Assembly: GCA_963779415.1 (NCBI GenBank)
Contig: CAVZYA010000001.1
Location: 516,519 to 580,518, forward strand
Length of the DNA: 64,000 nucleotides
Source of the DNA: an uncultured Acidobacteriota bacterium
GTDB lineage: Bacteria; Acidobacteriota; Thermoanaerobaculia; UBA5066
Reading direction: 5' to 3'
The notes below the pieces were generated by a model. The model was not told the origin of the DNA. It ran no database searches and saw only the letters and a list, made by a program, of their open reading frames with translations. Position 1 is the stretch's first letter. Each line of letters starts with the position of its first letter. Shown here piece after piece: positions 1-64,000 of this stretch. A program made the translations under genes and the position numbers.

Positions 1-1158
1 GCCCACCTGGGTGATCCAGGCGTCGAAGGGACCGTCCCGATCGGAAAGAAACGCGACAAACGTCCCGTCGTTCGAGATCGCCGCGTCCACCTCGGACCCT
101 TCCCAGTCCGTCAGCCGCGTGAAGCGGGCGCCGGCAAGAGGGTTCTTCCAGAAGTAGTCGCGCTGACGGAGACGCCATCCGCCGATCCCGAGGGCAAGCA
201 GAATCGCCGCGGCGATGACCGCCGGGATCCACCAGCGTCGTCGGCGGATCCGCTCGGTCACTCTCGGAAAGCCCTCGGGCGCGCTGATGGCCTCAGAAAG
301 ATGATCTCGAATCGTCGCGAGCTCGCGAGCGAGATCCTCCGTCGAGGCGTATCGGTTCCGCGGCTCCTTGGCCAGGCATCGCTCGATGATCCAGCGAACG
401 GGGGCCGGTATCTTCGGATTCAGCGCCGAGATCGGCCCGGGCTCGTCCTGAATGATCGCTGTCAGCGTTTGCGGCGGCGAGGCACGCTGGAAAGCGCGCA
501 TCCCCGTCGCCATTTCGTAGAGGATCGACCCGAACGAGAACTGGTCCGACCGGAAGTCGACAGACCCTCCCGTCGCCTGCTCGGGAGACATGTAGCCGAC
601 GGTCCCCAGAACGACACCCGCACCGGTCTGGCCCGATACCGTCGGCGCCTGCGTCGCTTCGCCGCCGCTCGTGTCCGGCTGCGTCAGCTTCGCCAGGCCG
701 AAGTCCAGAATCTTGACTAGGCCGTCGTCGGTCAGCATGAGGTTTTCGGGCTTCAGGTCCCGGTGGACGATCCCCGCGGCATGGGCCTTCGCCATGCCTT
801 CAGCCACCTGCGTGCCGACTTGAAGGAGCCGGCGAACCGGCAGCGCTCCCTGCAGCAGTACGGACCGGAGGGAGTCCCCCTTCACCAGCTCCATCGCGAT
901 GTAGGAGATGGAATCGGCCGTGCCGATGTCGTGGATCGCGACGATGTTCGGGTGGTTGAGCGCCGACGCTGACTGCGCCTCGCGTTCGAAGCGCTTCAGA
1001 CGCTGCGGGTCCGAGGCGACTTCGGCGGGCAGTACTTTGATTGCCACCTCACGGCCGAGCCGCGTGTCCCGCGCGCGGTAGACCTCGCCCATTCCTCCGG
1101 CCCCGAGCAGGCCGAGCAGCTCGTAGGGGCCCAGCCGCGTTCCGGACGAGACGTGCAT
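1..1158 (-). CDS. Hanks-type Ser/Thr protein kinase. Start codon at 1158-1156; C-terminal (beta-propeller/TolB-like?) part runs off the window start.
   Basis: Reverse-strand translation [31 protein letters not shown]...VAIKVL...[11 protein letters not shown]...DFGLAK...[10 protein letters not shown], i.e. glycine loop, [15 protein letters not shown] and APE motifs. After the kinase domain comes a TM-like segment [22 protein letters not shown]. Confidence 0.85.
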
Positions 1159-1243
1159 GGCTCGTTCTTGAGACTGCCTCTCAGATTATAGGCCCGGGCA
1201 CCGGACCGCTCCGATCCCGCGCCGCCGTTATAATCTCTCCGGC

Positions 1244-2464
1244 ATGTCGACGACCGTCTCGCCGAAGGTCTCCCACCGGGGCGAGGTGATGCCCCCCTCC
1301 CCGATCCGCAAGCTGATGCCGCTGGCCGACGAGGCGAAGAAGCGCGGCGTGAAGGTTCTCCACCTGAACATCGGGCAGCCGGATCTCGAGACGCCCGAGC
1401 CGATGCGCCGGCGCCTGGCCCTCCTGAAGGAGAAGGTCTACGCCTACTCGCCCTCCGGCGGAACGCCGGAGTATCTCGACTTCCTGGCGACCTACTACCG
1501 CCGGATGGGGATCGACCTTGCGCCCGGCGAGATCCTCGGGACGACCGGCGGGAGCGAGGCGATCCTCTTCGCCTTCATGGCCTGCTCCGATCCGGGGGGC
1601 GAGATCCTGACGGTGGAGCCCTTCTACACGAACTACCGCTCCTTCGCGACGATGGCGGGGCTGTCGCTCTGCCCGATCGTGACGCGCGGCGAGGACGGGT
1701 TCCACCTTCCGGGGCGCCCCGAGTGGGAAAAGGTCCGGACGCCGAAGACGCGCGTCGTCCTCCTCTGCAACCCGAACAATCCGACCGGGACCGTCTACTC
1801 CGGCGAGGAGATCCATGTCGTCGCGGAGTTCTGCCGCGACCACGGGCTCTTCTTCATCTGCGACGAGGTCTACCGGGAGTTCCTCTACGACGGGCGGGGG
1901 TCCCGGAGCGCCCTCTCCCTCGCCGGCTTCGAGGAACAGGTCGTCGTCGTCGACTCCCTCTCGAAGCGCTTCTCCGCCTGCGGCATCCGGCTCGGCGCCC
2001 TCGTGACGCGCAACGCCGACGTCGCCGGCGCTGCGGGCCGGATGGCACAGGGGCGGCTCTCGCCTCCCGGCCTCGCCCAGTTCATCGCTCCCGGCGCGCT
2101 GGAGCTGGGGCCGGAGTACTACCGGGGGGTCGTGACCGAGTACCAGAAGCGGCGCGACACCCTCTACGAAGGGCTCTCGAAGATCCCCGGCGTCCTCCTT
2201 CGGAAGCCGGAGGGGGCGTTCTACTTCGTCGCCCGGCTGCCGATCGCGGACAGCGACGACTTCGCCGCGTGGCTCCTCACCGACTTCTCCCTCCGCGGCA
2301 AGACCGTGATGGTCGCCCCCGCCAGCGGCTTCTACGTGACGCCGGGACTCGGGAAGAACGAGGTCCGGATCGCGTACGTCCTGAAGGACGAGGAGCTGCA
2401 CGAAGCCGTGCAGCTCCTCGCCTCCGCGCTTCCCGTCTACCGGAGGGCCCGGAACCTCGTCTGA
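1244..2464 (+). CDS. PLP-dependent aminotransferase, class I/II (aspartate/aromatic aminotransferase-like)
   Basis: 406 aa ORF with a PLP-lysine motif context (SLSKRFSACGIRLG) and the typical fold-type I length. A GAGG-less but AT-poor leader precedes the ATG at 1244. Confidence 0.8.
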   Translation: MSTTVSPKVSHRGEVMPPSPIRKLMPLADEAKKRGVKVLHLNIGQPDLETPEPMRRRLALLKEKVYAYSPSGGTPEYLDFLATYYRRMGIDLAPGEILGTTGGSEAILFAFMACSDPGGEILTVEPFYTNYRSFATMAGLSLCPIVTRGEDGFHLPGRPEWEKVRTPKTRVVLLCNPNNPTGTVYSGEEIHVVAEFCRDHGLFFICDEVYREFLYDGRGSRSALSLAGFEEQVVVVDSLSKRFSACGIRLGALVTRNADVAGAAGRMAQGRLSPPGLAQFIAPGALELGPEYYRGVVTEYQKRRDTLYEGLSKIPGVLLRKPEGAFYFVARLPIADSDDFAAWLLTDFSLRGKTVMVAPASGFYVTPGLGKNEVRIAYVLKDEELHEAVQLLASALPVYRRARNLV

Positions 2465-3991
2465 TCAGTGCTTCGACGTCTTCACGACCGGCTGGTCGGG
2501 GACGTCGATCTGCGCCTTCTGGATCTTTCCGGAGTAGTCGACGTAGATCGACTTCCACTCGGAAAAGACGTCGAGGCCCGCCGTGCCCGCCTCGCGGTGG
2601 CCGTTCCCCGTCTGCTTGATCCCGCCGAACGGAAGATGGGTCTCGGCCCCGATCGTCGGGAGGTTCACGTAGAAGATTCCGGCCTCGAGGTCCCGCATCG
2701 CCGTGAAGGCCTTGTTGACGTCCTGCGTGAAGATAGCCGAGGAGAGGCCGTAATCGCTGTCGTTCGCGACGTCGATCGCCTCCTCGAGGGACCCGACGGG
2801 GATCACGACAGTCACCGCCCCGAAGATCTCCTCGCGGGCGATCCTCATCTTCCGGTCCCCGTCGCCGAAGACGGTCGGCGAAAGGAACCATCCCCTGTCG
2901 AACGCCTTGCCCGTCAGTCGCCGTCCTCCCGCGACGAGCTTCGCCCCTTCGGCTTTTCCGATCGAGATGTAGTCGAGGACGGTGTCGAGCTGGCTCTCGT
3001 TGATGGCGGGGCCCATCTCGACGCTCTCGTCGAGGCCGCTCCCCACCTTCAGGGCCTTCGCCCGCTCGGCGAGAAGCTCCGTGAACTTCCTCGCGACCTT
3101 CCGGTGGACGAGGAGGCGCGAGGAGGCCGTGCACCGCTGTCCGCTCGTTCCGAAGGCCCCCCAGATCGCACCGTCCACGGCCAGCTCGAGGTTCGCGTCC
3201 TCAAGGACGATGATCGGGTTCTTCCCCCCCATCTCCAGGTGGACGTGCTTGAACGTGGGCGCGCAGGCCTCGTTGATCTTCTGCCCCACGGACGTCGAGC
3301 CGGTGAAGGAGATGACCTTCACGCGGGGATCCCTGATGATCGGGTTTCCGACCTTCGAGCCGCTCCCCGTGACGACGTTGAAGACCCCTTTCGGGAGGCC
3401 GGCTTCCTCGAGGGCCTGGGCGAAATGGATGACCGAATGCGGCGTGTCGGTGGCCGGCTTGATGACGATCGTGTTGCCGCAGATGAGCGCCGCCGTCGAC
3501 TTCCAGGCCGGGATCGCCATCGGGAAGTTCCACGGGGTGATGAAGCCGCAGACGCCGATCGGCGCACGGACCGACATCGCGAACTTGTCCGGCAGCTCGG
3601 AAGGAGTCGTCTGCCCGTGGAGCCGCCGCCCCTCGCCGGCCATCAGGAACGCCATGTCGATGGCCTCCTGCACGTCGCCGCGCGCCTCCTTCAGGACCTT
3701 CCCCATCTCGCGAGTCATCGCGCGTGCGTACTCCTCCTTCCGCTCCCGGAGGATCTGGCCGAGCCGGTAGAGGACCTCGCCCCGCTGCGGGCCCGGGACG
3801 AGCCGCCAGCTCCGGTAGGCTTCCGTCGCCGCGTCGACGGCATCTTTCACGTCACGCTCGTCCGAATCGGCGAAGCGTCCGATCAGGTCGGAGACGTCGG
3901 CCGGGTTACGGTTCTCGAAGGTCTTTCCCGAGCGGGCGCTGACCCACTCGCCTCCGATGAAGTTCCGGAGCACGGGAACGTTGCTCTTCAT
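2465..3991 (-). CDS. NAD(P)-dependent aldehyde dehydrogenase
   Basis: 508 aa. ALDH hallmarks FTGSTSVG, catalytic ELGGKNP/EMGGKNP region and a GQRCTA(S) cysteine motif. Confidence 0.9.
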
Positions 3992-4434
3992 GTCGCGTCC
4001 TTTCGCGGGGCGTCTCCGGCGGGTCCGTGCGGCCCGTCGGGAGACGCGACACCCTCGCCGCGCGCCTCCATGTCGACGCTCCCCCTGAATCTCGCTCCTT
4101 CGGCGATGACGATCTTCGGGGCCCGGATGTTCCCTTCGAGGGAGCCCGTCGGCAGCAGCTCGACCCTCTCGCCGGCGACGACGTTCCCGACGACATGGCC
4201 GCCGATGACGACGACGTTCGCGGTCACGTCGGCGAGGACCTCTCCTTCGGGTCCGACCCGGAACGAGCGGGCGACGTTCACGCGCCCCTCGATGCGGCCG
4301 TCGAAGAGCATGTCCTCCTCCCCCGTCAGATCCCCATGGAGGCGGACCTTGGGCCCGACGTAGGTACGCCGGACCTCGTGGCGGGGGGACTCCTTCTCGG
4401 GAGAAGGGGATCCGGACTTTCCGAAGATCGCCAT
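3988..4434 (-). CDS. Bactofilin (DUF583) cytoskeletal protein
   Basis: Repetitive beta-helix-like segments ([64 protein letters not shown]). ATG chosen at 4434 (MAIFGKSG...). The longer ORF to 4578 begins with TTG and GC-rich low-complexity sequence. Confidence 0.7.
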
Positions 4435-4919
4435 TCGAAACGAAACGAGTGTAACCGGGCTCGTCGGGGGGAACAATGAAGCCGGAACATCAGACGCCCC
4501 AGGCTCTTCAGAAGCTCCGACTTCGGCTCGCCTGCCCGAAACGGGACAGGAGTTCTTACTTGTGCCTTCGGCGAACAAGGTAGACCGGCTTCCGGACCCC
4601 TACGTGTTCGGAACGCCCCCTTTTACGGTTCGCGTTAATTCATGTCGTCTAGTGCAAGTGCTTCATCGGCCTCGCCAGATTCCTATTTGACTCGAACGGA
4701 TTCTGGATATGATCGCCGCGAAGTCGCGATGAAGACGGAATCCGGGCGGTCGTCCTTGGCCTCCACTCGCTCGTTCTCAGCGGGAATTCCGGTCGATGCG
4801 AGCCCGGTCAGCCCAGGGAGATATTAATAATGATGGCTCAATAGAGGTCCGGCCTCTGGCGTTTCCCATTTCGTTCGAAGACGAGGAGAGGAATGAAAGG
4901 AAAGGGAGGAAAGGGATAA

Positions 4920-6053
4920 ATGAAAGAAGTCAGAAAGTCGTTCTTCCGGTTCGTTCTTCCAGCCGCGATCGTCGTTACGATTCTGGTGGCCGCGGCGCCC
5001 GCAAACGCCCAGGCCATCCTCAAGGTCTCGGACACGGTGAACCTCAAGTTCGGCATCCTCATGCAGGGGTGGGCCGACTGGCAGCAGACCCAGGCGGCTG
5101 GGGAGACGAATGGCTACGCGCAGAACCTCTTCCTCCGCCGGATGCGCATCCTGATGGCCGGCCAGGTCGCGAAGGACGTCACGTTCTTCCTCGAGACGGA
5201 CGACCCCAACCTCGGCAAGGCCCCGAAGAATCTCTACAACGTCGCGGACACGGCGACTTCGCCGGGATTCATCATCCAGGACGCGTTCATGCAGTGGAAG
5301 ATCGCGAACGAGTTCATGATCCAGGGCGGCCTCATCCTGATCCCGCTCTGCCGCAACTGCAACACGAGCGCCGCCTCGCTGCTGACGCTCGACTATGGAT
5401 CCTTCTCCTTCCTCGAGAGCGCGACCACGCAGTCGGTCGTCGGCCGTGACACCGGCTTCCAGGCCGTGGGCTATCTCCTGAGCGATCGCCTCGAGTACCG
5501 GGCCGGCGCTTATCAGGGCTTCCGCACGGCCAACTCCCACAACTCGTTCCGCTTCACCGGACGCCTCCAGTACGACTTCCTCGACGTCGAGAAGGGGCAG
5601 TTCTACCCGGGCACCTACCTCGGGAAGAAGAAGGTCCTCGCGATCGGCGCCGGCTACGACACGCAGGGCGACTACAAGGCGTACGCCTTCGACGGCTTCC
5701 TCGATCTCCCGGTCGGAAAGGGGAACGGGCTCACTGTCGAGGCGGACTTCGTCCACTACGACGGCGGAACCTTCTTCACGACCATGTACAACCAGGACAC
5801 GGAGATGGTCCGGGCCGGCTTCTACTTCGGCGGCGTCAAGCTGATGCCGTTCCTCCAGTACGAGAACGAGTCGTTCAAGGACGACATCCGGAAGGTCCTG
5901 AACAGCAGGAACTTCCAGGCGGGCCTCGCCTACTATCCCTACGGCTACAACTTCAACATCAAGCTCGCGTACACCCTCCGCGAGAGGCCGAACGACCCCG
6001 TGACCGCGAACACGAACGAGTTCACGCTCCAGATGCAGCTTTTCTACTTCTGA
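4920..6053 (+). CDS. Outer-membrane beta-barrel porin (phosphate-selective porin O/P-like)
   Basis: Signal peptide (MKEVRKSFFRFVLPAAIVVTILVAAAPANAQA), alternating amphipathic strands and a C-terminal ...LQMQLFYF ending in Phe. RBS GGAAAGGGATAA precedes the ATG. Confidence 0.6.
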   Translation: MKEVRKSFFRFVLPAAIVVTILVAAAPANAQAILKVSDTVNLKFGILMQGWADWQQTQAAGETNGYAQNLFLRRMRILMAGQVAKDVTFFLETDDPNLGKAPKNLYNVADTATSPGFIIQDAFMQWKIANEFMIQGGLILIPLCRNCNTSAASLLTLDYGSFSFLESATTQSVVGRDTGFQAVGYLLSDRLEYRAGAYQGFRTANSHNSFRFTGRLQYDFLDVEKGQFYPGTYLGKKKVLAIGAGYDTQGDYKAYAFDGFLDLPVGKGNGLTVEADFVHYDGGTFFTTMYNQDTEMVRAGFYFGGVKLMPFLQYENESFKDDIRKVLNSRNFQAGLAYYPYGYNFNIKLAYTLRERPNDPVTANTNEFTLQMQLFYF

Positions 6054-6118
6054 CACGACGTTCAGACGTCTCGTCGATTCCTGTTCTTTCGATAAATCAC
6101 GGAGGATAAGGAGGCTTC

Positions 6119-7345
6119 ATGGCGGAGGAAAAGCTACCCAACCGATGGATCATGGTCGTCGCGGCGCTGGTGATGCAGATATGCCTCGGCATCCTGTACG
6201 CCTACAGCGTCGTCCGGGGGCCCCTGACGAAGGAGCTCGGCTATACCGTCAAGGAAACCGGATACCCACTCATGGCCTCGTTCTTCTTCTTCGCGGTCGG
6301 CATGATCGTGGCCGGCCGCTGGCAGGACAAGGCCGGGCCTCGAACGGTCGGGCTCTTCGGCGGCGTGCTCCTCGCGATCGGGGCTGCGGTTGCCGGTGCG
6401 ATGTACAAGGACCTGACCATGCTGGTCATCGGCTACGGGGTCCTCGGTGGCCTCGGCGTCGGGTTCGCCTACGTCACACCGATCGCAACGTGCATCAAGT
6501 GGTTCCCTGACAAGAGAGGCACGATCACCGGCCTCGCGGTCTTCGGGTTCGGCGCGGGGACTCTCGTATTCGGGCCGCTGCTCTCCAGCCTCATCGCCAG
6601 CAGCGGCATCGCCACCACCTTCTACACCGTGGCCGTCATCATGCTCGTCTTCGTCTGTGGCTCCGCGGCCGTCTTCAAGGTCCCGCCCGCGGGCTACAAG
6701 CCCGCCGGATGGAACCCGCCGGCGCCCGCGCCGGGCGCACAGGTGATCAAGACGAACTACCTGCCGAGCGAGATCATCAAGACCGGCTCGTTCTGGATCC
6801 TCTGGTTCACCTACTTCATCGGCGCGTCGGCCGGCCTGATGATCATCGGGCAGGCGGTTCCCATCGGCGTCCAGGTGGCCAAGCTCACCGCGGCGGTGGC
6901 CGCCGGCGGCCTCGGCGTCATGGCCCTCCTGAACGGCCTCGGGCGGCTCTTCTGGGGGAGCGTCTCCGACAAGCTGGGCCGGACGAAGACCGTCATCGTC
7001 ATGTTCGTCGTCTACATCCTGGCCTTCGTCTTCGTCCTCCCGAACAGCAATACGTTCATGCTCTGGCTCGTGGGCATCTGCGCGGTCGGCTTCGCTTACG
7101 GCGGATACCTCGCTCTGATGCCTTCGCTCACGGCCGACTACTTCGGCACGAAGTCGCTCGGGGCGAACTACGGCTACCTCTTCACCGCGTGGGGCGTGGC
7201 CGGCGTGGGTGGCCCCTTCATGATCGACTGGATCAAGACGGCGACAGGCGCCTTCACGAACGCGATGTACGTCACGGCGGCCGCCTGCGTCGTCGGAATT
7301 ATTCTCGCTGCGATCGCGAAGCCCCCGAAACCGGAGGCCGCATAG
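6119..7345 (+). CDS. MFS transporter, oxalate:formate antiporter (OFA) family
   Basis: 408 aa, 12 predicted TM segments, OFA-type N-terminus (ILYAYSV...GYPLMASFFFFAVG...GRWQDKAGPR). RBS GGAGGATAAGGAGG upstream. Paralog at 49208..50467. Confidence 0.85.
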   Translation: MAEEKLPNRWIMVVAALVMQICLGILYAYSVVRGPLTKELGYTVKETGYPLMASFFFFAVGMIVAGRWQDKAGPRTVGLFGGVLLAIGAAVAGAMYKDLTMLVIGYGVLGGLGVGFAYVTPIATCIKWFPDKRGTITGLAVFGFGAGTLVFGPLLSSLIASSGIATTFYTVAVIMLVFVCGSAAVFKVPPAGYKPAGWNPPAPAPGAQVIKTNYLPSEIIKTGSFWILWFTYFIGASAGLMIIGQAVPIGVQVAKLTAAVAAGGLGVMALLNGLGRLFWGSVSDKLGRTKTVIVMFVVYILAFVFVLPNSNTFMLWLVGICAVGFAYGGYLALMPSLTADYFGTKSLGANYGYLFTAWGVAGVGGPFMIDWIKTATGAFTNAMYVTAAACVVGIILAAIAKPPKPEAA

Positions 7346-7466
7346 ACTTAGGAGAGAAACTCTCGTAAGTGATAAGCCCGCGGGGCCGGGAGTTCCGGGC
7401 CCGGCCTCGTGGGTCATCTCTCGCAAGGCACCGGATTCGCTCCGTCAGACTTAATAACGTGCCTTC

Positions 7467-8966
7467 ATGGAGGTCCAAAACATGGCGGAAAAAAGAAATG
7501 TCGAGATCAAGAGCCGACAGGACACGCTGGCTCTGATCACTCCAGAAATCAGGCCCTGGCCTGTCTCACCACCCCCTTCGCCGGAGGAAGTGAAGAAGTC
7601 CTACGCCAAGCGGAAAGCCGAGGTGTTCGGCCAGTGGCTCGAAGACAACATGCGTCTCGAGTATTCCTGGCAGAAACCCGAGGCCCTGCAGGGCCTGAAG
7701 GTCCTCGACATCGGGCTCTGGAGGCTGGGGCACAAGTTCGGCGCCTCCACGCTCGCGCAGGCCGGTGCCGAGGTGATCTGTATCGAGCCCCCCACGGGCG
7801 ACCCGCTCAGACAGCTGACCCCCTTCGGGCGGGAAGAGTACATGCTCGCCGACAAGGAAACCGGCGAGAAGTGCGGCCTCGGGTTCATCGACATACACCG
7901 GAACACGCACTCGGTCACCCTCAACGTCGAGACTCCGGAGGGGCAGGAGCTGTTCAAGAAGCTCGCGGTCCACGCCGACATCGTCCTTGACGGGATGCTC
8001 CCCGGCTACATGGACAACCTCGGGATCGGGTACCGGGACCTCTCCCAGATCAACTCCCGCCTCATCTACGTGAACGTCATGCTCCGGGGATCCTGGGGCC
8101 CGGCAAAAGACCGCGTCTCCAAGTTCGGCCAGTGGGAACTGGATCCCTTCGCGCAGGCGACCAATTCGTACATTCACAACACCGGCTTCGCTCAGGACGC
8201 GCTGCCGCGCGGCAAAGGGGGCGACCCGACCCGGGCCGGGTCGTGGCTCGCCGACTATGTCGCCGGCGAGCAGGCGGCCGTCAACGCCCTCGCGGCGATC
8301 TACTGGCGGGAAGAGGTCAGCAATGAGGGGCAGTTCATCGAGGTGACCGGCGCCGAGACCCTGATGGACATCCTCGACTTCGACATCTCCTGGTACGGCT
8401 TCAACGGCAGCATCAAGGCGCGGACAGGGGGATGGGACCCCAACCTGAACCAGTATGCGTGGAACCCGTGCCGGGACGGCTACATGATGATCGGCGGCCA
8501 GAGCGACCGGCTCTGGTACCGGATCGGCATGTGCATCGAGCGGGACTTCCCGCAGTTCGGCCGGCTCATCCACGAAGACCCCTTCCTGAAGGAAGTCGGC
8601 GCGCGGAACGCCCTCCACGCCCTCATCAAGACCTACACCGTCACGACGCGCTGGCTCCGGGAGACCAATCGGATCGAGGCCGAAGAGAAGCTGATGGACT
8701 ACGAGATCGCGGCCGGCCCGCTCCTCTTCATCGACGAGACCTGCGAGTTCCCCCACTTCAAGTACCGGCCCTGGGTCTACAACTGCGAGACGGACTACGG
8801 GACCGTCCTCTACTCGACGGTCAATAACGCCTATCAGATGAGGACGCCGCACCGGGTCAAGTGGCTCGGGAGACGGCTCGGCAAGGACAACTACGACGTC
8901 TACCAGCGCTGGGCCGGACTGGGCCCGAACAAGGTGGACCAGCTCAAGGGAAAGGGGGCGATCTAA
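7467..8966 (+). CDS. CoA-transferase family III (CaiB/BaiF/Frc-like), subunit 1. Alternative ATG at 7482 has the better RBS (GGAGGT).
   Basis: GLKVLDIG...[22 protein letters not shown] matches the family-III N-terminal Rossmann signature. 499 aa. Stop TAA overlaps the ATG of the next gene (TAATG). Confidence 0.85.
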
Positions 8967-10354
8967 TGGCCGGCGAGATCAGACCCAAGAGTGCGGGCGA
9001 GCTGCATGAGATGCGGGCGCCCTACGAGGAGTTCTGCCGGAAGGCCTTCGATCCCGGCAACGAGCACTCGAAGCCCGAGTCGCTGAAGGGGATCCGGTGG
9101 CTCTCCTGCACGATGTACATCTTCACGCCCCACTCGGCCGCGAACCTGGCCGAGCTGGGCGCCGAGGTGATCAAGATCGAGATCCCCCGGATGGGCGACG
9201 CCATGCGGCACACCTCGCCCTTCAACGAGGCGTACCTCTATCCCCTCCACGACACCCGGCCGGGGACGGGAACCGGGTTCGGGTTCACGAACGCCAACCC
9301 GAACAAGCACTTCATCTCCCTCGACTATCACGTACCGGAGATGCGGGAAGTTTTCTACAACATGGTCCGGCAGAGCGACGGGCTGACCGAGCTCTACCGT
9401 CCCGGGACCTTTGACCGCTGGAAGATGAGCTACCCGACCCTCGCGCAGATCAACCCGCGGTTCATCTACGTCTGGGGCGGCGGGTTCGGCTACGGGCCGA
9501 AGGTCTTCGGGGGCTCCTATGACATCCTCGCGCAGTCCCACGCCGGGTTCGCGTCCATCACCGGAATGCACGACTTCATGGGCGGCCACTGCTCCAAGTC
9601 ATCCAACTGGGTCATGGACTGGGCCTCCGGCACCCTGATCACGTTCGGGATCCTCGCCTCCATTCTCTGGCGCCGGAAGACCGGCCTCGGCACCATGATC
9701 GAGTTCTCGCAGGTGCAGACCTCCACGATGTTCACCGAGTATGCCGTTCCTCTTTACGGCCGGTTCGGCATCGTCCGGCAGCGGTGGGGAAACTGGGACA
9801 CCCAGCTCTGCGCCCACGGGATCATCCTTTGCGGCAAATCCGACTTCCCCGATGCCCAAAACCCGCAGGACAAGTTTGACGCCCGGTACGTCATGGTCTC
9901 CGCCTTCCAGGATGCGGACTTCAAGGAACTCTGCAACGTCGTCGGCCGGAAAGACATCTACGATAAATACAAAACGCACAAGGACCGGCTCGACCCCCGG
10001 GCCCAGGTCGACATCTACCAGGCGCTCGAGAAATGGGCCGGAGACAAGACCCGGGCGGCGGTGGTCAAGGTCCTGACCGACGCCGGCATCCTCGCCTCCC
10101 CCGTCATGAACGACCGGGAAGTCTACGAGTACGAGCACTACCGCGAGCGGGGCACCGTCCGCTGGATCGACGACCCCCTCTTCGGCGACTTCCTCCTGCA
10201 GGCCGGCTACAGCGCCGGCCACCTGGCCAAGACCCCGAGAAGGACGAACTGGATCTGGCGGCCCGTTGGCGCCGACAATGTCAAGATCTACCGGGATCTG
10301 CTCGGCTATCCACTGAGCAAGATCGAGGAGTGGTATGGCAAGGCCTACATCTAA
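8966..10354 (+). CDS. CoA-transferase family III, subunit 2 (paralog of the upstream gene)
   Basis: [42 protein letters not shown] signature. Translationally coupled to the upstream paralog, suggesting a heteromeric enzyme. Confidence 0.85.
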
Positions 10355-10368
10355 AAGGAGGCAGCGCC

Positions 10369-10854
10369 GTGTGTGACATCATCTGGTGCAAGAAGCAGGT
10401 TTCCGGCAAGACGTGCAACACCGTCAATTACCTGGACCCGTACAACTTCTGGAACTGGGAAGGCAAGGTGAACTGCGCCGAGTGCGGGACCGTCTACGCC
10501 ATCCACATGATCCAGGGCTTCATGTACAAGGGGCCAACGGAGAAACCCGGAGAGAAGCCCGACATGAGTCCCCTCTACGCCGACAAGCCGCTGGAGGGCT
10601 ACCGGTGTTACCTTCCCGGGATCGAGGGCAGGACGAGGCCTTGGCAGTGCCTCCCCCGACATATCTACCTCGGCCACGCGGACACGGTGAAGTGGAGCCT
10701 CCGCGGAAGACCCGTGCGTGGCTGGCGTCCTCAGCCGAAGTCTGCAGGCATCGCTGGAAGCTTCGGCCACAAGTGGGATATCGAGAAACTCTCACCGGAG
10801 ATCTGGGCCGAATACCAGGAGAAGCTGAAGAGCGGGAAGCTGAAGGACTGGTGA
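10369..10854 (+). CDS. Hypothetical Cys/Trp-rich small protein (zinc-ribbon-like N-terminus)
   Basis: GTG start 15 nt after the CoA-transferase stop, preceded by AAAGGAGG. Cys pattern C-x4-C-x8-C...C-x2-C. Coding-like composition, 161 aa. Confidence 0.5.
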   Translation: MCDIIWCKKQVSGKTCNTVNYLDPYNFWNWEGKVNCAECGTVYAIHMIQGFMYKGPTEKPGEKPDMSPLYADKPLEGYRCYLPGIEGRTRPWQCLPRHIYLGHADTVKWSLRGRPVRGWRPQPKSAGIAGSFGHKWDIEKLSPEIWAEYQEKLKSGKLKDW

Positions 10855-10876
10855 GACATTCAGAAAGGAGCGCCAC

Positions 10877-11137
10877 ATGGCCGAGGGAAAACAGTTAACG
10901 CCTGAAGAATTCCTGGCTACGGTTCTCGTGCCGCAGTATGGCCGGGAAAGCGGGCACATGTGCTGGGATTGCAAGCACTTCAAACCGGTTCTGAAGGGCT
11001 CCAAGTTCCCGCCCACCGACACGATCGGCTGGTGCACGCAGATCCACTGGCCCTTCTACTGGTGCGTGACGGACTTCAACGTCGTCAAGAAGTGCTACGC
11101 CTTCGAGAAGGGCATTTACACCTTCAAGAAGTTCTGA
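10877..11137 (+). CDS. Hypothetical small Cys/Trp-rich protein (86 aa)
   Basis: RBS AAAGGAG 8 nt upstream of the ATG. CxxC plus three further Cys and many Trp. Tight spacing with neighbours. Confidence 0.55.
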   Translation: MAEGKQLTPEEFLATVLVPQYGRESGHMCWDCKHFKPVLKGSKFPPTDTIGWCTQIHWPFYWCVTDFNVVKKCYAFEKGIYTFKKF

Positions 11138-11138
11138 C

Positions 11139-11432
11139 ATGGAGGAGAACGTCCGGAAGGAGCTGGATACGCTCACGGGGATGGTGCTGACCTGGAAGAA
11201 GGACTATCTCGGGTCGGTATCATCCGATGAGGACTGCGAGTACCTCGCTCGGGAATTCCTGGACGAGGTGGAGACCCACGTCTACCCCTACGTGAGGAGG
11301 CTCATGGAATGCAATTTCCTCACGGGACCGGAGGCGACGGAGTTTCTCGACTCCTGCTATCGCCAGGCAGAGGAGCTGAACAAAGCCATCCAGCAGCCGG
11401 ACGCCAAACAGGGTGAAACGATAGGAGGGTAA
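11139..11432 (+). CDS. Hypothetical small acidic helical protein (97 aa) ending in ...ETIGG-stop
   Basis: ATG overlaps the upstream stop (TGACATGG). C-terminal diglycine immediately followed by TAA. Next gene starts 3 nt later. Confidence 0.5.
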   Translation: MEENVRKELDTLTGMVLTWKKDYLGSVSSDEDCEYLAREFLDEVETHVYPYVRRLMECNFLTGPEATEFLDSCYRQAEELNKAIQQPDAKQGETIGG

Positions 11433-11434
11433 AC

Positions 11435-11854
11435 ATGGCTGAGAAATGCCGAGTGGGGGTCTGCGGGTACGACCCCGTTCTGGTGAAGGGATACGTCAAG
11501 ACAGGCGAGCGAGCCCTCTGGTGGCACCTGTCGGACGAGGTGTACGAACAATACCAGGTGAAGCCGGGTGACACCGTCACCGGGAAGATCCTGGCGGTTT
11601 ACGACGGGACCGGCACGAAGACGGCCTCCCCGAACGAGCCCTTCGAGTGGAAGTGCCCGAAGGAGTCGGGCCTGGCGGTCCTCCTGCCGCCTGCGACCAT
11701 CGTCAAGTTCAAGCTCTCCGCTTTCCATTTCCTCGAGCTGCTCGTGGAGAAGGTCGGCGGAAAGGACGTCTATCCCGGCAAGGAGCAGATGAGCTTGAAA
11801 TGGTGGCCCGAAGAGAGGATGAAGCTCGACTACAAGGTGCCTTACATCGAGTAG
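11435..11854 (+). CDS. Hypothetical protein (139 aa)
   Basis: RBS GGAGGG upstream. Coding-like composition. Last gene before the intrinsic terminator. Confidence 0.55.
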   Translation: MAEKCRVGVCGYDPVLVKGYVKTGERALWWHLSDEVYEQYQVKPGDTVTGKILAVYDGTGTKTASPNEPFEWKCPKESGLAVLLPPATIVKFKLSAFHFLELLVEKVGGKDVYPGKEQMSLKWWPEERMKLDYKVPYIE

Positions 11855-11948
11855 AACACAGGACGCTCTCTCCCCCGCTCCCTTGAAGCGCCGGTTCCGT
11901 TCGGACCGGCGGGCAAGGACCGGGCGGGGCGAAATCAGTCGCTCACGG

Positions 11949-11994
11949 CCCCCTCTCCTGGCCCTGAAGCACCAGGAGAGGGGGATTCTTTTTC
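11949..11994 (+). terminator. Rho-independent terminator: 13-bp perfect stem CCCCCTCTCCTGG / CCAGGAGAGGGGG, 10-nt loop, then ATTCTTTTTC
   Basis: Perfect inverted repeat followed by a T-tract on the + strand only. Sits 95 nt after the stop at 11854 and ends the OFA/CoA-transferase/small-protein operon. Confidence 0.75.
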
Positions 11995-12048
11995 ATGTAT
12001 CCTCGGCGATGGAACGGTGACATTCGATCGGAAGGGAGAATCGCGTAC

Positions 12049-12291
12049 ATGACAGAACACGACAAGCCGAATGAAGAGGGCTACACGGCTCCGGCGTACG
12101 TCGACCCGGCGATGGGCGACAGCCCCCCCGTCGGAGGCCTGATTGACAACGAGGCCGTCTGCCGGGACTGCATGACCGCCGCCGAGGAAGTCAGCATGCG
12201 GCGCGGGTTTGTCGACCCCGTCTCCGAGCAGCAGGCCAAGGCGAAGGGGACCGTCTGCGCCCGGTGCGGCAAGAAACTCGTCGCCGCGTAG
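12049..12291 (+). CDS. Hypothetical small protein with two CxxC pairs (zinc-ribbon-like), 80 aa
   Basis: ATG at 12049 preceded by AAGGGAG. CRDC...CARCGKK motifs. The upstream in-frame ATG at 11995 lies inside the terminator T-tract. Confidence 0.45.
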   Translation: MTEHDKPNEEGYTAPAYVDPAMGDSPPVGGLIDNEAVCRDCMTAAEEVSMRRGFVDPVSEQQAKAKGTVCARCGKKLVAA

Positions 12292-12334
12292 CGCCCCCTT
12301 CAATCCAGCCGGACGGGGCGGGCGGAATCACCTC

Positions 12335-12748
12335 ATGGCAGAGCCGGAAAAGGCCCCACGACGAGAGGTCGTCGAGCAGCTCCTGCCGCTCGTGGTGGAG
12401 TTGATTCCAGGGCAGGCGGCTGAAGGCCTGATCGAAGTGCTCGAGCCGGGCAGCTACGAGGCCCATTCCCTCCGGACGCTTTGCGAGAATCTCCTCAGGA
12501 GAACGAACTGGAGCGTGGAGGAGCAGCAGGTCCTGGAGGACATCAGGAGACAGCTCGACGGGGGCCGGCTCCTCTGCCGGGGCCGACCCGTCGACGGCCG
12601 GGCTCTGGATCTCGCGGTGGTCGAGGAAACCGAAGCAGGCGAGAAGTATCTCTATGTGCCTGTCCACGCCATCAGGCCGCAGGAAGGCGGAGGCGCGGCA
12701 CCCCGGATCGCGCACCAAAGTTCAGCAGACGAGAGCAGGAGCCTATGA
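12335..12748 (+). CDS. Hypothetical protein (137 aa) and candidate ubiquitin-like modifier precursor: helical N-terminal half, then ...KYLYVPVHAIRPQEGGG followed by a 17-aa tail
   Basis: ATG at 12335 (MAEPEK...). Coding-like composition. The C-terminal half resembles a beta-grasp ending in GG(G), like MoaD/ThiS/ubiquitin tails, with a removable extension. Stop overlaps the next ATG (ATGA). Confidence 0.5.
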   Translation: MAEPEKAPRREVVEQLLPLVVELIPGQAAEGLIEVLEPGSYEAHSLRTLCENLLRRTNWSVEEQQVLEDIRRQLDGGRLLCRGRPVDGRALDLAVVEETEAGEKYLYVPVHAIRPQEGGGAAPRIAHQSSADESRSL

Positions 12749-12951
12749 GTTCCAGGTTCGTAGTCACGGAGAGCACCACGGTGGACGATGTTGCCGCGGC
12801 GGGCCGGCCCGACCCCCTCTACTGCAAACTCGGCCTGGGCCAGCAGGCCCGCGTCCTCGCGGACGAGATCGATGCCGCGCTTGGTGGGGATACGAGCTGC
12901 GGGGGCGCCGGACTCGGATATGTTCCGGACATCGTAGAGGTTGAAGAATAG
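12745..12951 (+). CDS. Hypothetical small protein (68 aa) with internal ...CGGAG... motif
   Basis: ATG overlaps the upstream stop; GGAG 8 nt upstream. Could alternatively be a spurious ORF. Confidence 0.35.
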   Translation: MSSRFVVTESTTVDDVAAAGRPDPLYCKLGLGQQARVLADEIDAALGGDTSCGGAGLGYVPDIVEVEE

Positions 12952-13159
12952 CCTGGAGAATCGCGTGGAGATAGAGGCTCCCAAGGACTGGGACCCGAAG
13001 TGCCCAAAGTGCCAGGAAGAGCTTCGACGAATGCTCGAGCTGTCACAGTCGGTCTACGAGGACCTCGACCACGGCGCGGGGTTGTACCGGTTGCCGTTGC
13101 CACCTTGCACGCACCATGCGGCGCAGGGCGAGCACAAAGACGCAGGAGGGGTCGCTTGA
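12941..13159 (+). CDS. Hypothetical small protein (72 aa) with CPKC motif
   Basis: Overlaps the previous ORF by 11 nt. Weak support; composition only. Confidence 0.3.
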   Translation: MKNSLENRVEIEAPKDWDPKCPKCQEELRRMLELSQSVYEDLDHGAGLYRLPLPPCTHHAAQGEHKDAGGVA

Positions 13160-13199
13160 CAGACCCACTTGTGGCTTTCCGGCCGTCGGGCGCCCCGGC

Positions 13200-14411
13200 A
13201 TGATGGATCTGCTGGAGTCCGACCTGGAGCTCGTCGTCCGGTCAGGATTCATCTACCTGCCGCTCCTCTTTGATCCTTCGGTGGCGACGGAGATCGAGGG
13301 GAACGTGGGCAATCACCTGGTCGCCCGGGACGCCGGCAGGCATTTCGTTCGGACGATGAGCCTGCGATCGCTCGTTTCAAGCTACGAGGCTCTCTGGCCG
13401 AAGTCGTACGAGAAGTTGCGGCGGTCGAAGCTGTGCCGGTTCTCCGGGGACCTTTCGCCGGCCGAAACGGGCGCCAGCGAGCGGCTGAAGGAGATCCTCT
13501 TCTCCGTCATGCCGCACTTCGTCAGGAGGGGGAAGCGGCTCGACAGGAGGCGGCTGACCGAGGAGGACGTGCTGGACCTCATCGAGGAGAGAACCGGACT
13601 TCCCGGCGGATACGCCATGGCTGCAGCCAGCGCTCGGGATCCGGGCTCCATCCGGCAGATCCTCGTGGAACTCGAGGAACGCCGCCCGGCGGCCGAGCCG
13701 CTGCCCGAGGGCCGAATGTCTGCGCGGACCCTCGCGGATTGGCTTCTGCGCGCCCAGGAAGCCCGGATTCTGGAAGAGGAGAGCCAGCGACTGACGGGGT
13801 TTCTCTCCGCGCAGGAGGGCCTCGATACGAGGGCGGCCAGGCGGCTGGCGATTTTGCGGTGCGTCGCGGAGAAGGGGACGTTGGAAATCGACGGATTCGG
13901 CTTTCTGAGGACAGGACCCGGCGACGACTACGTGATCTACAAGCGCACCGGCGAGTTCGCTCTCAAGGACTACTACGGTCGGCTCTATCTGTTTCCGGAT
14001 TGCCGGGTTGCCGTGTCGACGGCCGCTGGCCTCAGGCCCTTCGTCGTGGAGACCTACAAGCATCCGTTTCTCGAGGCCCACGACTCCGGCCAGGAGATCT
14101 GCCTGGGCCGCACCACGGCGCGCCGCTTCTCCGGAGCGGCGGCGATCGTCGAGGCTCTGCAGGAGGGAATCAACGCCCTGCTCCATGGCTACAGCAGCCG
14201 GCGCCGAAACGGGTACCACAGACTGGAGGGACTGTTGAGGTCGGTCCGGCTCCCTGGCCCGGACGATCCCGGCTACCCGGAACCGCCGGACGACAGGCCC
14301 CGCTCCAAGCGGCACATCCTGGACGTCGACTTCGACGACTACCGCATCCCGGCCGATCACCCCGGGATCGTGTCGGGTCGGGTCGAGATCACCAACGACG
14401 TCGTGCCGTGA
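13200..14411 (+). CDS. Protein with a C-terminal UBC/E2-like domain (HPF...GQEICLG) and a ~250 aa N-terminal domain of unknown function
   Basis: ATG-ATG at 13200. C-terminal segment LYLFPDCRVAVSTAAGLRPFVVETYKHPFLEAHDSGQEICLGRT...IVEALQEGINALL mirrors the UBC core: beta-sheet, HPN-like motif, then catalytic Cys in G-x-I-C-L. HPF codons at about 14061-14069, Cys codon about 14099. Confidence 0.6.
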   Translation: MMDLLESDLELVVRSGFIYLPLLFDPSVATEIEGNVGNHLVARDAGRHFVRTMSLRSLVSSYEALWPKSYEKLRRSKLCRFSGDLSPAETGASERLKEILFSVMPHFVRRGKRLDRRRLTEEDVLDLIEERTGLPGGYAMAAASARDPGSIRQILVELEERRPAAEPLPEGRMSARTLADWLLRAQEARILEEESQRLTGFLSAQEGLDTRAARRLAILRCVAEKGTLEIDGFGFLRTGPGDDYVIYKRTGEFALKDYYGRLYLFPDCRVAVSTAAGLRPFVVETYKHPFLEAHDSGQEICLGRTTARRFSGAAAIVEALQEGINALLHGYSSRRRNGYHRLEGLLRSVRLPGPDDPGYPEPPDDRPRSKRHILDVDFDDYRIPADHPGIVSGRVEITNDVVP

Positions 14412-14884
14412 TGACGACGGACGACACCCTCTCGCGGGACGAGCCGCCCCGGGCGACGCCGGATCTGTTGCGGGACATAAGAACCATGCGCGCCGGCAGG
14501 CGGCGGAAGGAGCCCTTTCGGACGAGCCTCTACTCCCGGGTCGGGGGTCTGGTGAGGCGATATGGCCTGGACGAGGCGTTCCTCCGGGCGCTCGACTCCC
14601 CGGGCGGCTTCTCCCGGGACGGCCGTCCGGATGCCGTCCGGCCGAAGGGGAAAGCGCCCTATGCTCCTCCCCTCTTTTTCCTTTCCACGGAGAGAGAGCA
14701 CCGCGTGACGACGGTCATCCTGGAGAAAGTGAAGAGCCCGTTCCTCGCGTACGCCACGTCGCCCGACGAGATTCTCCTCTGCGAACGCCTGTTCCGTGAG
14801 GACCCGTCCCTTTCTCAGGAAACGCTCGCGTGCCATCATTTCGAGACGTTGATGCCGGCCGGAGCGGATTCCGGGCCGGGCTGA
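14411..14884 (+). CDS. Hypothetical protein (157 aa), operon member
   Basis: ATG overlaps the upstream TGA (GTGATGA). Coding-like composition. Confidence 0.5.
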   Translation: MTTDDTLSRDEPPRATPDLLRDIRTMRAGRRRKEPFRTSLYSRVGGLVRRYGLDEAFLRALDSPGGFSRDGRPDAVRPKGKAPYAPPLFFLSTEREHRVTTVILEKVKSPFLAYATSPDEILLCERLFREDPSLSQETLACHHFETLMPAGADSGPG

Positions 14885-14899
14885 GGCGGGAGGAGAGTC

Positions 14900-16000
14900 G
14901 TGGAACGGATTTCGCCGCAACGCCGCCGGGAGATCGGGGAGAGAGTCGGCGCATTCCGCGAGAGCCAGGTCGGCGACGCCGTCAATCAGATTCTCGAGTT
15001 CGACAAGACGCCGGCCGACCTCAAGGCCTACATGGACCGGTTCGTCATCGGCCAGGAGCAGGGGAAGAAGATCATCTCCGTCGGCATCGCCTACCATTAC
15101 CGGAGGCTCGCGGCGGCCCTCAGGCGCGCCGTCGTCGAGAACGGCGAGGAGCTGGGCGCCGCCTTGCACGGCGCGGCCACGCCGAAGGCCAACATCCTGA
15201 TCGTGGGGCCCCCCGGCTGCGGGAAGACCTACACGGGCGAGGTCGCCTCCCGGCTCGTGGGGGTGCCGTTCGCCGTGGAGGACCTGACGAAGTTCAGCGA
15301 AACGGGCTACGTGGGCCAGAACGTGAGCGACATCCTCCTGGACCTGCTGATCGCGGCCGGCGGCAACCCCCAGGTGGCCCAGATGGGCATCGTCTACCTG
15401 GACGAGATCGACAAGATCGCCGCCGAGCCGATCGTCTCGAAGGACGTGTCGGGGCGCGGGGTCCAGAAGGGGCTCCTCAAGCTCGTCGAGGGGGCCGAGA
15501 ACACCATCGACCTGGGCCAAGAACGGATCTCCCTTTCCACCCGACACGTCCTGTTCATCGCAGGAGGCGTGTTCGAGGGGCTGGAAGGAACCGTCGGAAA
15601 GCGGATGGAAAGGGATCGTCTCGAAGGCGAGTGGAAGGACCACCTCCTCACGGACGACTTCGTCGGCTGCGGGATGGAGCGGCAGCTCATGGGGAGGTTC
15701 CCCGTTCGGGCCGTCTACGACCCGCTCAGCGTCGAAGACCTCAAGAACATCCTGCTCGAGAGCGAGGAGAGTCCGTCCCGCGCCTACATCGACGACCTGA
15801 AGGCGTGGAACATCGAACTCCGGTTCACGGACGGCGCTCTCACGGAGGTCGCGAGGCGCGCGCAGCAGGATCGGACGGGCGCCCGGGGACTCATCGGCAT
15901 CCTCCACAAGGTGCTTCTGGAGGACATGTACCGGCTTCCGGGCGTCCACACCGGCGAGCTGGTGGTGGACGAGAAGTACATCCGGGAGCGGCTCGGGTGA
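14900..16000 (+). CDS. ClpX-like AAA+ ATPase (unfoldase) lacking the N-terminal zinc-binding domain and the IGF ClpP-docking loop
   Basis: [22 protein letters not shown], Walker [25 protein letters not shown], Walker [30 protein letters not shown] and sensor-2 TGARGL all align with ClpX/HslU. 366 aa, against ~420 aa for canonical ClpX. Confidence 0.85.
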
Positions 16001-16050
16001 GATTCCGGGGGCTCTCGGAGCTGAAGCGCGCGCCATGCTTCGAGGCTCCC

Positions 16051-16803
16051 GTGGGAACCCTGCCGGAGTGGATCCGGATGACGCGTCACTCCCTCGCGAA
16101 GGCCTTCAAGATCAACGAGCTCGTCCGGTCCGTCCACGGGGACAGCTACGAGTGGTACGGATTCACCGTCGCCGAGCGGAGCGATCCGGAGCTGGTCGTG
16201 GACGTTCTTCTTCCGGCCAACGACGAGAACTTCACGGACCACACCCGCGTCGCACCCGAGGCGATCGACGCGTCGAGAGAGTCCCTCCCCCGGGATCGGG
16301 TGATCAACGGCTGGATCCACTCCCACGGGGCCCTGCCGTACGAAGGGTTCTCCTTCGTGGACGAGAGGAACCAGGAGGCCGTGACCGATTACGTGAACAC
16401 GCTTCTCAGGAAGCCGGTGGCCAAGAAGGAGATCCTGATCAGGGACCTCGCGATCCTCGTCGAGGGCCGCTTCTCGGAGAAGGAGCTGGAGCAGGGAAGC
16501 GTCGCGCTCATCACCGACGCCCCCGTCAAGGAGGCCCGGATCATCGAGACCATATACGGAAGCTTCTGCTTCGCCATCGTCATCGGCGACGACGGCTGGC
16601 ACAGGCAGCAGGTCCATTACCGCAGGCGGGGCATCCTTTCCGGGCAGACGACCGAGGAGAGCCGGGACACCGACATCGTCCTTTCGGGCGACGCGCGGCC
16701 GCTCACCGAGGCGGAGATCCAGATGCTGGCGGACGAGGTCCGCACCCGGATCCGGCCGGGCGTGGCCGTTCCACCCGAGCGGTTCGAGCGGGAGGCGACA
16801 TAA
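16051..16803 (+). CDS. JAB/MPN (JAMM) family metalloprotease, deubiquitinase-like
   Basis: Motif GWIHSHGALPYEGFSFVDE = H-x-H-x8-S-x2-D with upstream Glu residues. GTG at 16051 or ATG at 16078. Lies in the long frame after the ClpX-like gene. Confidence 0.75.
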   Translation: MGTLPEWIRMTRHSLAKAFKINELVRSVHGDSYEWYGFTVAERSDPELVVDVLLPANDENFTDHTRVAPEAIDASRESLPRDRVINGWIHSHGALPYEGFSFVDERNQEAVTDYVNTLLRKPVAKKEILIRDLAILVEGRFSEKELEQGSVALITDAPVKEARIIETIYGSFCFAIVIGDDGWHRQQVHYRRRGILSGQTTEESRDTDIVLSGDARPLTEAEIQMLADEVRTRIRPGVAVPPERFEREAT

Positions 16804-16840
16804 GGTCGGCGGCGGCCTGGGGCGAAGGGACGCGATCGGC

Positions 16841-18118
16841 ATGGAGACGGGACCGGCTCGCGAGAAGGCGCATGACCCGAGGCTGGACCGCCAGCTCCGG
16901 ATCCCGAACTGGAACCAGCGGGCCCTCGAGGAGGCGCGGCTCGCCGTCTTCGGCGACGACGACCTTCTCGCCTCGCTCTACGTCCTCTCCGCCGCGGCCC
17001 TCGGCGTGAACGACGTCGTCCTGATCGCGCCCGCCTGGAATGAGAAGCTGATCGAAATCGCCCGCCAGCTCAATCCGAGGCTCAGGCTGGCCCTCCTCGA
17101 GGGGCTCCACACCCACCCGGTCCTGGAGGAGCTCTTCAGGCCCTGCACGGCCATCGTGGACCTCACCCGCTACGCTCTGGCCAACAAGCTTCTGCTGGAG
17201 ACGGGCTACCGGTCGGGAATTCCGGTGATCCGTGGGTTCTGCCTCGAGAAAGACGGGTGGGAAGGGCTCTCCGTCTTCACCTACAGGCGCGGCCGGGAGT
17301 GGGAGGAGCTCCGGGAGCTCGTCTCGCCCTCCAATCTTCCCTGCGACCACTTCGACGACGCGATTCTGGCCCTCGTCGCGGCCGGCATCGCCCTGGAAGA
17401 AACCAAGAACGTCATCATGGGACACCGGGTGTCGGAGGAGCTGATCGGCTACAGGCGGCCGAAGGTGGTTCCCCTGGAGCCCGACTCCGGCGTCATCATC
17501 GTCGGCGCCGGCGCCCTGGGTAACTTCGTCGGGCTCGGACTGGCCTGTACGGGGCTCCGGCGAATCACGGTCGTCGATCCCGACGTGGTGGACGTGACTA
17601 ACCTCAACAGGCAGGTGCTCCTGGCCGGCGGCGTAGGCCGAAGCAAGGCCGAGGTCCTCTGCGAGCGCCTGCACTCCCTCTTCGGAATCCGGGCGGAGGC
17701 CCGGGTGGCTTATTTCCGGAAGGACTCCGAGCTCGACGCCTCCGACGCTGTCTTCGATTGCGTGGACAACTTCGAGACCCGGGTGATCCTGAGTGAGAGG
17801 TGCCGGGAAGAGGGAAAGGTGCTCATCAGCGGCGGCACGGGCCCTCAGGCCGGACAGGTCATCGTGTTCGATCCGGCGCGCCCGAGCGAAACGCCCGCGG
17901 AGGTTCTGGGACTCTACGAAATCGTCGAGAGGCGGGAGATCGACGCCTTCCGGAGGGAGACGGCGTCCTGCGCCTACCAGCCCGATCCGTCCGTCGTCAT
18001 GACGAATCAGATTATCGGAGGATTGATGGCCGATTCCTATCGTAGGCTCCTGGCCGGAGAGGAGACCCCGAATATCTTCTACGATTCGAGGAACGACGCC
18101 CGGATCTTCGGGGGGTGA
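16841..18118 (+). CDS. ThiF/MoeB/E1-like activating enzyme with a degenerate N-terminal and a canonical C-terminal adenylation domain
   Basis: N-terminal LDRQLRIPNWNQRALEEARLAVFGDDD... lacks GxGxxG. C-terminal IIVGAGALGNFVGLGLACTGLRRITVVDPDVVDVTNLNRQVL is the classic E1 nucleotide-binding motif. Cys in ...ETASCAYQPD is a candidate thioester site. Confidence 0.85.
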   Translation: METGPAREKAHDPRLDRQLRIPNWNQRALEEARLAVFGDDDLLASLYVLSAAALGVNDVVLIAPAWNEKLIEIARQLNPRLRLALLEGLHTHPVLEELFRPCTAIVDLTRYALANKLLLETGYRSGIPVIRGFCLEKDGWEGLSVFTYRRGREWEELRELVSPSNLPCDHFDDAILALVAAGIALEETKNVIMGHRVSEELIGYRRPKVVPLEPDSGVIIVGAGALGNFVGLGLACTGLRRITVVDPDVVDVTNLNRQVLLAGGVGRSKAEVLCERLHSLFGIRAEARVAYFRKDSELDASDAVFDCVDNFETRVILSERCREEGKVLISGGTGPQAGQVIVFDPARPSETPAEVLGLYEIVERREIDAFRRETASCAYQPDPSVVMTNQIIGGLMADSYRRLLAGEETPNIFYDSRNDARIFGG

Positions 18119-18191
18119 TAGAGTCGCGGCGAATTGCGTCCTGACGTGATGCGACGGCGAAAGGCCGCGGATCAGGGCCGAAGGAGCCGAG

Positions 18192-19415
18192 ATGAGCAGC
18201 GAGAACGACGTCGCGCAGACTCAGGAGGACCAGCCGATCGGCTGGCAGCGCCTCGGCGACGTCCTGACACCGCCGATTCCCGGCTTCGAGGACCTCCTCT
18301 TCCTTCCGAGCCTCGACAATCAGTCCTCCAACATCTACGTCCTGCCGGGGGACTGCGTAACGATCGTGGACCCGGGGAACGATTACACGGCCTTAATGGA
18401 GCTCTTCCCTGCGAGAGCCAGGCCCGAGGACGTCAGGAAGATCGTCCTGACGCACGGGCATTTCGACCACGCCATGGGGGCGCTCGAGTTCCTCAGGACG
18501 TATCCGGATCGCCCCACGGGCGCGCGCATCGAGCTGATCCTCCACGAAGGGGGTCCCGACCAGTTCAAGCAGACGGCGAGGGAGCAGGGCGCCTCCGTGA
18601 CCGAGGTACGGGGCGGGGAGACTCTCGAGCTGAGCGGCCTTTCCTTCGACGTGATCTACACGCCAGGCCATACCATCGACGGCATCGCCCTCTATCACGC
18701 CCCCTCGAGGACCGTCTTCAGCGGCGACGTCGTGCTGCCGCTCGCGGTAGCCGGACCCGATCCCAAGGCCGGGGGAAGCCTGGACCAGTACCTGTTCGGG
18801 CTGAGGGCGTTGCTCGCGAGGGAGATCGAGAACGTCCTCCCGGGCCACGGCCCCGTCGTCGGCCCGGGCGGGAGGAAGGTCATCGAGCAGACCTACGAGG
18901 CCGTCATGATGAAGCTCCTGGGGGTCGAGAAGCCGATCCCGTGGATCCAGGGTGCCATTCAGCTCGCGGAGCGCGGGCTGCTGGAAGAGGCCGTTTTCTG
19001 CGCCGGGAAAGAGCTGGCCCGCGACCCGGGGCACGCCAAGGCCCTCGAGCTCAAGGCCGTGTGCCTCAACGATCTCGGGCGGTCGTCTGAGGCCCTCGAG
19101 GTCCTGGATCGGCTGCAGGAGCTGCAGGCCGGCGACGATGCGTTCATCCACGTCGGCAGGGGATATGCCCTCATGGGGCTTGGCCAGTTCGAGGAGAGCG
19201 TCAAGTGCTTCGACGCCGCTCTCCGCATCACGCCGGGCCTGAGGGACGCGCTCGTCTACAAGGGGATGGCCCTCCATCTCTCGGGGAACCACGAGGAGGC
19301 CATGGACATCGAGCCCTTCAGGACGGAGTTCATGGGGCGGTTCCGGAGCGAGCTGCTCAAGGCGTCGCGGCCCGCCCCGAAGGATGGCCTCGCCGAAGGC
19401 ACTGGAAAGGCCTGA
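18192..19415 (+). CDS. Metallo-beta-lactamase-fold hydrolase fused to C-terminal TPR repeats
   Basis: LTHGHFDH (HxHxDH), TPGHT and a later His-Gly; C-terminal half has TPR-like A/L/G/Y spacing. 407 aa. Last gene of the operon. Confidence 0.8.
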   Translation: MSSENDVAQTQEDQPIGWQRLGDVLTPPIPGFEDLLFLPSLDNQSSNIYVLPGDCVTIVDPGNDYTALMELFPARARPEDVRKIVLTHGHFDHAMGALEFLRTYPDRPTGARIELILHEGGPDQFKQTAREQGASVTEVRGGETLELSGLSFDVIYTPGHTIDGIALYHAPSRTVFSGDVVLPLAVAGPDPKAGGSLDQYLFGLRALLAREIENVLPGHGPVVGPGGRKVIEQTYEAVMMKLLGVEKPIPWIQGAIQLAERGLLEEAVFCAGKELARDPGHAKALELKAVCLNDLGRSSEALEVLDRLQELQAGDDAFIHVGRGYALMGLGQFEESVKCFDAALRITPGLRDALVYKGMALHLSGNHEEAMDIEPFRTEFMGRFRSELLKASRPAPKDGLAEGTGKA

Positions 19416-19540
19416 AAAAAGACTTCGAGATCCCGGGGCCAAGGGATAGACTCGCTCGCGTTTCACCCCAGATTCCGACCGCGGCCCGCGTCGCCGGCCT
19501 CTCCCGGCGAGCCGGGCAAGAGACAGGAGGAGACGTCGCC

Positions 19541-21214
19541 GTGAGCACGATTCCCGAAAACTATCTTCCCCCGAAGGAGTTCCAACCCGAGCGGATCTAC
19601 AAGCTGAAGGAGTTCGCGAGCTACCCGGATCCGCTGAACAGCACCGAGGAGCTACTCGACAAACAGATCGCCGCGGGCCGGGGCGACAGCCCGGCGGTCC
19701 TCTTTGCGGACAAGGTCCTGACCTACAAGCAGCTTCTGGGGGCGTCCTGCAAGATCGGGAACGCGCTCCGGAAGCTGGGGGTCGAGGAGTCGGACCGGGT
19801 GTTGCTCCGCTCTCCGAACGTTCCGCCCGCCCTCTTCACGAACTTCGGGGTCCTGAGGCTCGGGGCGGTCATCGTCCCGACCTCTCACATGCTCTCCCCC
19901 CCGGAGATCATCCACATCGCCAACAACGCCGAGGCGAAGGTGATCGTGGTGGCGTCCGCGTTCCTCGAAGGGGTCATCAAGGCGCGCCCGAACCTGAAGA
20001 CCGTCAAGCACGTCATCGTCTTCGGCGGCCAGCCCGAGGAGCTGAAGAAGCAGGATCTTCTCTGCTACGAGGAGCTCGTCGCGAACGAGGCGCCGGCCTT
20101 CGCCCCGGTACGCCGTCCGCGCAAAGCCGTCGCCGTTCTTCTTTACACCTCGGGCACGACCGGCCTGCCGAAAGGGACGGTCCACTACCAGGAAGAGGCC
20201 CTGATCGTTCCGGACACCTTCGGCAAGTACGGATGGAACGTCCAGCCGGAAGACATCATCTGCGGACCCGCGCCCATCTCGCTGGCCGGCGGATACTCGA
20301 CCGTGGCGACGATCCCCTTCCGGTTCGGCGCCGCGGCCTCCCTGATTCCCAAATTCACGCCGGACGGGCTCTTCGAGACGGTCCAGAATCACAAGGTGAC
20401 GATCCTGAGCGCCCTCCCCACGGCGTACCGCAAGATGCTCGAGGTTCCCGGCGCGGAGAAGAAATACAACCTCTCCACCCTCCGCGTCCTGACCGGTGGC
20501 GGTGAATCGCTGACCGCAAAAACCTACAACGACTGGAAGGGGCGCTTCGGCCAGGAGATCTACGAGGGGCTCGGCACGTCGGAGATGATGTACGTCTTCG
20601 TCTCGAGCGTGGTGACGCGGAAAGTCAAGCCCGGCGCGATCGGCACCGCCGTCCCCGGTTACGAGATCCAGGTCATCACCGAGGAGGGAAAGGTCGCCAA
20701 GCCCGGAGAGCTGGGCCGGCTTTACGCCCGCGGGCCGACGGGGACGCTCTACTGGCGCCCGTACGAGGACGGCGGCAGCATGCTGGAGAAGCAGAAAGCC
20801 GTCATCCGCGAGGGGTGGGTGCTCGTCGGGGACTTCTGCACGATAGACGACGACGGGTACCTCAGCTTCGTGTCGCGCCAGGAGGACCTGATCAAGAGCT
20901 CCGGCTACCGGATCGGACCCGAGGAGGTCGAGGACGCTCTTCTCAAGCACCCGGCCGTGGCGGACGCCGGCGTGATCGGGGTTCCGGACCCCGTCCGGGG
21001 CCACAACGTCAAGGCCTTCGTCCTCCTGAGGCCCGGACAGACGCCGAGCGACGAGCTGAAGCAGCAGATCATCGACAGTTGCCGAGATCACATCGCGATC
21101 TACAAGCTTCCCCGCATCATCGAATTCACGAGCGAACTCCCGCGCACCCTCCAGGGGAAGCTCCTCCGGCGGGTTCTGCGGGACAAGGACAAGGGGGCGG
21201 CTCCCGCGAGCTAG
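19541..21214 (+). CDS. AMP-forming acyl-CoA synthetase/ligase (benzoate/aryl-CoA ligase-like)
   Basis: GTG at 19541 with AGGAGG 11 nt upstream. LLYTSGTTGLPKG (AMP-binding box I), YEGLGTSE, and C-terminal ...GKLLRRVL with Lys. Confidence 0.85.
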   Translation: MSTIPENYLPPKEFQPERIYKLKEFASYPDPLNSTEELLDKQIAAGRGDSPAVLFADKVLTYKQLLGASCKIGNALRKLGVEESDRVLLRSPNVPPALFTNFGVLRLGAVIVPTSHMLSPPEIIHIANNAEAKVIVVASAFLEGVIKARPNLKTVKHVIVFGGQPEELKKQDLLCYEELVANEAPAFAPVRRPRKAVAVLLYTSGTTGLPKGTVHYQEEALIVPDTFGKYGWNVQPEDIICGPAPISLAGGYSTVATIPFRFGAAASLIPKFTPDGLFETVQNHKVTILSALPTAYRKMLEVPGAEKKYNLSTLRVLTGGGESLTAKTYNDWKGRFGQEIYEGLGTSEMMYVFVSSVVTRKVKPGAIGTAVPGYEIQVITEEGKVAKPGELGRLYARGPTGTLYWRPYEDGGSMLEKQKAVIREGWVLVGDFCTIDDDGYLSFVSRQEDLIKSSGYRIGPEEVEDALLKHPAVADAGVIGVPDPVRGHNVKAFVLLRPGQTPSDELKQQIIDSCRDHIAIYKLPRIIEFTSELPRTLQGKLLRRVLRDKDKGAAPAS

Positions 21215-21241
21215 GCGCCGACCCCGGCGAGGAGGCCGGCC

Positions 21242-22054
21242 ATGGCGGTCGTCACGGTGTCGCGCGGAGCCGGGAGCAAGGGGCAGGCATTCGCCCGGCA
21301 GCTTGCCGACCGCCTTGGATACGAGCTCGTCAGCCGGGAGGACGTCGTTCAGGCGGCGGCTAAATCCGGCGTCCCCGCCGAGAGGTTGCAAAAAGCGCTT
21401 CTCGAGGCGCCCGGCTTCTGGGACAGGCTCACCCTCGACCGGAAGCGATATCTGGCGTTCGTCCAGGCGGCGCTTTCGGAGCGGGCCCGCAAGGACCGGA
21501 TCGTCTACGAGGGGAACGCGGGACACCTGCTGCTCCGCGGCGTCTCGCACGTCGTCTGCATTCGTCTCCTGGCGCCGCTCTCGCACCGCGTCCAGACGGC
21601 CGTGGAAACTCTCGGGATGAGTCACGACGAAGCCGTTCGTTACATCGAGAGCTCGGATCACGAACGGGAGAACTGGACGCGCTTTCTCTACGGCGTGGAC
21701 TGGCTCGATGCCGCCCTCTACGACGTCACCCTCAATCTGAGGACGCTCCTGATCGACGGCGCCGTCGAGGCGGCGCTGGCGGTCGTCCAGCGCCCGGAGT
21801 TCGCGCCGACCGGAGAGAGCCGGAGCGCGATGGAGAACCTCGTTCTGGAAAGCCGCGTGCAGGCGGCCCTCGCGTCCAATGGCGAGACCGCGGCGGCGGC
21901 GGTCCAGGTACATGCCGGGGACGGAGTCGTGTCGCTTCGGGGCCGGGTCCGCCCGGCCCGGATGGTCGACGCCGTCCTCGGCGTCGTCGGCCGCGTGGAC
22001 GGTGTGAAGGAGATCGACTCGCGGGACCTCGGAGCGCCCGACTACACCGTTTAG
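21242..22054 (+). CDS. Cytidylate-kinase-like P-loop protein with C-terminal BON domain
   Basis: N-terminal VVTVSRGAGSKGQAFARQLADRLGY P-loop. C-terminal ...VVSLRGRVRPARMVDAVLGVVGRVDGVKEI resembles BON. Confidence 0.55.
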   Translation: MAVVTVSRGAGSKGQAFARQLADRLGYELVSREDVVQAAAKSGVPAERLQKALLEAPGFWDRLTLDRKRYLAFVQAALSERARKDRIVYEGNAGHLLLRGVSHVVCIRLLAPLSHRVQTAVETLGMSHDEAVRYIESSDHERENWTRFLYGVDWLDAALYDVTLNLRTLLIDGAVEAALAVVQRPEFAPTGESRSAMENLVLESRVQAALASNGETAAAAVQVHAGDGVVSLRGRVRPARMVDAVLGVVGRVDGVKEIDSRDLGAPDYTV

Positions 22055-22082
22055 GCGAGACGGCCGAAAATCTCCGTTCCCC

Positions 22083-22460
22083 TCAGGACTTCGGACCCCC
22101 CGTCAGGCTCACGATGAGGTCCCGAAGCTGCGTGATCTTGAACGGCTTGGGAATGAAATCCACCGCTCCGCTCCGCATCGCCTCGCGCGCCGTGTCGACG
22201 GTGGCGAAACCGGTGATGATGATCACCTTCGTCGCCGGCGCGTGCTCCTGCGCAAACCGGAGGACATCGATGCCGTCCGGCCCCTGCATCTTGAGATCCG
22301 TCACGAGGACGTCGAATTTCTCTTCCATCAGCCGGTCGATGACCTTCTGGCTGTCCGTGTAGGTCTCCACTTCGAAGCCGCTCTTCTCCAGCGCCGGCTT
22401 GAGCCTCTCGCACACGATGGGCTCGTCGTCGAGGATCAGGATCCTCCGTTTGCCTCTCAT
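22083..22460 (-). CDS. Single-domain CheY-like response regulator
   Basis: ILILDDEP...DVLVTDLKMQG...IIITG...KPF motifs. 125 aa. Stop overlaps the start of the upstream PEP-utilising enzyme gene. Confidence 0.85.
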   Translation of the reverse strand: MRGKRRILILDDEPIVCERLKPALEKSGFEVETYTDSQKVIDRLMEEKFDVLVTDLKMQGPDGIDVLRFAQEHAPATKVIIITGFATVDTAREAMRSGAVDFIPKPFKITQLRDLIVSLTGGPKS

Positions 22461-25069
22461 CGCGTCTGTCGTCTCCTTTCCATGCCGCCATCGTCAAAGC
22501 CCGACACCACGCCGTACTTCCCCTCCATGAAGCTGCTCACGAACCGGTCGACGAGACCGTCGTCGCGCAGGAGGATGTCGAGCTGTCTCGTGAAGCCGAT
22601 CAGGCGCCCGATCATCCGGAGGCGATCGACCATGGCGTCGCAGGGGATCTTCTTCACCCTCCCGATCACGAGGTCGCCCGCCCCGCCGACCACGAAGTCG
22701 TGGGCCGTGAGAATCTGCCGGAGGAGGACGGCGCGACGGGCCCGACGCGTCATTTCGGTCACGCCGCCGGTGAAGCGGAAGTAGATGTAGTTGTCGCTGC
22801 GCGACTCCGAAAGAAAGGACTCCACGATGTTGAAGTGATACCCGAGCCGGAGGCTCAGGTTCAGGTAATCGGCGGCAACGATGGCGACGTTCAGGTCCGG
22901 GCGCATCGACGACTGGTCGGTGAGCGCTTGGGAGCGGGTCATGCTCGACATGAAGCCGTCGAGGTCCATGTCGGCCGGCCCGGTGGCCCAGACGCCTTCG
23001 GTGGCCAGTCCCTCCATCACGGCCTGGAGCGGGCGCGAGCGGATCTGTTCGGGGCGGAGTGGCGTCCGGTCATCGCCGGATTCCACGCCCCCGCCGAGGT
23101 CGATGACGACGAGGTCGAGCGGCACCTTCAGGTCCAACCGGCGAACGGACCGGTCGCCCGGCCGGGGCGTCAGCCGGTGCCCTTCGGCCAGCTCCTCCAT
23201 CGCCTTCTCGTGGGCGAAGCGGATGATGTCGTGGTACGTCAGGCAATACTTGGGGAAGAAGTTCGACCCCCGGGGATTCTTGAGGTTCAGCGGGGCGATC
23301 TTCCGGAGCATCCGCCGGAGGAGACGGAACTCGGGCGTGTCGGAGAACGTCGCCCGGCGTAGGAGCTGATCCTCCAGAAGCTCGCGGACGCAGCCCGCGT
23401 AGACCACGTTCTCTTCGGCGTCCACGGTCACCTCGCCGGCGTCCCTGAGAAGCTCCGTGGCGTTCCCGGCGTCGACGATGGCGGGCACGCGGAACTCGCG
23501 CGCGATGGCGGCGAGGTGGCCGGTGGAGGTGCCGATGTCGGTAATGACGGCGGCGGCCTGCGCCACGGCCGCCGCCAGCCGAGGCGAAGAGGTCCTCGCC
23601 ACCAGAACGACGCCCGGGGTGACGACGTCCAGCTCCTCGGAGCCCGCGAGGATGCGGACGGGGCCGGAGCCGATGCCGCGGCATGCCACGACGCCGCGGT
23701 TCTTCAAAAGGACGGGATGACGGCTCGTCACCTCGTCCAGATCGAGAGACAAAGGGGGCGGGAGATTCACGAGACGAAGCGGCCTCGATTGCAGGACGAA
23801 GAGACGCCCGTCGGGATCGATCGCCCACTCGATGTCCTGCGCTCCCTTCATGTACCTTTCGATCCGGAGCGCCGTGGCCGAAAGCTGCTGAAGCTCCGGA
23901 TCCGACACCGCCGGGACCGATCTCTCGGCCGCCGGAACGAGGACTCTTTCCACGCCGCCGCGGCCGACCGAGTACATTTCCGTCTTCTCGGCCACTCTCC
24001 TCGCGAGCACTTCGTGCGGCGCCTCCCGCGACACTTCGAACCGGTCGACGGCGAGGTTCCCTTCGACGACCGCCCGTCCGAGGCCGCGGGCGGCGGAAAT
24101 CTGGAGGACCCTTCTCGACGGGTCGTTCGGATCCAGTGTGTAGACGACGCCCGAAGCGCGCGCCGGGACCATGCTGAGGCAGGCCACGGCCATCAGCCCC
24201 TGTGCCGGATCGAGTCCGCCGCTCTTCCGGTACTGCATCACTCCGGCGGAGAAGAGGCTCGACACCACCTGCCGGTAGGCCGGGAGGACGTCCGCGGGCG
24301 AGACCCCCAGCCGGGTCTCGTACTGCCCGGCGAAGCTGAGCTCGCCGTCCTCGCCGAGCGCGCTGCTCCGGACGGCGAGGGCCACGAACTTCCCCTTCTG
24401 CTTCAGATCGTCGAGAGCTTTCCGGACCGCTCGCGCGAGCTCCTTCGGCAACGCCGCGTCCCGAACCTTCGCTTGGAGGGCGTTCGCCAGCCCGGCCATT
24501 CCAGCCGTCCGGTCCGCCTCGTTCCCGCTCCGCCAACTCTCGATCATGGCTCCGATTCCCGCCTGCTCGAGGAAGAGCTGGCAGGCGTAAGCCGTGATCA
24601 CGAAGCCCTCCGGAACGTGGCAGCCTTCCAGCTTCTTCAGGGAGCCGAGGCGGGCGATCTTCTCGCCCACGGTGTCGGCCAGCTCCTCCCCGACGCTCTC
24701 GAGGGGAACGACGATGTCCGCCTCGGGGACGAAAAGGCGCGACTCCAGCGTGGCGCGCACCGAGGCGTCGGCGCGCTTGAGGGCGTCGACGAGATCCGGG
24801 TAGCGGTCGCCCGTGATGGCGTTGAGGTCGAAGACGACCGCGCGGGTCGCCGCCTCGAGCTGCCCGGCGAGGGTGGCGAGCGTGTTCCGGTCGAAGACGT
24901 ACTCGCCTCCGAGCATCTCGCCCGCCTTCGCGATCAGTTCCAGGACCTCGTTGTTCTTGTCGACGAGGTCGCGCAGCCCCTCGATCCTCCGGCGAACGGC
25001 GTCGACCGTCTCCTCGGGCCGGGACTCCCGGGTGACCCTCTTCCAGAGGCTTCCCATATCGAGTGCCAC
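22457..25069 (-). CDS. PEP-utilising enzyme family protein (PEP synthase/pyruvate phosphate dikinase-like, 870 aa)
   Basis: ATP-grasp-like N-terminal part. Phospho-histidine mobile domain ...TSSPRLAAAVAQAAAVITDIGTSTGHLAAIAREFRVPAIV... and a PEP/pyruvate-binding C-terminal part. Confidence 0.8.
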   Translation of the reverse strand: MALDMGSLWKRVTRESRPEETVDAVRRRIEGLRDLVDKNNEVLELIAKAGEMLGGEYVFDRNTLATLAGQLEAATRAVVFDLNAITGDRYPDLVDALKRADASVRATLESRLFVPEADIVVPLESVGEELADTVGEKIARLGSLKKLEGCHVPEGFVITAYACQLFLEQAGIGAMIESWRSGNEADRTAGMAGLANALQAKVRDAALPKELARAVRKALDDLKQKGKFVALAVRSSALGEDGELSFAGQYETRLGVSPADVLPAYRQVVSSLFSAGVMQYRKSGGLDPAQGLMAVACLSMVPARASGVVYTLDPNDPSRRVLQISAARGLGRAVVEGNLAVDRFEVSREAPHEVLARRVAEKTEMYSVGRGGVERVLVPAAERSVPAVSDPELQQLSATALRIERYMKGAQDIEWAIDPDGRLFVLQSRPLRLVNLPPPLSLDLDEVTSRHPVLLKNRGVVACRGIGSGPVRILAGSEELDVVTPGVVLVARTSSPRLAAAVAQAAAVITDIGTSTGHLAAIAREFRVPAIVDAGNATELLRDAGEVTVDAEENVVYAGCVRELLEDQLLRRATFSDTPEFRLLRRMLRKIAPLNLKNPRGSNFFPKYCLTYHDIIRFAHEKAMEELAEGHRLTPRPGDRSVRRLDLKVPLDLVVIDLGGGVESGDDRTPLRPEQIRSRPLQAVMEGLATEGVWATGPADMDLDGFMSSMTRSQALTDQSSMRPDLNVAIVAADYLNLSLRLGYHFNIVESFLSESRSDNYIYFRFTGGVTEMTRRARRAVLLRQILTAHDFVVGGAGDLVIGRVKKIPCDAMVDRLRMIGRLIGFTRQLDILLRDDGLVDRFVSSFMEGKYGVVSGFDDGGMERRRQTR

Positions 25070-25070
25070 C

Positions 25071-25874
25071 CTAGTGCGGCCGTCTGGACCCGCGGCCGAA
25101 GACGACTCCGGTGAACATGCCCGCGGCGATCGCGACCACGACGGAGACGATTCCGTAGAGGAGGCCGCGCTCGTGCGCCATTCTCGAGGTGAACGCGGCG
25201 AATCCCACCTGCTGCACGATCATGGCCGTCCCGGCCACGGCGGCCCCCTCTCCGTCGCGAAACGAGAAGAGCCGGACCCGGTACTCCCCGGGGGGGGTTT
25301 TCGCCGGGAGAAAGAGGTCCGCCGCGACCTCGAGGCGGCCTTCGCCCCCCGGTTTCAACGAGACCGTGCCTTCCACGAGGGACCAGAGCCCTTCGCCCTT
25401 CTTGAGCCGCACCAGCTCGCCGAACAGCGCCGCGCTGCCGGCGGCTGCCTCTCCGGCGGTCGCCCGGGCCTCCAGGGCATCCACGCCCACGCCGAGGCGT
25501 GCGAGGACCCCGGCGGGCGCGAGATCTCTCAGGGGCCCGGAGGTGCAGAGGAGATAGACGGACGGAACGTGGTCGAAGGCGACATCGCCGGTATTCATCC
25601 AGAAGAGACCCCAGACTCTCCCCTTTCTCTTGAGATCGAGCCGGCCCTCGCTCCCCTCGCAGACGACGGCGGCCTTCTGGCCGGCCGGAATCGTCCCGTG
25701 GACGTGAAGCAGGGCCCCATTGAAGAAGAGGCCGACCCGGACGACATCGGGCTCCACCGAAAGCGTTCCGTGCCCTTCGGCGGGGTCGCCCGGCGTCTGG
25801 CCGCCGGATCGGGTCGCCAGGACGGCGAGGCCCAGTGCGCCCAGCGCCCGAAGCCCCCAGCGCGAGGCCCTCAT
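25071..25874 (-). CDS. Conserved hypothetical secreted/membrane-anchored protein, a frequent partner of TauE/SafE exporters
   Basis: Signal peptide, C-terminal TM (LYGIVSVVVAIAAGMFTGVVF). Stop 3 nt before the TauE start codon. Confidence 0.5.
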   Translation of the reverse strand: MRASRWGLRALGALGLAVLATRSGGQTPGDPAEGHGTLSVEPDVVRVGLFFNGALLHVHGTIPAGQKAAVVCEGSEGRLDLKRKGRVWGLFWMNTGDVAFDHVPSVYLLCTSGPLRDLAPAGVLARLGVGVDALEARATAGEAAAGSAALFGELVRLKKGEGLWSLVEGTVSLKPGGEGRLEVAADLFLPAKTPPGEYRVRLFSFRDGEGAAVAGTAMIVQQVGFAAFTSRMAHERGLLYGIVSVVVAIAAGMFTGVVFGRGSRRPH

Positions 25875-25877
25875 CGC

Positions 25878-26807
25878 TCAGTGCCCTCCCCCGTACGTCA
25901 GCATGACGTCCGGCTTCAGAAGAAGGCCGAGAAGCATCTTCACCATCACGGCCAGAACGATGACGGACATGAGGATCTTGAGCTGATCGGCCTGCAGCCG
26001 CTTGCTGAAGCGGGCGCCGACCTGGGCCCCGATGACCGAGCCGATCAGCAGTATCAGCGCCAGCACGACGTCCACGTTGTGGTTCACCGCGGCCTGGAGA
26101 ATCGTCACGTTGATGCAGGTGGCGAGGATCTGGAAAAGGCTCGTCCCCACGACCACGTGCATCGGCATCCGGAGGAGGTAGACCATCACCGGGACCATGA
26201 TGAAGCCCCCTCCGACCCCCATCACGGCGGCGAGCGCGCCGACCACCACCCCGAAGAAGAGCGGGACGAGCGCCGAGAAAGTGACGTTCGAGCGCGCGAA
26301 GTGCATCTTCATGGGAAGGGCCTCGACGAGGCGAGCGAGCGGCGACCGACGCCGTTCCGCGCCCTGCGGAGTCGGACGGCGCCCCCCGCGAAGCCCCTGA
26401 AGGCTCTCGAAGAACATGTAGCTGCCGACGCCGCCGAGCATCAGGACGTACGTCGCCGTGATCACGAAACCCGCCTCGCCGGCGCTCCGGAGAAGCTTGA
26501 TCAAAACGACGCCGAGCGACCCGCCGACGATGCCGCCGACGAGGAGCAGTCCCCCCATCCTGAAGTCGACCGACCCGGCCCGAGCGTGCGCATACGTCCC
26601 CGAGGCCGAGGCCGCCACGATCTGGTTGGAGTCCGAGGCGGCCGCGATCGTGGCGGGAACGCCGATCATCATCAGGAGGGGGGTCATCAGGAACCCGCCG
26701 CCCACCCCGAAGAGGCCCGAGAGGAAGCCGACGAGCCCTCCCAGCCCGAGGAGAAGGAAGACGTTCACCGCGTTGCCGGCGATCGGCAGATAGACGGAGA
26801 AGCTCAT
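25878..26807 (-). CDS. TauE/SafE family sulfite/anion exporter
   Basis: 309 aa polytopic membrane protein with the duplicated 4-TM GxxxG pattern (LGGLVGFLSGLFGVGGGFLMTPLL...). Confidence 0.85.
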   Translation of the reverse strand: MSFSVYLPIAGNAVNVFLLLGLGGLVGFLSGLFGVGGGFLMTPLLMMIGVPATIAAASDSNQIVAASASGTYAHARAGSVDFRMGGLLLVGGIVGGSLGVVLIKLLRSAGEAGFVITATYVLMLGGVGSYMFFESLQGLRGGRRPTPQGAERRRSPLARLVEALPMKMHFARSNVTFSALVPLFFGVVVGALAAVMGVGGGFIMVPVMVYLLRMPMHVVVGTSLFQILATCINVTILQAAVNHNVDVVLALILLIGSVIGAQVGARFSKRLQADQLKILMSVIVLAVMVKMLLGLLLKPDVMLTYGGGH

Positions 26808-26814
26808 CGGCGCA

Positions 26815-28335
26815 TCAAGCCTCCGTTCTTTGAATCCGGGCGACGGGGATGAGGACGGTGAAAGTCGTCCCTTCTCCCACCGCGCTCTCGACCGAGATCT
26901 TCCCGCCGTGCTTCTCGACGATCGACTGCACCACGGTGAGGCCGAGCCCGGTCCCCTTGCCGGCTTCCTTCGTGGTGAAGAAGGGCTCGAAGATCTTTCC
27001 GAGATTCTCGGCGCTGATCCCCACTCCCGTGTCGCTCACGTCGACGCGGACCATCGACTCGCCTTCCGGGCGCGCCCGGATGCCGAGCACGCCCCCCTTC
27101 GGCATGGCGTGAATTCCGTTGAGGCAGAGGTTGAGGAAGACCTGCTGGAGGTTGCGCGGGTTGCCGAGGACGGGAGGGAGGTTCCCGTCGGTCTCCAGCC
27201 GGGGCTCCACCCGGGCCAGGCTCAGCTCGTTGCCGATCAGCTTGAGGGTCGATTCGAGGATCCCCGCGATGGCCACCTGCGTGAAGGCGGGCTGGTCCTT
27301 GCGGGTGAAGTCGAGAAGCTGGCGGACGGTCGCGCTCGCCCGCTCCACCTGCGTGGAGATCTGGTCGAGCATCCGGAGCTTTTCGTCCTCCGAAAAGCTC
27401 GCGAAGTCGTCGAGAAGGGTCTCGGTCGTCAGGCTGATGTTGTTGAGCGGGTTGTTCAGCTCGTGGGCGATGCCCGACGTGAGCGACCCCACGGCGGCCA
27501 TCCGCTCCGAATGGACGAGACGCTCCTGATGGGCCTTGAGCTCGTGAAGCGTGCGGTTCATCGCCATGGCGAGGTTCGAGAACTCGTCGCGATACTTGCG
27601 AACCGGCGTGATCGGGGAATAGTCCCCCGTTCCGATCCGCTCCATGTACCTCATGAAGCGCCCGAGCGGCTGAAGGACCGTCCGGGCGAGAAAAGCGGCC
27701 ACGAGGACCATCGTGAGAACCATGAAGACGAGAAAGCCGACGGCGGAGACCAGGGCGGTGTTCAGCGCGGCGTGCACCGCCAGGCGCTCCTGGTCGAGCG
27801 TCTCCTCGGCATCCAGCACGATCTGGGCGCCGTGCTGCCGGAGAAGGGTTTGGATACTCAGGCGTTCCTCCGCCGGCCGGTCTGCCGGCGCCTGCGTGAG
27901 GTGCAGGAGTCGTTCCAGGCTCGTCTCGTACAGCGTCAGACTCGCGCGCATGGCGGCGAGCTTCTTCGCGCCGAGGACCGACTCCAGCTCCTGCCGGTTG
28001 CGCTCGAGATAGGCGTCCGCCAGGTGGACGCTGCTCAACGCGTCGTCGAGGTTCGTGCCATAGAGAAAGAAGTTCTTCTCGTACCGGCGCGCCTGCTGGA
28101 TCTCGAACTCGTAGCCGGCCGCCCGCTCGAGAAATCCCTGCTTCACCTTGAGGTTCGAGATGAGCACCACGGCCATCACCGTGATGGCGGCGAGAAGAAG
28201 GAACAGGGCGCCGAAAGCCGCCGCGATGCGCGCCGCCACGCTGAACCGCGGACGTTGAAAAAGCGCACGCTGCGCCTCGACCTCCGCTCCTTCTCCCGCG
28301 ACCTTCGGTCGGGGCATGGACTCCGGAGAGGTCAT
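26815..28335 (-). CDS. Membrane sensor histidine kinase (HisKA + HATPase_c)
   Basis: H-box SERMAAVGSLTSGIAHELNNPL, N-box LQQVFLNLCLNGIHAM, G-boxes DTGVGI and GTGLGL. Two TM segments flank a periplasmic region. Confidence 0.85.
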   Translation of the reverse strand: MTSPESMPRPKVAGEGAEVEAQRALFQRPRFSVAARIAAAFGALFLLLAAITVMAVVLISNLKVKQGFLERAAGYEFEIQQARRYEKNFFLYGTNLDDALSSVHLADAYLERNRQELESVLGAKKLAAMRASLTLYETSLERLLHLTQAPADRPAEERLSIQTLLRQHGAQIVLDAEETLDQERLAVHAALNTALVSAVGFLVFMVLTMVLVAAFLARTVLQPLGRFMRYMERIGTGDYSPITPVRKYRDEFSNLAMAMNRTLHELKAHQERLVHSERMAAVGSLTSGIAHELNNPLNNISLTTETLLDDFASFSEDEKLRMLDQISTQVERASATVRQLLDFTRKDQPAFTQVAIAGILESTLKLIGNELSLARVEPRLETDGNLPPVLGNPRNLQQVFLNLCLNGIHAMPKGGVLGIRARPEGESMVRVDVSDTGVGISAENLGKIFEPFFTTKEAGKGTGLGLTVVQSIVEKHGGKISVESAVGEGTTFTVLIPVARIQRTEA

Positions 28336-28527
28336 GCGCGGAAGACCTCCGGGAGACGGAAGACGGGCGCGACCCGGGCCCAGAACACGTTTTCAGATCG
28401 TGGCACCGTTTCATGCGGACGTCCACCGTCTCCCGCGTCGGAGGGTTCCAAAAAGCCGGTACGCCACGACTTCGTGGAAGACGGGACGACGCCCGCTCCT
28501 GATCTATCATCGGGTCCGGTGACCACG

Positions 28528-29376
28528 ATGGTGCTGCAGGCCGTCGCGTCGGGAGTGGCGCTCGGTCTGATCTATGCCGGCGTCGGGGCCGGTCTCTCCC
28601 TGATCCTCGCGACCGGTCGGCTGACGAACCTCGCGCACGGAGAGTTCGTCCTCGCCGGCGGCTACATCCTTTACGCCCTCTGCCATGGTATCGGGTGGCC
28701 CTGGCCGGCCGCTCTCGCCGTGGCGGCTCTCGGCGGCGCCCTCCTGGGCGGGGCTCTTCCCCCCTTCGTCCGACGGCTTCCAAGGCGGGAGGTGGACGGT
28801 CTCGCTTTTACCCTCGGCGTGGCTTTCATCCTCCAGAACCTCCTTCTTCTCGGGGCCACCGCGACGTACCGTGTGATTCCCGGAGGTTACTGGCTCCGGA
28901 CAGTCCCCTTCGGGCCGGTGATTCTGAGCCGGGTCTCTCTCGCGGCCGCGGGGGCGGCCGCGGCCGCACTCGTCGGACTCGACCTCTGGCTCCGCTTCAG
29001 CTGGACCGGATCGGGCCTCCGGGCCGTCAGTCAGTCCCGGCCGGCGGCCGCCAGTCTCGGGATCTCCCCCGCCCGGATGGAGCGGATTGCCTTTCTCGCC
29101 GGTGGCGCGACCGCGGCGGCTGCCGGAGGACTTGTTCTTCTGACCCGATTCCTGACGCCGGGAGAAGGTCCCGCCTGGACGCTCGTGGCTCTTGCGGTCG
29201 CTTTCCTCGGCGGCCGGCCGGCCGCAGGGGCGCTCATGGCGGCCGGAGTCGGGCTCGGCGTCGCGGAGTCCCTCGCCACGGTTCTCGCGGGAGGAGCGTG
29301 GCGGGAGGTCGTGGTGAGCGCGTCGGTCCTCCTCTGGCTTCTCGTCCGCGGGAGAACTCTCCTCACCGATGCGTGA
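28528..29376 (+). CDS. Branched-chain amino acid ABC transporter permease (LivH-like)
   Basis: ATG at 28528. Hydrophobic, with the LivH-type N-terminus MVLQAVASGVALGLIYAGVGAGLSLI. Confidence 0.8.
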   Translation: MVLQAVASGVALGLIYAGVGAGLSLILATGRLTNLAHGEFVLAGGYILYALCHGIGWPWPAALAVAALGGALLGGALPPFVRRLPRREVDGLAFTLGVAFILQNLLLLGATATYRVIPGGYWLRTVPFGPVILSRVSLAAAGAAAAALVGLDLWLRFSWTGSGLRAVSQSRPAAASLGISPARMERIAFLAGGATAAAAGGLVLLTRFLTPGEGPAWTLVALAVAFLGGRPAAGALMAAGVGLGVAESLATVLAGGAWREVVVSASVLLWLLVRGRTLLTDA

Positions 29377-30991
29377 GGGGACGCGCTTCTTCGTCCTCTG
29401 GGCGGTCGTTTTCTCGGCCGCAGGCATCGTCGCCGCGTCGACGGGCCGGTACGGCCTCAACGTCGTCGCCTTCGGATTCCTCTACGCCGTTCTCGCCACG
29501 AGCTGGAGCTGGCTGCGGGCGGCTGGGCTTCTTTCGCTCGGGCAGGCGGCCTTCTTCGGGGCCGGAGCGCTGACGCAGGCCTGGCTGGTCACTGCGGAAC
29601 GGATCTCCCCGTGGCTCGCCCTCTGCGCGAGTGCCGCCGCCGGCGCTCTCGCCGCGCTCCCCCTGATCCCGGCTCTTCGCCTGAGGCCGGCAAGCTTCGG
29701 CCTCGCGACACTCTCCTATGCCCTTCTCCTGAGGGGTCTCGCGGGGGGCGTCCTCGCTTTCGGCATGGAGGGATTCCTTCTTCCGAAGGTGCCGGGCTTC
29801 GAGGGGGCGGCGCCCGCGGCCGTGGCGACGCTTGGAGTGCTGGCCCTCGCCTCGAGCCTCGGTTACGAGGCGTTCCTCCGGCGGCCGGGGGGCCGGGCCG
29901 CGGCCGCCATCCGCCAGTCCCCGGCGACGACCTCGAGCCTCGGCATCGACCTCGTCGGAGAGCGCTGGCGTCCGCTGGTCCTGAGCGCCGCCGCCACCGG
30001 ACTCTCGGGAGCCCTTTACGCACACTTGACCGGGAGCGTCGAGACGGCCGTCGTCTTCTCACCCACCTTCTCGATTCTGCCGCTCGTTTTCGGAATGCTC
30101 GGGGGCGCCCTCCACCCGCTGGGAGGAATCCTCGGAACGCTCCTCCTCTACCCGTTCGACGAAATGCTCCTCAGGCAAGCCCTCCCCCAGGCTCATCTGC
30201 TGGCCTACGGGCTCATTCTCTGCGGTCTGTTGATGGTGAGGCCCGAGGGGATCCTCCGACAGAGGGTTCCGGCGGTCCCGCCGCAGACGACACCGAGGCG
30301 CCGACGACAGGAGCCCTTCGCTCTGGCCGTCCAGGACGTGACCGTCCGCCGCGGAGGGATCCCCGTCCTCAGGAACGTCAGCTTCACGGTCGAGCCGGGA
30401 GAGATCCTCCGGGTGGTCGGGTCCAACGGGGCCGGCAAGACCTCGCTGCTGCTGGCCATCGCTGGAGGAATTCCGATCGCAAGAGGAGCCATCCTCTTCG
30501 GCGGAGCGCCGTCTCCCCGGGGTGCCGCCGCACGGGCGCGGCGCGGCGTGGGCCGGTCGTTCCAGGCTCCCCGCCCCTTTCCGGAGTGGACGGTTCGAGA
30601 GAACGTGGCGCTCGCCGCCGAGCGAGGCGGAACCCGGGTCGACGTGGACCGCCTCCTCTCGGAGCTTCGGCTCGCCGCCCTGGAGGACCGCCCCGCCGGC
30701 CAGTTGAGCCTCGGAGAGGGAAAGCGACTGGAATTCGCGAGGGTTCTCGCGGCGGATCCGGCGCTCCTCCTCCTCGACGAGCCCCTGGCGGGCCTCAGTC
30801 CCGAGGCGGCCGAGCACGTCTCGGGCCTCATCGATCGGGCGCGGCGGCAGGGCGCCGCCGTCGTCTGGGTCGAGCACGGTCCGGCCGCGGGGAAGCTCGC
30901 GGACCGCCTTATCGTCCTCGAGAGGGGGCAGATCCGATTCCGCGGATCGGTCGCGGAATGGGAAGCCGCACGTCTGGAGCCTTCGTCGTGA
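29369..30991 (+). CDS. Fused LivM-like permease / LivG-like ABC ATPase
   Basis: N-terminal ~300 aa polytopic permease. C-terminal ABC ATPase with Walker A GSNGAGKTSLL, signature LSLGEGKRLEFA and Walker B LLLLDEP. Confidence 0.8.
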   Translation: MREGTRFFVLWAVVFSAAGIVAASTGRYGLNVVAFGFLYAVLATSWSWLRAAGLLSLGQAAFFGAGALTQAWLVTAERISPWLALCASAAAGALAALPLIPALRLRPASFGLATLSYALLLRGLAGGVLAFGMEGFLLPKVPGFEGAAPAAVATLGVLALASSLGYEAFLRRPGGRAAAAIRQSPATTSSLGIDLVGERWRPLVLSAAATGLSGALYAHLTGSVETAVVFSPTFSILPLVFGMLGGALHPLGGILGTLLLYPFDEMLLRQALPQAHLLAYGLILCGLLMVRPEGILRQRVPAVPPQTTPRRRRQEPFALAVQDVTVRRGGIPVLRNVSFTVEPGEILRVVGSNGAGKTSLLLAIAGGIPIARGAILFGGAPSPRGAAARARRGVGRSFQAPRPFPEWTVRENVALAAERGGTRVDVDRLLSELRLAALEDRPAGQLSLGEGKRLEFARVLAADPALLLLDEPLAGLSPEAAEHVSGLIDRARRQGAAVVWVEHGPAAGKLADRLIVLERGQIRFRGSVAEWEAARLEPSS

Positions 30992-31692
30992 ACGCCCGCC
31001 TCGAGACGCGCGAGCTCACCGGCGGCTACCCCGGGGTGAGCGTTTTCTCGGATGTCGGGCTCTCCGTCGAACCCGGCGAGGTCCTGACGATCCTGGGGGC
31101 CAACGGATCCGGGAAGTCCGCGCTTCTCGAGACGCTCCAGGGCCTCCTTCACCCCCGCCACGGGGCCATTCTTCTGGACGGCGAGCCGGTGCAGGATCTT
31201 CCGCCCGAGGTCCGCGCCGCACGCGGAATGAGCCTCGTCTCGGATCGTCGCCGTCTCTGGAAGGAGATGACCGTCCGGGAGCATCTGCGGGTCGGCGCAT
31301 ACCGCCGGGCCGCGCGGGGCGGCTGGCGACGCCGTGAAGCATTCTTCCGGAATCTCTTCCCGGCTCTTTCCGGGAAACGCGGGGCGCGACCGGGGCAGCT
31401 GAGCAGCGGTCTCCAGCAGCAGCTCGCGCTGGCCCGATTCGGAATGTCGTCCCCGCGCGTCTGGCTCCTCGACGATCCTCTCCGGGGCCTCGACGAGTCG
31501 GCGTCGAGGCGCGCGCTCGAATGGATACGGGATTCGGCCGGCGGCGGCGCCGCCGTCGTCCTGACGGGCCAGAACGTTCCGGCGCTCCTCGGCGTCGCCA
31601 CGAAGGCGATGCTGCTCGAAGAGAGCCGCCTCTCCCCGATCCCCTCCGGTGCCGACGGCCTGCGGGACCCGCGGGTGCGCCGGCTGCTCTGA
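30988..31692 (+). CDS. ABC transporter ATP-binding protein (LivF-like)
   Basis: GTG overlaps the upstream TGA. Walker A GANGSGKSALL, signature LSSGLQQQLALA, Walker B LLDDPLRGLD. Confidence 0.8.
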   Translation: MNARLETRELTGGYPGVSVFSDVGLSVEPGEVLTILGANGSGKSALLETLQGLLHPRHGAILLDGEPVQDLPPEVRAARGMSLVSDRRRLWKEMTVREHLRVGAYRRAARGGWRRREAFFRNLFPALSGKRGARPGQLSSGLQQQLALARFGMSSPRVWLLDDPLRGLDESASRRALEWIRDSAGGGAAVVLTGQNVPALLGVATKAMLLEESRLSPIPSGADGLRDPRVRRLL

Positions 31693-31729
31693 ATTCCCGG
31701 CGGAGAAGAGTCGTATAGTCGTCGCCACC

Positions 31730-32140
31730 ATGAGTGAGCCTCTCCTCAATTCAACGGCGTCCGCGCGCCTCAAGGTGGCGCCCTCCGACCTCGCCAACAC
31801 CCTGAATTTCGAGCCCGGGGACTCGTTCCCGCCGGTGTTCGCCACCTCCCGCATGGTGGCTCTGATGGAGGTGGCCGCCGCCCGGGTTCTCGGCCCCCAT
31901 CTGGCAGCGGGCGAAGTCTCCGTGGGCGTCTCCATCGATGTCGTCCACACGGCCGCCACTCCCCCGGGCGCCACGGTGACCGCCACGGCGAAGTTCGTCG
32001 GACGGGACGGAAAGCTCTTCCTCTTCGAACTCTCGGCGGCGGACGACGCGGGTGAAATCGGAAAAGGGACTCACAAACGGGCGATCGTCGCGTCGGAGAG
32101 GATCGTCGCCGGCGCGGCCAAGCGCCGAGCGCAGAGCTGA
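31730..32140 (+). CDS. Hotdog-fold acyl-CoA thioesterase (PaaI/FcoT-like)
   Basis: 136 aa. ...PVFATSRMVALMEVAAARVL... resembles the thioesterase superfamily central helix. Size fits. Confidence 0.6.
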   Translation: MSEPLLNSTASARLKVAPSDLANTLNFEPGDSFPPVFATSRMVALMEVAAARVLGPHLAAGEVSVGVSIDVVHTAATPPGATVTATAKFVGRDGKLFLFELSAADDAGEIGKGTHKRAIVASERIVAGAAKRRAQS

Positions 32141-32148
32141 ACCGCCGG

Positions 32149-34179
32149 TCAGTCCGCCCTACCGAGGACGACCCGCGCATCCACGACCGTGAGCCCGCTC
32201 TCGTGAACGAGGACCGGATTCAGGTCCATCTCGTCGATCTCGGGGTGCCGCGCCACGAGGTCCGAGAGCTGCACGAGAAGGCGGCGCAGGGCCGACACGT
32301 CGGCCGGCCTCGCTCCGCGGACCCCTTTGAGCAGCTTCGCTCCCCGGGTCTCCTCGATCATCTCGGCCGCGTCTTTCTCTCCGAACGGCACGATCCGGAA
32401 GGAGACGTCCTTGAAGAGCTCCACGAGAGTCCCCCCCATGCCGAACATGACGGCATGCCCGAACTGGAGATCGCGGGTCACCCCGACGATGACCTCCGGT
32501 CCGGCCGCGGACATGGCGCTCACGAGGACTCCCCCGTCCCGCGCGCCGATTCGCTTCACGATGCCGCCGATCTCCCGGAAGGCCTTCCGGACTCCCGACT
32601 CGTCTCTCACGTTCAGGATCACTCCCCCGACGTCGCTCTTGTGCGTCACGTCGACGGAGTTCATCTTCACCGCGACGGGGTATCCGATCTCCCCCGCCGC
32701 CCGGACGGCCTCCTCCTCGTTCCCAGCCTGCCGCGAGGAAACGACCGGCAACCCCTCGCGCACGAGAAAGCTGATGGAGTCTGCCGGGGAGAGTGACCTC
32801 GCGGCGGACGACGGAGCCGATGCCACGGCCGCCGGGGCCGCCTCCACCGTCCGGGGCCAGCGGTCGCCGGCGAAGCGGACATGGCAGGAGAGCGCCTTGA
32901 CGGCGCGCTCCGGCGTCGGAAAGACGGCGATTCCCTTCTCGTGAAGGAGAAGCCGCTCGGCGCGCTCCACGTCGGCGCCGCCAAGGAACGCGACGAGGTC
33001 GTTCCGGCCCGGCTCCAGGGCCGTCGAGGCGTTTGCGATCGGATCCCCGAAGATCGTCAGAACGACGTCGTAGTGATCCCGTGACGTCGCGATGACTTTC
33101 CGGAAACAGTCGGCGTCGCCGTCGCCCGTCAGGTCGAGGGGGTTCCCGACGATGAAATGGGATGGCAGCGTCCGCCGCAGCTCCGAAGCCAGGGCCGCGG
33201 GGAGCGGGCTCACGTGGAAACCGTTGTCCGCCGCGACGTCGGTGGCGATGATGGCCGAGCCTCCGGAGCTGGTGACGATCAGCATCCGGGGGCCCGCGGG
33301 TGCGGGAACGTAGGCGAGGGCCTTGGAAAAATCGTAGAGCTCCTCGAGGGAGGCCGCGCGGTGGATCCCGTACTGCCGGAAGACCGCGTCGTAGATCTCG
33401 TCCTTCGTGGCGAGCGTCCGGGTGTGCGATTCGGCGGCCTTGCGTCCCTGATCGGTCCGGCCGGCCTTGAAGATGACGATGGGCTTGCGGCATTCCTTCA
33501 CGGCGGCCAGGAACCGTTTGGGGTCGCGTATGCCTTCGATGTAAAGGGTGATCACCTTCGTGTTCGGATCGGACGCGAAGAAGGTGATCAGGTCGGCCTC
33601 GTCCACGTCGATCCGGTTCCCCATGCTCACGAAGGCCGAAAAGCCGAGCCTCTCCTCGGCCGCCCAGTCGATCAGCGCCGCCCCGACGGTTCCGCTCTGA
33701 GACGCGATGGCCATCGCCCCTTTCCGCGTGATGAGCGGCCAGGAGGCGCAGAGGCCGTGGTGGGGGTAGTTCACTCCCTGGCAGTTCGGACCGACGACGC
33801 GGATGCCGCACCGGGTGGCGTTCTTCTTCAGCTCTTCCTGAAGGCGGGCCCCGTCCGACCCCGATTCGGCGAAACCTCCCGTGATGACGATGGCCGCCCG
33901 GACCTTCCGTTCGCCGAGCTGAAGGATCGTCTCGGGGACGGAGAGGGCCGGAACGATGACGACGGCCAGGTCCGTTCCGGACGGGATCTCCCCCACCGAC
34001 CGGACGGACGGCGTTCCGAGAATCGTCTCCCCCTTCGGATTCACGGGGGTGACGGGCCCGGCGAAGCCCGCGTCGAGGATGTTCTTCAGGATCTGGTACC
34101 CGAGCTTCCCCGGTTTCGCGGAGGCGCCGATGACGGCAAGGCCGTTCGGCCGAAAGAGAGCCTGCAGGGAGTCGTTCAT
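32149..34179 (-). CDS. ADP-forming (NDP-forming) acyl-CoA synthetase, fused alpha/beta domains
   Basis: CoA-binding N-terminus (GLAVIGASAKPGKLGYQIL), succinyl-CoA-synthetase-like flavodoxin domain and C-terminal ATP-grasp. 676 aa. Confidence 0.85.
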   Translation of the reverse strand: MNDSLQALFRPNGLAVIGASAKPGKLGYQILKNILDAGFAGPVTPVNPKGETILGTPSVRSVGEIPSGTDLAVVIVPALSVPETILQLGERKVRAAIVITGGFAESGSDGARLQEELKKNATRCGIRVVGPNCQGVNYPHHGLCASWPLITRKGAMAIASQSGTVGAALIDWAAEERLGFSAFVSMGNRIDVDEADLITFFASDPNTKVITLYIEGIRDPKRFLAAVKECRKPIVIFKAGRTDQGRKAAESHTRTLATKDEIYDAVFRQYGIHRAASLEELYDFSKALAYVPAPAGPRMLIVTSSGGSAIIATDVAADNGFHVSPLPAALASELRRTLPSHFIVGNPLDLTGDGDADCFRKVIATSRDHYDVVLTIFGDPIANASTALEPGRNDLVAFLGGADVERAERLLLHEKGIAVFPTPERAVKALSCHVRFAGDRWPRTVEAAPAAVASAPSSAARSLSPADSISFLVREGLPVVSSRQAGNEEEAVRAAGEIGYPVAVKMNSVDVTHKSDVGGVILNVRDESGVRKAFREIGGIVKRIGARDGGVLVSAMSAAGPEVIVGVTRDLQFGHAVMFGMGGTLVELFKDVSFRIVPFGEKDAAEMIEETRGAKLLKGVRGARPADVSALRRLLVQLSDLVARHPEIDEMDLNPVLVHESGLTVVDARVVLGRAD

Positions 34180-34290
34180 GTCGCTCCTCGAGAATGCCGC
34201 GCCTCGAAGTCTATCGCGGCGGAACGTCCCTCGCCGGCTCCGTCAGCAGCCGCTCACGTCTCGTCAGGCCGTCCGAGCGCGGCGGCCGGG

Positions 34291-34968
34291 CTACGCCCCG
34301 GGGGGCGAAAGGAAGCTCTCGAGCCGATCCTCATTCAGGATGAAGTGGCCCCCCTCTCGCTTGAGAAGGCCCATCTGCCTGAACCTGTTCACCTGCGTCG
34401 TGACCGTCTCGCGGGTGGTCCCGATCAGCTTGGCCAGGTCCTCGTGGGTCAGCCGGAGGGGAATCAGCGTCCCTCCGGCCGTCCTCACGCCGTGCTCCCT
34501 CCCGACCTGGAGCAGGACTTTCCCGAGCCTTTGGTACGACCACGTGTGGCCGAAAGCCGCGTACCCCTGCTCGATCTTGACGAGCCGCTTCGACAGGAGG
34601 CGGATGAAGTTCCGGGCGACCGCTGGAAAGGCGGACAGAATCTCCTCGAGGCTCTTCCTCGGGATGACGGTGACGACGACCTCCGTCTTCGTCACGGCGT
34701 CGAAGGCCCGCTTCTCCTCCGCGAAGAGAAGCTCGCCGAAGATCTCTCCCGGCTTCAGGATGTGGAGGGTGGTCTCGCCCCCTCTGCCCGAGACCGAGAC
34801 GAGCTTCACGATGCCCTCCGCGACGATGAACATGGCGTCCGCGCGGTCTCCCTCCGAAAAAACCGGGACTCCCTTCGCATAACGCCGCTCGCCAAAAATC
34901 CGCGTGATCCGGCGCATCTCCTCGTCGGCCACTCCCCGGAACAGCTCAAGGGCCGTCGGGCGCACCAC
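34291..34968 (-). CDS. Crp/Fnr family transcriptional regulator
   Basis: cNMP-binding beta-roll (GEIFGELLF) and C-terminal HTH (EDLAKLIGTTRETVTTQVNRFRQMG). Confidence 0.85.
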   Translation of the reverse strand: MVRPTALELFRGVADEEMRRITRIFGERRYAKGVPVFSEGDRADAMFIVAEGIVKLVSVSGRGGETTLHILKPGEIFGELLFAEEKRAFDAVTKTEVVVTVIPRKSLEEILSAFPAVARNFIRLLSKRLVKIEQGYAAFGHTWSYQRLGKVLLQVGREHGVRTAGGTLIPLRLTHEDLAKLIGTTRETVTTQVNRFRQMGLLKREGGHFILNEDRLESFLSPPGA

Positions 34969-35391
34969 AGCTCCCGAGTCTAGGGGCCCGGCTTGAGCCT
35001 TTCAACCGCCCGCCAGAAACACGAACGCCGATGACGTCCCCCCAAGAACGTCCCGGCGGTTCGTGTCTCGTCGTTCACGCCACATTGCGAGACATGTCGA
35101 ATCGGAATCTGACGGGCCTCAGGCCGCGCGGCGCATTTCGACGTCACGGGGGAGGAAATCGACCAGCTCCGACTCTGAAGAGGACGACTCCGTCCAGAAG
35201 AACCTCTTTCCGGCCTTTTCCTTGTCGGCGAGAGAGCCGAGAAGAATCCCTTCGACGGCGATGACGAGAAGCGCCAGGGCGGCAAGAACAACTCCCGGCC
35301 CGACGGTGAGTTCCGTAAGAATGCCTTCCATCTATCTCACCCCCTTTCCAACTCTCCAACCGGAATATGGTTCCCGCGATGAAAACTGTCT

Positions 35392-37287
35392 GTGCGACCT
35401 TTCACAACCCTCTCGGAAAGGAAGCTAGACTCGCCCCGCGTGATCGAAAACCAGCGACGCGCAGACGAGAGGCCTTTCAGCGTCCCTCGGTCGAAACAGG
35501 AGATCCTCGGGGATCTCGAGACATTGATCGCGGAGAGAAAGCTCTTCGGCGCGGAGCTGAACCCGACGATTCTCAAGAAGAGCGGCAAGGGAGCGCGATT
35601 TCTCGTCAGCAAGGTTCCCTCGCGGCGAAAGCTCCTTCGGAGCTGGAGGGCCCTCTTCGAGGACCGGATCCCGCCCGCCGCCCTCTTCCGGGCCCTCGGT
35701 CCCCGCTACGGCGAGTTCTCGCACCGGGAGAGCCTCCTCCTCTTCGGCAGGAACCGCATCCTCTACGACACGCAGATTCTCGAGGGCGAGGAGAGCGTCG
35801 GCGAGGTGACGCTCAGCTTCGCGTCTCTCCCGGATCCGGCGCTCGGGCTCACGGCCTTTCTCCGGGGCCGCCGCATCAGGGTCGTCTACATCGACCACAT
35901 CCGCGTGAACGCGCAGCGCTCCGGCTACGCCGCGACGCTGTTCCGCCACTACGAGGGGCTCTTCCGGGACCTGGGCTTCCGCGAGTTCCGGCTGAACGCG
36001 TCTCTTTCCATCGGTCGGTACTACTGGGGAAAGGAAGGATTCGATTTCGCCGACAGGTCCGAGGTCGAAAGGAGAAAGCAGGCCCTGCGTACTCTCGTCC
36101 GGGAGAAGGGCCTTCCCGTGCGCGAGATCGAGATCGGGCGTCTGAACCACCCGTTCGATCTCGCCGGGTTCCGGAAGGACCTGAGGATCCCCGTCTACCG
36201 GGATGCCGACGGATACCACTCGCTGACGGCCGATGAGCGGTTCACCGAGGAGGTCCAGCTGCCGCTGGGCAAGGCCTTCCTTCTCGCCTCGGCACCCTGG
36301 GAGGGGTACAAGACGATCTACACGAAGACACCCCGGAGGACGGGCTTCGTGACCTCTCCCGAATACCTTCGGCACCAGACCCGTGCCGGCCACCCGGAAA
36401 GCCACAAACGGCTCCGCGCCCTTCTCGCGGCCATCGAGAAGGAGGACCTCCGGAGGAGCCTCGTCTTCCTTCCTCCCTACGTCCCCGACCTCGAGTTCCT
36501 CGGGACGGTCCATGCCCCCGAGTACCTCGAGAGGTTCCGCGAGAGCGTCCGGAACGGAGACAAGATCTTCTCAACGAGAGACTGCTCGATCTCGGCCGCG
36601 ACCTGGGACGTCGCCCTTCTCGCGGCCGGCGGCGCGATGGCCGGCGTCGACGCCGTCATGAACGGGAGGGTCAAGAACGTCTTCTGCGCCGTGAGGCCCC
36701 CGGGGCATCACGCGGGACGGGCGTCCACGATGGGATTCTGCTTCATCAACAACGTGGCGGTCGGCGCCGTCTACGCACGGGCCGTCTACGGCGTCGAACG
36801 GATCTTCATCCTCGACTGGGACGTCCACCACGGAAACGGGACGCAGGCGATCTTCGAGGCGGACCCCCTGACGTACTACTGCAGCATCCACGAGCACCCG
36901 ACCTTCTGCTTTCCGGGGACGGGACGGCGGATGGAGCGGGGAACGGGGGCGGGAGCAGGGTTCACGCTGAACCTGCCGCTCAAGCCGTTCGCGGGGGACG
37001 AGGAGCTGGTGGAGACCTTCGAGAGGGAGGTCGTCCCGGAGATCGACCGGTTCCGGCCCGGCCTGATCATGATCTCCGCGGGGTTCGACGGACACGACAA
37101 CGACCCGATCGCCGACCTCCGGCTCACGAGGGAGTCATTCATCCACATGACGCGGAGGCTCTGCGAGCTGGCGGACCGCCATTGCGCCGGCCGCATCGTC
37201 TCGGTTCTCGAAGGAGGGTACGAGGGCCCCTGGTTCGCCTCGTCGGTCCTCGCCCATCTCCTGACGCTTCAGGGAAGGAGCCAATAA
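35392..37287 (+). CDS. Fusion protein: N-terminal GNAT-like acetyltransferase domain plus C-terminal class-II histone-deacetylase/AcuC-like deacetylase. Start uncertain: the GTG at 35392 lies inside a CRP-like palindrome.
   Basis: C-terminal HDAC motifs CAVRPPGHHAGRASTMGFCFINNVAV, DWDVHHGNGTQ, ISAGFDGHDNDP. The N-terminal region (RVVYIDHIRVNAQRSGYAATLFRHYEGLFRDLGFREF) is GNAT-like. Confidence 0.75.
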   Translation: MRPFTTLSERKLDSPRVIENQRRADERPFSVPRSKQEILGDLETLIAERKLFGAELNPTILKKSGKGARFLVSKVPSRRKLLRSWRALFEDRIPPAALFRALGPRYGEFSHRESLLLFGRNRILYDTQILEGEESVGEVTLSFASLPDPALGLTAFLRGRRIRVVYIDHIRVNAQRSGYAATLFRHYEGLFRDLGFREFRLNASLSIGRYYWGKEGFDFADRSEVERRKQALRTLVREKGLPVREIEIGRLNHPFDLAGFRKDLRIPVYRDADGYHSLTADERFTEEVQLPLGKAFLLASAPWEGYKTIYTKTPRRTGFVTSPEYLRHQTRAGHPESHKRLRALLAAIEKEDLRRSLVFLPPYVPDLEFLGTVHAPEYLERFRESVRNGDKIFSTRDCSISAATWDVALLAAGGAMAGVDAVMNGRVKNVFCAVRPPGHHAGRASTMGFCFINNVAVGAVYARAVYGVERIFILDWDVHHGNGTQAIFEADPLTYYCSIHEHPTFCFPGTGRRMERGTGAGAGFTLNLPLKPFAGDEELVETFEREVVPEIDRFRPGLIMISAGFDGHDNDPIADLRLTRESFIHMTRRLCELADRHCAGRIVSVLEGGYEGPWFASSVLAHLLTLQGRSQ

Positions 37288-37922
37288 TGTTCGTCGGCAA
37301 GCGGATGACAAAGAACGTGATCACGGTCTCGCCGGGAGACACCCTGAAATTCGCCAGCCACGCCCTGATGGAGAACCGGATCCATCAGCTCCCGGTCGTG
37401 GAGAACGGCGAGCTGGTCGGCTTCGTGTCGGGCACGGACATCCGCAACTCGACCTTCGAGACCTCGACGGTCACGCAGCTCGGAAAGATCCTCGTGAAGA
37501 ACCGGACCGTCGCGGAGATCATGATGCGCGACGTCGTCACGGTGATGCCGGAGGACACGATCGAAGACGCGCTCCTCGTCATCCACAAGAGGAAGCTCGG
37601 GGCCCTCCCCGTCGTGGAGGGGCGGAAGCTGGTCGGGATCATCACGAAGCGGGACCTCCTGGCGGCCTTCTGCGACGCCCTCAAGATCGAGGAGCCGGGG
37701 GTCCGGATCGAGGTCATCCTCCCACGCGGGGCCGCTTCCCTCGTCCCCCTCGTTCGGAAGCTCGCGGACATGGAGGCCGAGATCTGGAGCCTGATCCTTT
37801 CGCCCGTCCCCGGCGGCTTCCTCGCCCTCGTCCGCCTCGCCACGATCGACGCGGGTGGCGTTCGGAGGGCCCTTCGCGATGCCGGCTTCATCGTCCCGGA
37901 CGTGGCGGACTTCCTGAAGTAG
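37287..37922 (+). CDS. CBS-pair domain protein with C-terminal ACT-like domain
   Basis: ATG overlaps the upstream TAA (TAATG). Two CBS motifs (...HQLPVVENGELVGFVSGTDI... and ...GALPVVEGRKLVGIITKRDL...). Confidence 0.75.
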   Translation: MFVGKRMTKNVITVSPGDTLKFASHALMENRIHQLPVVENGELVGFVSGTDIRNSTFETSTVTQLGKILVKNRTVAEIMMRDVVTVMPEDTIEDALLVIHKRKLGALPVVEGRKLVGIITKRDLLAAFCDALKIEEPGVRIEVILPRGAASLVPLVRKLADMEAEIWSLILSPVPGGFLALVRLATIDAGGVRRALRDAGFIVPDVADFLK

Positions 37923-37943
37923 CGGCCCGCCGGAAGGCTCCCG

Positions 37944-39278
37944 CTACCGGAGCTGATAGCCTTTCATCTTCCGCCAGAGGGTATTGCGCGAGATGCCGAG
38001 TGTGGCCGCGGCCCGGCCCCGGTGGCCGCCGTGCCGCGCGATCGCGTCGCGGATGGTCTCCGCCTCGGCCTGCTCCAGGGGACTCGCGCCGGGGGGGGCC
38101 GCGATCGCCGGCGCGCCGGGGAGCGAGGCGATCTGGGAGGGGAGGTCGGAGACCTCGATGATCGAGCCGCCGCAGACCACGAAGGCGTGCTCGATGGCGT
38201 TTTCGAGCTCCCGCACGTTCCCGGGAAACGAATGGGACATGAGGCGCGCCATCGCCGTCACCGAGATACCCGAGATGCGCCTCCCCTGCGCGGCGTTGAA
38301 GCGCGCGATGAACCGCTCGACGAGGAGCGGGATGTCCTCTGGGCGGCTCCGGAGCGGCGGCAGGGTCAGCCGGACGATGTTCAGGCGGAAGTAGAGGTCC
38401 TGGCGGAAGCGCCGGTTCATCACCTCCGCCGCGAGGTCGCGGTTGGTCGCGGCAATGATCCGTACGTCGGCCTTCGCCGGCTTGACGGCGCCGAGCGGCG
38501 TGTACTCCCGCTCCTGAAGGACCCGCAGAAGCTTGACCTGTATGGCCGGCGACAGCTCGCCGACCTCGTCGAGGAGGAGCGTCCCTCCCTGCGCGAGGGC
38601 GAAACGGCCGGGCTTGTCCTTCTTGGCGTCGGTGAAGGCGCCGCGGACGTAGCCGAACAGCTCCGATTCCACGAGGGAGTCCGGGATGGCGCCGCAGTTG
38701 ACCGCGACGAAGGGCTTTCGGGAGCGCGCCCCGAGGTTGTGGATCGCCCTCGCGACGAGCTCCTTTCCGGTGCCGGGCTCCCCCTCGATCAGGACGGTCG
38801 CGTCGCTCCGGGCGATGAGCGGCAGCATGTCGCGCACATGACGCATCGCCGCGCTCTTGGAGATGACGTCATCCGACTTGTAGCTGGCTTTCAGCTGGCG
38901 ACGCAGCTCGGCGACCTCGGAGAGGTCGCGGAACATCTCGACCCCCCCGATCACCTGTCCGTCCTCGCCACGCAGCGCCGCCGTGCTGACGGCGATCGGA
39001 ACGGAGCGCCCCTCCTTCCGGAGGATCGAGACCTCGCTGTCGGCATGGCTCTGGCCGGCCCGCATGCTGTCGCGCAAGAGGCAGTTCCTCTCGCATCCGG
39101 TGCTCCGGAGCACATCGCCACAGAAGCGCCCCAGAACCTCTTCCCGGCCGTAGCCCGTGATCTCCTCCGCCGTCCGATTGAAGGCCGTGATCCGGCAGTC
39201 GCCGTCTACGGTGAAGATCGCGTGCGGGATGGAGTTGAAGATCAGGTTCGCGTACCTGATGACGAGAGCCCGCTGCAT
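37944..39278 (-). CDS. Sigma-54-dependent transcriptional activator (bEBP) with N-terminal PAS domain
   Basis: GAFTDA and ESELFGY (GAFTGA-type sigma-54 contact) motifs, Walker A GEPGTGKE, C-terminal HTH (GISRNTLWRKMK). Confidence 0.9.
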   Translation of the reverse strand: MQRALVIRYANLIFNSIPHAIFTVDGDCRITAFNRTAEEITGYGREEVLGRFCGDVLRSTGCERNCLLRDSMRAGQSHADSEVSILRKEGRSVPIAVSTAALRGEDGQVIGGVEMFRDLSEVAELRRQLKASYKSDDVISKSAAMRHVRDMLPLIARSDATVLIEGEPGTGKELVARAIHNLGARSRKPFVAVNCGAIPDSLVESELFGYVRGAFTDAKKDKPGRFALAQGGTLLLDEVGELSPAIQVKLLRVLQEREYTPLGAVKPAKADVRIIAATNRDLAAEVMNRRFRQDLYFRLNIVRLTLPPLRSRPEDIPLLVERFIARFNAAQGRRISGISVTAMARLMSHSFPGNVRELENAIEHAFVVCGGSIIEVSDLPSQIASLPGAPAIAAPPGASPLEQAEAETIRDAIARHGGHRGRAAATLGISRNTLWRKMKGYQLR

Positions 39279-39430
39279 GTCGGCAATCTAACTCCTATGC
39301 TCCAGAAGTGCAACAACAGATGAAGAGACGTCTCGAATCCGAGACACCACAATCGCAGCTGTTCAGACAAGAGGCCGTGTTTTCGAAAGCCAACACATTG
39401 TCAACGAAGAAGATGCCGCCGCCGCCCCGA

Positions 39431-39445
39431 TGGCACGTTGATTGC
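39431..39445 (+). promoter_or_regulatory. Sigma-54 (-24/-12) promoter TGGCAC-GTTGA-TTGC
   Basis: Exact match to consensus TGGCAC-N5-TTGC, 43 nt upstream of the ATG at 39489 and divergent from the bEBP gene. The TTG at 39438 listed as an ORF start lies inside the -12 element. Confidence 0.7.
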
Positions 39446-39488
39446 CATAGAGGACCATGCGGGACGAACCGCAGCGCGGAGGGCTCGA

Positions 39489-40880
39489 ATGGCGCTAACA
39501 ACTTCCTATTACATGGAGGCGGTCGACACGAAGAACCTCCCGGAGAGGTTCCTCGAGGCATTCGCCGCGATTCTTTCTCACTCGAACTACGCCGCCGTTC
39601 TCGACCTCTATGCCCGGATGAGCACGCGATGCGGACGCTGCGCCGCGAGCTGTCCGGTCTACGAGGCCTCCTGCGATCCGCGGGACATTCCGTGCAAGAG
39701 GTCGGAGCTGCTCCTCGACGTCTTCACCCGCTACTTCACCCCTCTCGGCGCCCTCAAGGCGCGCTTCGGCACTCCCTTCACCCTCACGGAGGAGCACATC
39801 AACAGGCTGGCAGAGGATCTCTACCGCTGCACCGCCTGCCGCCGGTGCAAGCTCGAGTGCCCGCTGGGGATCGACCACGCGATGATCACCCACCTCGGCC
39901 GCTGGGTCCTTGCGGAGGTCGGCATCATTCCGAAGGCGCTCAAGGTGGCGGTGCGGGAGCAACTGGACGGAAAGACGCACAACACGTCGGCGATTCCCGA
40001 GGCGGCGCTGCGCGACACGTGCGAGTTCCTCACGGACGACTGCAAGGACACCTGGGGGATGAAGATCGAGTTCCCGATCGACCGGGAGGGGTCGGAATAC
40101 GTCTTCTTCCCGGCGGTATCCGATTACCTCCTGGAGCCCGACACGCTGACGGGAAACTCCGCGGTCCTCACCGCGGCCGGCGCCTCCTGGACCATCGGCT
40201 CGCGTTACTTCGACGGGATCAACTACGGCCTCTTCTACTCCGACCGGATGCTCGACCGGATCCTGCAGCAGGAGGTCGCGGAGGTCCGCCGCCTCGGGGC
40301 ACGCAAGATCCTGATCGGAGAGTGCGGGCACGCCTCGCGCTCGGCCAAGTTCTTCGTCCGGACTTTCGGCGGCGGCCGGAACGCTCCCGAGGTGGTCAAC
40401 ATCATGGAGTACACGCTGAGGGCGCTTCGGGAGGGGAAGCTGGCCCTTAAGGCCGGTTCGATCGGCGAGCGCGTGACGTATCACGATCCCTGCAACATCG
40501 CCCGATCGGGCTGGGTTGTAGAACAGCCACGCGAGATCCTTCGCGCCATCTGCTCGGACTTCGTCGAGATGACGCCGCACGGCCGCGAGAACTACTGCTG
40601 CGGGGGCGGAAGCGGGACCGTCTCCATCGACGAGATCCGCTCCTTCCGGACGCTCGTCGGCGGCAAGACCAAGGCGGAACAGATCCGCCGCACCGGCGCC
40701 ACCGTCCTGGTCGCCCCCTGCGCCAACTGCAAGAAGCAGCTCCGCGAGGTCTGCGAAGACCACGGCCTCAAGGACGTCCGGGTCGTCGGGTTGCACGATC
40801 TCCTCTTGCCGGCCCTCCAACCGCCTGCGGCCATGCGCGTCGAAAAACCGGCGGCCGACGAAGCCGCGAAGGGGGCGTGA
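39489..40880 (+). CDS. HdrD/DsrK/HmeD-like Fe-S oxidoreductase (two CCG cysteine-rich domains)
   Basis: CGRCAASCPVYE and CTACRRCKLECP ferredoxin-type motifs, plus C-terminal CCG motifs (DPCN...NYCCGGGSG, APCANCKKQL). RBS GGAGGG before the ATG at 39489. Confidence 0.8.
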   Translation: MALTTSYYMEAVDTKNLPERFLEAFAAILSHSNYAAVLDLYARMSTRCGRCAASCPVYEASCDPRDIPCKRSELLLDVFTRYFTPLGALKARFGTPFTLTEEHINRLAEDLYRCTACRRCKLECPLGIDHAMITHLGRWVLAEVGIIPKALKVAVREQLDGKTHNTSAIPEAALRDTCEFLTDDCKDTWGMKIEFPIDREGSEYVFFPAVSDYLLEPDTLTGNSAVLTAAGASWTIGSRYFDGINYGLFYSDRMLDRILQQEVAEVRRLGARKILIGECGHASRSAKFFVRTFGGGRNAPEVVNIMEYTLRALREGKLALKAGSIGERVTYHDPCNIARSGWVVEQPREILRAICSDFVEMTPHGRENYCCGGGSGTVSIDEIRSFRTLVGGKTKAEQIRRTGATVLVAPCANCKKQLREVCEDHGLKDVRVVGLHDLLLPALQPPAAMRVEKPAADEAAKGA

Positions 40881-40883
40881 CGC

Positions 40884-41585
40884 GTGGACGCCTGGATCGC
40901 CCTCGCGCGGGGCCCCCTCTTTCGCATCTCCCTCGCGGTCTGCGTGCTCGGCCTTCTCTACCGTGTCGGCGTCGCCTGCTACTCCCTCCTGCGCGCGTGG
41001 CAGAGAGCGGGAGACCGGCTCCTGCCGCTCTCCGCGATCCGCCGCGCGACCCTGGAGTGGTTGGTGCCACGCCGTCTCCTCAAGGCGAGGCCGCTCTACT
41101 CGATCGCCTCGTTCGCGTTTCACGTCGGCATCATCGTCGTGCCGCTCTTCCTCGCCGGACACGTCCTCCTCTGGCAGCGCGACCTGCCGGTCGCCTGGCT
41201 TGTGCTCCCCGCCTTCTGGGCCGACCTCCTGACCCTCCTCGCCACGGCGGCGCTCTTCGGTGTCCTCGTCGCCCGGGCCGTGACGAAGGAGAGCCGCTTC
41301 CTGACGCAGACGCAGGACGTCGTGGTGCTCCTCCTCCTCGCAGGGGTGCTCGTCGCCGGCTTTCTCGCATCCCATCCGGGCCTCGCTCCGTTCGACGCAC
41401 GGGCGCTGCTCCTAGCCCACGTCCTCCTCGGAGATCTGGTGCTGATCCTGACGCCCTTGACCAAGATCGTGCACTGCGTCCTCTTCCCATTCATGCAGCT
41501 CGCCGGAGAGATCGGCTGGCACTTCCCCGCCGAGAGCGGCCGCCACGTGGCGCTCGCCCTCGGCAAGGAGGGTGAGCGGATATGA
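40884..41585 (+). CDS. NarI-like b-type cytochrome membrane subunit (DsrM/HmeC-like)
   Basis: 5-6 TM helices with conserved His (FHVGIIVVPLFLAGHVLLW..., AHVLLGDLVLILTPLTKIVHC). GTG start 4 nt after the HdrD-like stop. Confidence 0.6.
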   Translation: MDAWIALARGPLFRISLAVCVLGLLYRVGVACYSLLRAWQRAGDRLLPLSAIRRATLEWLVPRRLLKARPLYSIASFAFHVGIIVVPLFLAGHVLLWQRDLPVAWLVLPAFWADLLTLLATAALFGVLVARAVTKESRFLTQTQDVVVLLLLAGVLVAGFLASHPGLAPFDARALLLAHVLLGDLVLILTPLTKIVHCVLFPFMQLAGEIGWHFPAESGRHVALALGKEGERI

Positions 41586-42391
41586 GCGCCTGGGGCATCC
41601 TGACCGACGTTACGAAGTGCATCGGCTGCGAGGAGTGCGTCGCCGCTTGCAAGCGGACGAACGCGACCGGAGAGGACGAGCCGTGGAGCTGGCAGGGCTC
41701 ACCCGGGGATCTCTCGTCGACGCGGTGGACGACGATCGTCTCCGCGCCGCGCGGACGCTCCGTCCGCGTCCACTGTCGCCACTGCCTCGAGCCGGCCTGT
41801 GCCTCGGCCTGTCCGGTGGGAGCGCTCCGCCGGACGAAGGAAGGCGCGGTCGCTTACGACGCGGACATCTGCATGGGCTGCCGCTACTGCATGATCGCCT
41901 GCCCGTTCAAGATGACCCGCTACGAGTGGGAGTCGGCCACCCCCCGGGTCCGCAAGTGCATCCTCTGCTACGACCGGATCCGTAAAGGCGAGATCAGGGA
42001 GCCGGCCTGTACGGCCGCCTGCCCGACGAAGGCGACGATCTTCGGCGACCGGGACACCCTCCTCGCCGAAGCCCGCCGCCGCATCGCGGAGGAGCCGGGC
42101 CGATACGTCCACCACATCTGGGGCGAGCACGAAGTGGGAGGGACCTCAGTCCTCTACCTTTCCGACGTCAACCTCTCCACGGCTGGCTGGCCCTCTTCGC
42201 TGCGCGACACTTCGTATCCGGCGCTCACGCATCCGGCCATGCACGCCGTCCCTCCCGCGTTTCTCGGCGTGGGCGCCGTGATGTTCGGCCTCTCGTGGGT
42301 GATCGGCCGCCGGGAGCGCCTCGCCCGGGAGGGGGATCCGGAAACTCCGCCGCACGAGAAAGGCAACACGCCTCCGAAGGCTACGCCATGA
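41582..42391 (+). CDS. 4Fe-4S ferredoxin-type iron-sulfur subunit (PsrB/NrfC/DsrO/HmeA-like) with C-terminal TM anchor
   Basis: Four Cys clusters (CIGCEECVAAC, CRHCLEPACASACP, CMGCRYCMIACP, CILCYDR...CTAACP). Confidence 0.8.
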   Translation: MSAWGILTDVTKCIGCEECVAACKRTNATGEDEPWSWQGSPGDLSSTRWTTIVSAPRGRSVRVHCRHCLEPACASACPVGALRRTKEGAVAYDADICMGCRYCMIACPFKMTRYEWESATPRVRKCILCYDRIRKGEIREPACTAACPTKATIFGDRDTLLAEARRRIAEEPGRYVHHIWGEHEVGGTSVLYLSDVNLSTAGWPSSLRDTSYPALTHPAMHAVPPAFLGVGAVMFGLSWVIGRRERLAREGDPETPPHEKGNTPPKATP

Positions 42392-44314
42392 GCACGCCCG
42401 TCAACATCCGCCTGGCCACGACCAAGGCCGTCCTCTGGCTCCTCGTCGGCGTGGCGACCGCCGTGGCGGCGGTGCGCTACGCGTACGGCCTCGGCCTGAC
42501 AACGGCCCTCACGGACCTCACCCCCTGGGGTCTCTGGATCGGACTCGACGTCATGGCCGGTGTGGCGCTCGCCGCCGGGGGCTTCGTCATCGCGGCCACC
42601 GTGTACGTCTTTCACCGCGAGCGCTACCACGCTCTCGTCCGGCCCGCCGTCCTGACGGCTTTCCTCGGTTACGTGGCGGTCGTCCTCGGACTGCTCGTCG
42701 ACCTCGGCCGGCCCTGGAACATCTGGCGAATGACCGTCCGCTGGCAGCCAACCTCCGCCCTCTTCGAGGTCGGCTGGTGCGTGATGCTCTACCTGACCGT
42801 CCTGACCCTCGAGTTCGCCCCGGTCGTCTTCGAGGGCTTGCGCTGGAATCGAGCTTTCGCTCTGCTCAAGCGCGCGACCCTCCCCCTCGTCATCGTCGGC
42901 ATCGCTCTCTCCACGCTGCACCAGTCCTCCCTCGGGACGCTCCTCGTCATCGCACCCGAACGCCTCCACCCGCTCTGGTACTCGCCCATCCTGCCTCTGC
43001 TTTTCCTCGTCTCGGCCATCGGCCTCGGGCTCGCCACCGTCGTCGTGGAGGATGTAACGAGCACGTGGCTCTACCGGCGGCAGCCGGAGTGGGACCTCCT
43101 GCCGGCCCTGACGCGCGCCTCGGCTCTGGTTCTTCTGCTCTACCTCGCGCTCCGTGTCGGCGACCTGGCTTTTCGCGGGACGCTGGCACGTGTCCTGGAA
43201 GGCTCGTGGTGGTCGGCGCTCTTCGTCGTCGAGCTGCTGGTGAGCGTCGTCGTCCCCGTCCTGATCTTCCTCCTCCCCTCGACGCGCAAGAGCCCCCGCG
43301 CCCTCTCCGTGGGCGCTTTCCTCGTCATTTCGGGATTCGTCTTCAACCGGGCCATGGTGGGAGGGATCGCCCAGCTCGCCCGGACCCGGGACTTCTACGT
43401 CCCGGCGGCCACCGAGCTCGCCATCAGCCTCGGGATCATCGCGGTGATGGCGCTGGTCTTCATGTTCTTCGTGGAGCACCTCGGAGTTTGGGAGACGCCG
43501 CCAGCGGCACCCGACCACTTCCGGCCGGCCGTGACCGACCGGGCCTCGGCCGTGCGCCTCCGCGGGCCCTGGTTCGGAAGCGTGCAACGCTCGGGTCTCG
43601 CGTGGGTCGTCGGCGTCCTCCTCGGACTGGGGATCGTCTCGGCCGAAGTCCGTCACCGCGGCATGGTCCGGGCGACTCCCGTGGCTCCGCCCCGGACGGT
43701 CACCGTGGACCGGTCGGATCGCCCCGGGGGGCTTCTGCATCAGCTCCGGCTTCTCCCGGCGACGGCCACCGGAGAGACGACCGAGAACGCGCTCCTCCTC
43801 TCGGCGGCCGGGAGCGGGCGGTACGTCCTTTTCGAGCATGACCAGCACCAGAAGAGGCTCGGCGGCGTCTCTTCGTGCCGCCGATGCCATCACCTCAACC
43901 TGCCTCTCGACAAGGCGACGCCCTGCGCGTCGTGTCACCGCGACATGTACGCGGCGACCGACATTTTCGGGCACGAGCGGCATGTCGTTTCCCTCGGCCG
44001 CAACGCCTCCTGCTCGAGGTGCCACGCTCCCGGAAGGGCGCAGACGAGGGAGGCGTCGACCCCCTGTGCGTCGTGCCATGCCGCGGAAGGCGGCCCGCCC
44101 GTCGGCCTTGGCGAGAGAAAGGATGCCGCCGGTATCGCGCCCGGCTATCGGCGAGTCCCTCCACTCCCTCTGCATCTCGTGCCATCGGTCCGAGGAGGCG
44201 CGGACCGGACGAAAGCCGTATCTCTCGCGCTGTCCGGCCTGTCATCGCGGGGCGGCCGCTGGCGACGAGAACCTCCGGGTCCGCGAAGGCGCGGTCCTCC
44301 TGGCGAGAAGATGA
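42388..44314 (+). CDS. NrfD/PsrC-family polytopic membrane subunit fused to a C-terminal multiheme c-type cytochrome domain (4 CxxCH in frame plus 2 more after an apparent +/-1 frameshift near 44140)
   Basis: ATG overlaps the upstream stop (ATGA). About 8-10 TM helices. CRRCHH, CASCHRD, CSRCHAP, CASCHAA lie in the main frame. CISCHRS and CPACHRG sit in an alternate frame ending with TGA at 44314. Confidence 0.6.
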
Positions 44315-44737
44315 TGCGCGAAATGCCGGCTCACCCACGCCCGCGGGTGGCGGTGGTCGATGACGAGCCAGACGTCCTGACGTTCGTGCGGCTCGCTCTC
44401 GACGACCGGGGGTTCGACGTCCTGACCCTCGACCGCGTCGCCGGAGCGCTTCCCGCGCCTCCACGCCTTCGCCCCGGACGCGGTCTGCCTCGACCTCTTG
44501 ATGCCGGAGCGGACGGGACTCTCGCTCCTCGTCGAGATCCGGAAGGATCCCGATCTGGCGAAGGTCCCGGTGCTCATCCTCTCGGCACTCAACGCCCGGG
44601 AGGAGCTCCTCGCGACCCTCCGCCGCGAGGGACTCGGCCCGGAGCCTGCCGCCTTCGTCGAGAAGCCGCTGGATATGGAGTCGCTGGTCCGGGCCTTGCG
44701 CGAGTGCCTGGGGATCGCGGTAGGAGGTGGGCCATGA
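44311..44737 (+). CDS. Response-regulator receiver domain, interrupted by a frameshift near 44470
   Basis: RVAVVDDEPDVLTFVRLALDDRGFDVLTL in one frame. ...APDAVCLDLLMPERTGLSLLVEIRKDPDLAKVPVLILSALN... continues in another frame. Confidence 0.5.
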
Positions 44738-46608
44738 CGACGCTTGCTCGCCGGCAGGCCCTCTTGCGCGCCGGGCTGTTCGACGAACATTCCGAGCGAA
44801 ATCGCGATCATCGACCGGACGCTGCGGCTCGTCGACAACAACCGCGCCTGCGTCGAGCAGCACGGCGAGGGGCTCGGAGCAGCCGTGCTATCGAGTCCTC
44901 AGGGGCCGGAACACGCCCTGCAGGGACTGCCCGGCGCCCCGAGTCTTCGCCGAGGGCCGGCCCTCTGTGCTGGAGACGACCGGGCGCGACAAACAGGCCC
45001 GGGCGTTCCCACCTCCTGCTGCAGCTCATCCCGCTCCGCGGGCGCGAAAGGCGACGTGACCCACCTCGCGGAGCTCGCCATCGACCTGACGGCATCGAGA
45101 CAGCTCCAGAGCGAATACCAGACGCTCTTCGAGAAAGTGCCGTGCTACGTCTGCGTTCTGAACCGGGACTTCCGGGTCGTCAAGGCGAACGAGCGGTTCC
45201 GTGAGGTCTTCGGGGTCGCGGCCGGAGAGCCCTGCCACATGGTCTACAAGCGGCGGCCGATGAAATGCACGAACTGCGCCGCGGAGAAGGTCTTTGCCGA
45301 CGGCGTCCTGCGCACGGCGCACCATGCCGGCGTCACCCGTGAGGGGAAGGCCGCCTACTACATCGTGAGCACCGCGCCTCTGCTCCACTCGGGAAACGAG
45401 GTCACACACGTCATCCAGATGGCCCTGGACGTGACCGAGCTGCGCGCCTTGAGGCAGGAGCTGGATCAGGCGAGCCGCCTTCGCGAGGCGCTCGTGGAGA
45501 CCTCGCCGGAGGCCATCGTCGTCCTGGACAACGCCGGGAAGGTCCTGATCTTCAACCGCGCCGCCGAGGCGCTCTGGGGCGTGGCGCGCCAACGCGTGGT
45601 CGGCCACGTCTGGCGCTCCGCGTTCCTGGAGGCCTCGGTGGTCGATCTCTATCGCGGCCGTCAGGAGCGCCTCGAGCTCGAGGAGACGCTGGCCGCGCCC
45701 CGGCAGGGCGAGCCGATCCCGGTGCTCGCGTCGGGCGTGACGTCTGCGGGATGAGGACGGGGGCGTCGCTGGGGCGGCCCTGCTGCTGCACGACCTTCGG
45801 GCGCGAAAGCAGCTCGAGAAGGAGAAGCTGGAGGCCGAGCGCCTGGCCGCCGTGGGCCAGACGGTCGCCGGGCTGGCCCACGGCATCAAGAACATTCTCA
45901 CCGGTCTCGAGGGCGGAATGTACGTGACCTCCACGGGCCTCGAACGGCACGACGACGCCCGCATCCGCCAGGGCTGGGGGATGCTGGAGCGCAACATCGG
46001 CAGGATCTCCACGCCTCGCCCGCAACCTGCTGGAGTTCTCGCGCGGCGAGGAGCCGCACCCGGAGATGGTGGATCCGGCGGCCCTCGTGGCCGAGGTCGC
46101 CGACCTCTATCGCGACAGCGCCCGCCAGCACGGCGTCGAGATCGTGGTCGAGGCGAACGGGCCCGTGCGGCCCGCCTCGCTCGACCACAAGGGCGTGGCG
46201 AGCTGCCTGGAGAACCTGGTCTCCAACGCCCTCGACGCCTGCCTCGTCAGCCGCCGCCCCTCGCCCCGGATCACGCTTCGCGCCATGGATCACGGTGATA
46301 ACCTCGAGTTCGAAGTCGCCGACACCGGGTGCGGCATGGACTACGAGGTCAAGCAGAAGGTCTTCACGAGCTTCTTCTCCACGAAGGGCGCCGGGGGGAC
46401 GGGGATCGGCCTGCTCCTGACGCGGAAGATCGTCCAGCAGCACGGCGGCGCCATCACGTTCGAGACGACGCCGGAGACGGGGACCACGTTCCGGCTGACG
46501 TTCCCCCGGGAGCGCCTGCCACGACCGGCGGCGGGGGCAACGGGGCCCCGGAAGGCAGTTCCCGCCGAGAGCGGCGCCGGGGCGGTCCCCGAGGCCAGGA
46601 AGGAGTGA
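44734..46608 (+). pseudogene. Multi-PAS sensor histidine kinase broken by at least 5 frameshifts (pseudogene or indel-type sequencing errors)
   Basis: Recognisable PAS repeats with PC(Y/H)...C..C motifs, H-box GQTVAGLAHGIKNIL and HATPase_c (DTGCGM...GTGIGL) are spread over four reading frames (ORFs 44727-45059, 44744-45754, 45852-46298, 46066-46608). Confidence 0.6.
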
Positions 46609-46611
46609 TCG

Positions 46612-47058
46612 ATGCGTCAGGCAACCGAGGTGACGGTACTGGTGGTGGACGACGACCCGGACGTCACGACCTTCCTCGGGACGATCCTCGGCGACGCGGG
46701 GATGCATGTGGTCACCGCGCACGACGGCCAGGAGGCTCTGGACCGGCTGCACGAGTTCACGCCGGACCTCATCTCCCTCGACCTCGTGATGCCGGGCAAG
46801 TCCGGCGTGCGGCTCCTGCACGACCTGCGCAAGCATCCGAGCTGGCAGCGGATCCCGGTGATCATCGTCACCGGTCACGCGCGGGACGAAAAGATACGGA
46901 GGGATCTCGACCAGGTGCTGGCGGAGAGCGCCATCTCGGGTCCGTCCGTCTATCTGGAGAAGCCGGTCACGGCGCGGGCCTATCTGGAGACAGGTCTGCC
47001 GGGTCGTCGGTGTGACGCCGCCCGGGCGGGGGACCGGCCCCCGGGCCGGACCGGCTGA
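46612..47058 (+). CDS. Response-regulator receiver domain protein (C-terminus ambiguous, possible frameshift about 46990-47055)
   Basis: VLVVDDDPDV...DLISLDLVMPGKSG...IIVTGH...LEKPV. Starts 4 nt after the HK stop. Confidence 0.65.
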   Translation: MRQATEVTVLVVDDDPDVTTFLGTILGDAGMHVVTAHDGQEALDRLHEFTPDLISLDLVMPGKSGVRLLHDLRKHPSWQRIPVIIVTGHARDEKIRRDLDQVLAESAISGPSVYLEKPVTARAYLETGLPGRRCDAARAGDRPPGRTG

Positions 47059-47178
47059 AACACGAACTCGCCGAGCTGCTCGCCGGGGCCGACGAGGAGA
47101 GCCTGGCGCGGGCGATCGAGACTCTCAAGGCCGGGCGGCCGGTCAAGACGCCAGCCTAGGCGCGGAAGGGGAAGACGT

Positions 47179-47575
47179 CATGGAAAAGCCGGGACGGATC
47201 CTCGTCATCGACGACGATGCGGACATCGTCGCCTACCTCGGAACGATCCTTCGGGACCACGGCTACGAAGTCCTCTCCGCCACCGACGGCGCTGCGGGTC
47301 TCGAGCTGGCCCGCCGCGAGCGCCCCGACCTGATCTGCCTGGACATCGCCATGCCGCCGCCGACGGGCGTCCGCGTCTACCGCGATCTGCGGGACGATCC
47401 CGGCCCTGAAGGGGATCCCGGTGGTGATGGTGACCGGCGTCATGCCGCAGTTCAAGGAGTTCATCCATCACCGCAAGAAGGTCCCGCCCCCGGACGGCTA
47501 CATCCAGAAGCCGTTCGAACCCGCGGACGTGATCGCCACTCTCGGAAAGCTCCTGGCGCCGGCCGCGCGCGCCTG
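47179..47575 (+). CDS. Response-regulator receiver domain protein with a frameshift near 47400
   Basis: ILVIDDDADIVAYL...DLICLDIAMPPPTGVRVYRDLRDDP in one frame. ALKGIPVVMVTGVMPQ...YIQKPFEPADVIATLGKLLA continues in another frame, ending TGA at 47575. Confidence 0.55.
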
Positions 47576-47579
47576 ACGG

Positions 47580-49025
47580 TTACGTCGCCAGGTGGATCCG
47601 CTTCGTGTAGGCCATCTCCTCGATCTTGTCGGTCGAGCCGTAGAGGCCGCTGTCGCGGATGCCGCCGATGGGTAGCGTGTAGTCGCTGTAGAGAGGCCCC
47701 TCGTTGATCATGACCCGCCCGGCCGCGAGGTCCCGTCCGATCGCCGCCGCCTGCTCCCGCTCCCCGAAGATGCTGGCTCCGAGGCCGTAGGTCCCGTCGT
47801 TGGCGAGTGCCACCGCCTCGTCGACCGTATCGAAGACGACGAAGGAGCGGACGGGCGCGAAGGCCTCCTCGGTCCAGAGGAAGGGCTTCTCGTCATCGGG
47901 TTTTCCGAGAAGCTCCCCTTTCTCGAACTCGATCAGCGTCGGGTAGAAGAAGGGTCCGTCGGCCTTCCCTCCGATCAGGAGGCGGCCCCCCCGTTCCAGC
48001 GCCTCCTGGACCTGGTACGTCGCGATGTCCAGGCTCTCGTGCTTCCCGATCGGGCCGATGTCCGTCTCCTCGAGTCGGGGATCGCCCATCTTGAGCCGGC
48101 CGATTCCCTCGATGAGGCGCTCGCGGAACGCCGAGGCGACGGGGCGCTGGACGAGGAACCGCTTGGCGGCGATGCAGAGCTGGCCGCTGTGCGCAAACCC
48201 GCCGAGGAGGCCGGCGGCCGCGGCCTGTGGCAGGTCGGCGCTCGCGAGGACGATGAACGGGTCGTTTCCCGCGAGTTCGGGAACGTACTTCTTCATCCGG
48301 CCGCCGACGTGGAGCATGCACTCGCCGAGCGTCTTCTTCGTCCGTTCGAGATAAGACCCCATCTTGATCAGGTTGTCCTTCCCGACGGGGCTGGACGCAT
48401 AGTGGACGAGGACGTCGACCTCGGGGTTCTCGATGAACTCCCACGCGGCGTCCTCGCCGGGGCAAGTGGAGACCTGCGCGCCGTCCGCCGGGCAGCCCGC
48501 CTCGACGACGATCTGGACGATTCGCTGGCAGATCAGGGGAACGAGGCTGGAGGGCTTCTCGATGACGGCGTTCCCGGCCCCGAGCGCGGCCAGCATCGTG
48601 TAGAGCGGGACGACGAGGGGCGTGTTCCGCGGCGGGAGGACGCCAACGACGCCGTACGGCTCGCGGTAGAGGATGTTCCTTCCCTTGGCCGCGTGAAGCT
48701 CCCTCGGTTTGAGCAGCTCGAGACGCCGCTCGAGGTTCGCGGCGCTGGCGATGGCCCGCTCCATCTCCCACCGCGCGAATTTTCGCGGCTGGCCCCCTTC
48801 ACGAACCATCAGCTCCTCGAACTCGGCCCGCCTCGCCTCGAGCCGCGCCGCCACGCGGCGCCCCAGCCCGGCCCGCTCCTCGAAGGTCGTCTTTCGGACG
48901 GATTCCTTGGCCAGAAACGCCTTGTGGATCCTGGCGCGCAGGTCCCGGCGCGTGTCCACCGCCACCTCGCCGATCACCTCGCCCGAGAACTTGTCGCGGA
49001 TCTCCGTCCTTCTGAGGCTGAGCAT
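47580..49025 (-). CDS. Aldehyde dehydrogenase family protein
   Basis: 481 aa. ALDH fold motifs (...HVGGRMKKY..., GQLCIAAKR catalytic Cys region). Confidence 0.9.
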   Translation of the reverse strand: MLSLRRTEIRDKFSGEVIGEVAVDTRRDLRARIHKAFLAKESVRKTTFEERAGLGRRVAARLEARRAEFEELMVREGGQPRKFARWEMERAIASAANLERRLELLKPRELHAAKGRNILYREPYGVVGVLPPRNTPLVVPLYTMLAALGAGNAVIEKPSSLVPLICQRIVQIVVEAGCPADGAQVSTCPGEDAAWEFIENPEVDVLVHYASSPVGKDNLIKMGSYLERTKKTLGECMLHVGGRMKKYVPELAGNDPFIVLASADLPQAAAAGLLGGFAHSGQLCIAAKRFLVQRPVASAFRERLIEGIGRLKMGDPRLEETDIGPIGKHESLDIATYQVQEALERGGRLLIGGKADGPFFYPTLIEFEKGELLGKPDDEKPFLWTEEAFAPVRSFVVFDTVDEAVALANDGTYGLGASIFGEREQAAAIGRDLAAGRVMINEGPLYSDYTLPIGGIRDSGLYGSTDKIEEMAYTKRIHLAT

Positions 49026-49073
49026 CTCTTCGCGATGCTAGCACCGGCCTCCGACGACGATTTCCTCGGAACT

Positions 49074-49170
49074 GTGAAAGGTTTCACGGATAAACGGGGA
49101 GCTTCGGCCTATCCATGGAGGGTCAGGCGGGGAGAGTGCGGGACGCTGCGGTTTGGTGAGACGTTTCACA
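49074..49170 (+). promoter_or_regulatory. Two CRP/FNR-type palindromes (TGTGA-aaggtt-TCACg at ~49074-49089 and gGTGA-gacgtt-TCACA at ~49155-49170) in the divergent ALDH/OFA-transporter intergenic region
   Basis: Each matches 9/10 positions of TGTGA-N6-TCACA. Located 38-135 nt upstream of the transporter ATG at 49208. Confidence 0.4.
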
Positions 49171-49207
49171 ACAACAACCGTGCAACCGGCATAGTGGAGA
49201 GAAAACC

Positions 49208-50467
49208 ATGGAAGAGAAAACGCTCAGTCGCTCCTGGCGCATCGTCGGGGGCCTCTTCATGAACCTGGCGCTCGGCTCTCTGTATGCCTGGAGCGTCTTC
49301 GTCGCGCCCCTGGAGAAGGAATTCGGGTGGAAGCGGGCGGACACGTCCCTCGTCTTCACCTGGGCCGTCGTCGTCTTCGCGATCGCCTTCATTCTCGCGG
49401 GGCGGCTGCAGGACAAGCTCGGGCCCTTCAGGATCTCTCTCACCGGCTGCATCCTCCTGACGGCGGGTTTCATCCTCTGCATGTGGACCAGCAGCCTGAC
49501 CTATTTGATCATCTGCTTCGGCGTCCTCGTCGGCATCGGGAATGGCTTCGGCTACGCGACGCCGATTCCCGTCATGGCGAAGTGGTTCCCGGACAAGCGA
49601 GGCCTCGCCGTCGGACTGGCCGTGGCCGGCTACGGGGGCGGCTCGGCCATCTTCGGACCGCTCGCGAATCTCTGGCTCATCCCGGCGTTCGGGTGGCGCA
49701 GCACCTTCGTCATCCTCGGAGCGATCTTCTTCGTCATGACGCTCATCGGCTCTTTCCTGCTGAAGAACCCTCCGGTGGGCTACCGGCCGCCGGGATGGAC
49801 GCCCGCCGCCGCGGCCAGGACGACGGCCACGGCCTACGAGTTCTCTCCCGGTGAGATGTGGCGCACCCCGGCGGCGTATTTCATGTGGATCGCGTACGCG
49901 CTGGGCACGTCGGCCGGTCTCATGGTCATAAGCCAGCTCGTCCCCTTCGCCAACAGCATGAAAATCCCGAGCGAGGCGCTGGCGGCGATCACGCTCGTCA
50001 TCGGCGCGGCGGGGAACGCCTCGGGCCGGATCTTCTCGGGGTGGATGTCCGACGCACTCGGACGCCTCAATGTCCTGCGCCTCATGATCGGCATCTCCGC
50101 GGTCGCCATGCCGGTCCTCTACCTTACCGGCGGCAACGTGGGGCTGCTCTACGTCATGGTCTTCGTCGTCTACTGGTGCTACGGCACGCAGCTTTCGGTG
50201 AACGCGTCCACGACGTCCGATTTCTGGGGGACGAAGAACGCCGGGATCAACTACGGCATCCTGTTCACCGCCTGGGGCGTGGCCGGCATCCTGGGACCCC
50301 GGATCGGCGGCGCGTTGTTCGACAAGTACAAGAACTACGAAGCGGCTTTCTTCGTCGCGGCGGGCCTTGCCGTCGTGGCCCTCCTCTTCGAGCTTCTGGC
50401 GAGACGCCCCGCCGCGCCGGTGCAGACCGGCGTGGAGGCGCGACTCGCCGCCGGGGTCAAGGCCTGA
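49208..50467 (+). CDS. MFS transporter, oxalate:formate antiporter (OFA) family (paralog of 6119..7345)
   Basis: 419 aa. Shares the LYAWSV...GRLQDKLGPF...KWFPDKRG motifs with the first copy. Confidence 0.85.
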   Translation: MEEKTLSRSWRIVGGLFMNLALGSLYAWSVFVAPLEKEFGWKRADTSLVFTWAVVVFAIAFILAGRLQDKLGPFRISLTGCILLTAGFILCMWTSSLTYLIICFGVLVGIGNGFGYATPIPVMAKWFPDKRGLAVGLAVAGYGGGSAIFGPLANLWLIPAFGWRSTFVILGAIFFVMTLIGSFLLKNPPVGYRPPGWTPAAAARTTATAYEFSPGEMWRTPAAYFMWIAYALGTSAGLMVISQLVPFANSMKIPSEALAAITLVIGAAGNASGRIFSGWMSDALGRLNVLRLMIGISAVAMPVLYLTGGNVGLLYVMVFVVYWCYGTQLSVNASTTSDFWGTKNAGINYGILFTAWGVAGILGPRIGGALFDKYKNYEAAFFVAAGLAVVALLFELLARRPAAPVQTGVEARLAAGVKA

Positions 50468-50602
50468 TGGAGATCCTGCGGCTGTCGCCCGGGCCGTAGC
50501 CGATCCCGGTGAATCTCCGGACCTCCGCCAAGGTCTGCCGGGCGAAGGCGAGGGCCCGGGCGGCACCTTCTCGGCGTACCGGATCGCTTCGAAGGGCTCC
50601 TT

Positions 50603-51463
50603 CTAGGAAGAAAAGAGAGCGGCGGCGTTTTCGAAGAGGATCTTCCGCTTCACATCGGCCGGAAGCGGGAGCGAGAGAAACTCCTCCACGTTCCGGCGCA
50701 TCGACCGGACCCCCATCGAGGGCCAGTCCGTGCCCCACAGGACCCGGTCGGCAACGTCGCCGAGCCTCGGGAGGACGTCGAGAAGCCTCCTCGGCGGGAT
50801 CCCCGAGACGTCGAGCCGGACGTTCGGATGCCGGCGGACCAGAAAGAAGGCCGTGTCATACCAGAGCGGCCGGCCCGCGTGACAGAGGACGAGGGTCGTC
50901 CCGGGAAAGTCGACCGCCACGTCGTCGCACGGCATCGGGTCGGCGTGGACGTTCCGGGCTCCGGGGAATATGGACGTCCCGGTATGGATCAGGACGGGCC
51001 GCCTCGCTTCGCCGGCCAGCCGGTAGACCTCGGCGAGGGAGGGGCAATCGGTCCTGTAGGCGTTCGCCGCCAGCTCCATGTGCGGGGGGTGGATCTTGAT
51101 CGCGCCGACGCGGTGGACGTCGAGGAGCCTCTTCATCTCCCCGGCGACGTCGCGCGTGTGCCGAGGATGGATTCCGCCGACCGGGACGAGACGGTCGCGG
51201 TGTCCCGCGACGTATCGGGCGATCCAGGGGTTCACGCTCGCCGTGAGGCCCATGACCTCGGGCGAGACGGAGGTGATCAGCGCGGCCCGGGCGATTCCCT
51301 CGGCGTCCATCGCCTTGAGAAGCTCGTCGGCCGACTCGCCCACCCGCGCGACGAGGTCGAGGTCTTCCCGTCCCTCCGTCATCGCCCGCCGGGCCCCTTC
51401 CTTGAGCTGGTCGTTCGGGCCGACGTGGATGTGGGCGTCGAAAACCGGGAATGACGGCGACAC
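50603..51463 (-). CDS. Amidohydrolase-2 family metal-dependent hydrolase (TIM barrel)
   Basis: N-terminal FDAHIHVGP metal-binding HxH, with later conserved H and D residues. 286 aa. Confidence 0.75.
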   Translation of the reverse strand: MSPSFPVFDAHIHVGPNDQLKEGARRAMTEGREDLDLVARVGESADELLKAMDAEGIARAALITSVSPEVMGLTASVNPWIARYVAGHRDRLVPVGGIHPRHTRDVAGEMKRLLDVHRVGAIKIHPPHMELAANAYRTDCPSLAEVYRLAGEARRPVLIHTGTSIFPGARNVHADPMPCDDVAVDFPGTTLVLCHAGRPLWYDTAFFLVRRHPNVRLDVSGIPPRRLLDVLPRLGDVADRVLWGTDWPSMGVRSMRRNVEEFLSLPLPADVKRKILFENAAALFSS

Positions 51464-51548
51464 CCGCGGGATAATAACGAAGCCCGGCCGTCGCTCCTTC
51501 GGTGCTAAGCTGAAGGGGACGGGGGGAAAGGGGACGACTTCCGCGCCG

Positions 51549-54354
51549 ATGCGAACCCTCTTCCTGCCGCCGACCTACCAGGACTCCGCGGAATCGGGTC
51601 GGCTCATCCTGCGCGACGGATCGACGGCATTCATCCGCCCGGCAGAGCCGTCGGACTTCGAAGAGCTGCGGGAGTTCTTTCGCCAGCTCTCGCCCGAGTC
51701 GAAGCGCCGCCGCTTCTTCTCCATCGCCGACCCGGCGAAGGCGCTCCTCGAACGGCAGTGCGATTCCTCCAATCCCCGCGTCCAGCTGACTCTGATCGTC
51801 ATCCGGATCGTGAGCGGCGCCTCGCGGATCATCGCGACCGCCTCCTACGTCGCGCGGGACGAGACGAGCGCCGAGGTCGCCTTCGCGGTCGACGACGAGT
51901 TCCAGGGACGAGGCCTCGGAGGCCTCCTTCTCGAGCGCCTGGCCCTCATCGCCGCCCGGTACGGCTTTGTCCGCTTCTGGGCCGTGACGCGTCTCGAGAA
52001 CGCCCTGATGCTCGACACGTTCCGCCGCTCGGGCTTCCCGCTCCACACGAAGGTCGAGGACGAGTGTGTCGAGATCGACTTCTCCGTCGCCCAGAGCGAG
52101 GACAGCGTCAGTCACTCGGAGTCGCGGGACCGTCTCTTCACCACGGCCTCGCTCCACCCCCTGTTCCGTCCCCGCGCCGTCGCCCTCATCGGCGCCTCAC
52201 GCGACGTCTCCAGCATCGGCTGGCGCATCCTCGACGGGCTCGTTCAGAGCGGCTTTCACGGCCCGGTCTACGCGGTGAACCCGAATGCGACGCACGTCCA
52301 CTCGCTGCCGGCCTACTCTTCGGCCCGCGAGATCCCGAAGGGGACCGATCTCGCCATCGTGGCGATCCCGCGCGAGGGCGTGCTGGATGCCGTGGACGAT
52401 TGCGCCGCCGCCGGCGTCCGCGCCCTCGTCGTCGTCACGGTCGGCTTTCTGGACAGCTATTCCGGAGGACGTGACCTGCAGGAGAAGCTCCTCGAGAGGG
52501 TTCGCGGCCACGGGATGCGCCTCGTCGGTCCCAACTCGATGGGCGTCGTCAACACCGATCCGGAGATCCGGCTCAACGCCTCGGTCTCCCCCGTCCTGCC
52601 TCCACGCGGGAGCGTGGCGATGTCGTCCCAGAGCGGCGTCCTCGGCATGGCGATGCTGGCTCTCGCGCGGCAGCGCCATGTCGGCGTCTCGACCTTCATC
52701 AGCGTCGGCAACAAGGCCGACATCTCCGGCAACGACCTTCTGCAGTACTGGCAGGGGGACGATGCGACACGCGTCATCCTTCTCTATCTGGAGTCCTTCG
52801 GAAATCCGCGCCGCTTCGCCCGGATCGCGCGGGTCGTGAGCCGGGAAAAGCCGATCGTCGTCGTGAAGGCGGGACCGGCCCCGGAGCCCGCCCGATCCGC
52901 CGCCGCGACGCTCGTCGCGGGCGAAGCCGTCGTGAACGCGCTCTTCCGTCAGACGGGGGTCATCCGGGCCGACACGCTGGACGAGATGTTCGACCTCGCG
53001 GCCGCTCTCGACCGGCAGCCTCTTCCGGCAGGGCGCCGCGTCGCGATCCTCTCGGACGGGAGCGGTCCCGGCATCCTCTGCGCGGGCGCCTGCGAGGCGG
53101 CCCGTCTGACCGTGCCGCCGCTCTCGGAGACGACGGCGGAGCGGCTCGCGACTTTCCTCCCCTCCGGCACGCCGATCGGCAACCCCCTGGAGCTCGTCTT
53201 CTCGCCGACTCCGGAGCCGTACCGGCAAGCCCTCGAGACGCTCCTCAAGGCTCCCGAAGTGGACGCCCTCATCGCGATTCACACGCCGCTCGACGAGAGC
53301 GGTTCGGAGGCCATGGTGGAGGCGATCCGGCAGGGAGCCGCGGCGGCGCGCGCCTCGGGAGGCGACGGCAAGCCGGTCCTCGCGTGCCTCCTCGCGAAGG
53401 AGGACGCCGGTGCGCCGGTGGTTCTCGGAGAGTCGAGCATTCCGACGTATGCGTTTCCGGAGTCGGCCGCGCGGGTTCTCGGGAAGGTGGCCGCTTACGC
53501 GGAGTGGCGCGCCGGCTCCGCACGGGGTCATTCCCGACTTCGACGACATCGACCCGGCGGCCGCCCGTTCGATCTGCCGGAAAGCGATCGAGGAGCGCGG
53601 AGCCGGACCTCTCACTTCGGACGAGGCGAGGGCGGTCCTTCAGGCCATGCACCTTCCCGTCGCTCCGGGCGGGGTCGCCCGGACGCCCGACGAGGCCGTG
53701 GCGCTCGCCCGGGGAATCGGATTTCCCGTCGCCGTCAAGCTCGCTTCTCCCCGGATCCGCCAGAAGACCGAGAAGGGAGCCGTTCACCTGAACGTGGAGG
53801 AGGAGATCGGGGTCCGGCTGGCTTTCGGGGCGATCCGAAAGACGAGGGAAGCGGATCACAACCCGGAGGCGATGGAGGGAGTGCTGGTCCAGCCGATGGC
53901 CGGAACCGACGTCGAGGTGATGGTGAGAGTCGTGGAGGACCCTCTCTTCGGGCCTCTCGTCGTCTTCGGTCTGGGCGGGATCCACGTCGAGGTGATCGCC
54001 GATGCGGGTCTGCGCGTGACGCCGCTGACCGATCGCGCCGCCCAGGCGATGGTCCGGGAGATCCGGGGTTATTCCCTCCTCGAGGGGTACCGGGGGCATC
54101 CTCCCGCCGACGTTTCGGCCATCCACGACGTCCTTCTGCGCGTCTCTCGCCTCGTCGAAGAGGTCCCCGACATCTCGGAGGTCGATCTGAGCCCGATCTT
54201 CGTCGGGCCCCCCGGCGGAGGGTGCTACATCTTCGACTCGCGAATCGACGTGGCTCTCCCCCGGAAGGACCGGGCGGCCCGCTACACCGTTCCCCCCCTT
54301 CCCGTCGTCCGCAAGGAAGCGGTCGCCATCTCCCCCGCCGAGGCGCCGAGGTAG
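51549..54354 (+). CDS. Pat-like protein: N-terminal GNAT acetyltransferase fused to an NDP-forming acyl-CoA synthetase-like module; frameshift near 53520
   Basis: GNAT motif (AFAVDDEFQGRGLGGLLLERLALIAARYGF), CoA-binding domain (AVALIGASRDVSSIGWRIL) and ligase-CoA domain. The ATP-grasp continues in ORF 53410-54354 (another frame). Confidence 0.7.
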
Positions 54355-54366
54355 CGAGGAGCTTTC

Positions 54367-54813
54367 ATGACCGATTTCCCTGACCACGACTGGCTCTGCC
54401 GGAGAATCGTCGAAGACTCCCCGGTGGCGATTCTTTTTGCCGACCGGGAAGGAACGATCCGCCTCTGGAACGCGGGGGCCGAGGCGATGTTCGGCTACCT
54501 GGCAGACGAGGCGCTCGGCCAGTCGATGGACCTGATCATCCCAGAGCGCCAGAGGCCCCGGCACTGGGAAGGCTGGAAGAAGGTGATGGCGACCGGAGTC
54601 ACGCGGTACGGCCGCGAGGTGCTGGCGGTTCCGGCCATGCGAAAGGACGGCTCGCGAATCTCCATCGAGTTCAATATCCTCCTGCTGCGGACGGGCGACG
54701 GCGGGATCCCGGGCGCGGCCGCCCTGATTCAGGACGTGACGGCCCGGTGGCAGCGAGAGAAAGAGATGAAGGCGCGCCTCGCGGCCCTCGAAGCCGGGGC
54801 GCGGGAGGGCTGA
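54367..54813 (+). CDS. Stand-alone PAS domain protein
   Basis: ...SPVAILFADREGTIRLWNAGAEAMFGY...ALGQSMDLIIPE... typical PAS core. 148 aa. Confidence 0.7.
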   Translation: MTDFPDHDWLCRRIVEDSPVAILFADREGTIRLWNAGAEAMFGYLADEALGQSMDLIIPERQRPRHWEGWKKVMATGVTRYGREVLAVPAMRKDGSRISIEFNILLLRTGDGGIPGAAALIQDVTARWQREKEMKARLAALEAGAREG

Positions 54814-54814
54814 G

Positions 54815-55552
54815 ATGGATTTTCGGCGGGTGAACGATCTGAAGGCGCCGGACGGCCATGACATTCCGGCCTTTCTTCTCGCGCCAGCCTCGCCGCGCGG
54901 CGGCGCCGTCGTCTGTCACGGCTACGGGGGGTCGAAGGAGCAGATGCTCGGAATCGCGACGAGCATCGCCGAGAAGGGCGCCGCCGCGCTCGCGATCGAC
55001 CTCTGCGGACACGGCGAGAACAGGGCGCCGATCGGCCCGGCCATGCGCGAAGAGCTGGAGGCGGCCGTCGCCTTCGCCCGGCGGTTCGGCCGGACGGGCG
55101 CCATCGGCCACAGCCTGGGGGGAAGGCTGGCGCTCATGTCGTCGGCGGACGTCATGGTGGCGATGTCGCCGTCCGTCATGGTGCAAATGTCTCCCCAAGG
55201 GAAGTGGATGTTCGAGAACCTCCCGAGCCCCGGCGTCCGCGAGCCCTATTCCGGCTACGTCCTCGAGCTGCTGGAGAAGCTGGGACCGGTTCCGCCGCAC
55301 GGGCGCCCCTGCCTTCTCCTCTACTCCGAAAGGGACATCCAGGGGCTTCTGGACGGCGCGGCGGGCCTCCTCTCCCAGCTCTCCGGTGCCGAGAAGCAGC
55401 TCGTCACCCAGGACATCCGTCCCGACGTGCAGCACGAGAGCGGCCTGGTCCGGTACCTGCCGCGCTGGTTCAACCACATCGAGCTCAAGTCCAACGCTTC
55501 GGCTTCCGCCACGGCGGGCTCCTGGCTCGCCGGTCGCCTCGCCGGAGCCTGA
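54815..55552 (+). CDS. Alpha/beta hydrolase (dienelactone hydrolase-like)
   Basis: VVCHGYGGSKEQ...nucleophile elbow GHSLGG...later His. 245 aa. Confidence 0.7.
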   Translation: MDFRRVNDLKAPDGHDIPAFLLAPASPRGGAVVCHGYGGSKEQMLGIATSIAEKGAAALAIDLCGHGENRAPIGPAMREELEAAVAFARRFGRTGAIGHSLGGRLALMSSADVMVAMSPSVMVQMSPQGKWMFENLPSPGVREPYSGYVLELLEKLGPVPPHGRPCLLLYSERDIQGLLDGAAGLLSQLSGAEKQLVTQDIRPDVQHESGLVRYLPRWFNHIELKSNASASATAGSWLAGRLAGA

Positions 55553-55574
55553 GGGGCTCGGAAAGGTGCACGGA

Positions 55575-56351
55575 ATGACGTACGAGAACCTCACCTTCGA
55601 AACGGAGGGCCCGATCGCCGTCGTGACGCTCAATCGCCCGACCCGGCGAAACGCCCTTTCGCTGGGGCTCATGCGGGAGCTTCTCGACTGTCTGACGGAG
55701 ATCGGCCGAGACCGGCAGCTCCGCACCGTGATCCTCGCCGCCGCCGGGAAGGTCTACAGCTCGGGACACGATCTCTCCGAGCTGGTCGGGAGGGACCTCA
55801 ACGCCTACCGGGAGATCTTCGACGTCTGCGCCGACCTGATGACGAGGATCCAGGCGATTCCGCAGCCCGTCATCGCGGAAGTCCAGGGAGTCGCCACCGC
55901 GGCCGGCTGCCAGCTCGTGGCGACGTGCGACATCGCGGTGGCGGCCGAAGAGGCCTGGTTCGCCACGCCGGGCGTCAAGACCGGGCTATTCTGCACGACG
56001 CCGATGGTCGCGCTCTCCCGGGCGATCGGGCGCAAGCGCGCGCTCCAGATGCTCCTGACCGGAGATCCGGTCGACTCGAAGACGGCGGCCGAATGGGGAC
56101 TCGTCAACAGCGTCGTCCCCGCGGGGTCGCTCCGCGCCGAGACGCGGAAGCTCGCGGCGAAGATCGCCGAGGCGAGCCCCGTCACGGTCGCCATCGGAAA
56201 GCAGGCCTTTTACTCGCAGATCGACCTCGATCAGCCGAAAGCCTATGCCTACGCAAAGGAGATCATGGCGATGAACTCCCTAGCGATGGACGCCCAGGAG
56301 GGAATCTCAGCGTTCCTCGGAAAGAGGGCGGCCTCCTGGACGGGACGATAG
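55575..56351 (+). CDS. Enoyl-CoA hydratase/isomerase (crotonase) family protein
   Basis: ...PIAVVTLNRPTRRNAL...AAGKVYSSGHDLSE...AEVQGVATAAGCQL... crotonase fold motifs. 258 aa. Confidence 0.85.
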   Translation: MTYENLTFETEGPIAVVTLNRPTRRNALSLGLMRELLDCLTEIGRDRQLRTVILAAAGKVYSSGHDLSELVGRDLNAYREIFDVCADLMTRIQAIPQPVIAEVQGVATAAGCQLVATCDIAVAAEEAWFATPGVKTGLFCTTPMVALSRAIGRKRALQMLLTGDPVDSKTAAEWGLVNSVVPAGSLRAETRKLAAKIAEASPVTVAIGKQAFYSQIDLDQPKAYAYAKEIMAMNSLAMDAQEGISAFLGKRAASWTGR

Positions 56352-56366
56352 AAAGGAGACACTTCG

Positions 56367-56672
56367 ATGGTCACGTTCGAGTACCGGTTCGACGTCCTCC
56401 CCGGAAAGCTGCGGGACTACGAGAGGCATACGAAGGGCGCCGGAAAGGACATCTGGCTGAGGTTCCGCGGAGTCAAGACCGTCCGGGTCTACAAGAGCAT
56501 GCTCGGCGGGTCGTCGCCGCAGCGCGTGGTCCAGGTCGACCTGGAGAGCCTCGCGGCGCTCGAGAAGATCCTGACCGACCCGGGCTTCCGGAAGGTCAAG
56601 GAGAACTTCCACAAGATCGTCACGAACGTCACGGACTCGCTTCTCGTCCAGGTGAGCGAAAAGAAGAAGTAG
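56367..56672 (+). CDS. Hypothetical small protein (101 aa), possibly a Dabb/ferredoxin-like fold
   Basis: RBS AAAGGAG 8 nt upstream. Coding-like composition. Confidence 0.45.
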   Translation: MVTFEYRFDVLPGKLRDYERHTKGAGKDIWLRFRGVKTVRVYKSMLGGSSPQRVVQVDLESLAALEKILTDPGFRKVKENFHKIVTNVTDSLLVQVSEKKK

Positions 56673-56678
56673 CCGCGG

Positions 56679-57191
56679 TTACGGGCGCGGCTTCTTTCCC
56701 GTCGGGCGCGGGCGTCGCCTGACGCCCGCGCCCGACGAGAGCGCCCGGACGACGGCGCCCCAGTTGTCGAACCACGTTTCGAACGCGGCCCGGAGCTGGG
56801 ATCGTCCCTGCTCGTCGGCCGCGGCGCGCAGGGCCTCCACCACCGCGGCCGTGGACGGGCGAAGGCGGCGTTCGCCCTTCCGGGTCAGCGCCACGTGGAC
56901 GAAACGGCGATCCGTCGCGGAGCGCGTCGTGCGAACCAGACCGGCCCGCTCCATCCGCCGGACGAGGGCGGAGGTCGTGTTCATCGTGCCGAACGTCTGG
57001 CGCGCCAGATCGCCGATCGTCAGAGGGACCCCCGAGGGGTTGCCGGCCAGCGTCAGGAGGACGAACTGCTGGGCGGAGGTGAGTCCGCCGTCGGTCGGTT
57101 CGGTCGTGATCGTCCGGCGAACCGACTCGAAGAACCGCCTCAGGTGGGCCATCGAGCGGTAGATTTCCGCGAGGCGCCGCTGCGTGGTCAT
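56679..57191 (-). CDS. MarR family transcriptional regulator
   Basis: Winged-helix motif LTSAQQFVLLTLAGNPSGVPLTIGDLARQTFGTMNTTSALVRRMERAGLVRT...DRR. Confidence 0.8.
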   Translation of the reverse strand: MTTQRRLAEIYRSMAHLRRFFESVRRTITTEPTDGGLTSAQQFVLLTLAGNPSGVPLTIGDLARQTFGTMNTTSALVRRMERAGLVRTTRSATDRRFVHVALTRKGERRLRPSTAAVVEALRAAADEQGRSQLRAAFETWFDNWGAVVRALSSGAGVRRRPRPTGKKPRP

Positions 57192-57352
57192 TACGCGCGA
57201 TTATAGGGAGGAGGGACCGGGCGATTCCGCTTGACTCGGGGCGGCACCGGACACCTAAAATCATTCCACGTGACGAACAGTCGACGACACGTACTATTCG
57301 GCCCACAGCCCGACACGGGACTCCTCGCCGGAGAGGAATCCCCTTTCGTGTC

Positions 57353-58264
57353 GTGATGGCTCTCCCCGCTCTTCTCGCGCCCGCCGGAAGTCCCGCGGCC
57401 GTCCGCGCGGCGCTCGACGCGGGGGCCGACGCCGTCTACGTCGGCCTCAAGGGCTGGAGCCGGGGGGGCTCCCGAGGCGAGCTCGACTGGGACGAGCTGG
57501 TCTCCTCCCGGAGCGAGGCCGCCGCGGCGGGGCGGAGCCTTCAGGTGGCGCTCAACATCATCCCCAAGGCCCCGGAGCGCGCCCGGCTCTTCGAGCGAAT
57601 CCCCGCGCTCCTCGATCTGGGGATTCGAGAAGTCATCGTCAACGACATCGGGATTCTCGCCACGCTGCGCCGCGACTTTCCGGACCTTCTCCTGACGGCC
57701 AGCATCGGCTGCGGGGCACGGACGGCCGCGGACGTCGCGTTCTTCCGGGATCTGGGCGCCGACGCCGTCGTCCTGCCGGGGACGTTGAGCCCCGCGGAGA
57801 TGAACGAGATCCGGAGCGTCCGGGGGATCTCGATCGAGATCATGATCCACATGGTCGAGGAGTTCGTCCTCCTCGGAAAGTGCTGGATGCCGAGCTACGT
57901 GAGCCTGAAGCCGTCGCGGCTTCCGGACGCCGGGGGGCTTCGGCAGACCGGAAGCATGAAGCGAGGGGGCGTCGGGGCCTGCTTCCGGGTCTGTCAGGAG
58001 CCATGGGAGCTCTACGCCTGCGGGCGGCACCTCGAGACGCGCTTCCTTCCGGGACGACAGATCAGCCGGATTTCCGAGGTCCAGACCTTCGCGGACGCGG
58101 GCGTGGACGTCCTGAAGCTCCAGGGGCGGAGTCTTCCCCCGGAGCTTCTCGCGCCTCTCGTCCGGAGCTACCGGGAGGCGATCGACGCCCGGGACGTTCC
58201 GGCCACGGATGAAGAGATCGCTTCGCCGGCCCTGCCGGCGGCCTGGACGGTGGTCGGACGATGA
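57353..58264 (+). CDS. Peptidase U32 family protein (paralog 1 of 3)
   Basis: Canonical U32 N-terminus ALLAPAGSPAAVRAALDAGADAVYVG. Cys-rich central region (GKCWM...GACFRVC...YAC). Confidence 0.8.
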   Translation: MMALPALLAPAGSPAAVRAALDAGADAVYVGLKGWSRGGSRGELDWDELVSSRSEAAAAGRSLQVALNIIPKAPERARLFERIPALLDLGIREVIVNDIGILATLRRDFPDLLLTASIGCGARTAADVAFFRDLGADAVVLPGTLSPAEMNEIRSVRGISIEIMIHMVEEFVLLGKCWMPSYVSLKPSRLPDAGGLRQTGSMKRGGVGACFRVCQEPWELYACGRHLETRFLPGRQISRISEVQTFADAGVDVLKLQGRSLPPELLAPLVRSYREAIDARDVPATDEEIASPALPAAWTVVGR

Positions 58265-59244
58265 CGGCGACTGGCAAATCAGGAGGAGCATTGAGCTCGT
58301 TCGAGCTGAACACGACGATCGCGAACCTCCGGGACCTCCGTGAGTCGGACCTGACCGACTACGACGGGATCTACCTGGGCGACATCTACTGCCGGCTCTA
58401 CGAAGCGAACTTCCTCGAGCAGCTCGGAGACCTCAGGGAAGGGCTCCGCATCCTGCGGGATCAGGGGAAGCGCGCCTACGTGACGACCTACGCCGGGCCA
58501 CGCAACGACTTCCTTCCCAAGGTGATGAGGATGCTGGAAGCCGCCGCCGCGGCGGGAGCCGAGGCGGTCGAGATCCACAACATGGGGATCCTGCGGATGG
58601 CTCACGAGTCGTTCCCGGGGCTCCCGTTGCACGTCGGCGGCTTCGCGAACGTCTACACCGCCGCGGGCGCCGAGGTCCTGCGCGGTCTCGGGGCCGTGCG
58701 GTTTACGCCCAACTACGAGCTGAGCCTGGACGAGATCCGGGAGATGACGGACGCCGGCGCCGCTCCCATGGAGCTCCTCGTGCACGGGAAGATGCCTCTC
58801 GGGATCTCGGACTACTGCTTCCTCCTGGAATACGAGGAGAAGTGGGGCATCAAGTGTCCCGACCTCTGCCAGAAGGAGCTGTTCCTCAAGCAGGGCGAGT
58901 GGGCCATGAAGTCGCTCGGGAAGGGGATCCTGAGCGGCAAGGACGTCTGCATGCTGGAGCACCTGCCGCGTCTCCTCTCCGAGGGCCACCGGCACTTCCG
59001 GATCGAGGCCATTTCGGAGAGCCCTGCGTACCGGCGCGAGGTCGCGGCGGTCTACCGCGCGGCGCTCCAGGGGGCCGCCGGCGGCGAGGGCGAGGTCGAC
59101 GAAGCCTGGTGGGAGACGTTGCGGCGCCATGCGAGGATCGGTCTATGCAACGGGTTCTATTTCGGCAAGAGCGGAATGGACTATTCGGGAATCCGGCCGG
59201 GGGCGATGGGGTCCCTTCCGACGATCTCCCGTCTGGAATCCTAG
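58261..59244 (+). CDS. Peptidase U32 family protein (paralog 2 of 3, divergent N-terminus)
   Basis: Start overlaps the upstream stop. DGIYLGDIYC and Cys-containing segments (DYCFLL, KCPDLCQKE) in the U32 TIM-barrel-like region. Confidence 0.7.
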   Translation: MTATGKSGGALSSFELNTTIANLRDLRESDLTDYDGIYLGDIYCRLYEANFLEQLGDLREGLRILRDQGKRAYVTTYAGPRNDFLPKVMRMLEAAAAAGAEAVEIHNMGILRMAHESFPGLPLHVGGFANVYTAAGAEVLRGLGAVRFTPNYELSLDEIREMTDAGAAPMELLVHGKMPLGISDYCFLLEYEEKWGIKCPDLCQKELFLKQGEWAMKSLGKGILSGKDVCMLEHLPRLLSEGHRHFRIEAISESPAYRREVAAVYRAALQGAAGGEGEVDEAWWETLRRHARIGLCNGFYFGKSGMDYSGIRPGAMGSLPTISRLES

Positions 59245-59267
59245 AAAGGGTCGAGGAGGGCGGAGTC

Positions 59268-60236
59268 ATGGTCGAGCTTCTGGCGCCGGCAGGCAATCTT
59301 CCGATGGTCGAGGCCGCCCTGGCGGGCGGCGCGAACGCGATCTACGTCGGCGCCCGCGGGTGGAGTCGGCGGCGCGACCGTTACGAGCTGGCGGACGACG
59401 AGGTGAAGGCCGCGATCGGCATCGCCCACGGGGGCGGCGCGAAGCTGCGGGTGGCCATCAACACCAACATGCAGTCCCACGAGATTCCGCCCCTGCTCCG
59501 GAAGATGGAGCGCTTCGTCGCCTGGGGGGTGGACGGAGCGATCATGACCGACATCGGCGCGATCGCGGAGGTTCACCGGAACTTCCCCGACCTCACCCTC
59601 CACGCCAGCATCGGGGCCAACATCCTCAACGACGAGGACGTCCGCTTCTATCGTTCGCTCGGCGTTTCCCAGGTCGTGGCGGACACGAAGCTGACGCTCA
59701 CGGAGCTGGCGTCCCGGAAGGGGCGGATCGACGTCGGAATCGAGATCCTGATCCACGCCAACAAGTGCTACACCTACCTCGGAAAATGCTGGATGTCCCC
59801 CTATCACCGGCTGGAGCGGACGACGGACCCCTTCGGAAAGGACATGTTCAAGGGAAGTCCCAACCGCGGCGGCCTCGACTACCGTGTCTGTCTGGAATCG
59901 TGGGACCTTTTCCACGGTGACGAGCCGTGGGAAAAGGGCGTGGCCTTGAAGAACGACGCCTTCTTCCTCCTGGAAGACATCCCCCACCTGATCCACCTCG
60001 GCGTCCATTGCCTGAAGGTGCAGGGGCGGGAGTATCCGGTCCCCCTCGTGGAGCGAATCGTCCGGTTCTACCGGGATCTGATCGACGCGTGTCTGGCTTC
60101 CCCGAAGGGCGAGCCCTTCGACTGTTCGCCATGGCACTCCCGCCTCGAGGCCATTCAGTCGGGACGCGACGCGGCCCGAGAGGAGGGAACCCGCCTCCTC
60201 CTGATCGAGGCCCGGCAACCGGTGCCGGCGCCCTGA
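59268..60236 (+). CDS. Peptidase U32 family protein (paralog 3 of 3)
   Basis: MVELLAPAGNLPMVEAALAGGANAIYVG classic U32 start. NKCYTYLGKCWMSPYH and YRVCLESW Cys motifs. Confidence 0.8.
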   Translation: MVELLAPAGNLPMVEAALAGGANAIYVGARGWSRRRDRYELADDEVKAAIGIAHGGGAKLRVAINTNMQSHEIPPLLRKMERFVAWGVDGAIMTDIGAIAEVHRNFPDLTLHASIGANILNDEDVRFYRSLGVSQVVADTKLTLTELASRKGRIDVGIEILIHANKCYTYLGKCWMSPYHRLERTTDPFGKDMFKGSPNRGGLDYRVCLESWDLFHGDEPWEKGVALKNDAFFLLEDIPHLIHLGVHCLKVQGREYPVPLVERIVRFYRDLIDACLASPKGEPFDCSPWHSRLEAIQSGRDAAREEGTRLLLIEARQPVPAP

Positions 60237-60243
60237 CACGGGT

Positions 60244-61440
60244 TTGAGCCGCTCCCGGCGTTCCGTATCGGGCGCGATCCTGGCGCTCGGCCTTCTCTCG
60301 GCGCACTGCTCCCGGGATAAGGGGAAAGGGATCGAGATTCGGGTCGGAGAGATCGACTCGTTGAGCGGCGCCCTGGCAGCCCAGGGGACGGCGGTTCATG
60401 AAGGGGTCGTCTTCGCCGTTTCCGAGGTCAACGCACGGGGAGGCCTTCGGGGCCGTCCCGTGATCCTGCTGACCCGCGACGACAGCGGCCAGCCGGACGC
60501 CGCCACGAACGCGGCCCACGACCTCGCCGTCCGCGAGAGCGTGAGCGCGCTGGTCGGGGGTTACGTCGACTCGATCGTCGGCCCGGCGGCCCAGGTCGCC
60601 GAGAGGGAGCGCGTTCCGTATGTCGCGGCCTCCTCCCTGGATCAGCGTCTCACGCAGCGCGGAAACGCCTGGTTCTTCAGGATCAGCCGCCTGGAGCCGT
60701 TCGTTCAGGCCACGACCGCCGTCCCGCTCGAAATCCTCCCCGCACGAAACGTCGCGATCCTCTATTCGTCGACGCCGGGGGCCACCCAGCTCGCCAGGCT
60801 CCAGAAGGAGCGGCTCGAGGCCCGGGGCGTGATCGTTTCTTCGTTCGACAGCTTCCAGACGGGGACCCCCGACTTCATCCCGCTTCTCACCCGCGGGAAG
60901 TCGGCCGGGGCGACCCTCCTCCTCATGGACGGCTTCTTCGCCGACAACCTCGTCCTCCTGCGGCAGCTCCACGGATCGTCCGGGCCCGTCCTGCCCGTCG
61001 TCGGCGCGTTCGGCATGGAGTTCCCCGCCCTCATCAGGCAGCTCGGCCCTCTCGGCGAGGGCGCGATCGGAGCGATCGTCTGGGAGCCCGGGATGTCGCT
61101 CTCGGGGGACGTGGAAGGGAGCCGCGCGTACGAGACCGGCTTCGAGAGGCAGTTCGGCCACCCCCCGGCGCCGCTCAGCATGTATGGCTACACGGCGATG
61201 CGGGCGGTCCTGGCCGCGCTGGAGCAGTCCGTCGCGGTCGGCACGACGCCGGAACGGGAAGCCGTCCGGGACGCGCTTCGAAAGACAGATCTCCTCCTCC
61301 CTTTGGAGCGCCTGAAATTCGACGAGCACGGAGATCCGCTCTTCTACCAGGTCGGCATTTTCCAGATCCAGGAGGGGCGGCACGTGCTCCTCTATCCGCG
61401 CGAGAGAGCCACCGGGGAGCCCGTCCGGCCGAAGTCCTGA
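60244..61440 (+). CDS. ABC transporter substrate-binding protein, type-I periplasmic binding fold (LivK/amide-binding-like), lipoprotein-type signal
   Basis: Signal/lipobox (AILALGLLSAHCS). ...IRVGEIDSLSGALAAQG...VGGYVDSIVGPAAQVAE... pattern. Confidence 0.8.
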   Translation: MSRSRRSVSGAILALGLLSAHCSRDKGKGIEIRVGEIDSLSGALAAQGTAVHEGVVFAVSEVNARGGLRGRPVILLTRDDSGQPDAATNAAHDLAVRESVSALVGGYVDSIVGPAAQVAERERVPYVAASSLDQRLTQRGNAWFFRISRLEPFVQATTAVPLEILPARNVAILYSSTPGATQLARLQKERLEARGVIVSSFDSFQTGTPDFIPLLTRGKSAGATLLLMDGFFADNLVLLRQLHGSSGPVLPVVGAFGMEFPALIRQLGPLGEGAIGAIVWEPGMSLSGDVEGSRAYETGFERQFGHPPAPLSMYGYTAMRAVLAALEQSVAVGTTPEREAVRDALRKTDLLLPLERLKFDEHGDPLFYQVGIFQIQEGRHVLLYPRERATGEPVRPKS

Positions 61441-61456
61441 GACCGGAGGCGGGACC

Positions 61457-62581
61457 TCAGGTCCAGTACTGGCGGGCGAGGTCGAGCAGCCGCTCGGCCA
61501 CCTGCCGGTTGCGGTGCGAAACCTCGTAGCGGTTCGGGACGTCCGGACGCGCCGTCAGGGGATCGTGAAGGCTCTCCGGCAGCGTCTCGCCGACGGCCCC
61601 CTGCCATCTTTCCCTCCAGGGCTCCGGAACCCCGGACACGATCGGAAGATCGTGCAGCAGGAGATAGAGGATGGCCCAGATCCGCGGGGCCGCTCCGAAC
61701 GAGTAGCCGCCCCCCAGCGTGAAGAGAACCCTCCCCGAGGCAAACAGCTCCGCCCACTCGAGGATCTGCCGGAAGAGAGCTTCGTAGTCCCGCGTCGTCA
61801 GCATCAGATCGGCGAGCGGATCGTCGAAATGCGCGTCGGCCCCGGCCTGGACGACGAGGACGTCGGGCCGGAAGTGCCGGAGCGCCGGCGGGAGCACCTG
61901 TTCGAAGACCTCGCGATAGCTCTCGCCCGCGGTGAACGGCTGGAGGGGCACGTTGAGCTTCAGGCCGCGGCCCGCGCCGGCGCCGAGTTCCCGGATCTCG
62001 CCGCTTCCCGGAAAGAGAAACTGCCCCGACTCGTGAAGGCTGAGGGTCATCACGCCCGGGTCTTCGTAGAGGATCTCCTGGACGCCGTTTCCGTGATGGA
62101 CGTCGATGTCGATGTATGCGGTCCGGAGGCCCCTCCGGGTGAACAGGTCGATGGCGACCGCGAGATCGTTGTAAATGCAGAAGCCCGAAGCGGAGCTTCG
62201 CCCCGCGTGATGGAGTCCCCCACCCAGCTGAAGGACCCGCTTTGCATTCCCTTCCGCGATGAGACGGGCCCCGAGCAGGGTCCCGCCCACGTGCAACCGG
62301 GCGGCCTCGTCCATGCCGGGGAAGGCGGGCGTGTCCTGGGTACCGAGCCCGTACACCGCCGCGTCGGGAACCGTTCCGCCCGCGCTCAGCTCCTCCACGC
62401 GCTGCACGTAGGCGTCGGCGTGGACGGCGAGAAGGTCCTCTCTCGTGGCGGGCTCCGGCTCGACCGACTCCACGGAATGGCCGAGCGCAGAGACGAGATC
62501 GAGAGTCATCTCGACACGGAGCGGGCTGAACGGATGCTTTTCGCCGAAAGAGTATTTCCGGTAGGCCGGGGCGAAGATCAC
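61457..62581 (-). CDS. Histone deacetylase family / acetoin-utilisation AcuC-like deacetylase
   Basis: ...GGGLHHAGRSSASGFCIYNDLAVAI...DIDVHHGNGVQ...QAGADAHFDDPL. GTG start overlaps the CBS gene stop (GTGA). Confidence 0.85.
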   Translation of the reverse strand: MIFAPAYRKYSFGEKHPFSPLRVEMTLDLVSALGHSVESVEPEPATREDLLAVHADAYVQRVEELSAGGTVPDAAVYGLGTQDTPAFPGMDEAARLHVGGTLLGARLIAEGNAKRVLQLGGGLHHAGRSSASGFCIYNDLAVAIDLFTRRGLRTAYIDIDVHHGNGVQEILYEDPGVMTLSLHESGQFLFPGSGEIRELGAGAGRGLKLNVPLQPFTAGESYREVFEQVLPPALRHFRPDVLVVQAGADAHFDDPLADLMLTTRDYEALFRQILEWAELFASGRVLFTLGGGYSFGAAPRIWAILYLLLHDLPIVSGVPEPWRERWQGAVGETLPESLHDPLTARPDVPNRYEVSHRNRQVAERLLDLARQYWT

Positions 62582-63207
62582 CGCGGGCACGGCTTCTCCG
62601 GGGGCCAGAGGACCTGGAAGCCGCCTTTCCGCAGGTCCTGCGCCAGATAGGCGGTCTCCATCGAACCGATCCGCAGCACGGTGCGAATGGCACTCGGCCC
62701 CTCCGGATAGGAGAGGATCGAATGGATGTTCAGCTTCCGTTCGCTGAGGAAGCCGGCGAGGCGTGCCAGCTCGCCGGGCTGATCCGGAAGGCGCACGTCG
62801 AGGCGGCCCGACGGCTTGTCGACGCCCGTCATCCGGATGAGGGCGTCGAGCAGATCGAGGCCGGTCACGATCCCGATCAGGCGCCCGTCGTCCAGGACGG
62901 GAAGGCAGCCGATCTTCCGCTCGCGCATGACGCGCGCGGCGTCCTCGATCGGATCCGAGGGATCCGCCGTCAGCGGGCGGGAACACATGACGCCGGAGAC
63001 CCGGCTGCCGGGGGAGAACGGGTTCGGCACGAGGACGCTCGTCGCCAGCCTCAGATCGCGGTCCGTGATGACGCCGACGAGCCTTCCTTCGTCCAGGACG
63101 GGCAGATGCCGGATTCCCTTCTCCCGCATCGTTCGGTATGCGTCTTCAAGGGTGGTGTCCGCGGAGACGGTCACGGCCGGACTCCGCATGATGTCCCGTA
63201 CCAACAT
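62578..63207 (-). CDS. CBS-pair domain protein with C-terminal ACT-like domain (paralog of 37287..37922)
   Basis: Two CBS motifs (HLPVLDEGRLVGVITDRDL; CLPVLDDGRLIGIVTGLDL). Confidence 0.8.
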   Translation of the reverse strand: MLVRDIMRSPAVTVSADTTLEDAYRTMREKGIRHLPVLDEGRLVGVITDRDLRLATSVLVPNPFSPGSRVSGVMCSRPLTADPSDPIEDAARVMRERKIGCLPVLDDGRLIGIVTGLDLLDALIRMTGVDKPSGRLDVRLPDQPGELARLAGFLSERKLNIHSILSYPEGPSAIRTVLRIGSMETAYLAQDLRKGGFQVLWPPEKPCPR

Positions 63208-63220
63208 GGGTGCGCCCTCC

Positions 63221-64000
63221 TCAGACGGGTTTCAGGCTTCCTTCCTCCAGCCAGTGCGTGAAAAGGCGGCGGATTCTGAAGGAGTCGGCGGGGATCGACT
63301 CCTCGCAGAGGCGCGGGCTCGCACCCTGGGAGGCCCGGGCCCACACCTGCTGCTGAAGGACGGCGTCCGATTCCTCCCCAAGCGCCGTCGGCTTCTGACC
63401 CGAGGCCGTGAGGTAGAGATCGTCCGGAATGAGGGCCGCGGCGCGCTGGAACTCGTCGTAGCGCCGCATCCCCTCGAGAAGGAGCGGCACGACCTCGCGG
63501 GGCGGCGGATCGGTCTCCTTCCGCGGCGCCGTCTCCTGCTTCGTAAAGGCGAACGTCCCCGGGAATGGCCTCTCGAAGAACTGGTAGCAGGCGTCGTCCC
63601 CCTTCAGGATGCCGAACTGGGCCGCACGAACCCGCCCGTGCTCCATCGTGATCGTCCCGACGCCGTTTCCCTTCTGGTCACGGAGCACGAGCTGACCCGT
63701 GACCTCCGAGACGCCGAGGCTCTGGAGGAGGCTCGGAAGCTCGAAGAGCTCGAGGTCGCCCGAGAGGCTCGCCGTCGCCGCCTCCTGAACGTGCTGCACG
63801 TCGAAGCCTCCGAGGACCTTCGCGGCGATCCGCGAGAACTCCTGGTTCGGGAAGCTCTCGACGATGTTCTCCATCAGCTTCCGGACCTGGGGCAACGGGG
63901 TCCCGGAAAGGGACTCGATGATCTGGCCGATCCGCTCGTCGTTCTTCTTCAGGACGAGCCCGAGCACCTTGAACGGCAGCTCCGACCGAAGGCTCTTGAG
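63221..64000 (-). CDS. DUF4388-like (PatA-N-like) domain protein, N-terminus beyond the window end
   Basis: ORF open to the window edge; ...LSGDLELFELPSLLQSLGVSEVTGQLVL... is typical of DUF4388. Confidence 0.45.
   Translation of the reverse strand, partial: LKSLRSELPFKVLGLVLKKNDERIGQIIESLSGTPLPQVRKLMENIVESFPNQEFSRIAAKVLGGFDVQHVQEAATASLSGDLELFELPSLLQSLGVSEVTGQLVLRDQKGNGVGTITMEHGRVRAAQFGILKGDDACYQFFERPFPGTFAFTKQETAPRKETDPPPREVVPLLLEGMRRYDEFQRAAALIPDDLYLTASGQKPTALGEESDAVLQQQVWARASQGASPRLCEESIPADSFRIRRLFTHWLEEGSLKPV

Follow-up and report, generated by a model that had tools for sequence, protein, structure and literature searches.

To our knowledge, ubiquitin-like conjugation is characterised in only a handful of bacterial systems (CBASS Cap2/3, Bil and Bub), and all of them are linked to phage defence. 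The BilABCD system (Bil, which is class 6d in the scheme of Iyer et al. 2006) has no dedicated E3 and its E2 is proposed to choose the targets (PMC10557695). The Cap2/Cap3 pair of type II CBASS and the Bub system (6E/DUF6527) use minimal E2 folds, ThiF-type E1s and JAB peptidases, and the two C-terminal UBC helices are reported to be missing from Cap2 and BubB (PMC11601596). The CysO-Mec+-MoeZ and QbsCDE systems have a small protein with GG followed by extra residues, which is processed by JAB removal and ThiF-type adenylation (PMC1779556), and in the proteasome the Rpn11 JAMM peptidase is found with an AAA ring. The locus described here, found in a stretch of 64,000 nucleotides (the window), resembles each of these systems in part. 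Its E2-like protein probably serves for conjugation, as the E2-type enzyme in a bacterial system of ubiquitin-like modification that is new to the literature, a reading built on genes, motifs, conservation and linkage that were observed. The genes of the operon are as follows.

12335..12748, + strand: modifier precursor, 137 aa (exact gene call in public data)
13200..14411, + strand: E2-like protein, 403 aa (identical gene call in public data, P0001)
14411..14884, + strand: p146, 157 aa, fast-evolving and mostly helical (start overlaps the E2-like stop, TGATG)
14900..16000, + strand: ClpX-like AAA+ ATPase, 366 aa (AAA_2 and ClpB_D2-small matches)
15997..16803, + strand: JAB/MPN-type metallopeptidase, 268 aa, carrying an additional C-terminal domain (4-nt overlap of its start with the end of the AAA+ gene)
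16841..18118, + strand: E1-like activating enzyme, 425 aa (two stretches match ThiF, 1.7e-35; alignment A4)

The order of these six genes (modifier, E2-like, p146, AAA+, JAB and tandem E1) is kept in about 70 species, with overlapping stop and start codons within the operon (E2-like/p146 and AAA+/JAB). In 63 of 70 loci the gene immediately before the E2-like gene is that of the modifier, and in nearly all loci p146 comes after the E2-like gene. The order modifier-GG, E2-like, JAB and tandem E1 is also seen in distant branches of the family, where the modifier is homologous. In the literature searched, no operon of E1, E2, JAB and ClpX-like genes was found.

The locus differs from each of the described systems. 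In Bil, the BilB motif is C-E-H-H with the His after the Cys (PMC10557695), whereas here a His-Pro stands before the Cys, no conserved His follows the Cys in the close-family alignment and C-E-H-H is absent. As in Bil, the E1 is built of an IAD half and an AAD half, but its active half is about 220 aa long and therefore leaves no room for a Bil-type CYS insertion of about 80 aa. Further differences from Bil are an N-terminal extension of about 205 aa on the E2-like protein, the ClpX-like AAA+ and p146 as additional core genes, the absence of a Pfam Prok-E2 or PADLOC match for the E2-like protein, and a neighbourhood which is metabolic and not of defence type. In Cap2, E2 and E1 are fused and the protein conjugates a CD-NTase, whereas the E2-like and E1 genes here are separate and 2.4 kb apart; the operon contains no CD-NTase, and the CBASS arrangement of an E2-E1 fusion beside CD-NTase and effector is absent. 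Bub forms Ser/Tyr oxyesters without a catalytic Cys, in contrast to the conserved cysteines in the E2-like protein and E1 and the dedicated GG modifier of this locus. The CysO and Qbs systems have neither an E2-like protein nor an AAA+ unfoldase, and they use a homodimeric E1 made of one ThiF domain, to which a rhodanese is usually joined, while Pfam gave no rhodanese domain on the E1 here.

The open reading frame of the E2-like gene, claimed in the preliminary description, is real. A longer frame from 13116 also exists; its extra N-terminus is not conserved, and alignment A1 begins at the Met at 13200. The parts of the gene are given below.

13200..13811, + strand: N-terminal region, aa 1-204 (AlphaFold secondary structure and pLDDT; invariant residues)
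13812..14411, + strand: C-terminal domain, aa 205-403 (AlphaFold models, Foldseek, conservation)
14001-14003, + strand: C268
14061-14069, + strand: H288-P289-F290
14100-14102, + strand: C301

The preliminary description had based its UBC/E2-like interpretation on a segment that corresponds to residues ~262-328 of the protein. In 65 close homologs, L264, F265, P266, C268, P280, Y286, H288, P289, L291, Q298 and C301 are invariant. A distant set was made of 96 representatives of 50% clusters; here C301 is kept in 91/91, H288 in 88/90, P289 in 89/90 and Y286 in 87/89, so that the invariant Cys shortly after His-Pro, as expected of a UBC/E2 protein, is present, while C268 is kept in just 52/85. The replacement of the Asn of HPN by Phe was correctly described: among distant members 82/91 have Phe at position 290, as do nearly all close members, and Asn never predominates there. 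The proposed G-x-I-C-L context of the cysteine holds in its I-C301-L part, whereas the actual sequence is S-G-Q-E-I-C-L, with one residue more between G and C. The HPF...C motif is not a product of chance and, judged from the alignments, the selection on it is extreme.

The extension before the domain measures about 205 aa and not the ~250 claimed earlier, the first helix of the domain being 210-225. The N-terminal region consists, in the AlphaFold prediction, of a beta-beta-alpha-beta-beta unit and a helical bundle after it, has P21, L22, D25, E31, F107 and W181 invariant in the close-family alignment, and gave no match in Foldseek, Pfam or PDB; we propose that it may be a module for binding a partner or substrate (the substrate or E1). 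In the AlphaFold model the C-terminal domain has the helix 210-225, six short strands (227-273), the Y-K-H288-P-F290 loop, Q-x-I-C301-L and the helix 313-329. Beyond this helix the chain continues with an RRRNGY loop, which is conserved, then with a disordered linker (342-372), and it ends in a C-terminal tail that is again conserved (F378...T398-N399). The order of the UBC fold stated earlier (helix, meander, HPx loop, Cys, long helix) is reproduced in the model, while UBC-type helices beyond 313-329 are absent. A canonical UBC/E2 (Pfam UQ_con, HPN...C) shares with the model the order in which N-terminal helix, beta-meander, H-P-x loop, I-C-L cysteine and long helix follow each other. It differs in having Asn where the family has a 90% conserved Phe, 7 residues between HPx and Cys instead of 10, four strands instead of six short ones, and alpha3/alpha4 in place of the RRRNGY loop and conserved C-terminal tail.

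Fold prediction had been named as a test that could refute the UBC interpretation, and the domain-only AlphaFold model (residues 205-403) left that interpretation standing. When this model was compared with the PDB by Foldseek, 47 of the best 50 matches were E2 enzymes and one more was the E2 variant FTS, the 48 amounting to one fold-level signal because PDB E2 chains are redundant. The best structural matches were Ubc9, UBE2L6, UbcH7, Rad6, UBE2G2 and UBE2S, each individually weak (E >= 0.05, probability <= 0.63, TM <= 0.39, rmsd ~9 A). The full-length model gave no match in the same PDB comparison, the E2 list coming from the domain-only model alone, and the search against BFVD was uninformative; E values of 0.01-0.1 arise there for unrelated viral proteins too. 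By sequence, homology to canonical E2s was not detectable: the protein has no relevant match in Pfam, NCBIfam or PADLOC, the Pfam E2 families (UQ_con, Prok-E2_A-E) match 0/65 close and 0/10 distant members at E <= 10 or E <= 1, and a profile search of PDB sequences with the family returned noise. Alignment of the family by hhalign with six typed E2 sequences placed HPF on HPN, ICL on ICL and the helix 313-329 on the crossover helix, with a score of 14.3 which is not significant, being reached by 30/200 column shuffles. UBC homology of the domain is likely, and statistically unestablished. The earlier UBC/E2-like interpretation is supported by the domain model and by the gene context, the latter being the stronger; it is favoured chiefly because the operon context of modifier, JAB and E1 gives decisive support.

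The modifier has a conserved 119-aa core ending in ...AIRPQEGG, with GG codons that reach to 12691; the 18 aa behind it form a tail which is not conserved. The pattern [AV][IV][KR]PQEGG is present in 119/120 modifier homologs, followed by hypervariable tails of 0-76 aa, and ..QEGG is present in 62/62 orthologs standing beside E2-like genes, where the tails range over 0-151 aa and include GNAT and Zn-ribbon fusions. Two small frames between the modifier and the E2-like gene are related to these tails.

12745..12951, + strand: 68-aa ORF (MSSRFVVTE...), fused in frame after the modifier GG in relatives
12941..13159, + strand: small CPxC zinc-ribbon protein (tblastn to L001/L004 genes; homology over 12983-13132)

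The sequence of the 68-aa ORF, for which Pfam gave no match, is the post-GG tail in P0273, P0275, P0276, P0278 and P0284 (195 aa), while the zinc-ribbon protein, which has faint Zn_ribbon matches, is fused after the modifier GG in L004, P0311, P0312, P0331 and P0354. A PDB profile search for a beta-grasp fold in the modifier was negative, and hhalign against typed ThiS/MoaD/SAMP/Urm1/CysO sequences was not significant (33/150 shuffles reach the score). Three other candidates for the modifier were considered and rejected: the C-terminal GG of the E1, which occurs in the window only and is not conserved; a 97-aa protein whose C-terminal GG is not conserved; and a 106-aa coiled protein ending in GVPHG (L001/L004), which is absent from the window and most loci.

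The N-terminal half of the E1 is a degenerate ThiF domain without GxGxxG and with a conserved RxxRQxR, and the second half is an active-type ThiF domain with GAGALG and a conserved Cys377 (SCAYQPDP). In the JAB protein, E52, H108-S-H110, S119 and D122 are invariant among 40 orthologs and HxH..S..D is present in 53/53. Pfam Prok-JAB is matched by 18/40 orthologs (best E 5e-4) and JAB by 3; the protein of the window itself has no Prok-JAB match, while its distant-branch counterpart reaches 1.7e-8 (34.7 bits against a cut-off of 25 bits). The 268-aa family thus has both the E...HxH...S..D signature and the profile match of JAB/MPN+ peptidases. A Toprim-like reading of its C-terminal half was dropped, as the weak match (E 0.015) was gone with a deeper profile. 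The AAA+ protein scores 258 bits against the NCBIfam ClpX model, under the equivalog cut-off of 359, and covers model positions 59-401. Its orthologs have the GYVG pore loop and Walker A in 55/55, and differ from ClpX in lacking the zinc-binding domain and the ClpP-docking IGF loop (N-terminal CxxC in 0/55, an IGF-like tripeptide in 0/55); no peptidase chamber partner is evident. The back-to-back placement of the JAB and GYVG AAA+ genes near a tagging cascade resembles the Rpn11 JAMM peptidase and AAA ring of the proteasome, and we purely infer that the two proteins might be physically coupled. For p146, alignment A9 has a mean identity of 34% and Pfam gave no match; it is proposed as a possible adaptor.

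Around the operon, the following genes bear on its possible role.

7467..11854, + strand: recurrently linked CoA-transferase module (Pfam CoA_transf_3)
7467-8966 and 8963-10354, + strand: two family III CoA-transferases of this module
10369-10854, 10877-11137, 11139-11432 and 11435-11854, + strand: four small proteins of high conservation, including two Cys-rich ones
18192..19415, + strand: metallo-beta-lactamase-fold protein with C-terminal TPRs (Lactamase_B 5.7e-24, TPR matches)

In ~17/70 loci the operon has the CoA-transferase module beside it, which occurs in both orientations, and the metallo-beta-lactamase-fold/TPR gene is the last gene of this neighbouring module in other genomes. Against L001/L004, three of the small proteins are at 72-83% identity and the 97-aa one at 47-60%, while the E2-like protein is at 43-47% only.

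An E2 role could also be accommodated in an anti-phage defence module of Bil/CBASS/6A-MBL type, instead of a housekeeping or metabolic regulator, and this we regard as unlikely. The composition does parallel that of Bil, i.e. Ubl, E2, JAB and IAD-AAD E1 (PMC10557695), the linked metallo-beta-lactamase-fold gene recalls class 6a of Iyer, and a Ser/Thr kinase and a NUDIX gene stand beside the distant branch. The E1 also matches the PADLOC Cap2 E1-E2 models and NCBIfam 6A-MBL cap2_3 weakly, the PADLOC models covering its ThiF part only. Against this, PADLOC models match none of the E2-like, JAB, modifier and p146 proteins, the neighbours are metabolic or housekeeping genes, and the operon is widespread and syntenic, not patchy, in Thermodesulfobacteriota, Binatia and Methylomirabilota.

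A sulfur-carrier pathway without protein tagging is quite improbable in our judgement. According to it, the GG protein would be a carrier of ThiS/MoaD/CysO/QbsE type, trimmed by JAB, adenylated by the E1 and made into a thiocarboxylate, and Cys301 would be a persulfide or acyl relay for a thio-metabolite tied to the CoA-transferases. GG with a cleavable tail, JAB and ThiF is indeed the layout of CysO/Mec+ and QbsCDE (Iyer et al. 2006, PMC1779556), and the best NCBIfam matches of the active half of the E1 are ThiF/MoeB. The second cysteine (C268) invariant in the close family and the recurrent adjacency of CoA-transferases, Cys-rich small proteins and an acyl-CoA synthetase also agree with it. 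However, the two halves of the E1, one inactive and one active, make up a tandem pseudo-dimer like that of BilD and of eukaryotic E1s (PMC10557695), with Uba1 as its best PDB matches in two stretches, and besides its lack of a rhodanese there is no cysteine desulfurase in the conserved core. The 38 modifier homologs searched against Pfam gave no ThiS or Ubl match, a pore-loop AAA+ unfoldase is among the core genes, E2s are the only coherent fold matches, and the metabolic module is present in the minority of loci counted above. It is just as improbable that the domain is another Cys/His enzyme or adaptor without UBC fold (a cysteine peptidase, an E3-like ligase or a scaffold presenting the modifier to the AAA+ ring) with conjugation by E1 only as in archaeal SAMP/UbaA: the negative sequence-based E2 membership tests, the noise-range Foldseek matches, the missing HPN Asn and the E2-independent conjugation known for SAMP and Urm1 (PMC9574740) suit it, but the order and spacing of helix, meander, HPx, Cys and helix with the exclusive E2 match list, the dedicated JAB peptidase which already covers processing and deconjugation, and a His upstream of the Cys in H-P context, which is E2-like and untypical of a papain-like arrangement, argue against it.

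For the favoured reading of the protein as a conjugating enzyme, we infer the chemistry, the targets and the unfoldase coupling as follows. JAB would trim the modifier precursor after Gly119 (...PQEGG/tail), and the tandem E1 would adenylate the freed glycine and then load the modifier on the conserved crossover-loop Cys377. The modifier would next move as a thioester to Cys301, where the Y-x-H-P-F loop may shape the local structure, and be passed to amino groups of targets, the N-terminal module of the E2-like protein possibly replacing a separate E3. In this clade, a ClpX-like hexamer with pore loops and without ClpP-docking loops, together with p146 and JAB, might act on the modified proteins, which would be unfolded or remodelled during tag removal by analogy with Rpn11 and the AAA ring in the lid and base of the proteasome. 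That the whole forms a self-contained, ClpP-independent tag-and-unfold machine in core genomes of the three lineages named above (Thermodesulfobacteriota, Binatia and Methylomirabilota), whose targets would be the linked CoA-transferase module and not phages, is a tentative and somewhat doubtful proposal. The same proposal includes, with equal reserve, a GG modifier that is unrecognised as ubiquitin-like by sequence, an E1 of eukaryotic style and an E2 with its own targeting module. It may further include, again speculatively, a JAB deconjugase translationally coupled to a ClpX-like unfoldase as an analogous counterpart of Rpn11 and the AAA ring.

If conjugation takes place, the locus would add a fourth class of bacterial ubiquitin-like conjugation system. 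It is distinguished by an E2-like family outside Pfam and NCBIfam with a eukaryote-like His-Pro-x...Cys arrangement, and by a modifier with the textbook GG-plus-tail precursor layout, including Zn-ribbon and GNAT fusions resembling ubiquitin fusions, and by an IAD-AAD E1; its unique feature is the pore-loop AAA+ unfoldase and JAB peptidase as core partners. The operon lies on the chromosome, with conserved synteny, in lineages that are anaerobic and in those that cycle methane or sulfur, and is carried by a cultured host, Desulfoferrobacter suflitae DRH4, which makes a bacterial coupling of tagging and unfolding outside defence directly testable. Other neighbours of the operon across the loci are ABC transporter, formate-dehydrogenase-like, GGDEF and Usp genes.

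The open reading frame at window positions 13116-14411 has 431 codons, and the ATG at 13200, used by public gene calls and by the family alignment, gives an E2-like protein of 403 aa (100% identical to P0001, a homolog on a 2.18-Mb contig). The preliminary description had cited a segment equivalent to about residues 262-328 and had claimed an HPF motif, with Phe replacing the Asn of HPN, followed by a Cys. These sites were located as follows.

14061-14069, + strand: H288-P289-F290 of the E2-like protein
14100-14102, + strand: C301 of the E2-like protein, in the context S-G-Q-E-I-C-L

In the 90%-clustered database the family counts at least 667 proteins, each of about 400 aa and labelled 'hypothetical'; no Pfam domain is assigned to any of them. 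At 50% identity there are about 160 clusters (1.84 billion representatives searched). In 65 close homologs L264, F265, P266, C268, V270, P280, Y286, H288, P289, L291, Q298 and C301 are invariant, as are G323 and R334-Y339. Among 96 distant representatives of 370-590 aa, C301 is kept in 91/91, P289 in 89/90, H288 in 88/90, Y286 in 87/89 and G234 in 75/77, and position 290 is Phe in 82/91; the second cysteine, C268, is kept in just 52 of 85 (Ala in 30) and the RRRNGY loop decays to N-[GP]-Y. From this conservation the motif is real, as had been claimed for both the Phe and the Cys, and the H-P...C pair is its superfamily-wide signature. E2-like enzymes without the HPN Asn exist (UFC1, ATG3). With a conserved Phe in its place, oxyanion or loop stabilisation must come about by other means, or else the enzyme may be adapted to another acceptor.

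Pfam, NCBIfam and PADLOC scans gave no match for the E2-like protein, 65 close members or 10 distant members, and the family profile found none among PDB sequences. The full-length AlphaFold2 model has a mean pLDDT of 75.7 (85-94 over residues 220-300). In this model the N-terminal part, to about residue 205, is a beta-beta-alpha-beta-beta unit and then helices; beyond it, residues 210-225 form a helix and 227-273 contain six short strands, after which come the HPF loop, another short strand that ends at C301 and helix 313-329. The linker at 342-372 is modelled with low confidence, the C-terminal tail after it with good confidence. The large N-terminal domain described earlier is seen, reaching about residue 205 rather than the ~250 aa claimed.

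Foldseek with the full-length model returned no match, and with a model of residues 205-403 only, E2 enzymes were 47 of the best 50 PDB matches (Ubc9, UBE2L6, UbcH7, Rad6/Ubc2, Cdc34, UBE2G1/G2, UBE2S, UbcH10, Ubc13, UbcH5, UBE2W and UBE2H among others) and one further match was the E2 variant FTS. All are weak (best E 0.05, probability at most 0.63, TM at most 0.39, rmsd ~9 A), and because the PDB holds redundant E2 chains the 48 entries count as a single fold-level signal. Unrelated proteins at E 0.01-0.1 came up when viral models were searched as a control, and therefore the E-values prove nothing alone and only the coherence of the list has weight. In hhalign against six E2 sequences, helix fell on helix, the HPF motif coincided with HPN and Q-x-I-C-L with G-x-I-C-L, and helix 313-329 lay over the crossover helix; the score was reached in 30 of 200 column shuffles. 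The UBC order proposed earlier is present in the model (helix, strands, HPx, Cys, helix 313-329), whereas the fold itself is not proven: the domain appears compatible with a minimal UBC fold, which is its best match. The absent C-terminal helix pair is no objection, since Cap2 and BubB also lack it (PMC11601596). The domain might instead be a non-UBC Cys/His enzyme or adaptor, for which the statistics leave room; nothing positive favours this reading and we consider it improbable. The case for an E2 rests on gene context, as given below.

12335-12748, + strand: modifier precursor, 137 aa, a 119-aa core ending AIRPQEGG and then 18 non-conserved residues
12745-12951: overlapping 68-aa 'SSRFVVTE' open reading frame, its own in the window, fused after the modifier GG in relatives
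12941-13159: CPxC zinc-ribbon protein, own gene in the window, fused after the modifier GG in relatives
14409-14413, + strand: TGATG, stop/start overlap of the E2-like and p146 genes
14411-14884, + strand: p146, helical and fast-evolving, without family match
14900-16000, + strand: ClpX-like AAA+ protein with AAA_2 and ClpB_D2-small domains
15997-16000, + strand: 4-nt overlap of the AAA+ and JAB genes
15997-16803, + strand: JAB-signature protein, 268 aa, with invariant E52, H108-x-H110, S119 and D122
16841-18118, + strand: E1, 425 aa, with a degenerate and an active ThiF half (GAGALG)

The genes downstream of the E2-like gene share its strand, with stop/start overlaps. One genome per species was scanned and 70 loci were found, the majority in Thermodesulfobacteriota (Desulfobacterales, Desulfobaccales, Syntrophobacterales) and others in Binatia, Methylomirabilota, one Acidithiobacillales MAG and one Nitrospiraceae MAG; Desulfoferrobacter suflitae DRH4 is the one cultured isolate. 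The one-strand order modifier, E2-like, p146, AAA+, JAB, E1 is held wherever the contig is long enough, with the modifier 0.2-1.0 kb 5' of the E2-like gene in 63/70 loci and the E1 relocated to ~2 kb upstream in some. In some relatives (L001:11226-11546, L004:11238-11564) an extra coiled-coil-like protein of 106-108 aa with a conserved C-terminus ...LLWGVPHG lies between the E2-like gene and p146; tblastn found no counterpart in the window.

The modifier ends its core in [AV][IV][KR]PQEGG in 119/120 homologs, with tails of 0-76 residues without conservation, and in ..QEGG in all 62 orthologs adjoining E2-like genes, with tails of 0-151 residues, six stopping right at GG. In different lineages whole proteins are fused in frame after the GG (e.g. 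L004:9339-9926, L002:9144-9956), namely the CPxC zinc-ribbon, a GNAT acetyltransferase and the 68-76-aa 'SSRFVVTE' protein, which recalls ubiquitin-ribosomal-protein fusions; the window has in their place, at 12692-13159, a short tail and separate or overlapping frames. This precursor logic of conserved core, terminal glycine pair and cleavable extension is that of ubiquitin and BilA/BubA, and the JAB peptidase would be at hand for cleaving the tail. A beta-grasp was not recognised in the modifier by Pfam, PDB profile search or hhalign.

The ClpX model matches the AAA+ protein at 258 bits, under its 359 cut-off, from model position 59. Walker A and the GYVG pore loop are kept in 55/55 orthologs and an IGF-like tripeptide and an N-terminal CxxC in 0/55, from which it is predicted to be an active translocase, with the known mode of ClpP docking ruled out. 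Pfam Prok-JAB is matched by 18/40 JAB orthologs. The JAB protein also has a conserved ~130-aa C-terminal domain (aa ~140-268; invariant G167, T173-D174, E184, G188, G200-W201, G216) without family match; a weak Toprim-like match in the PDB (1t6t, E 0.015, four-sequence profile) was gone with 40 sequences. The E1 has a conserved N-terminal RxxRQxR and a conserved Cys377, and its best PDB match, yeast Uba1, aligns with both ThiF halves. Its C-terminal ...IFGG (18107-18118) is probably coincidental, because the GG is not kept in orthologs.

The genes and parts list are observed, and from them we infer every step of the following mechanism. The JAB peptidase would expose Gly119 of the modifier, which would be adenylated by the E1 and then held as a thioester on Cys377 before being handed to Cys301. 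The E2-like protein would transfer it to targets picked by the ~205-aa N-terminal module; the operon has no conserved E3 candidate (RING, HECT or other). Tagged proteins would be taken up by the ClpX-like ring, with p146 possibly as adaptor, during tag removal by JAB.

A seven-gene module adjoins the operon in about 17 of the 70 loci, in either orientation; two of its genes encode family III CoA-transferases, four encode small proteins and one an MBL-TPR protein.

7467-11854: two adjacent CoA-transferase genes, then four small-protein genes
18192-19415: MBL-TPR gene, moved to 3' of E1 in the window

The small proteins (161, 86, 97 and 139 aa, of which those of 161 and 86 aa are Cys-rich) have no family match, and across lineages three are 72-83% identical and the 97-aa one 47-60%, against 43-47% for the E2-like protein. 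Such repeated proximity suggests that the module may act as client or regulator of the conjugation system. An AMP-binding acyl-CoA synthetase gene (19613-21214) directly 3' of the MBL-TPR gene adds to the CoA-metabolism flavour.

These metabolic neighbours, together with the GG tail, JAB and ThiF parts, would also fit a CysO/QbsE-like sulfur-carrier pathway instead of protein tagging, but such a pathway is unlikely, as it leaves unexplained the tandem E1, the lack of a rhodanese domain, the presence of an unfoldase and the Foldseek E2 list. A Bil-like defence role is possible, against which stand the metabolic neighbours, synteny over whole orders and the E1 being the sole operon protein recognised by PADLOC.

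The operon is filed as ubiquitin-like conjugation, and Bil (Iyer class 6d), likewise composed of Ubl, E2, JAB and IAD-AAD E1, is the closest known system. Unlike the window operon, Bil has a CEHH E2 signature in place of HPF...C, no N-terminal E2 extension, a CYS insertion in its E1 and no AAA+. Classes 6a-6e are given by Iyer et al. 2006 (PMC1779556), where the word AAA is absent, and no description of an E1/E2/JAB/ClpX-like operon was found in the literature searched. Its E2-like and modifier families are unannotated, and the proposed unfoldase coupling would be new.

In the distant branches, L077 encodes, in this order, a 167-aa protein ending SHDEGG+10, the E2-like protein, a Prok-JAB protein of 563 aa (1.7e-8) and a tandem ThiF protein of 500 aa, with no ClpX-like gene (1-10556); in L078 and L079 the E2-like gene is accompanied by a JAB gene and by one for a protein with GG plus tail. 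The upstream proteins of L079 and of L076 (ending AAKQQGG+8) are full-length homologs of the window modifier, to GG. These branches make the modifier, E2-like, JAB and E1 genes a superfamily-wide core, the AAA+ and p146 genes defining the window's clade. In L077 the ThiF gene is followed by those for a 266-aa protein without assigned family and for a Ser/Thr protein kinase; the locus also encodes a NUDIX hydrolase and an NAD-synthase-like PP-loop protein, and its E2-like protein has 519 aa. In L080 (1-1531) a 212-aa Cys-rich protein stands 3' of the E2-like homolog P0172 where the JAB gene would be, and at the start of the contig, directly 5' of P0172, lies the C-terminal end of a further E2-like gene (...RIKSGKVGITNEEF), which suggests tandem E2-like paralogs in this lineage.

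Follow-up and report, generated by a model that had tools for sequence, protein, structure and literature searches.

In canonical ClpX, the AAA+ ring carries peripheral parts with distinct tasks: the zinc-binding domain (ZBD) serves adaptor and substrate docking, the RKH loops recognize ssrA-type tags, and the IGF loops dock ClpP. The window analyzed here (the whole stretch of DNA, 64 kb long) encodes a ClpX-like ATPase for which a reading made from the sequence alone had claimed the loss of the first and the last of these parts, as well as a place inside an operon with E1, E2 and JAB genes. What could a ClpX-type ring do in such a neighborhood, and would it need ClpP for it? The eukaryotic proteasome and Cdc48 are built on one basic scheme, in which a ubiquitin-like (Ubl) tag works together with an AAA+ unfoldase and a JAMM deconjugase. 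The only prokaryotic pairings of a Ubl tag, an unfoldase and a deconjugase that we know of are Pup-Mpa and SAMP-PAN/Cdc48. The features of the locus are listed in Table 1.

Table 1. Genes of the locus and landmarks within the ClpX-like ATPase gene (positions are those of the window; motif positions were taken from the family alignment).
Feature	Position (nt)	Strand	Size or residues	Remarks
Ubl-like tag precursor	12335..12748	+	137 aa	
Small accessory ORF (MSSRFVV...VEVEE)	12745..12951	+	68 aa	start overlaps tag stop
Small accessory ORF with CPKC motif	12941..13159	+	72 aa	
Protein X	13200..14411	+	403 aa	N-terminal domain (function not assigned) and C-terminal E2 (UBC)-like domain
Protein Y	14411..14884	+	157 aa	start overlaps X stop (TGATG)
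ClpX-like AAA+ ATPase (subject of this report)	14900..16000	+	366 aa	
Walker A, GPPGCGKT	15206-15229	+	residues 103-110	
Pore-1 loop, GYVG	15305-15316	+	residues 136-139	
Walker B, IVYLDE	15389-15406	+	residues 164-169	
RKH-loop deletion site	about 15515-15525	+		
IGF-loop deletion site	about 15620-15630	+		
Arginine finger, GRFPV	15692-15706	+	residues 265-269	
Sensor-2, GARGL	15878-15892	+	residues 327-331	
JAMM/JAB metalloprotease	15997..16803	+	268 aa	GTG start overlaps ATPase stop (GTGA)
E1-like adenylating enzyme	16841..18118	+	425 aa	tandem-domain
MBL-fold hydrolase fused to TPR repeats	18192..19415	+	407 aa	accessory

The motor core is that of ClpX

The ORF opens with a GTG codon at 14900, with GGGAGGAG just ahead of it, and closes with a stop codon at 15998-16000; a protein identical to its product is present in the NCBI/ENA public records. 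The sequence-only reading had listed a complete set of ClpX AAA+ motifs, and all six of the motifs that it quoted were found in the translation. Walker A and B, the arginine finger, sensor-2 and an aromatic pore-1 loop, which define the motor core of the ClpX/HslU type, are present, and the motor-core motifs together with GYVG are invariant across the 40 family members aligned (mean column identity of the ATPase alignment, 76%). Pfam AAA_2 matched the protein with 65.7 bits. In the alignment to the full-length E. coli protein (E 2e-56), residues 37-361 correspond to ClpX residues 66-403, and the identity to canonical ClpX was 38-41% across about 330 residues. Judged by its sequence, the gene product is a motor of the ClpX lineage in which the ATPase site is complete and the GYVG translocation loop is kept. 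In public annotation, members of the family are entered as ClpX or as a generic AAA ATPase. A promoter and terminator scan over 10-20 kb of the window was uninformative.

The peripheral elements of ClpX are missing throughout the family

Canonical ClpX, represented by the E. coli protein, shares with the new ATPase the large and small AAA+ domains, Walker A/B, GYVG, the arginine finger and sensor-2. In contrast to it, the ATPase has no ZBD, RKH loop or IGF loop and is not encoded beside clpP. The ORF begins directly at the AAA+ domain, at a point corresponding to E. coli residue ~30-66, and has no C4 zinc ribbon, as had been proposed. Fusion to a ZBD is impossible, because the start codon is preceded, at a distance of 15 nt, by an in-frame TGA (14882-14884), and CxxC...CxxC was absent from all 20 family members examined. 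Nor was a conserved ZBD found in trans in an upstream ORF. The candidate considered for this role, an ORF with CxxC...CxxC at 11995..12291, recurred in one related locus only (L006) and was therefore rejected as a conserved component. At the equivalent position of another locus (L002), there is an unrelated small ORF.

For the IGF region, the earlier claim had been a shortening by about 30 residues with loss of the tripeptide. The loss holds, while the size needs correction, since the alignment shows a deletion of 14 residues (E. coli TGSGIGFGATVKAK). We found no [ILMV]GF tripeptide anywhere in the protein, and none in any of the 20 members; it occurs in every other ClpX-type protein fetched for comparison. 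A second deletion, of 6-7 residues relative to E. coli ClpX, removes the RKH loop, and RKH is absent from all members. The pore-2 loop is 3 residues shorter than in E. coli ClpX, the C-terminus is shorter than that of ClpX, and an extra 9-13 residues precede Walker A. ZBD, IGF loop and RKH loop are missing from 20/20 family members examined, all of which keep GYVG and the ATPase motifs, so that on the evidence of these alignments the loss of the ZBD, the RKH loops and the IGF loops is a family-wide trait.

The sister lineage HslU (ClpY) belongs to the same AAA+ group and likewise has no ZBD; its characteristic features, the I-domain and the HslV-activating C-terminal tail, are both absent from the ATPase. 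The alignment with E. coli ClpX and HslU, which had been proposed as a check, confirmed that the IGF loop and the I-domain are both missing: the match to HslU falls into three separate stretches, and nothing in the protein corresponds to the I-domain. The NCBIfam scores were 258.1 bits with NF003745 (ClpX; cut-off 359), 235.3 bits with TIGR00382 (ClpX; cut-off 370.75) and 152.4 bits with TIGR00390 (hslU; cut-off 362.45). These scores place the protein nearer to ClpX (258 bits) than to HslU (152 bits), and the PAN models gave only about 22-23 bits. No HbYX-type motif for docking to a proteasome was seen at the C-termini of the family (...RERLG as in YIRERLG, ...EKLG, ...RLKK). In a rough distance tree, the family stood apart both from canonical ClpX and from a second ClpX-like group of 500-600 aa that bears the IGF tripeptide. 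A woesearchaeotal protein (L021; 43% identity, 522 aa, no IGF) was set aside as an outlier with an unrelated gene context.

The ATPase belongs to a six-gene cassette

The neighboring E1, E2-like and JAB genes are real, and the ATPase does lie in an operon with them as had been described. Six genes make up the cassette: the tag, the E2-like protein X, Y, the ClpX-like ATPase, the JAB protease and E1. Four of the six products (tag, X, Y and JAB) match no curated family above threshold.

The body of the tag ends in an invariant KPQEGG (G118-G119, nt 12686-12691), which is followed by an 18-aa non-conserved tail. Throughout the tag family, ...PQEGG is invariant and 0-75 hypervariable residues follow, some relatives ending exactly at GG; the C-terminal Gly-Gly of a Ubl modifier, exposed directly or after processing, is thus present. 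The tag had no Pfam match, its AF2 model reached a pLDDT of 41.6, and hhalign against a hand-typed alignment of ThiS, MoaD, SAMP, Urm1 and ubiquitin gave no signal (probability 0.2%). The GG end and the gene neighbors, and not the fold, are what suggests a ubiquitin-like tag.

Two small accessory ORFs follow. A gene caller predicted the 68-aa gene at the same position on a near-identical contig; the ORF is restricted to a close clade, and in 195-aa relatives (e.g. P0261) its sequence follows the GG of the tag within one fused protein. The 72-aa CPKC ORF had tblastn matches at the same position in two loci (L004 and L005) and is fused onto the tag tail in P0286 and P0333; Pfam zinc-ribbon hints to it were at chance level only.

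Protein X consists of a 230-residue N-terminal domain and a C-terminal domain with the features of an E2, namely a UBC fold and a Cys after an HPN-like motif. The motif YKHPFL...Q.IC is invariant and provides the candidate catalytic Cys301 (nt 14100-14102). No Pfam E2 model matched any member of the X family, sequence-profile searches of the PDB with the X and JAB alignments returned nothing, and Foldseek of the X model against the PDB gave no significant match. Protein Y had no Pfam, NCBIfam or PADLOC match. Among the 137 representatives of its family (50% identity), most are shorter than 300 aa and none has a length that suggests a Y-ATPase fusion. Likewise, the protein lengths of 120 ATPase relatives suggest no fusion of the ATPase to Y or JAB.

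In the JAB protein, all 18 members share the catalytic residues E52, H108, H110, S119 and D122 in canonical order, with the spacing HxHx8Sx2D, one residue longer than in the classic motif. Pfam Prok-JAB matched 9 of the 18 members weakly (best E 3.5e-4) and there was no Pfam match to the window protein. In an hhalign comparison with the MPN domain of yeast Rpn11 (sequence entered by hand), the probability was 67% (E 5e-5), and the five catalytic residues aligned with Rpn11 E48, H109, H111, S119 and D122. No function was assigned to the C-terminal ~130 aa. E1 has a degenerate N-terminal Rossmann domain, in which GDDD replaces the glycine loop, and an active ThiF domain at residues 216-411 (Pfam ThiF, 122.7 bits; cut-off 28.1). 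It shows the conserved motifs GAGALG, NLNRQ and DN.E.R and an invariant Cys in aSC.y.PdPSV, and thereby combines the adenylation domain and the conserved Cys of the ThiF/MoeB/Uba superfamily. The NCBIfam ThiF/MoeB models all scored below cut-off, and PADLOC gave generic E1-E2 matches to the adenylation domain alone, the other five cassette proteins remaining unmatched. The MBL-TPR gene downstream (Pfam Lactamase_B, 85.6 bits, and TPR families) occurs in 6/18 loci.

A survey of homologs, which the sequence-only reading had recommended, showed the linkage to E1 and JAB to be conserved over 18 loci, which include three DPANN archaeal MAGs (GC 29-32%); the bacterial hosts come from several phyla and include Desulfobacterota-type bacteria and Binatia. 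The ATPase is linked to JAB in all of these loci (18/18), to X in 16/18, to the tag and to E1 in 15/18 each, and to Y in 13/18. Y is kept in 13 bacterial loci, and in the DPANN loci its position is taken by a longer protein (396-451 aa) whose N-terminal part appears Y-like by eye, with no Y match in tblastn. TrmB-family regulators adjoin the cassette in the two of the three DPANN loci that were checked (L014 and L017). No further conserved family lies beside the cassette over the 18 loci, and no peptidase in particular.

In 16/18 loci the JAB start overlaps the ATPase stop; in the other two, it lies 2 nt past that stop or upstream of it. The two genes are apparently coupled in translation. A complete genome (CP070692.1; L001/L015) carries the tag, the ATPase and JAB alone, with no E2 or full E1 nearby, so that the ATPase-JAB pair may do without conjugation enzymes encoded close by.

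The absence of clpP from the window was borne out by tblastn over the 64 kb, which found neither clpP nor a second clpX-like gene. No clpP was detected within ±8-10 kb in 20 related loci, and in three control loci clpP lay directly upstream of canonical clpX. To our knowledge, archaea normally have no ClpP. To judge by this linkage, the ClpX-like ATPase is a fixed member of a six-gene Ubl-like tagging cassette that is apparently undescribed: the full-text literature searched, whose coverage excludes most subscription journals, contained no paper in which ClpX or a ClpX-like ATPase is connected to bacterial Ubl/E1/E2/JAB operons.

Comparison with known systems

ClpX-type rings that act as unfoldases or remodelers without proteolysis are generally known: yeast mitochondrial Mcx1 reportedly has no ClpP partner, and ClpX is said to remodel the MuA transpososome. 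As far as we know, both keep ClpX-type accessory elements and neither has a link to a conjugation system. The 26S base-lid (Rpt1-6 and Rpn11), SAMP/JAMM1-PAN/Cdc48 and Cdc48/p97 follow the same logic as the cassette, with a GG tag, E1, E2, an AAA+ translocase and a JAMM deconjugase. Unlike the classical AAA motors of these systems (Rpt/PAN/Cdc48), the motor of the cassette is of the ClpX lineage, and in contrast to 26S and PAN it has no HbYX and no linked 20S, and all six genes stand in one operon. The Pup-Mpa/ARC-Dop system of Actinobacteria is likewise prokaryotic and joins a small-protein tag to a dedicated AAA+ unfoldase and a deconjugase. Its ligases are glutamine-synthetase-like, whereas the cassette has E1 and E2, and Mpa is a classical AAA that docks to the proteasome, whereas the cassette ATPase is of the ClpX lineage. 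Pfam and NCBIfam model searches revealed no sequence relation between the cassette proteins and the Pup system.

For the bacterial systems Bil (I, II), Bub (6E), type II CBASS Cap2/Cap3 and 6A-MBL, no AAA+ unfoldase is described in the literature searched (PMC11601596). The additional ATPase and Y of the cassette lie outside the gene sets listed there for Bil and Bub. Moreover, in contrast to these four systems, the cassette has no DUF6527 protease, no CD-NTase and no E2-E1 or JAB-E1 fusion, its genes being separate, and its E2-like protein carries the long N-terminal domain. PADLOC and Pfam recognized none of the window's tag, X, Y and JAB proteins.

Proposed role of the ATPase

We consider this gene to be probably the dedicated AAA+ unfoldase of the six-gene Ubl-like conjugation cassette. 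Its most likely role would be that of a ClpP-independent unfoldase working with JAB on tagged proteins, where both the independence from ClpP and the tag-based substrate recognition are predictions deduced from anatomy. In such a pathway, JAB would trim the variable tail of the tag and expose GG, E1 would adenylate the tag and pass it to Cys301 of the E2-like X, and the tag would be joined to target proteins. The ATPase hexamer may then engage the tagged proteins, perhaps via the conserved 36-residue N-terminal helix or via Y, and would thread them through its pore, while ring-bound JAB would detach the tag, much like Rpn11 in the proteasome. A ring of this kind would offer no dock for a peptidase chamber, so that its substrates would be unfolded, extracted or disassembled in the manner of the Cdc48/p97 segregase, or handed to an unlinked protease.

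A broader proposal, which we put forward only tentatively, is that a ClpX-lineage ring and an apparently coupled JAMM protease might form a 'tag, unfold, de-tag' device with no proteolytic chamber, which would unfold proteins that the E1 and E2 of the operon have marked with the GG-ended tag and clip the tag off in the process, independently assembled and horizontally shared between bacteria and DPANN archaea. If true, this would be a new prokaryotic Ubl proteostasis or segregase system, with proteasome-lid/Cdc48-like logic and a different motor lineage. Should the cassette work as outlined, a ClpX-derived motor would have been independently recruited to a Ubl pathway, and the six genes would offer a compact in vitro system for the coupling of tagging, unfolding and de-tagging. 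The family is also a natural minimal ClpX, which helps to separate the function of the motor core from that of the peripheral recognition and docking elements.

Alternative explanations

The biological role could be anti-phage defense or another conflict, similar to Bil, type II CBASS and 6A-MBL, with the ATPase unfolding tagged phage proteins or regulating an effector such as the MBL-TPR protein; we regard this as unlikely, although an unfoldase mechanism would fit such a role as well. Those bacterial E1/E2/JAB operons that PMC11601596 discusses and that have been studied by experiment are defense systems. Besides, the MBL-fold gene that accompanies a third of the loci (6/18) recalls 6A-MBL, E1 weakly matches the NCBIfam 6A-MBL cap2_3 model and the PADLOC E1-E2 models, and the patchy spread over bacteria and DPANN archaea suggests horizontal transfer. 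However, PADLOC sees nothing more than the generic adenylation domain (0/5 of the other proteins), and the neighbors seen are metabolic or regulatory and not defense genes. The ATPase is also highly conserved for a conflict system (76% mean column identity), as these usually diversify rapidly.

It is rather improbable that the ATPase delivers substrates to ClpP, HslV, a proteasome or some other protease whose gene lies elsewhere, through a docking mode other than IGF, in a degradation pathway resembling that of Pup, Mpa and the proteasome. The motor and the pore loop are intact, and the known pairs of Ubl and AAA+ proteins (26S, Pup-Mpa, SAMP-PAN) typically lead to proteolysis. The docking surfaces argue against it: every member has lost the IGF loop, with no substitute [ILMV]GF tripeptide anywhere, the pore-2 loop, also a ClpP contact, is shortened, and the truncated C-terminus offers neither an HslU-like tail nor HbYX. 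Furthermore, peptidase families are linked in 0/18 loci, and the archaeal hosts would normally have no ClpP.

That the ATPase acts on parts of its own pathway, by unfolding tag precursors or fusions for JAB or by recycling E1/E2-tag complexes, seems quite improbable. JAMM proteases usually process short C-terminal tails with no unfoldase, and conjugates are presumably formed, given how strictly most loci keep E2 and E1. Such a task would nevertheless agree with the varying length of the tag tails (0-75 residues), with the whole small proteins that some genomes fuse after GG, with the persistence of the tag-ATPase-JAB trio alone in CP070692.1 and with the apparent translational coupling of the ATPase and JAB genes.

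We find it highly improbable that the six genes form a sulfur-carrier or cofactor pathway (ThiS/MoaD-E1-JAB type, CysO-Mec+ like) in which the ATPase is a chaperone. The best named matches of E1 are ThiF and MoeB, all below cut-off, and a GG-ended carrier with JAB and E1 makes up the classic sulfur-transfer sets (PMC1779556), but the presence of an E2-like protein whose Cys is invariant speaks against it, as do the absence of any linked rhodanese, cysteine synthase or cofactor gene and the lack of a ThiS/MoaD signal in the tag.

Finally, that the gene is the ordinary clpX of its host, mis-called or degenerate and with a coincidental neighborhood, can be virtually dismissed: JGI does label members 'ATP-dependent Clp protease ATP-binding subunit ClpX', but, as far as sequence comparison can tell, this reading is already contradicted by scores below both ClpX equivalog cut-offs, by identical deletions in 20/20 members under strong purifying conservation, by the separation from canonical ClpX in the rough distance tree, by the in-frame stop upstream and by synteny kept across phyla and domains.

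A reduced ClpX-type motor

The ClpX-like ATPase is a new, reduced variant inside the ClpX/HslU group. Its reading frame opens with a GTG lying 8 bases 3' of GGGAGGAG, and an identical product of 366 residues is known from an NCBI/ENA contig. Pfam assigned the protein to AAA_2/AAA, and its top matches in NCBIfam were the two ClpX equivalog models, yet both scored below cut-off (258 versus 359 and 235 versus 370.75 bits); the HslU model was weaker (152 bits). In a PDB search E. coli ClpX structures came first (E 2e-56), with residues 37-361 corresponding to ClpX 66-403. All six ClpX AAA+ motifs quoted in an earlier, sequence-only reading were found.

Differences from ClpX were read from the PDB alignment and from an alignment with the canonical ClpX of the fetched genomes. 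As had been proposed, the zinc-binding domain (ZBD) is absent from these alignments, and an in-frame TGA lies 15 nt 5' of the start. The IGF loop is missing as well, through a deletion of 14 residues; the earlier figure of about 30 was an overstatement, although the rest of that description proved correct. The RKH loop at the pore entrance is lost through a 6-7-residue deletion, the pore-2 loop is 3 residues shorter, and an insertion of 9-13 residues precedes Walker A. The C-terminus, also shorter, has no HslU-type tail and no HbYX motif. The protein departs from canonical ClpX in five defining features and keeps the motor core: its ClpX-type motor is intact, and none of the docking or recognition elements specific to ClpX is left. 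Its identification as the product of an ordinary clpX gene is poorly supported. The 64-kb window contains neither clpP, as the same reading had stated, nor another clpX-like gene. The stop codon of protein Y (TGA 14882-14884) is in frame with the ATPase start 15 nt downstream, and read-through would yield a Y-ATPase fusion; this shared frame is probably due to chance.

Distribution of the ATPase family

We searched a collection of 5.8 billion proteins and took the best 120 matches, nearly all of which had 363-372 residues and 64-94% identity; they came from Desulfobacca, Syntrophobacteraceae, other Deltaproteobacteria and metagenomes. A family member was present in 18 fetched GTDB loci, including MAGs labelled Binatia, Acidithiobacillales, Desulfarculales and Desulfobacterales. 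Three DPANN archaeal MAGs (Woesearchaeota, Aenigmatarchaeota, Nanoarchaeota) hold a member at 52-54% identity. The archaeal cassette loci have a GC content of 29-32%, and TrmB-type regulators flank the two that were checked (L014 and L017); they look like resident archaeal DNA and not bacterial contamination.

The N-terminal CxxC...CxxC, the [ILMV]GF tripeptide and RKH were absent from all 20 family members examined, and GYVG was retained in every one; each of the other fetched ClpX-type proteins compared with them had an IGF-type tripeptide. Over 40 bacterial members the mean column identity was 76%, with all ATPase motifs invariant. A rough neighbour-joining tree (BLOSUM62 distances, no bootstrap) placed the family in a group of its own, with the archaeal members at its base, apart from canonical ClpX and also from a group of IGF-bearing, ZBD-less ClpX-like proteins of 500-600 residues.

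That longer group, found in many Acidobacteriota, Verrucomicrobiota, Desulfurivibrionaceae and other genomes (loci L022-L083, e.g. L029, L036, L053), has the IGF-type loop and no detectable ZBD or RKH. A Woesearchaeota MAG encodes a 522-aa protein (L021:7410-8978) with 43% identity to the family, likewise without IGF and with an N-terminal extension of 200 aa. Around it lie genes for 103-aa and 404-aa proteins, an Mrr-type nuclease and an SNF transporter, with no E1, E2 or JAB gene nearby.

A conserved six-gene cassette around the ATPase

Cassette content was determined over the 18 loci by tblastn with the window proteins and by all-against-all ORF clustering, both of which returned the same conserved set.

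Genes of the cassette and its surroundings in the window, with occurrence among the 18 loci
Feature	Position	Strand	Loci	Remarks
Three closely packed ORFs	10877..11854	+		86 aa (Cys/Trp-rich), 97 aa (...ETIGG-stop), 139 aa
CxxC...CxxC protein	11995..12291	+		98 aa, 5' of tag
Tag	12335..12748		15/18	~120 aa; conserved up to invariant KPQEGG
Small ORF	12745..12951	+		68 aa, between tag and X
Small ORF	12941..13159	+		72 aa, CPKC, between tag and X
Protein X	13200..14411		16/18	403 aa; invariant YKHPFL-x5-Q-x-I-C, like the E2 HPN...Cys signature
Protein Y			13/18	small
ClpX-like ATPase	14900..16000	+	18/18	GTG start
JAB-like protein	from GTG 15997		18/18	268 residues; true start, not ATG 16078
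E1	16841..18118	+	15/18	degenerate Rossmann domain, then active ThiF domain (Pfam 122.7 bits), invariant Cys
MBL-TPR hydrolase			6/18	accessory
ORF upstream of the next gene	19205..21214			669 aa
Cytidylate-kinase-like domain fused to BON domain	21242..22054	+		Pfam 115.6 and 32.4 bits

Neither method yielded further conserved families in these loci, nor any linked peptidase family. The suspected linkage to E1 and JAB genes was borne out, and the ATPase and JAB pair is the sole part of the cassette found in all 18. Missing components mostly reflect contig ends, the exception being the complete genome CP070692.1, in which the tag stands together with the ATPase and JAB pair alone. Genomic linkage of the ATPase is obligate to the JAMM protease and near-obligate to the GG-ended tag, the E2-like protein and the E1. 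The stop codon of the ATPase and the start codon of JAB overlap in 16 loci, the window among them; 15 of these show [A/G/T]TGA, which in the window is GTGA. In the remaining two loci, JAB starts 2 nt past the ATPase stop or upstream of it. To judge from gene layout, this is what would be expected of two subunits made together.

In CP070692.1, a deltaproteobacterial MAG chromosome (L001/L015, 2.11 Mb region), no X, Y or full E1 lies within ±8 kb; a short remnant resembling the E1 C-terminus lies upstream of the three genes, and a TPR-only protein resembling the MBL-TPR C-terminus is close by.

Partner proteins

Beyond KPQEGG the tag continues for 0-75 hypervariable residues, and some members stop exactly at GG, a pattern that, on sequence grounds, is characteristic of a conjugatable modifier whose C-terminus would have to be processed. 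With hhalign no relation of the tag to ThiS, MoaD or ubiquitin was detected; Pfam gave no match, and its AF2 model had a pLDDT of only 41.6. A sulfur-carrier function of the cassette is poorly supported. The 68-aa and 72-aa ORFs are confined to the clade closest to the window. In the relatives P0261, P0286 and P0333 the tag continues in frame, right after GG, into small-ORF sequence, resembling ubiquitin-fusion proteins.

Foldseek, Pfam and PDB sequence profiles returned nothing for protein X, whose N-terminal domain spans 230 residues; there is moderate support for an E2 fold in its C-terminal domain, as a divergent E2. The family of protein Y comprises 137 representatives, with no recognisable relatives outside it. 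In the DPANN loci tblastn gave no Y match, and its position is taken by a protein of 396-451 residues whose N-terminal part is Y-like by eye.

E52, H108, H110, S119 and D122 of the JAB-like protein are invariant, and half of its relatives weakly match Pfam Prok-JAB. When its profile was compared with the MPN domain of yeast Rpn11, all five catalytic residues aligned (probability 67%, E 5e-5). The E1 is a single-chain tandem, in whose N-terminal Rossmann domain GDDD replaces the glycine loop; its layout is that of a pseudo-heterodimer, as in eukaryotic E1s and in BilD, for which a single-chain tandem has been described (PMC11601596).

The cassette has the same four roles as Bil-type operons (tag, E2, JAB, tandem E1) and adds the unfoldase and Y. 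It was not recognised by the Pfam, NCBIfam and PADLOC models of such operons. A full-text literature search, with most subscription journals outside its scope, found no ClpX or ClpX-like ATPase linked with bacterial Ubl/E1/E2/JAB operons. The 2006 census of prokaryotic ubiquitin-like neighbourhoods mentions ClpS alone (PMC1779556), and the overview of Bil and Bub operons in the Bub paper has no ATPase among the genes (PMC11601596).

Proposed mechanism and alternatives

We favour, with some reserve, the view that the ATPase is a dedicated ClpP-independent unfoldase of the cassette, working with the JAB protease. More tentatively, and with rather more doubt than belief as a whole, the cassette would tag, unfold and detag its targets. 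The JAB protease would lay bare GG on the tag, E1 and X would attach the tag to targets, and the ATPase ring would bind the tagged proteins, with Y or the conserved 36-residue N-terminal helix in place of the ZBD as candidate receptors. The ring would then pull the tagged protein through its pore while JAB took the tag off, like Rpn11 on the 26S proteasome. In studied ClpX proteins, docking to ClpP needs the IGF loops; since the ATPase also has no HslU-type tail or HbYX motif, the product is likely an unfolded or extracted protein, as with Cdc48/p97, and not peptides.

It is possible that the ATPase works on the pathway's own precursors, in view of the extended tails and the small proteins fused behind the tag GG. 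There is also a hint of a defence role, which would be consistent with the unfoldase mechanism: some loci have an MBL partner, and the distribution is patchy and crosses domains. Against it, PADLOC picks up the generic E1 domain only, the observed neighbours are metabolic or regulatory, and the cassette proteins are highly conserved. A partner protease encoded elsewhere in the genome is disfavoured, as the anatomy of the ATPase speaks against it.

Genes flanking the cassette

The 98-aa CxxC...CxxC protein, found in L006 between JAB and E1 (2236-2481), was considered as a ZBD supplied in trans and rejected: its Cys spacing is unlike that of the ClpX ZBD, and most of the family's loci do without it. 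The three ORFs farther upstream had no match in Pfam, NCBIfam or PADLOC. The GG end of the 97-aa protein may mark it as a second tag or be mere coincidence, and the 139-aa protein recurs beside the MBL-TPR gene in two other loci (L005, L009).
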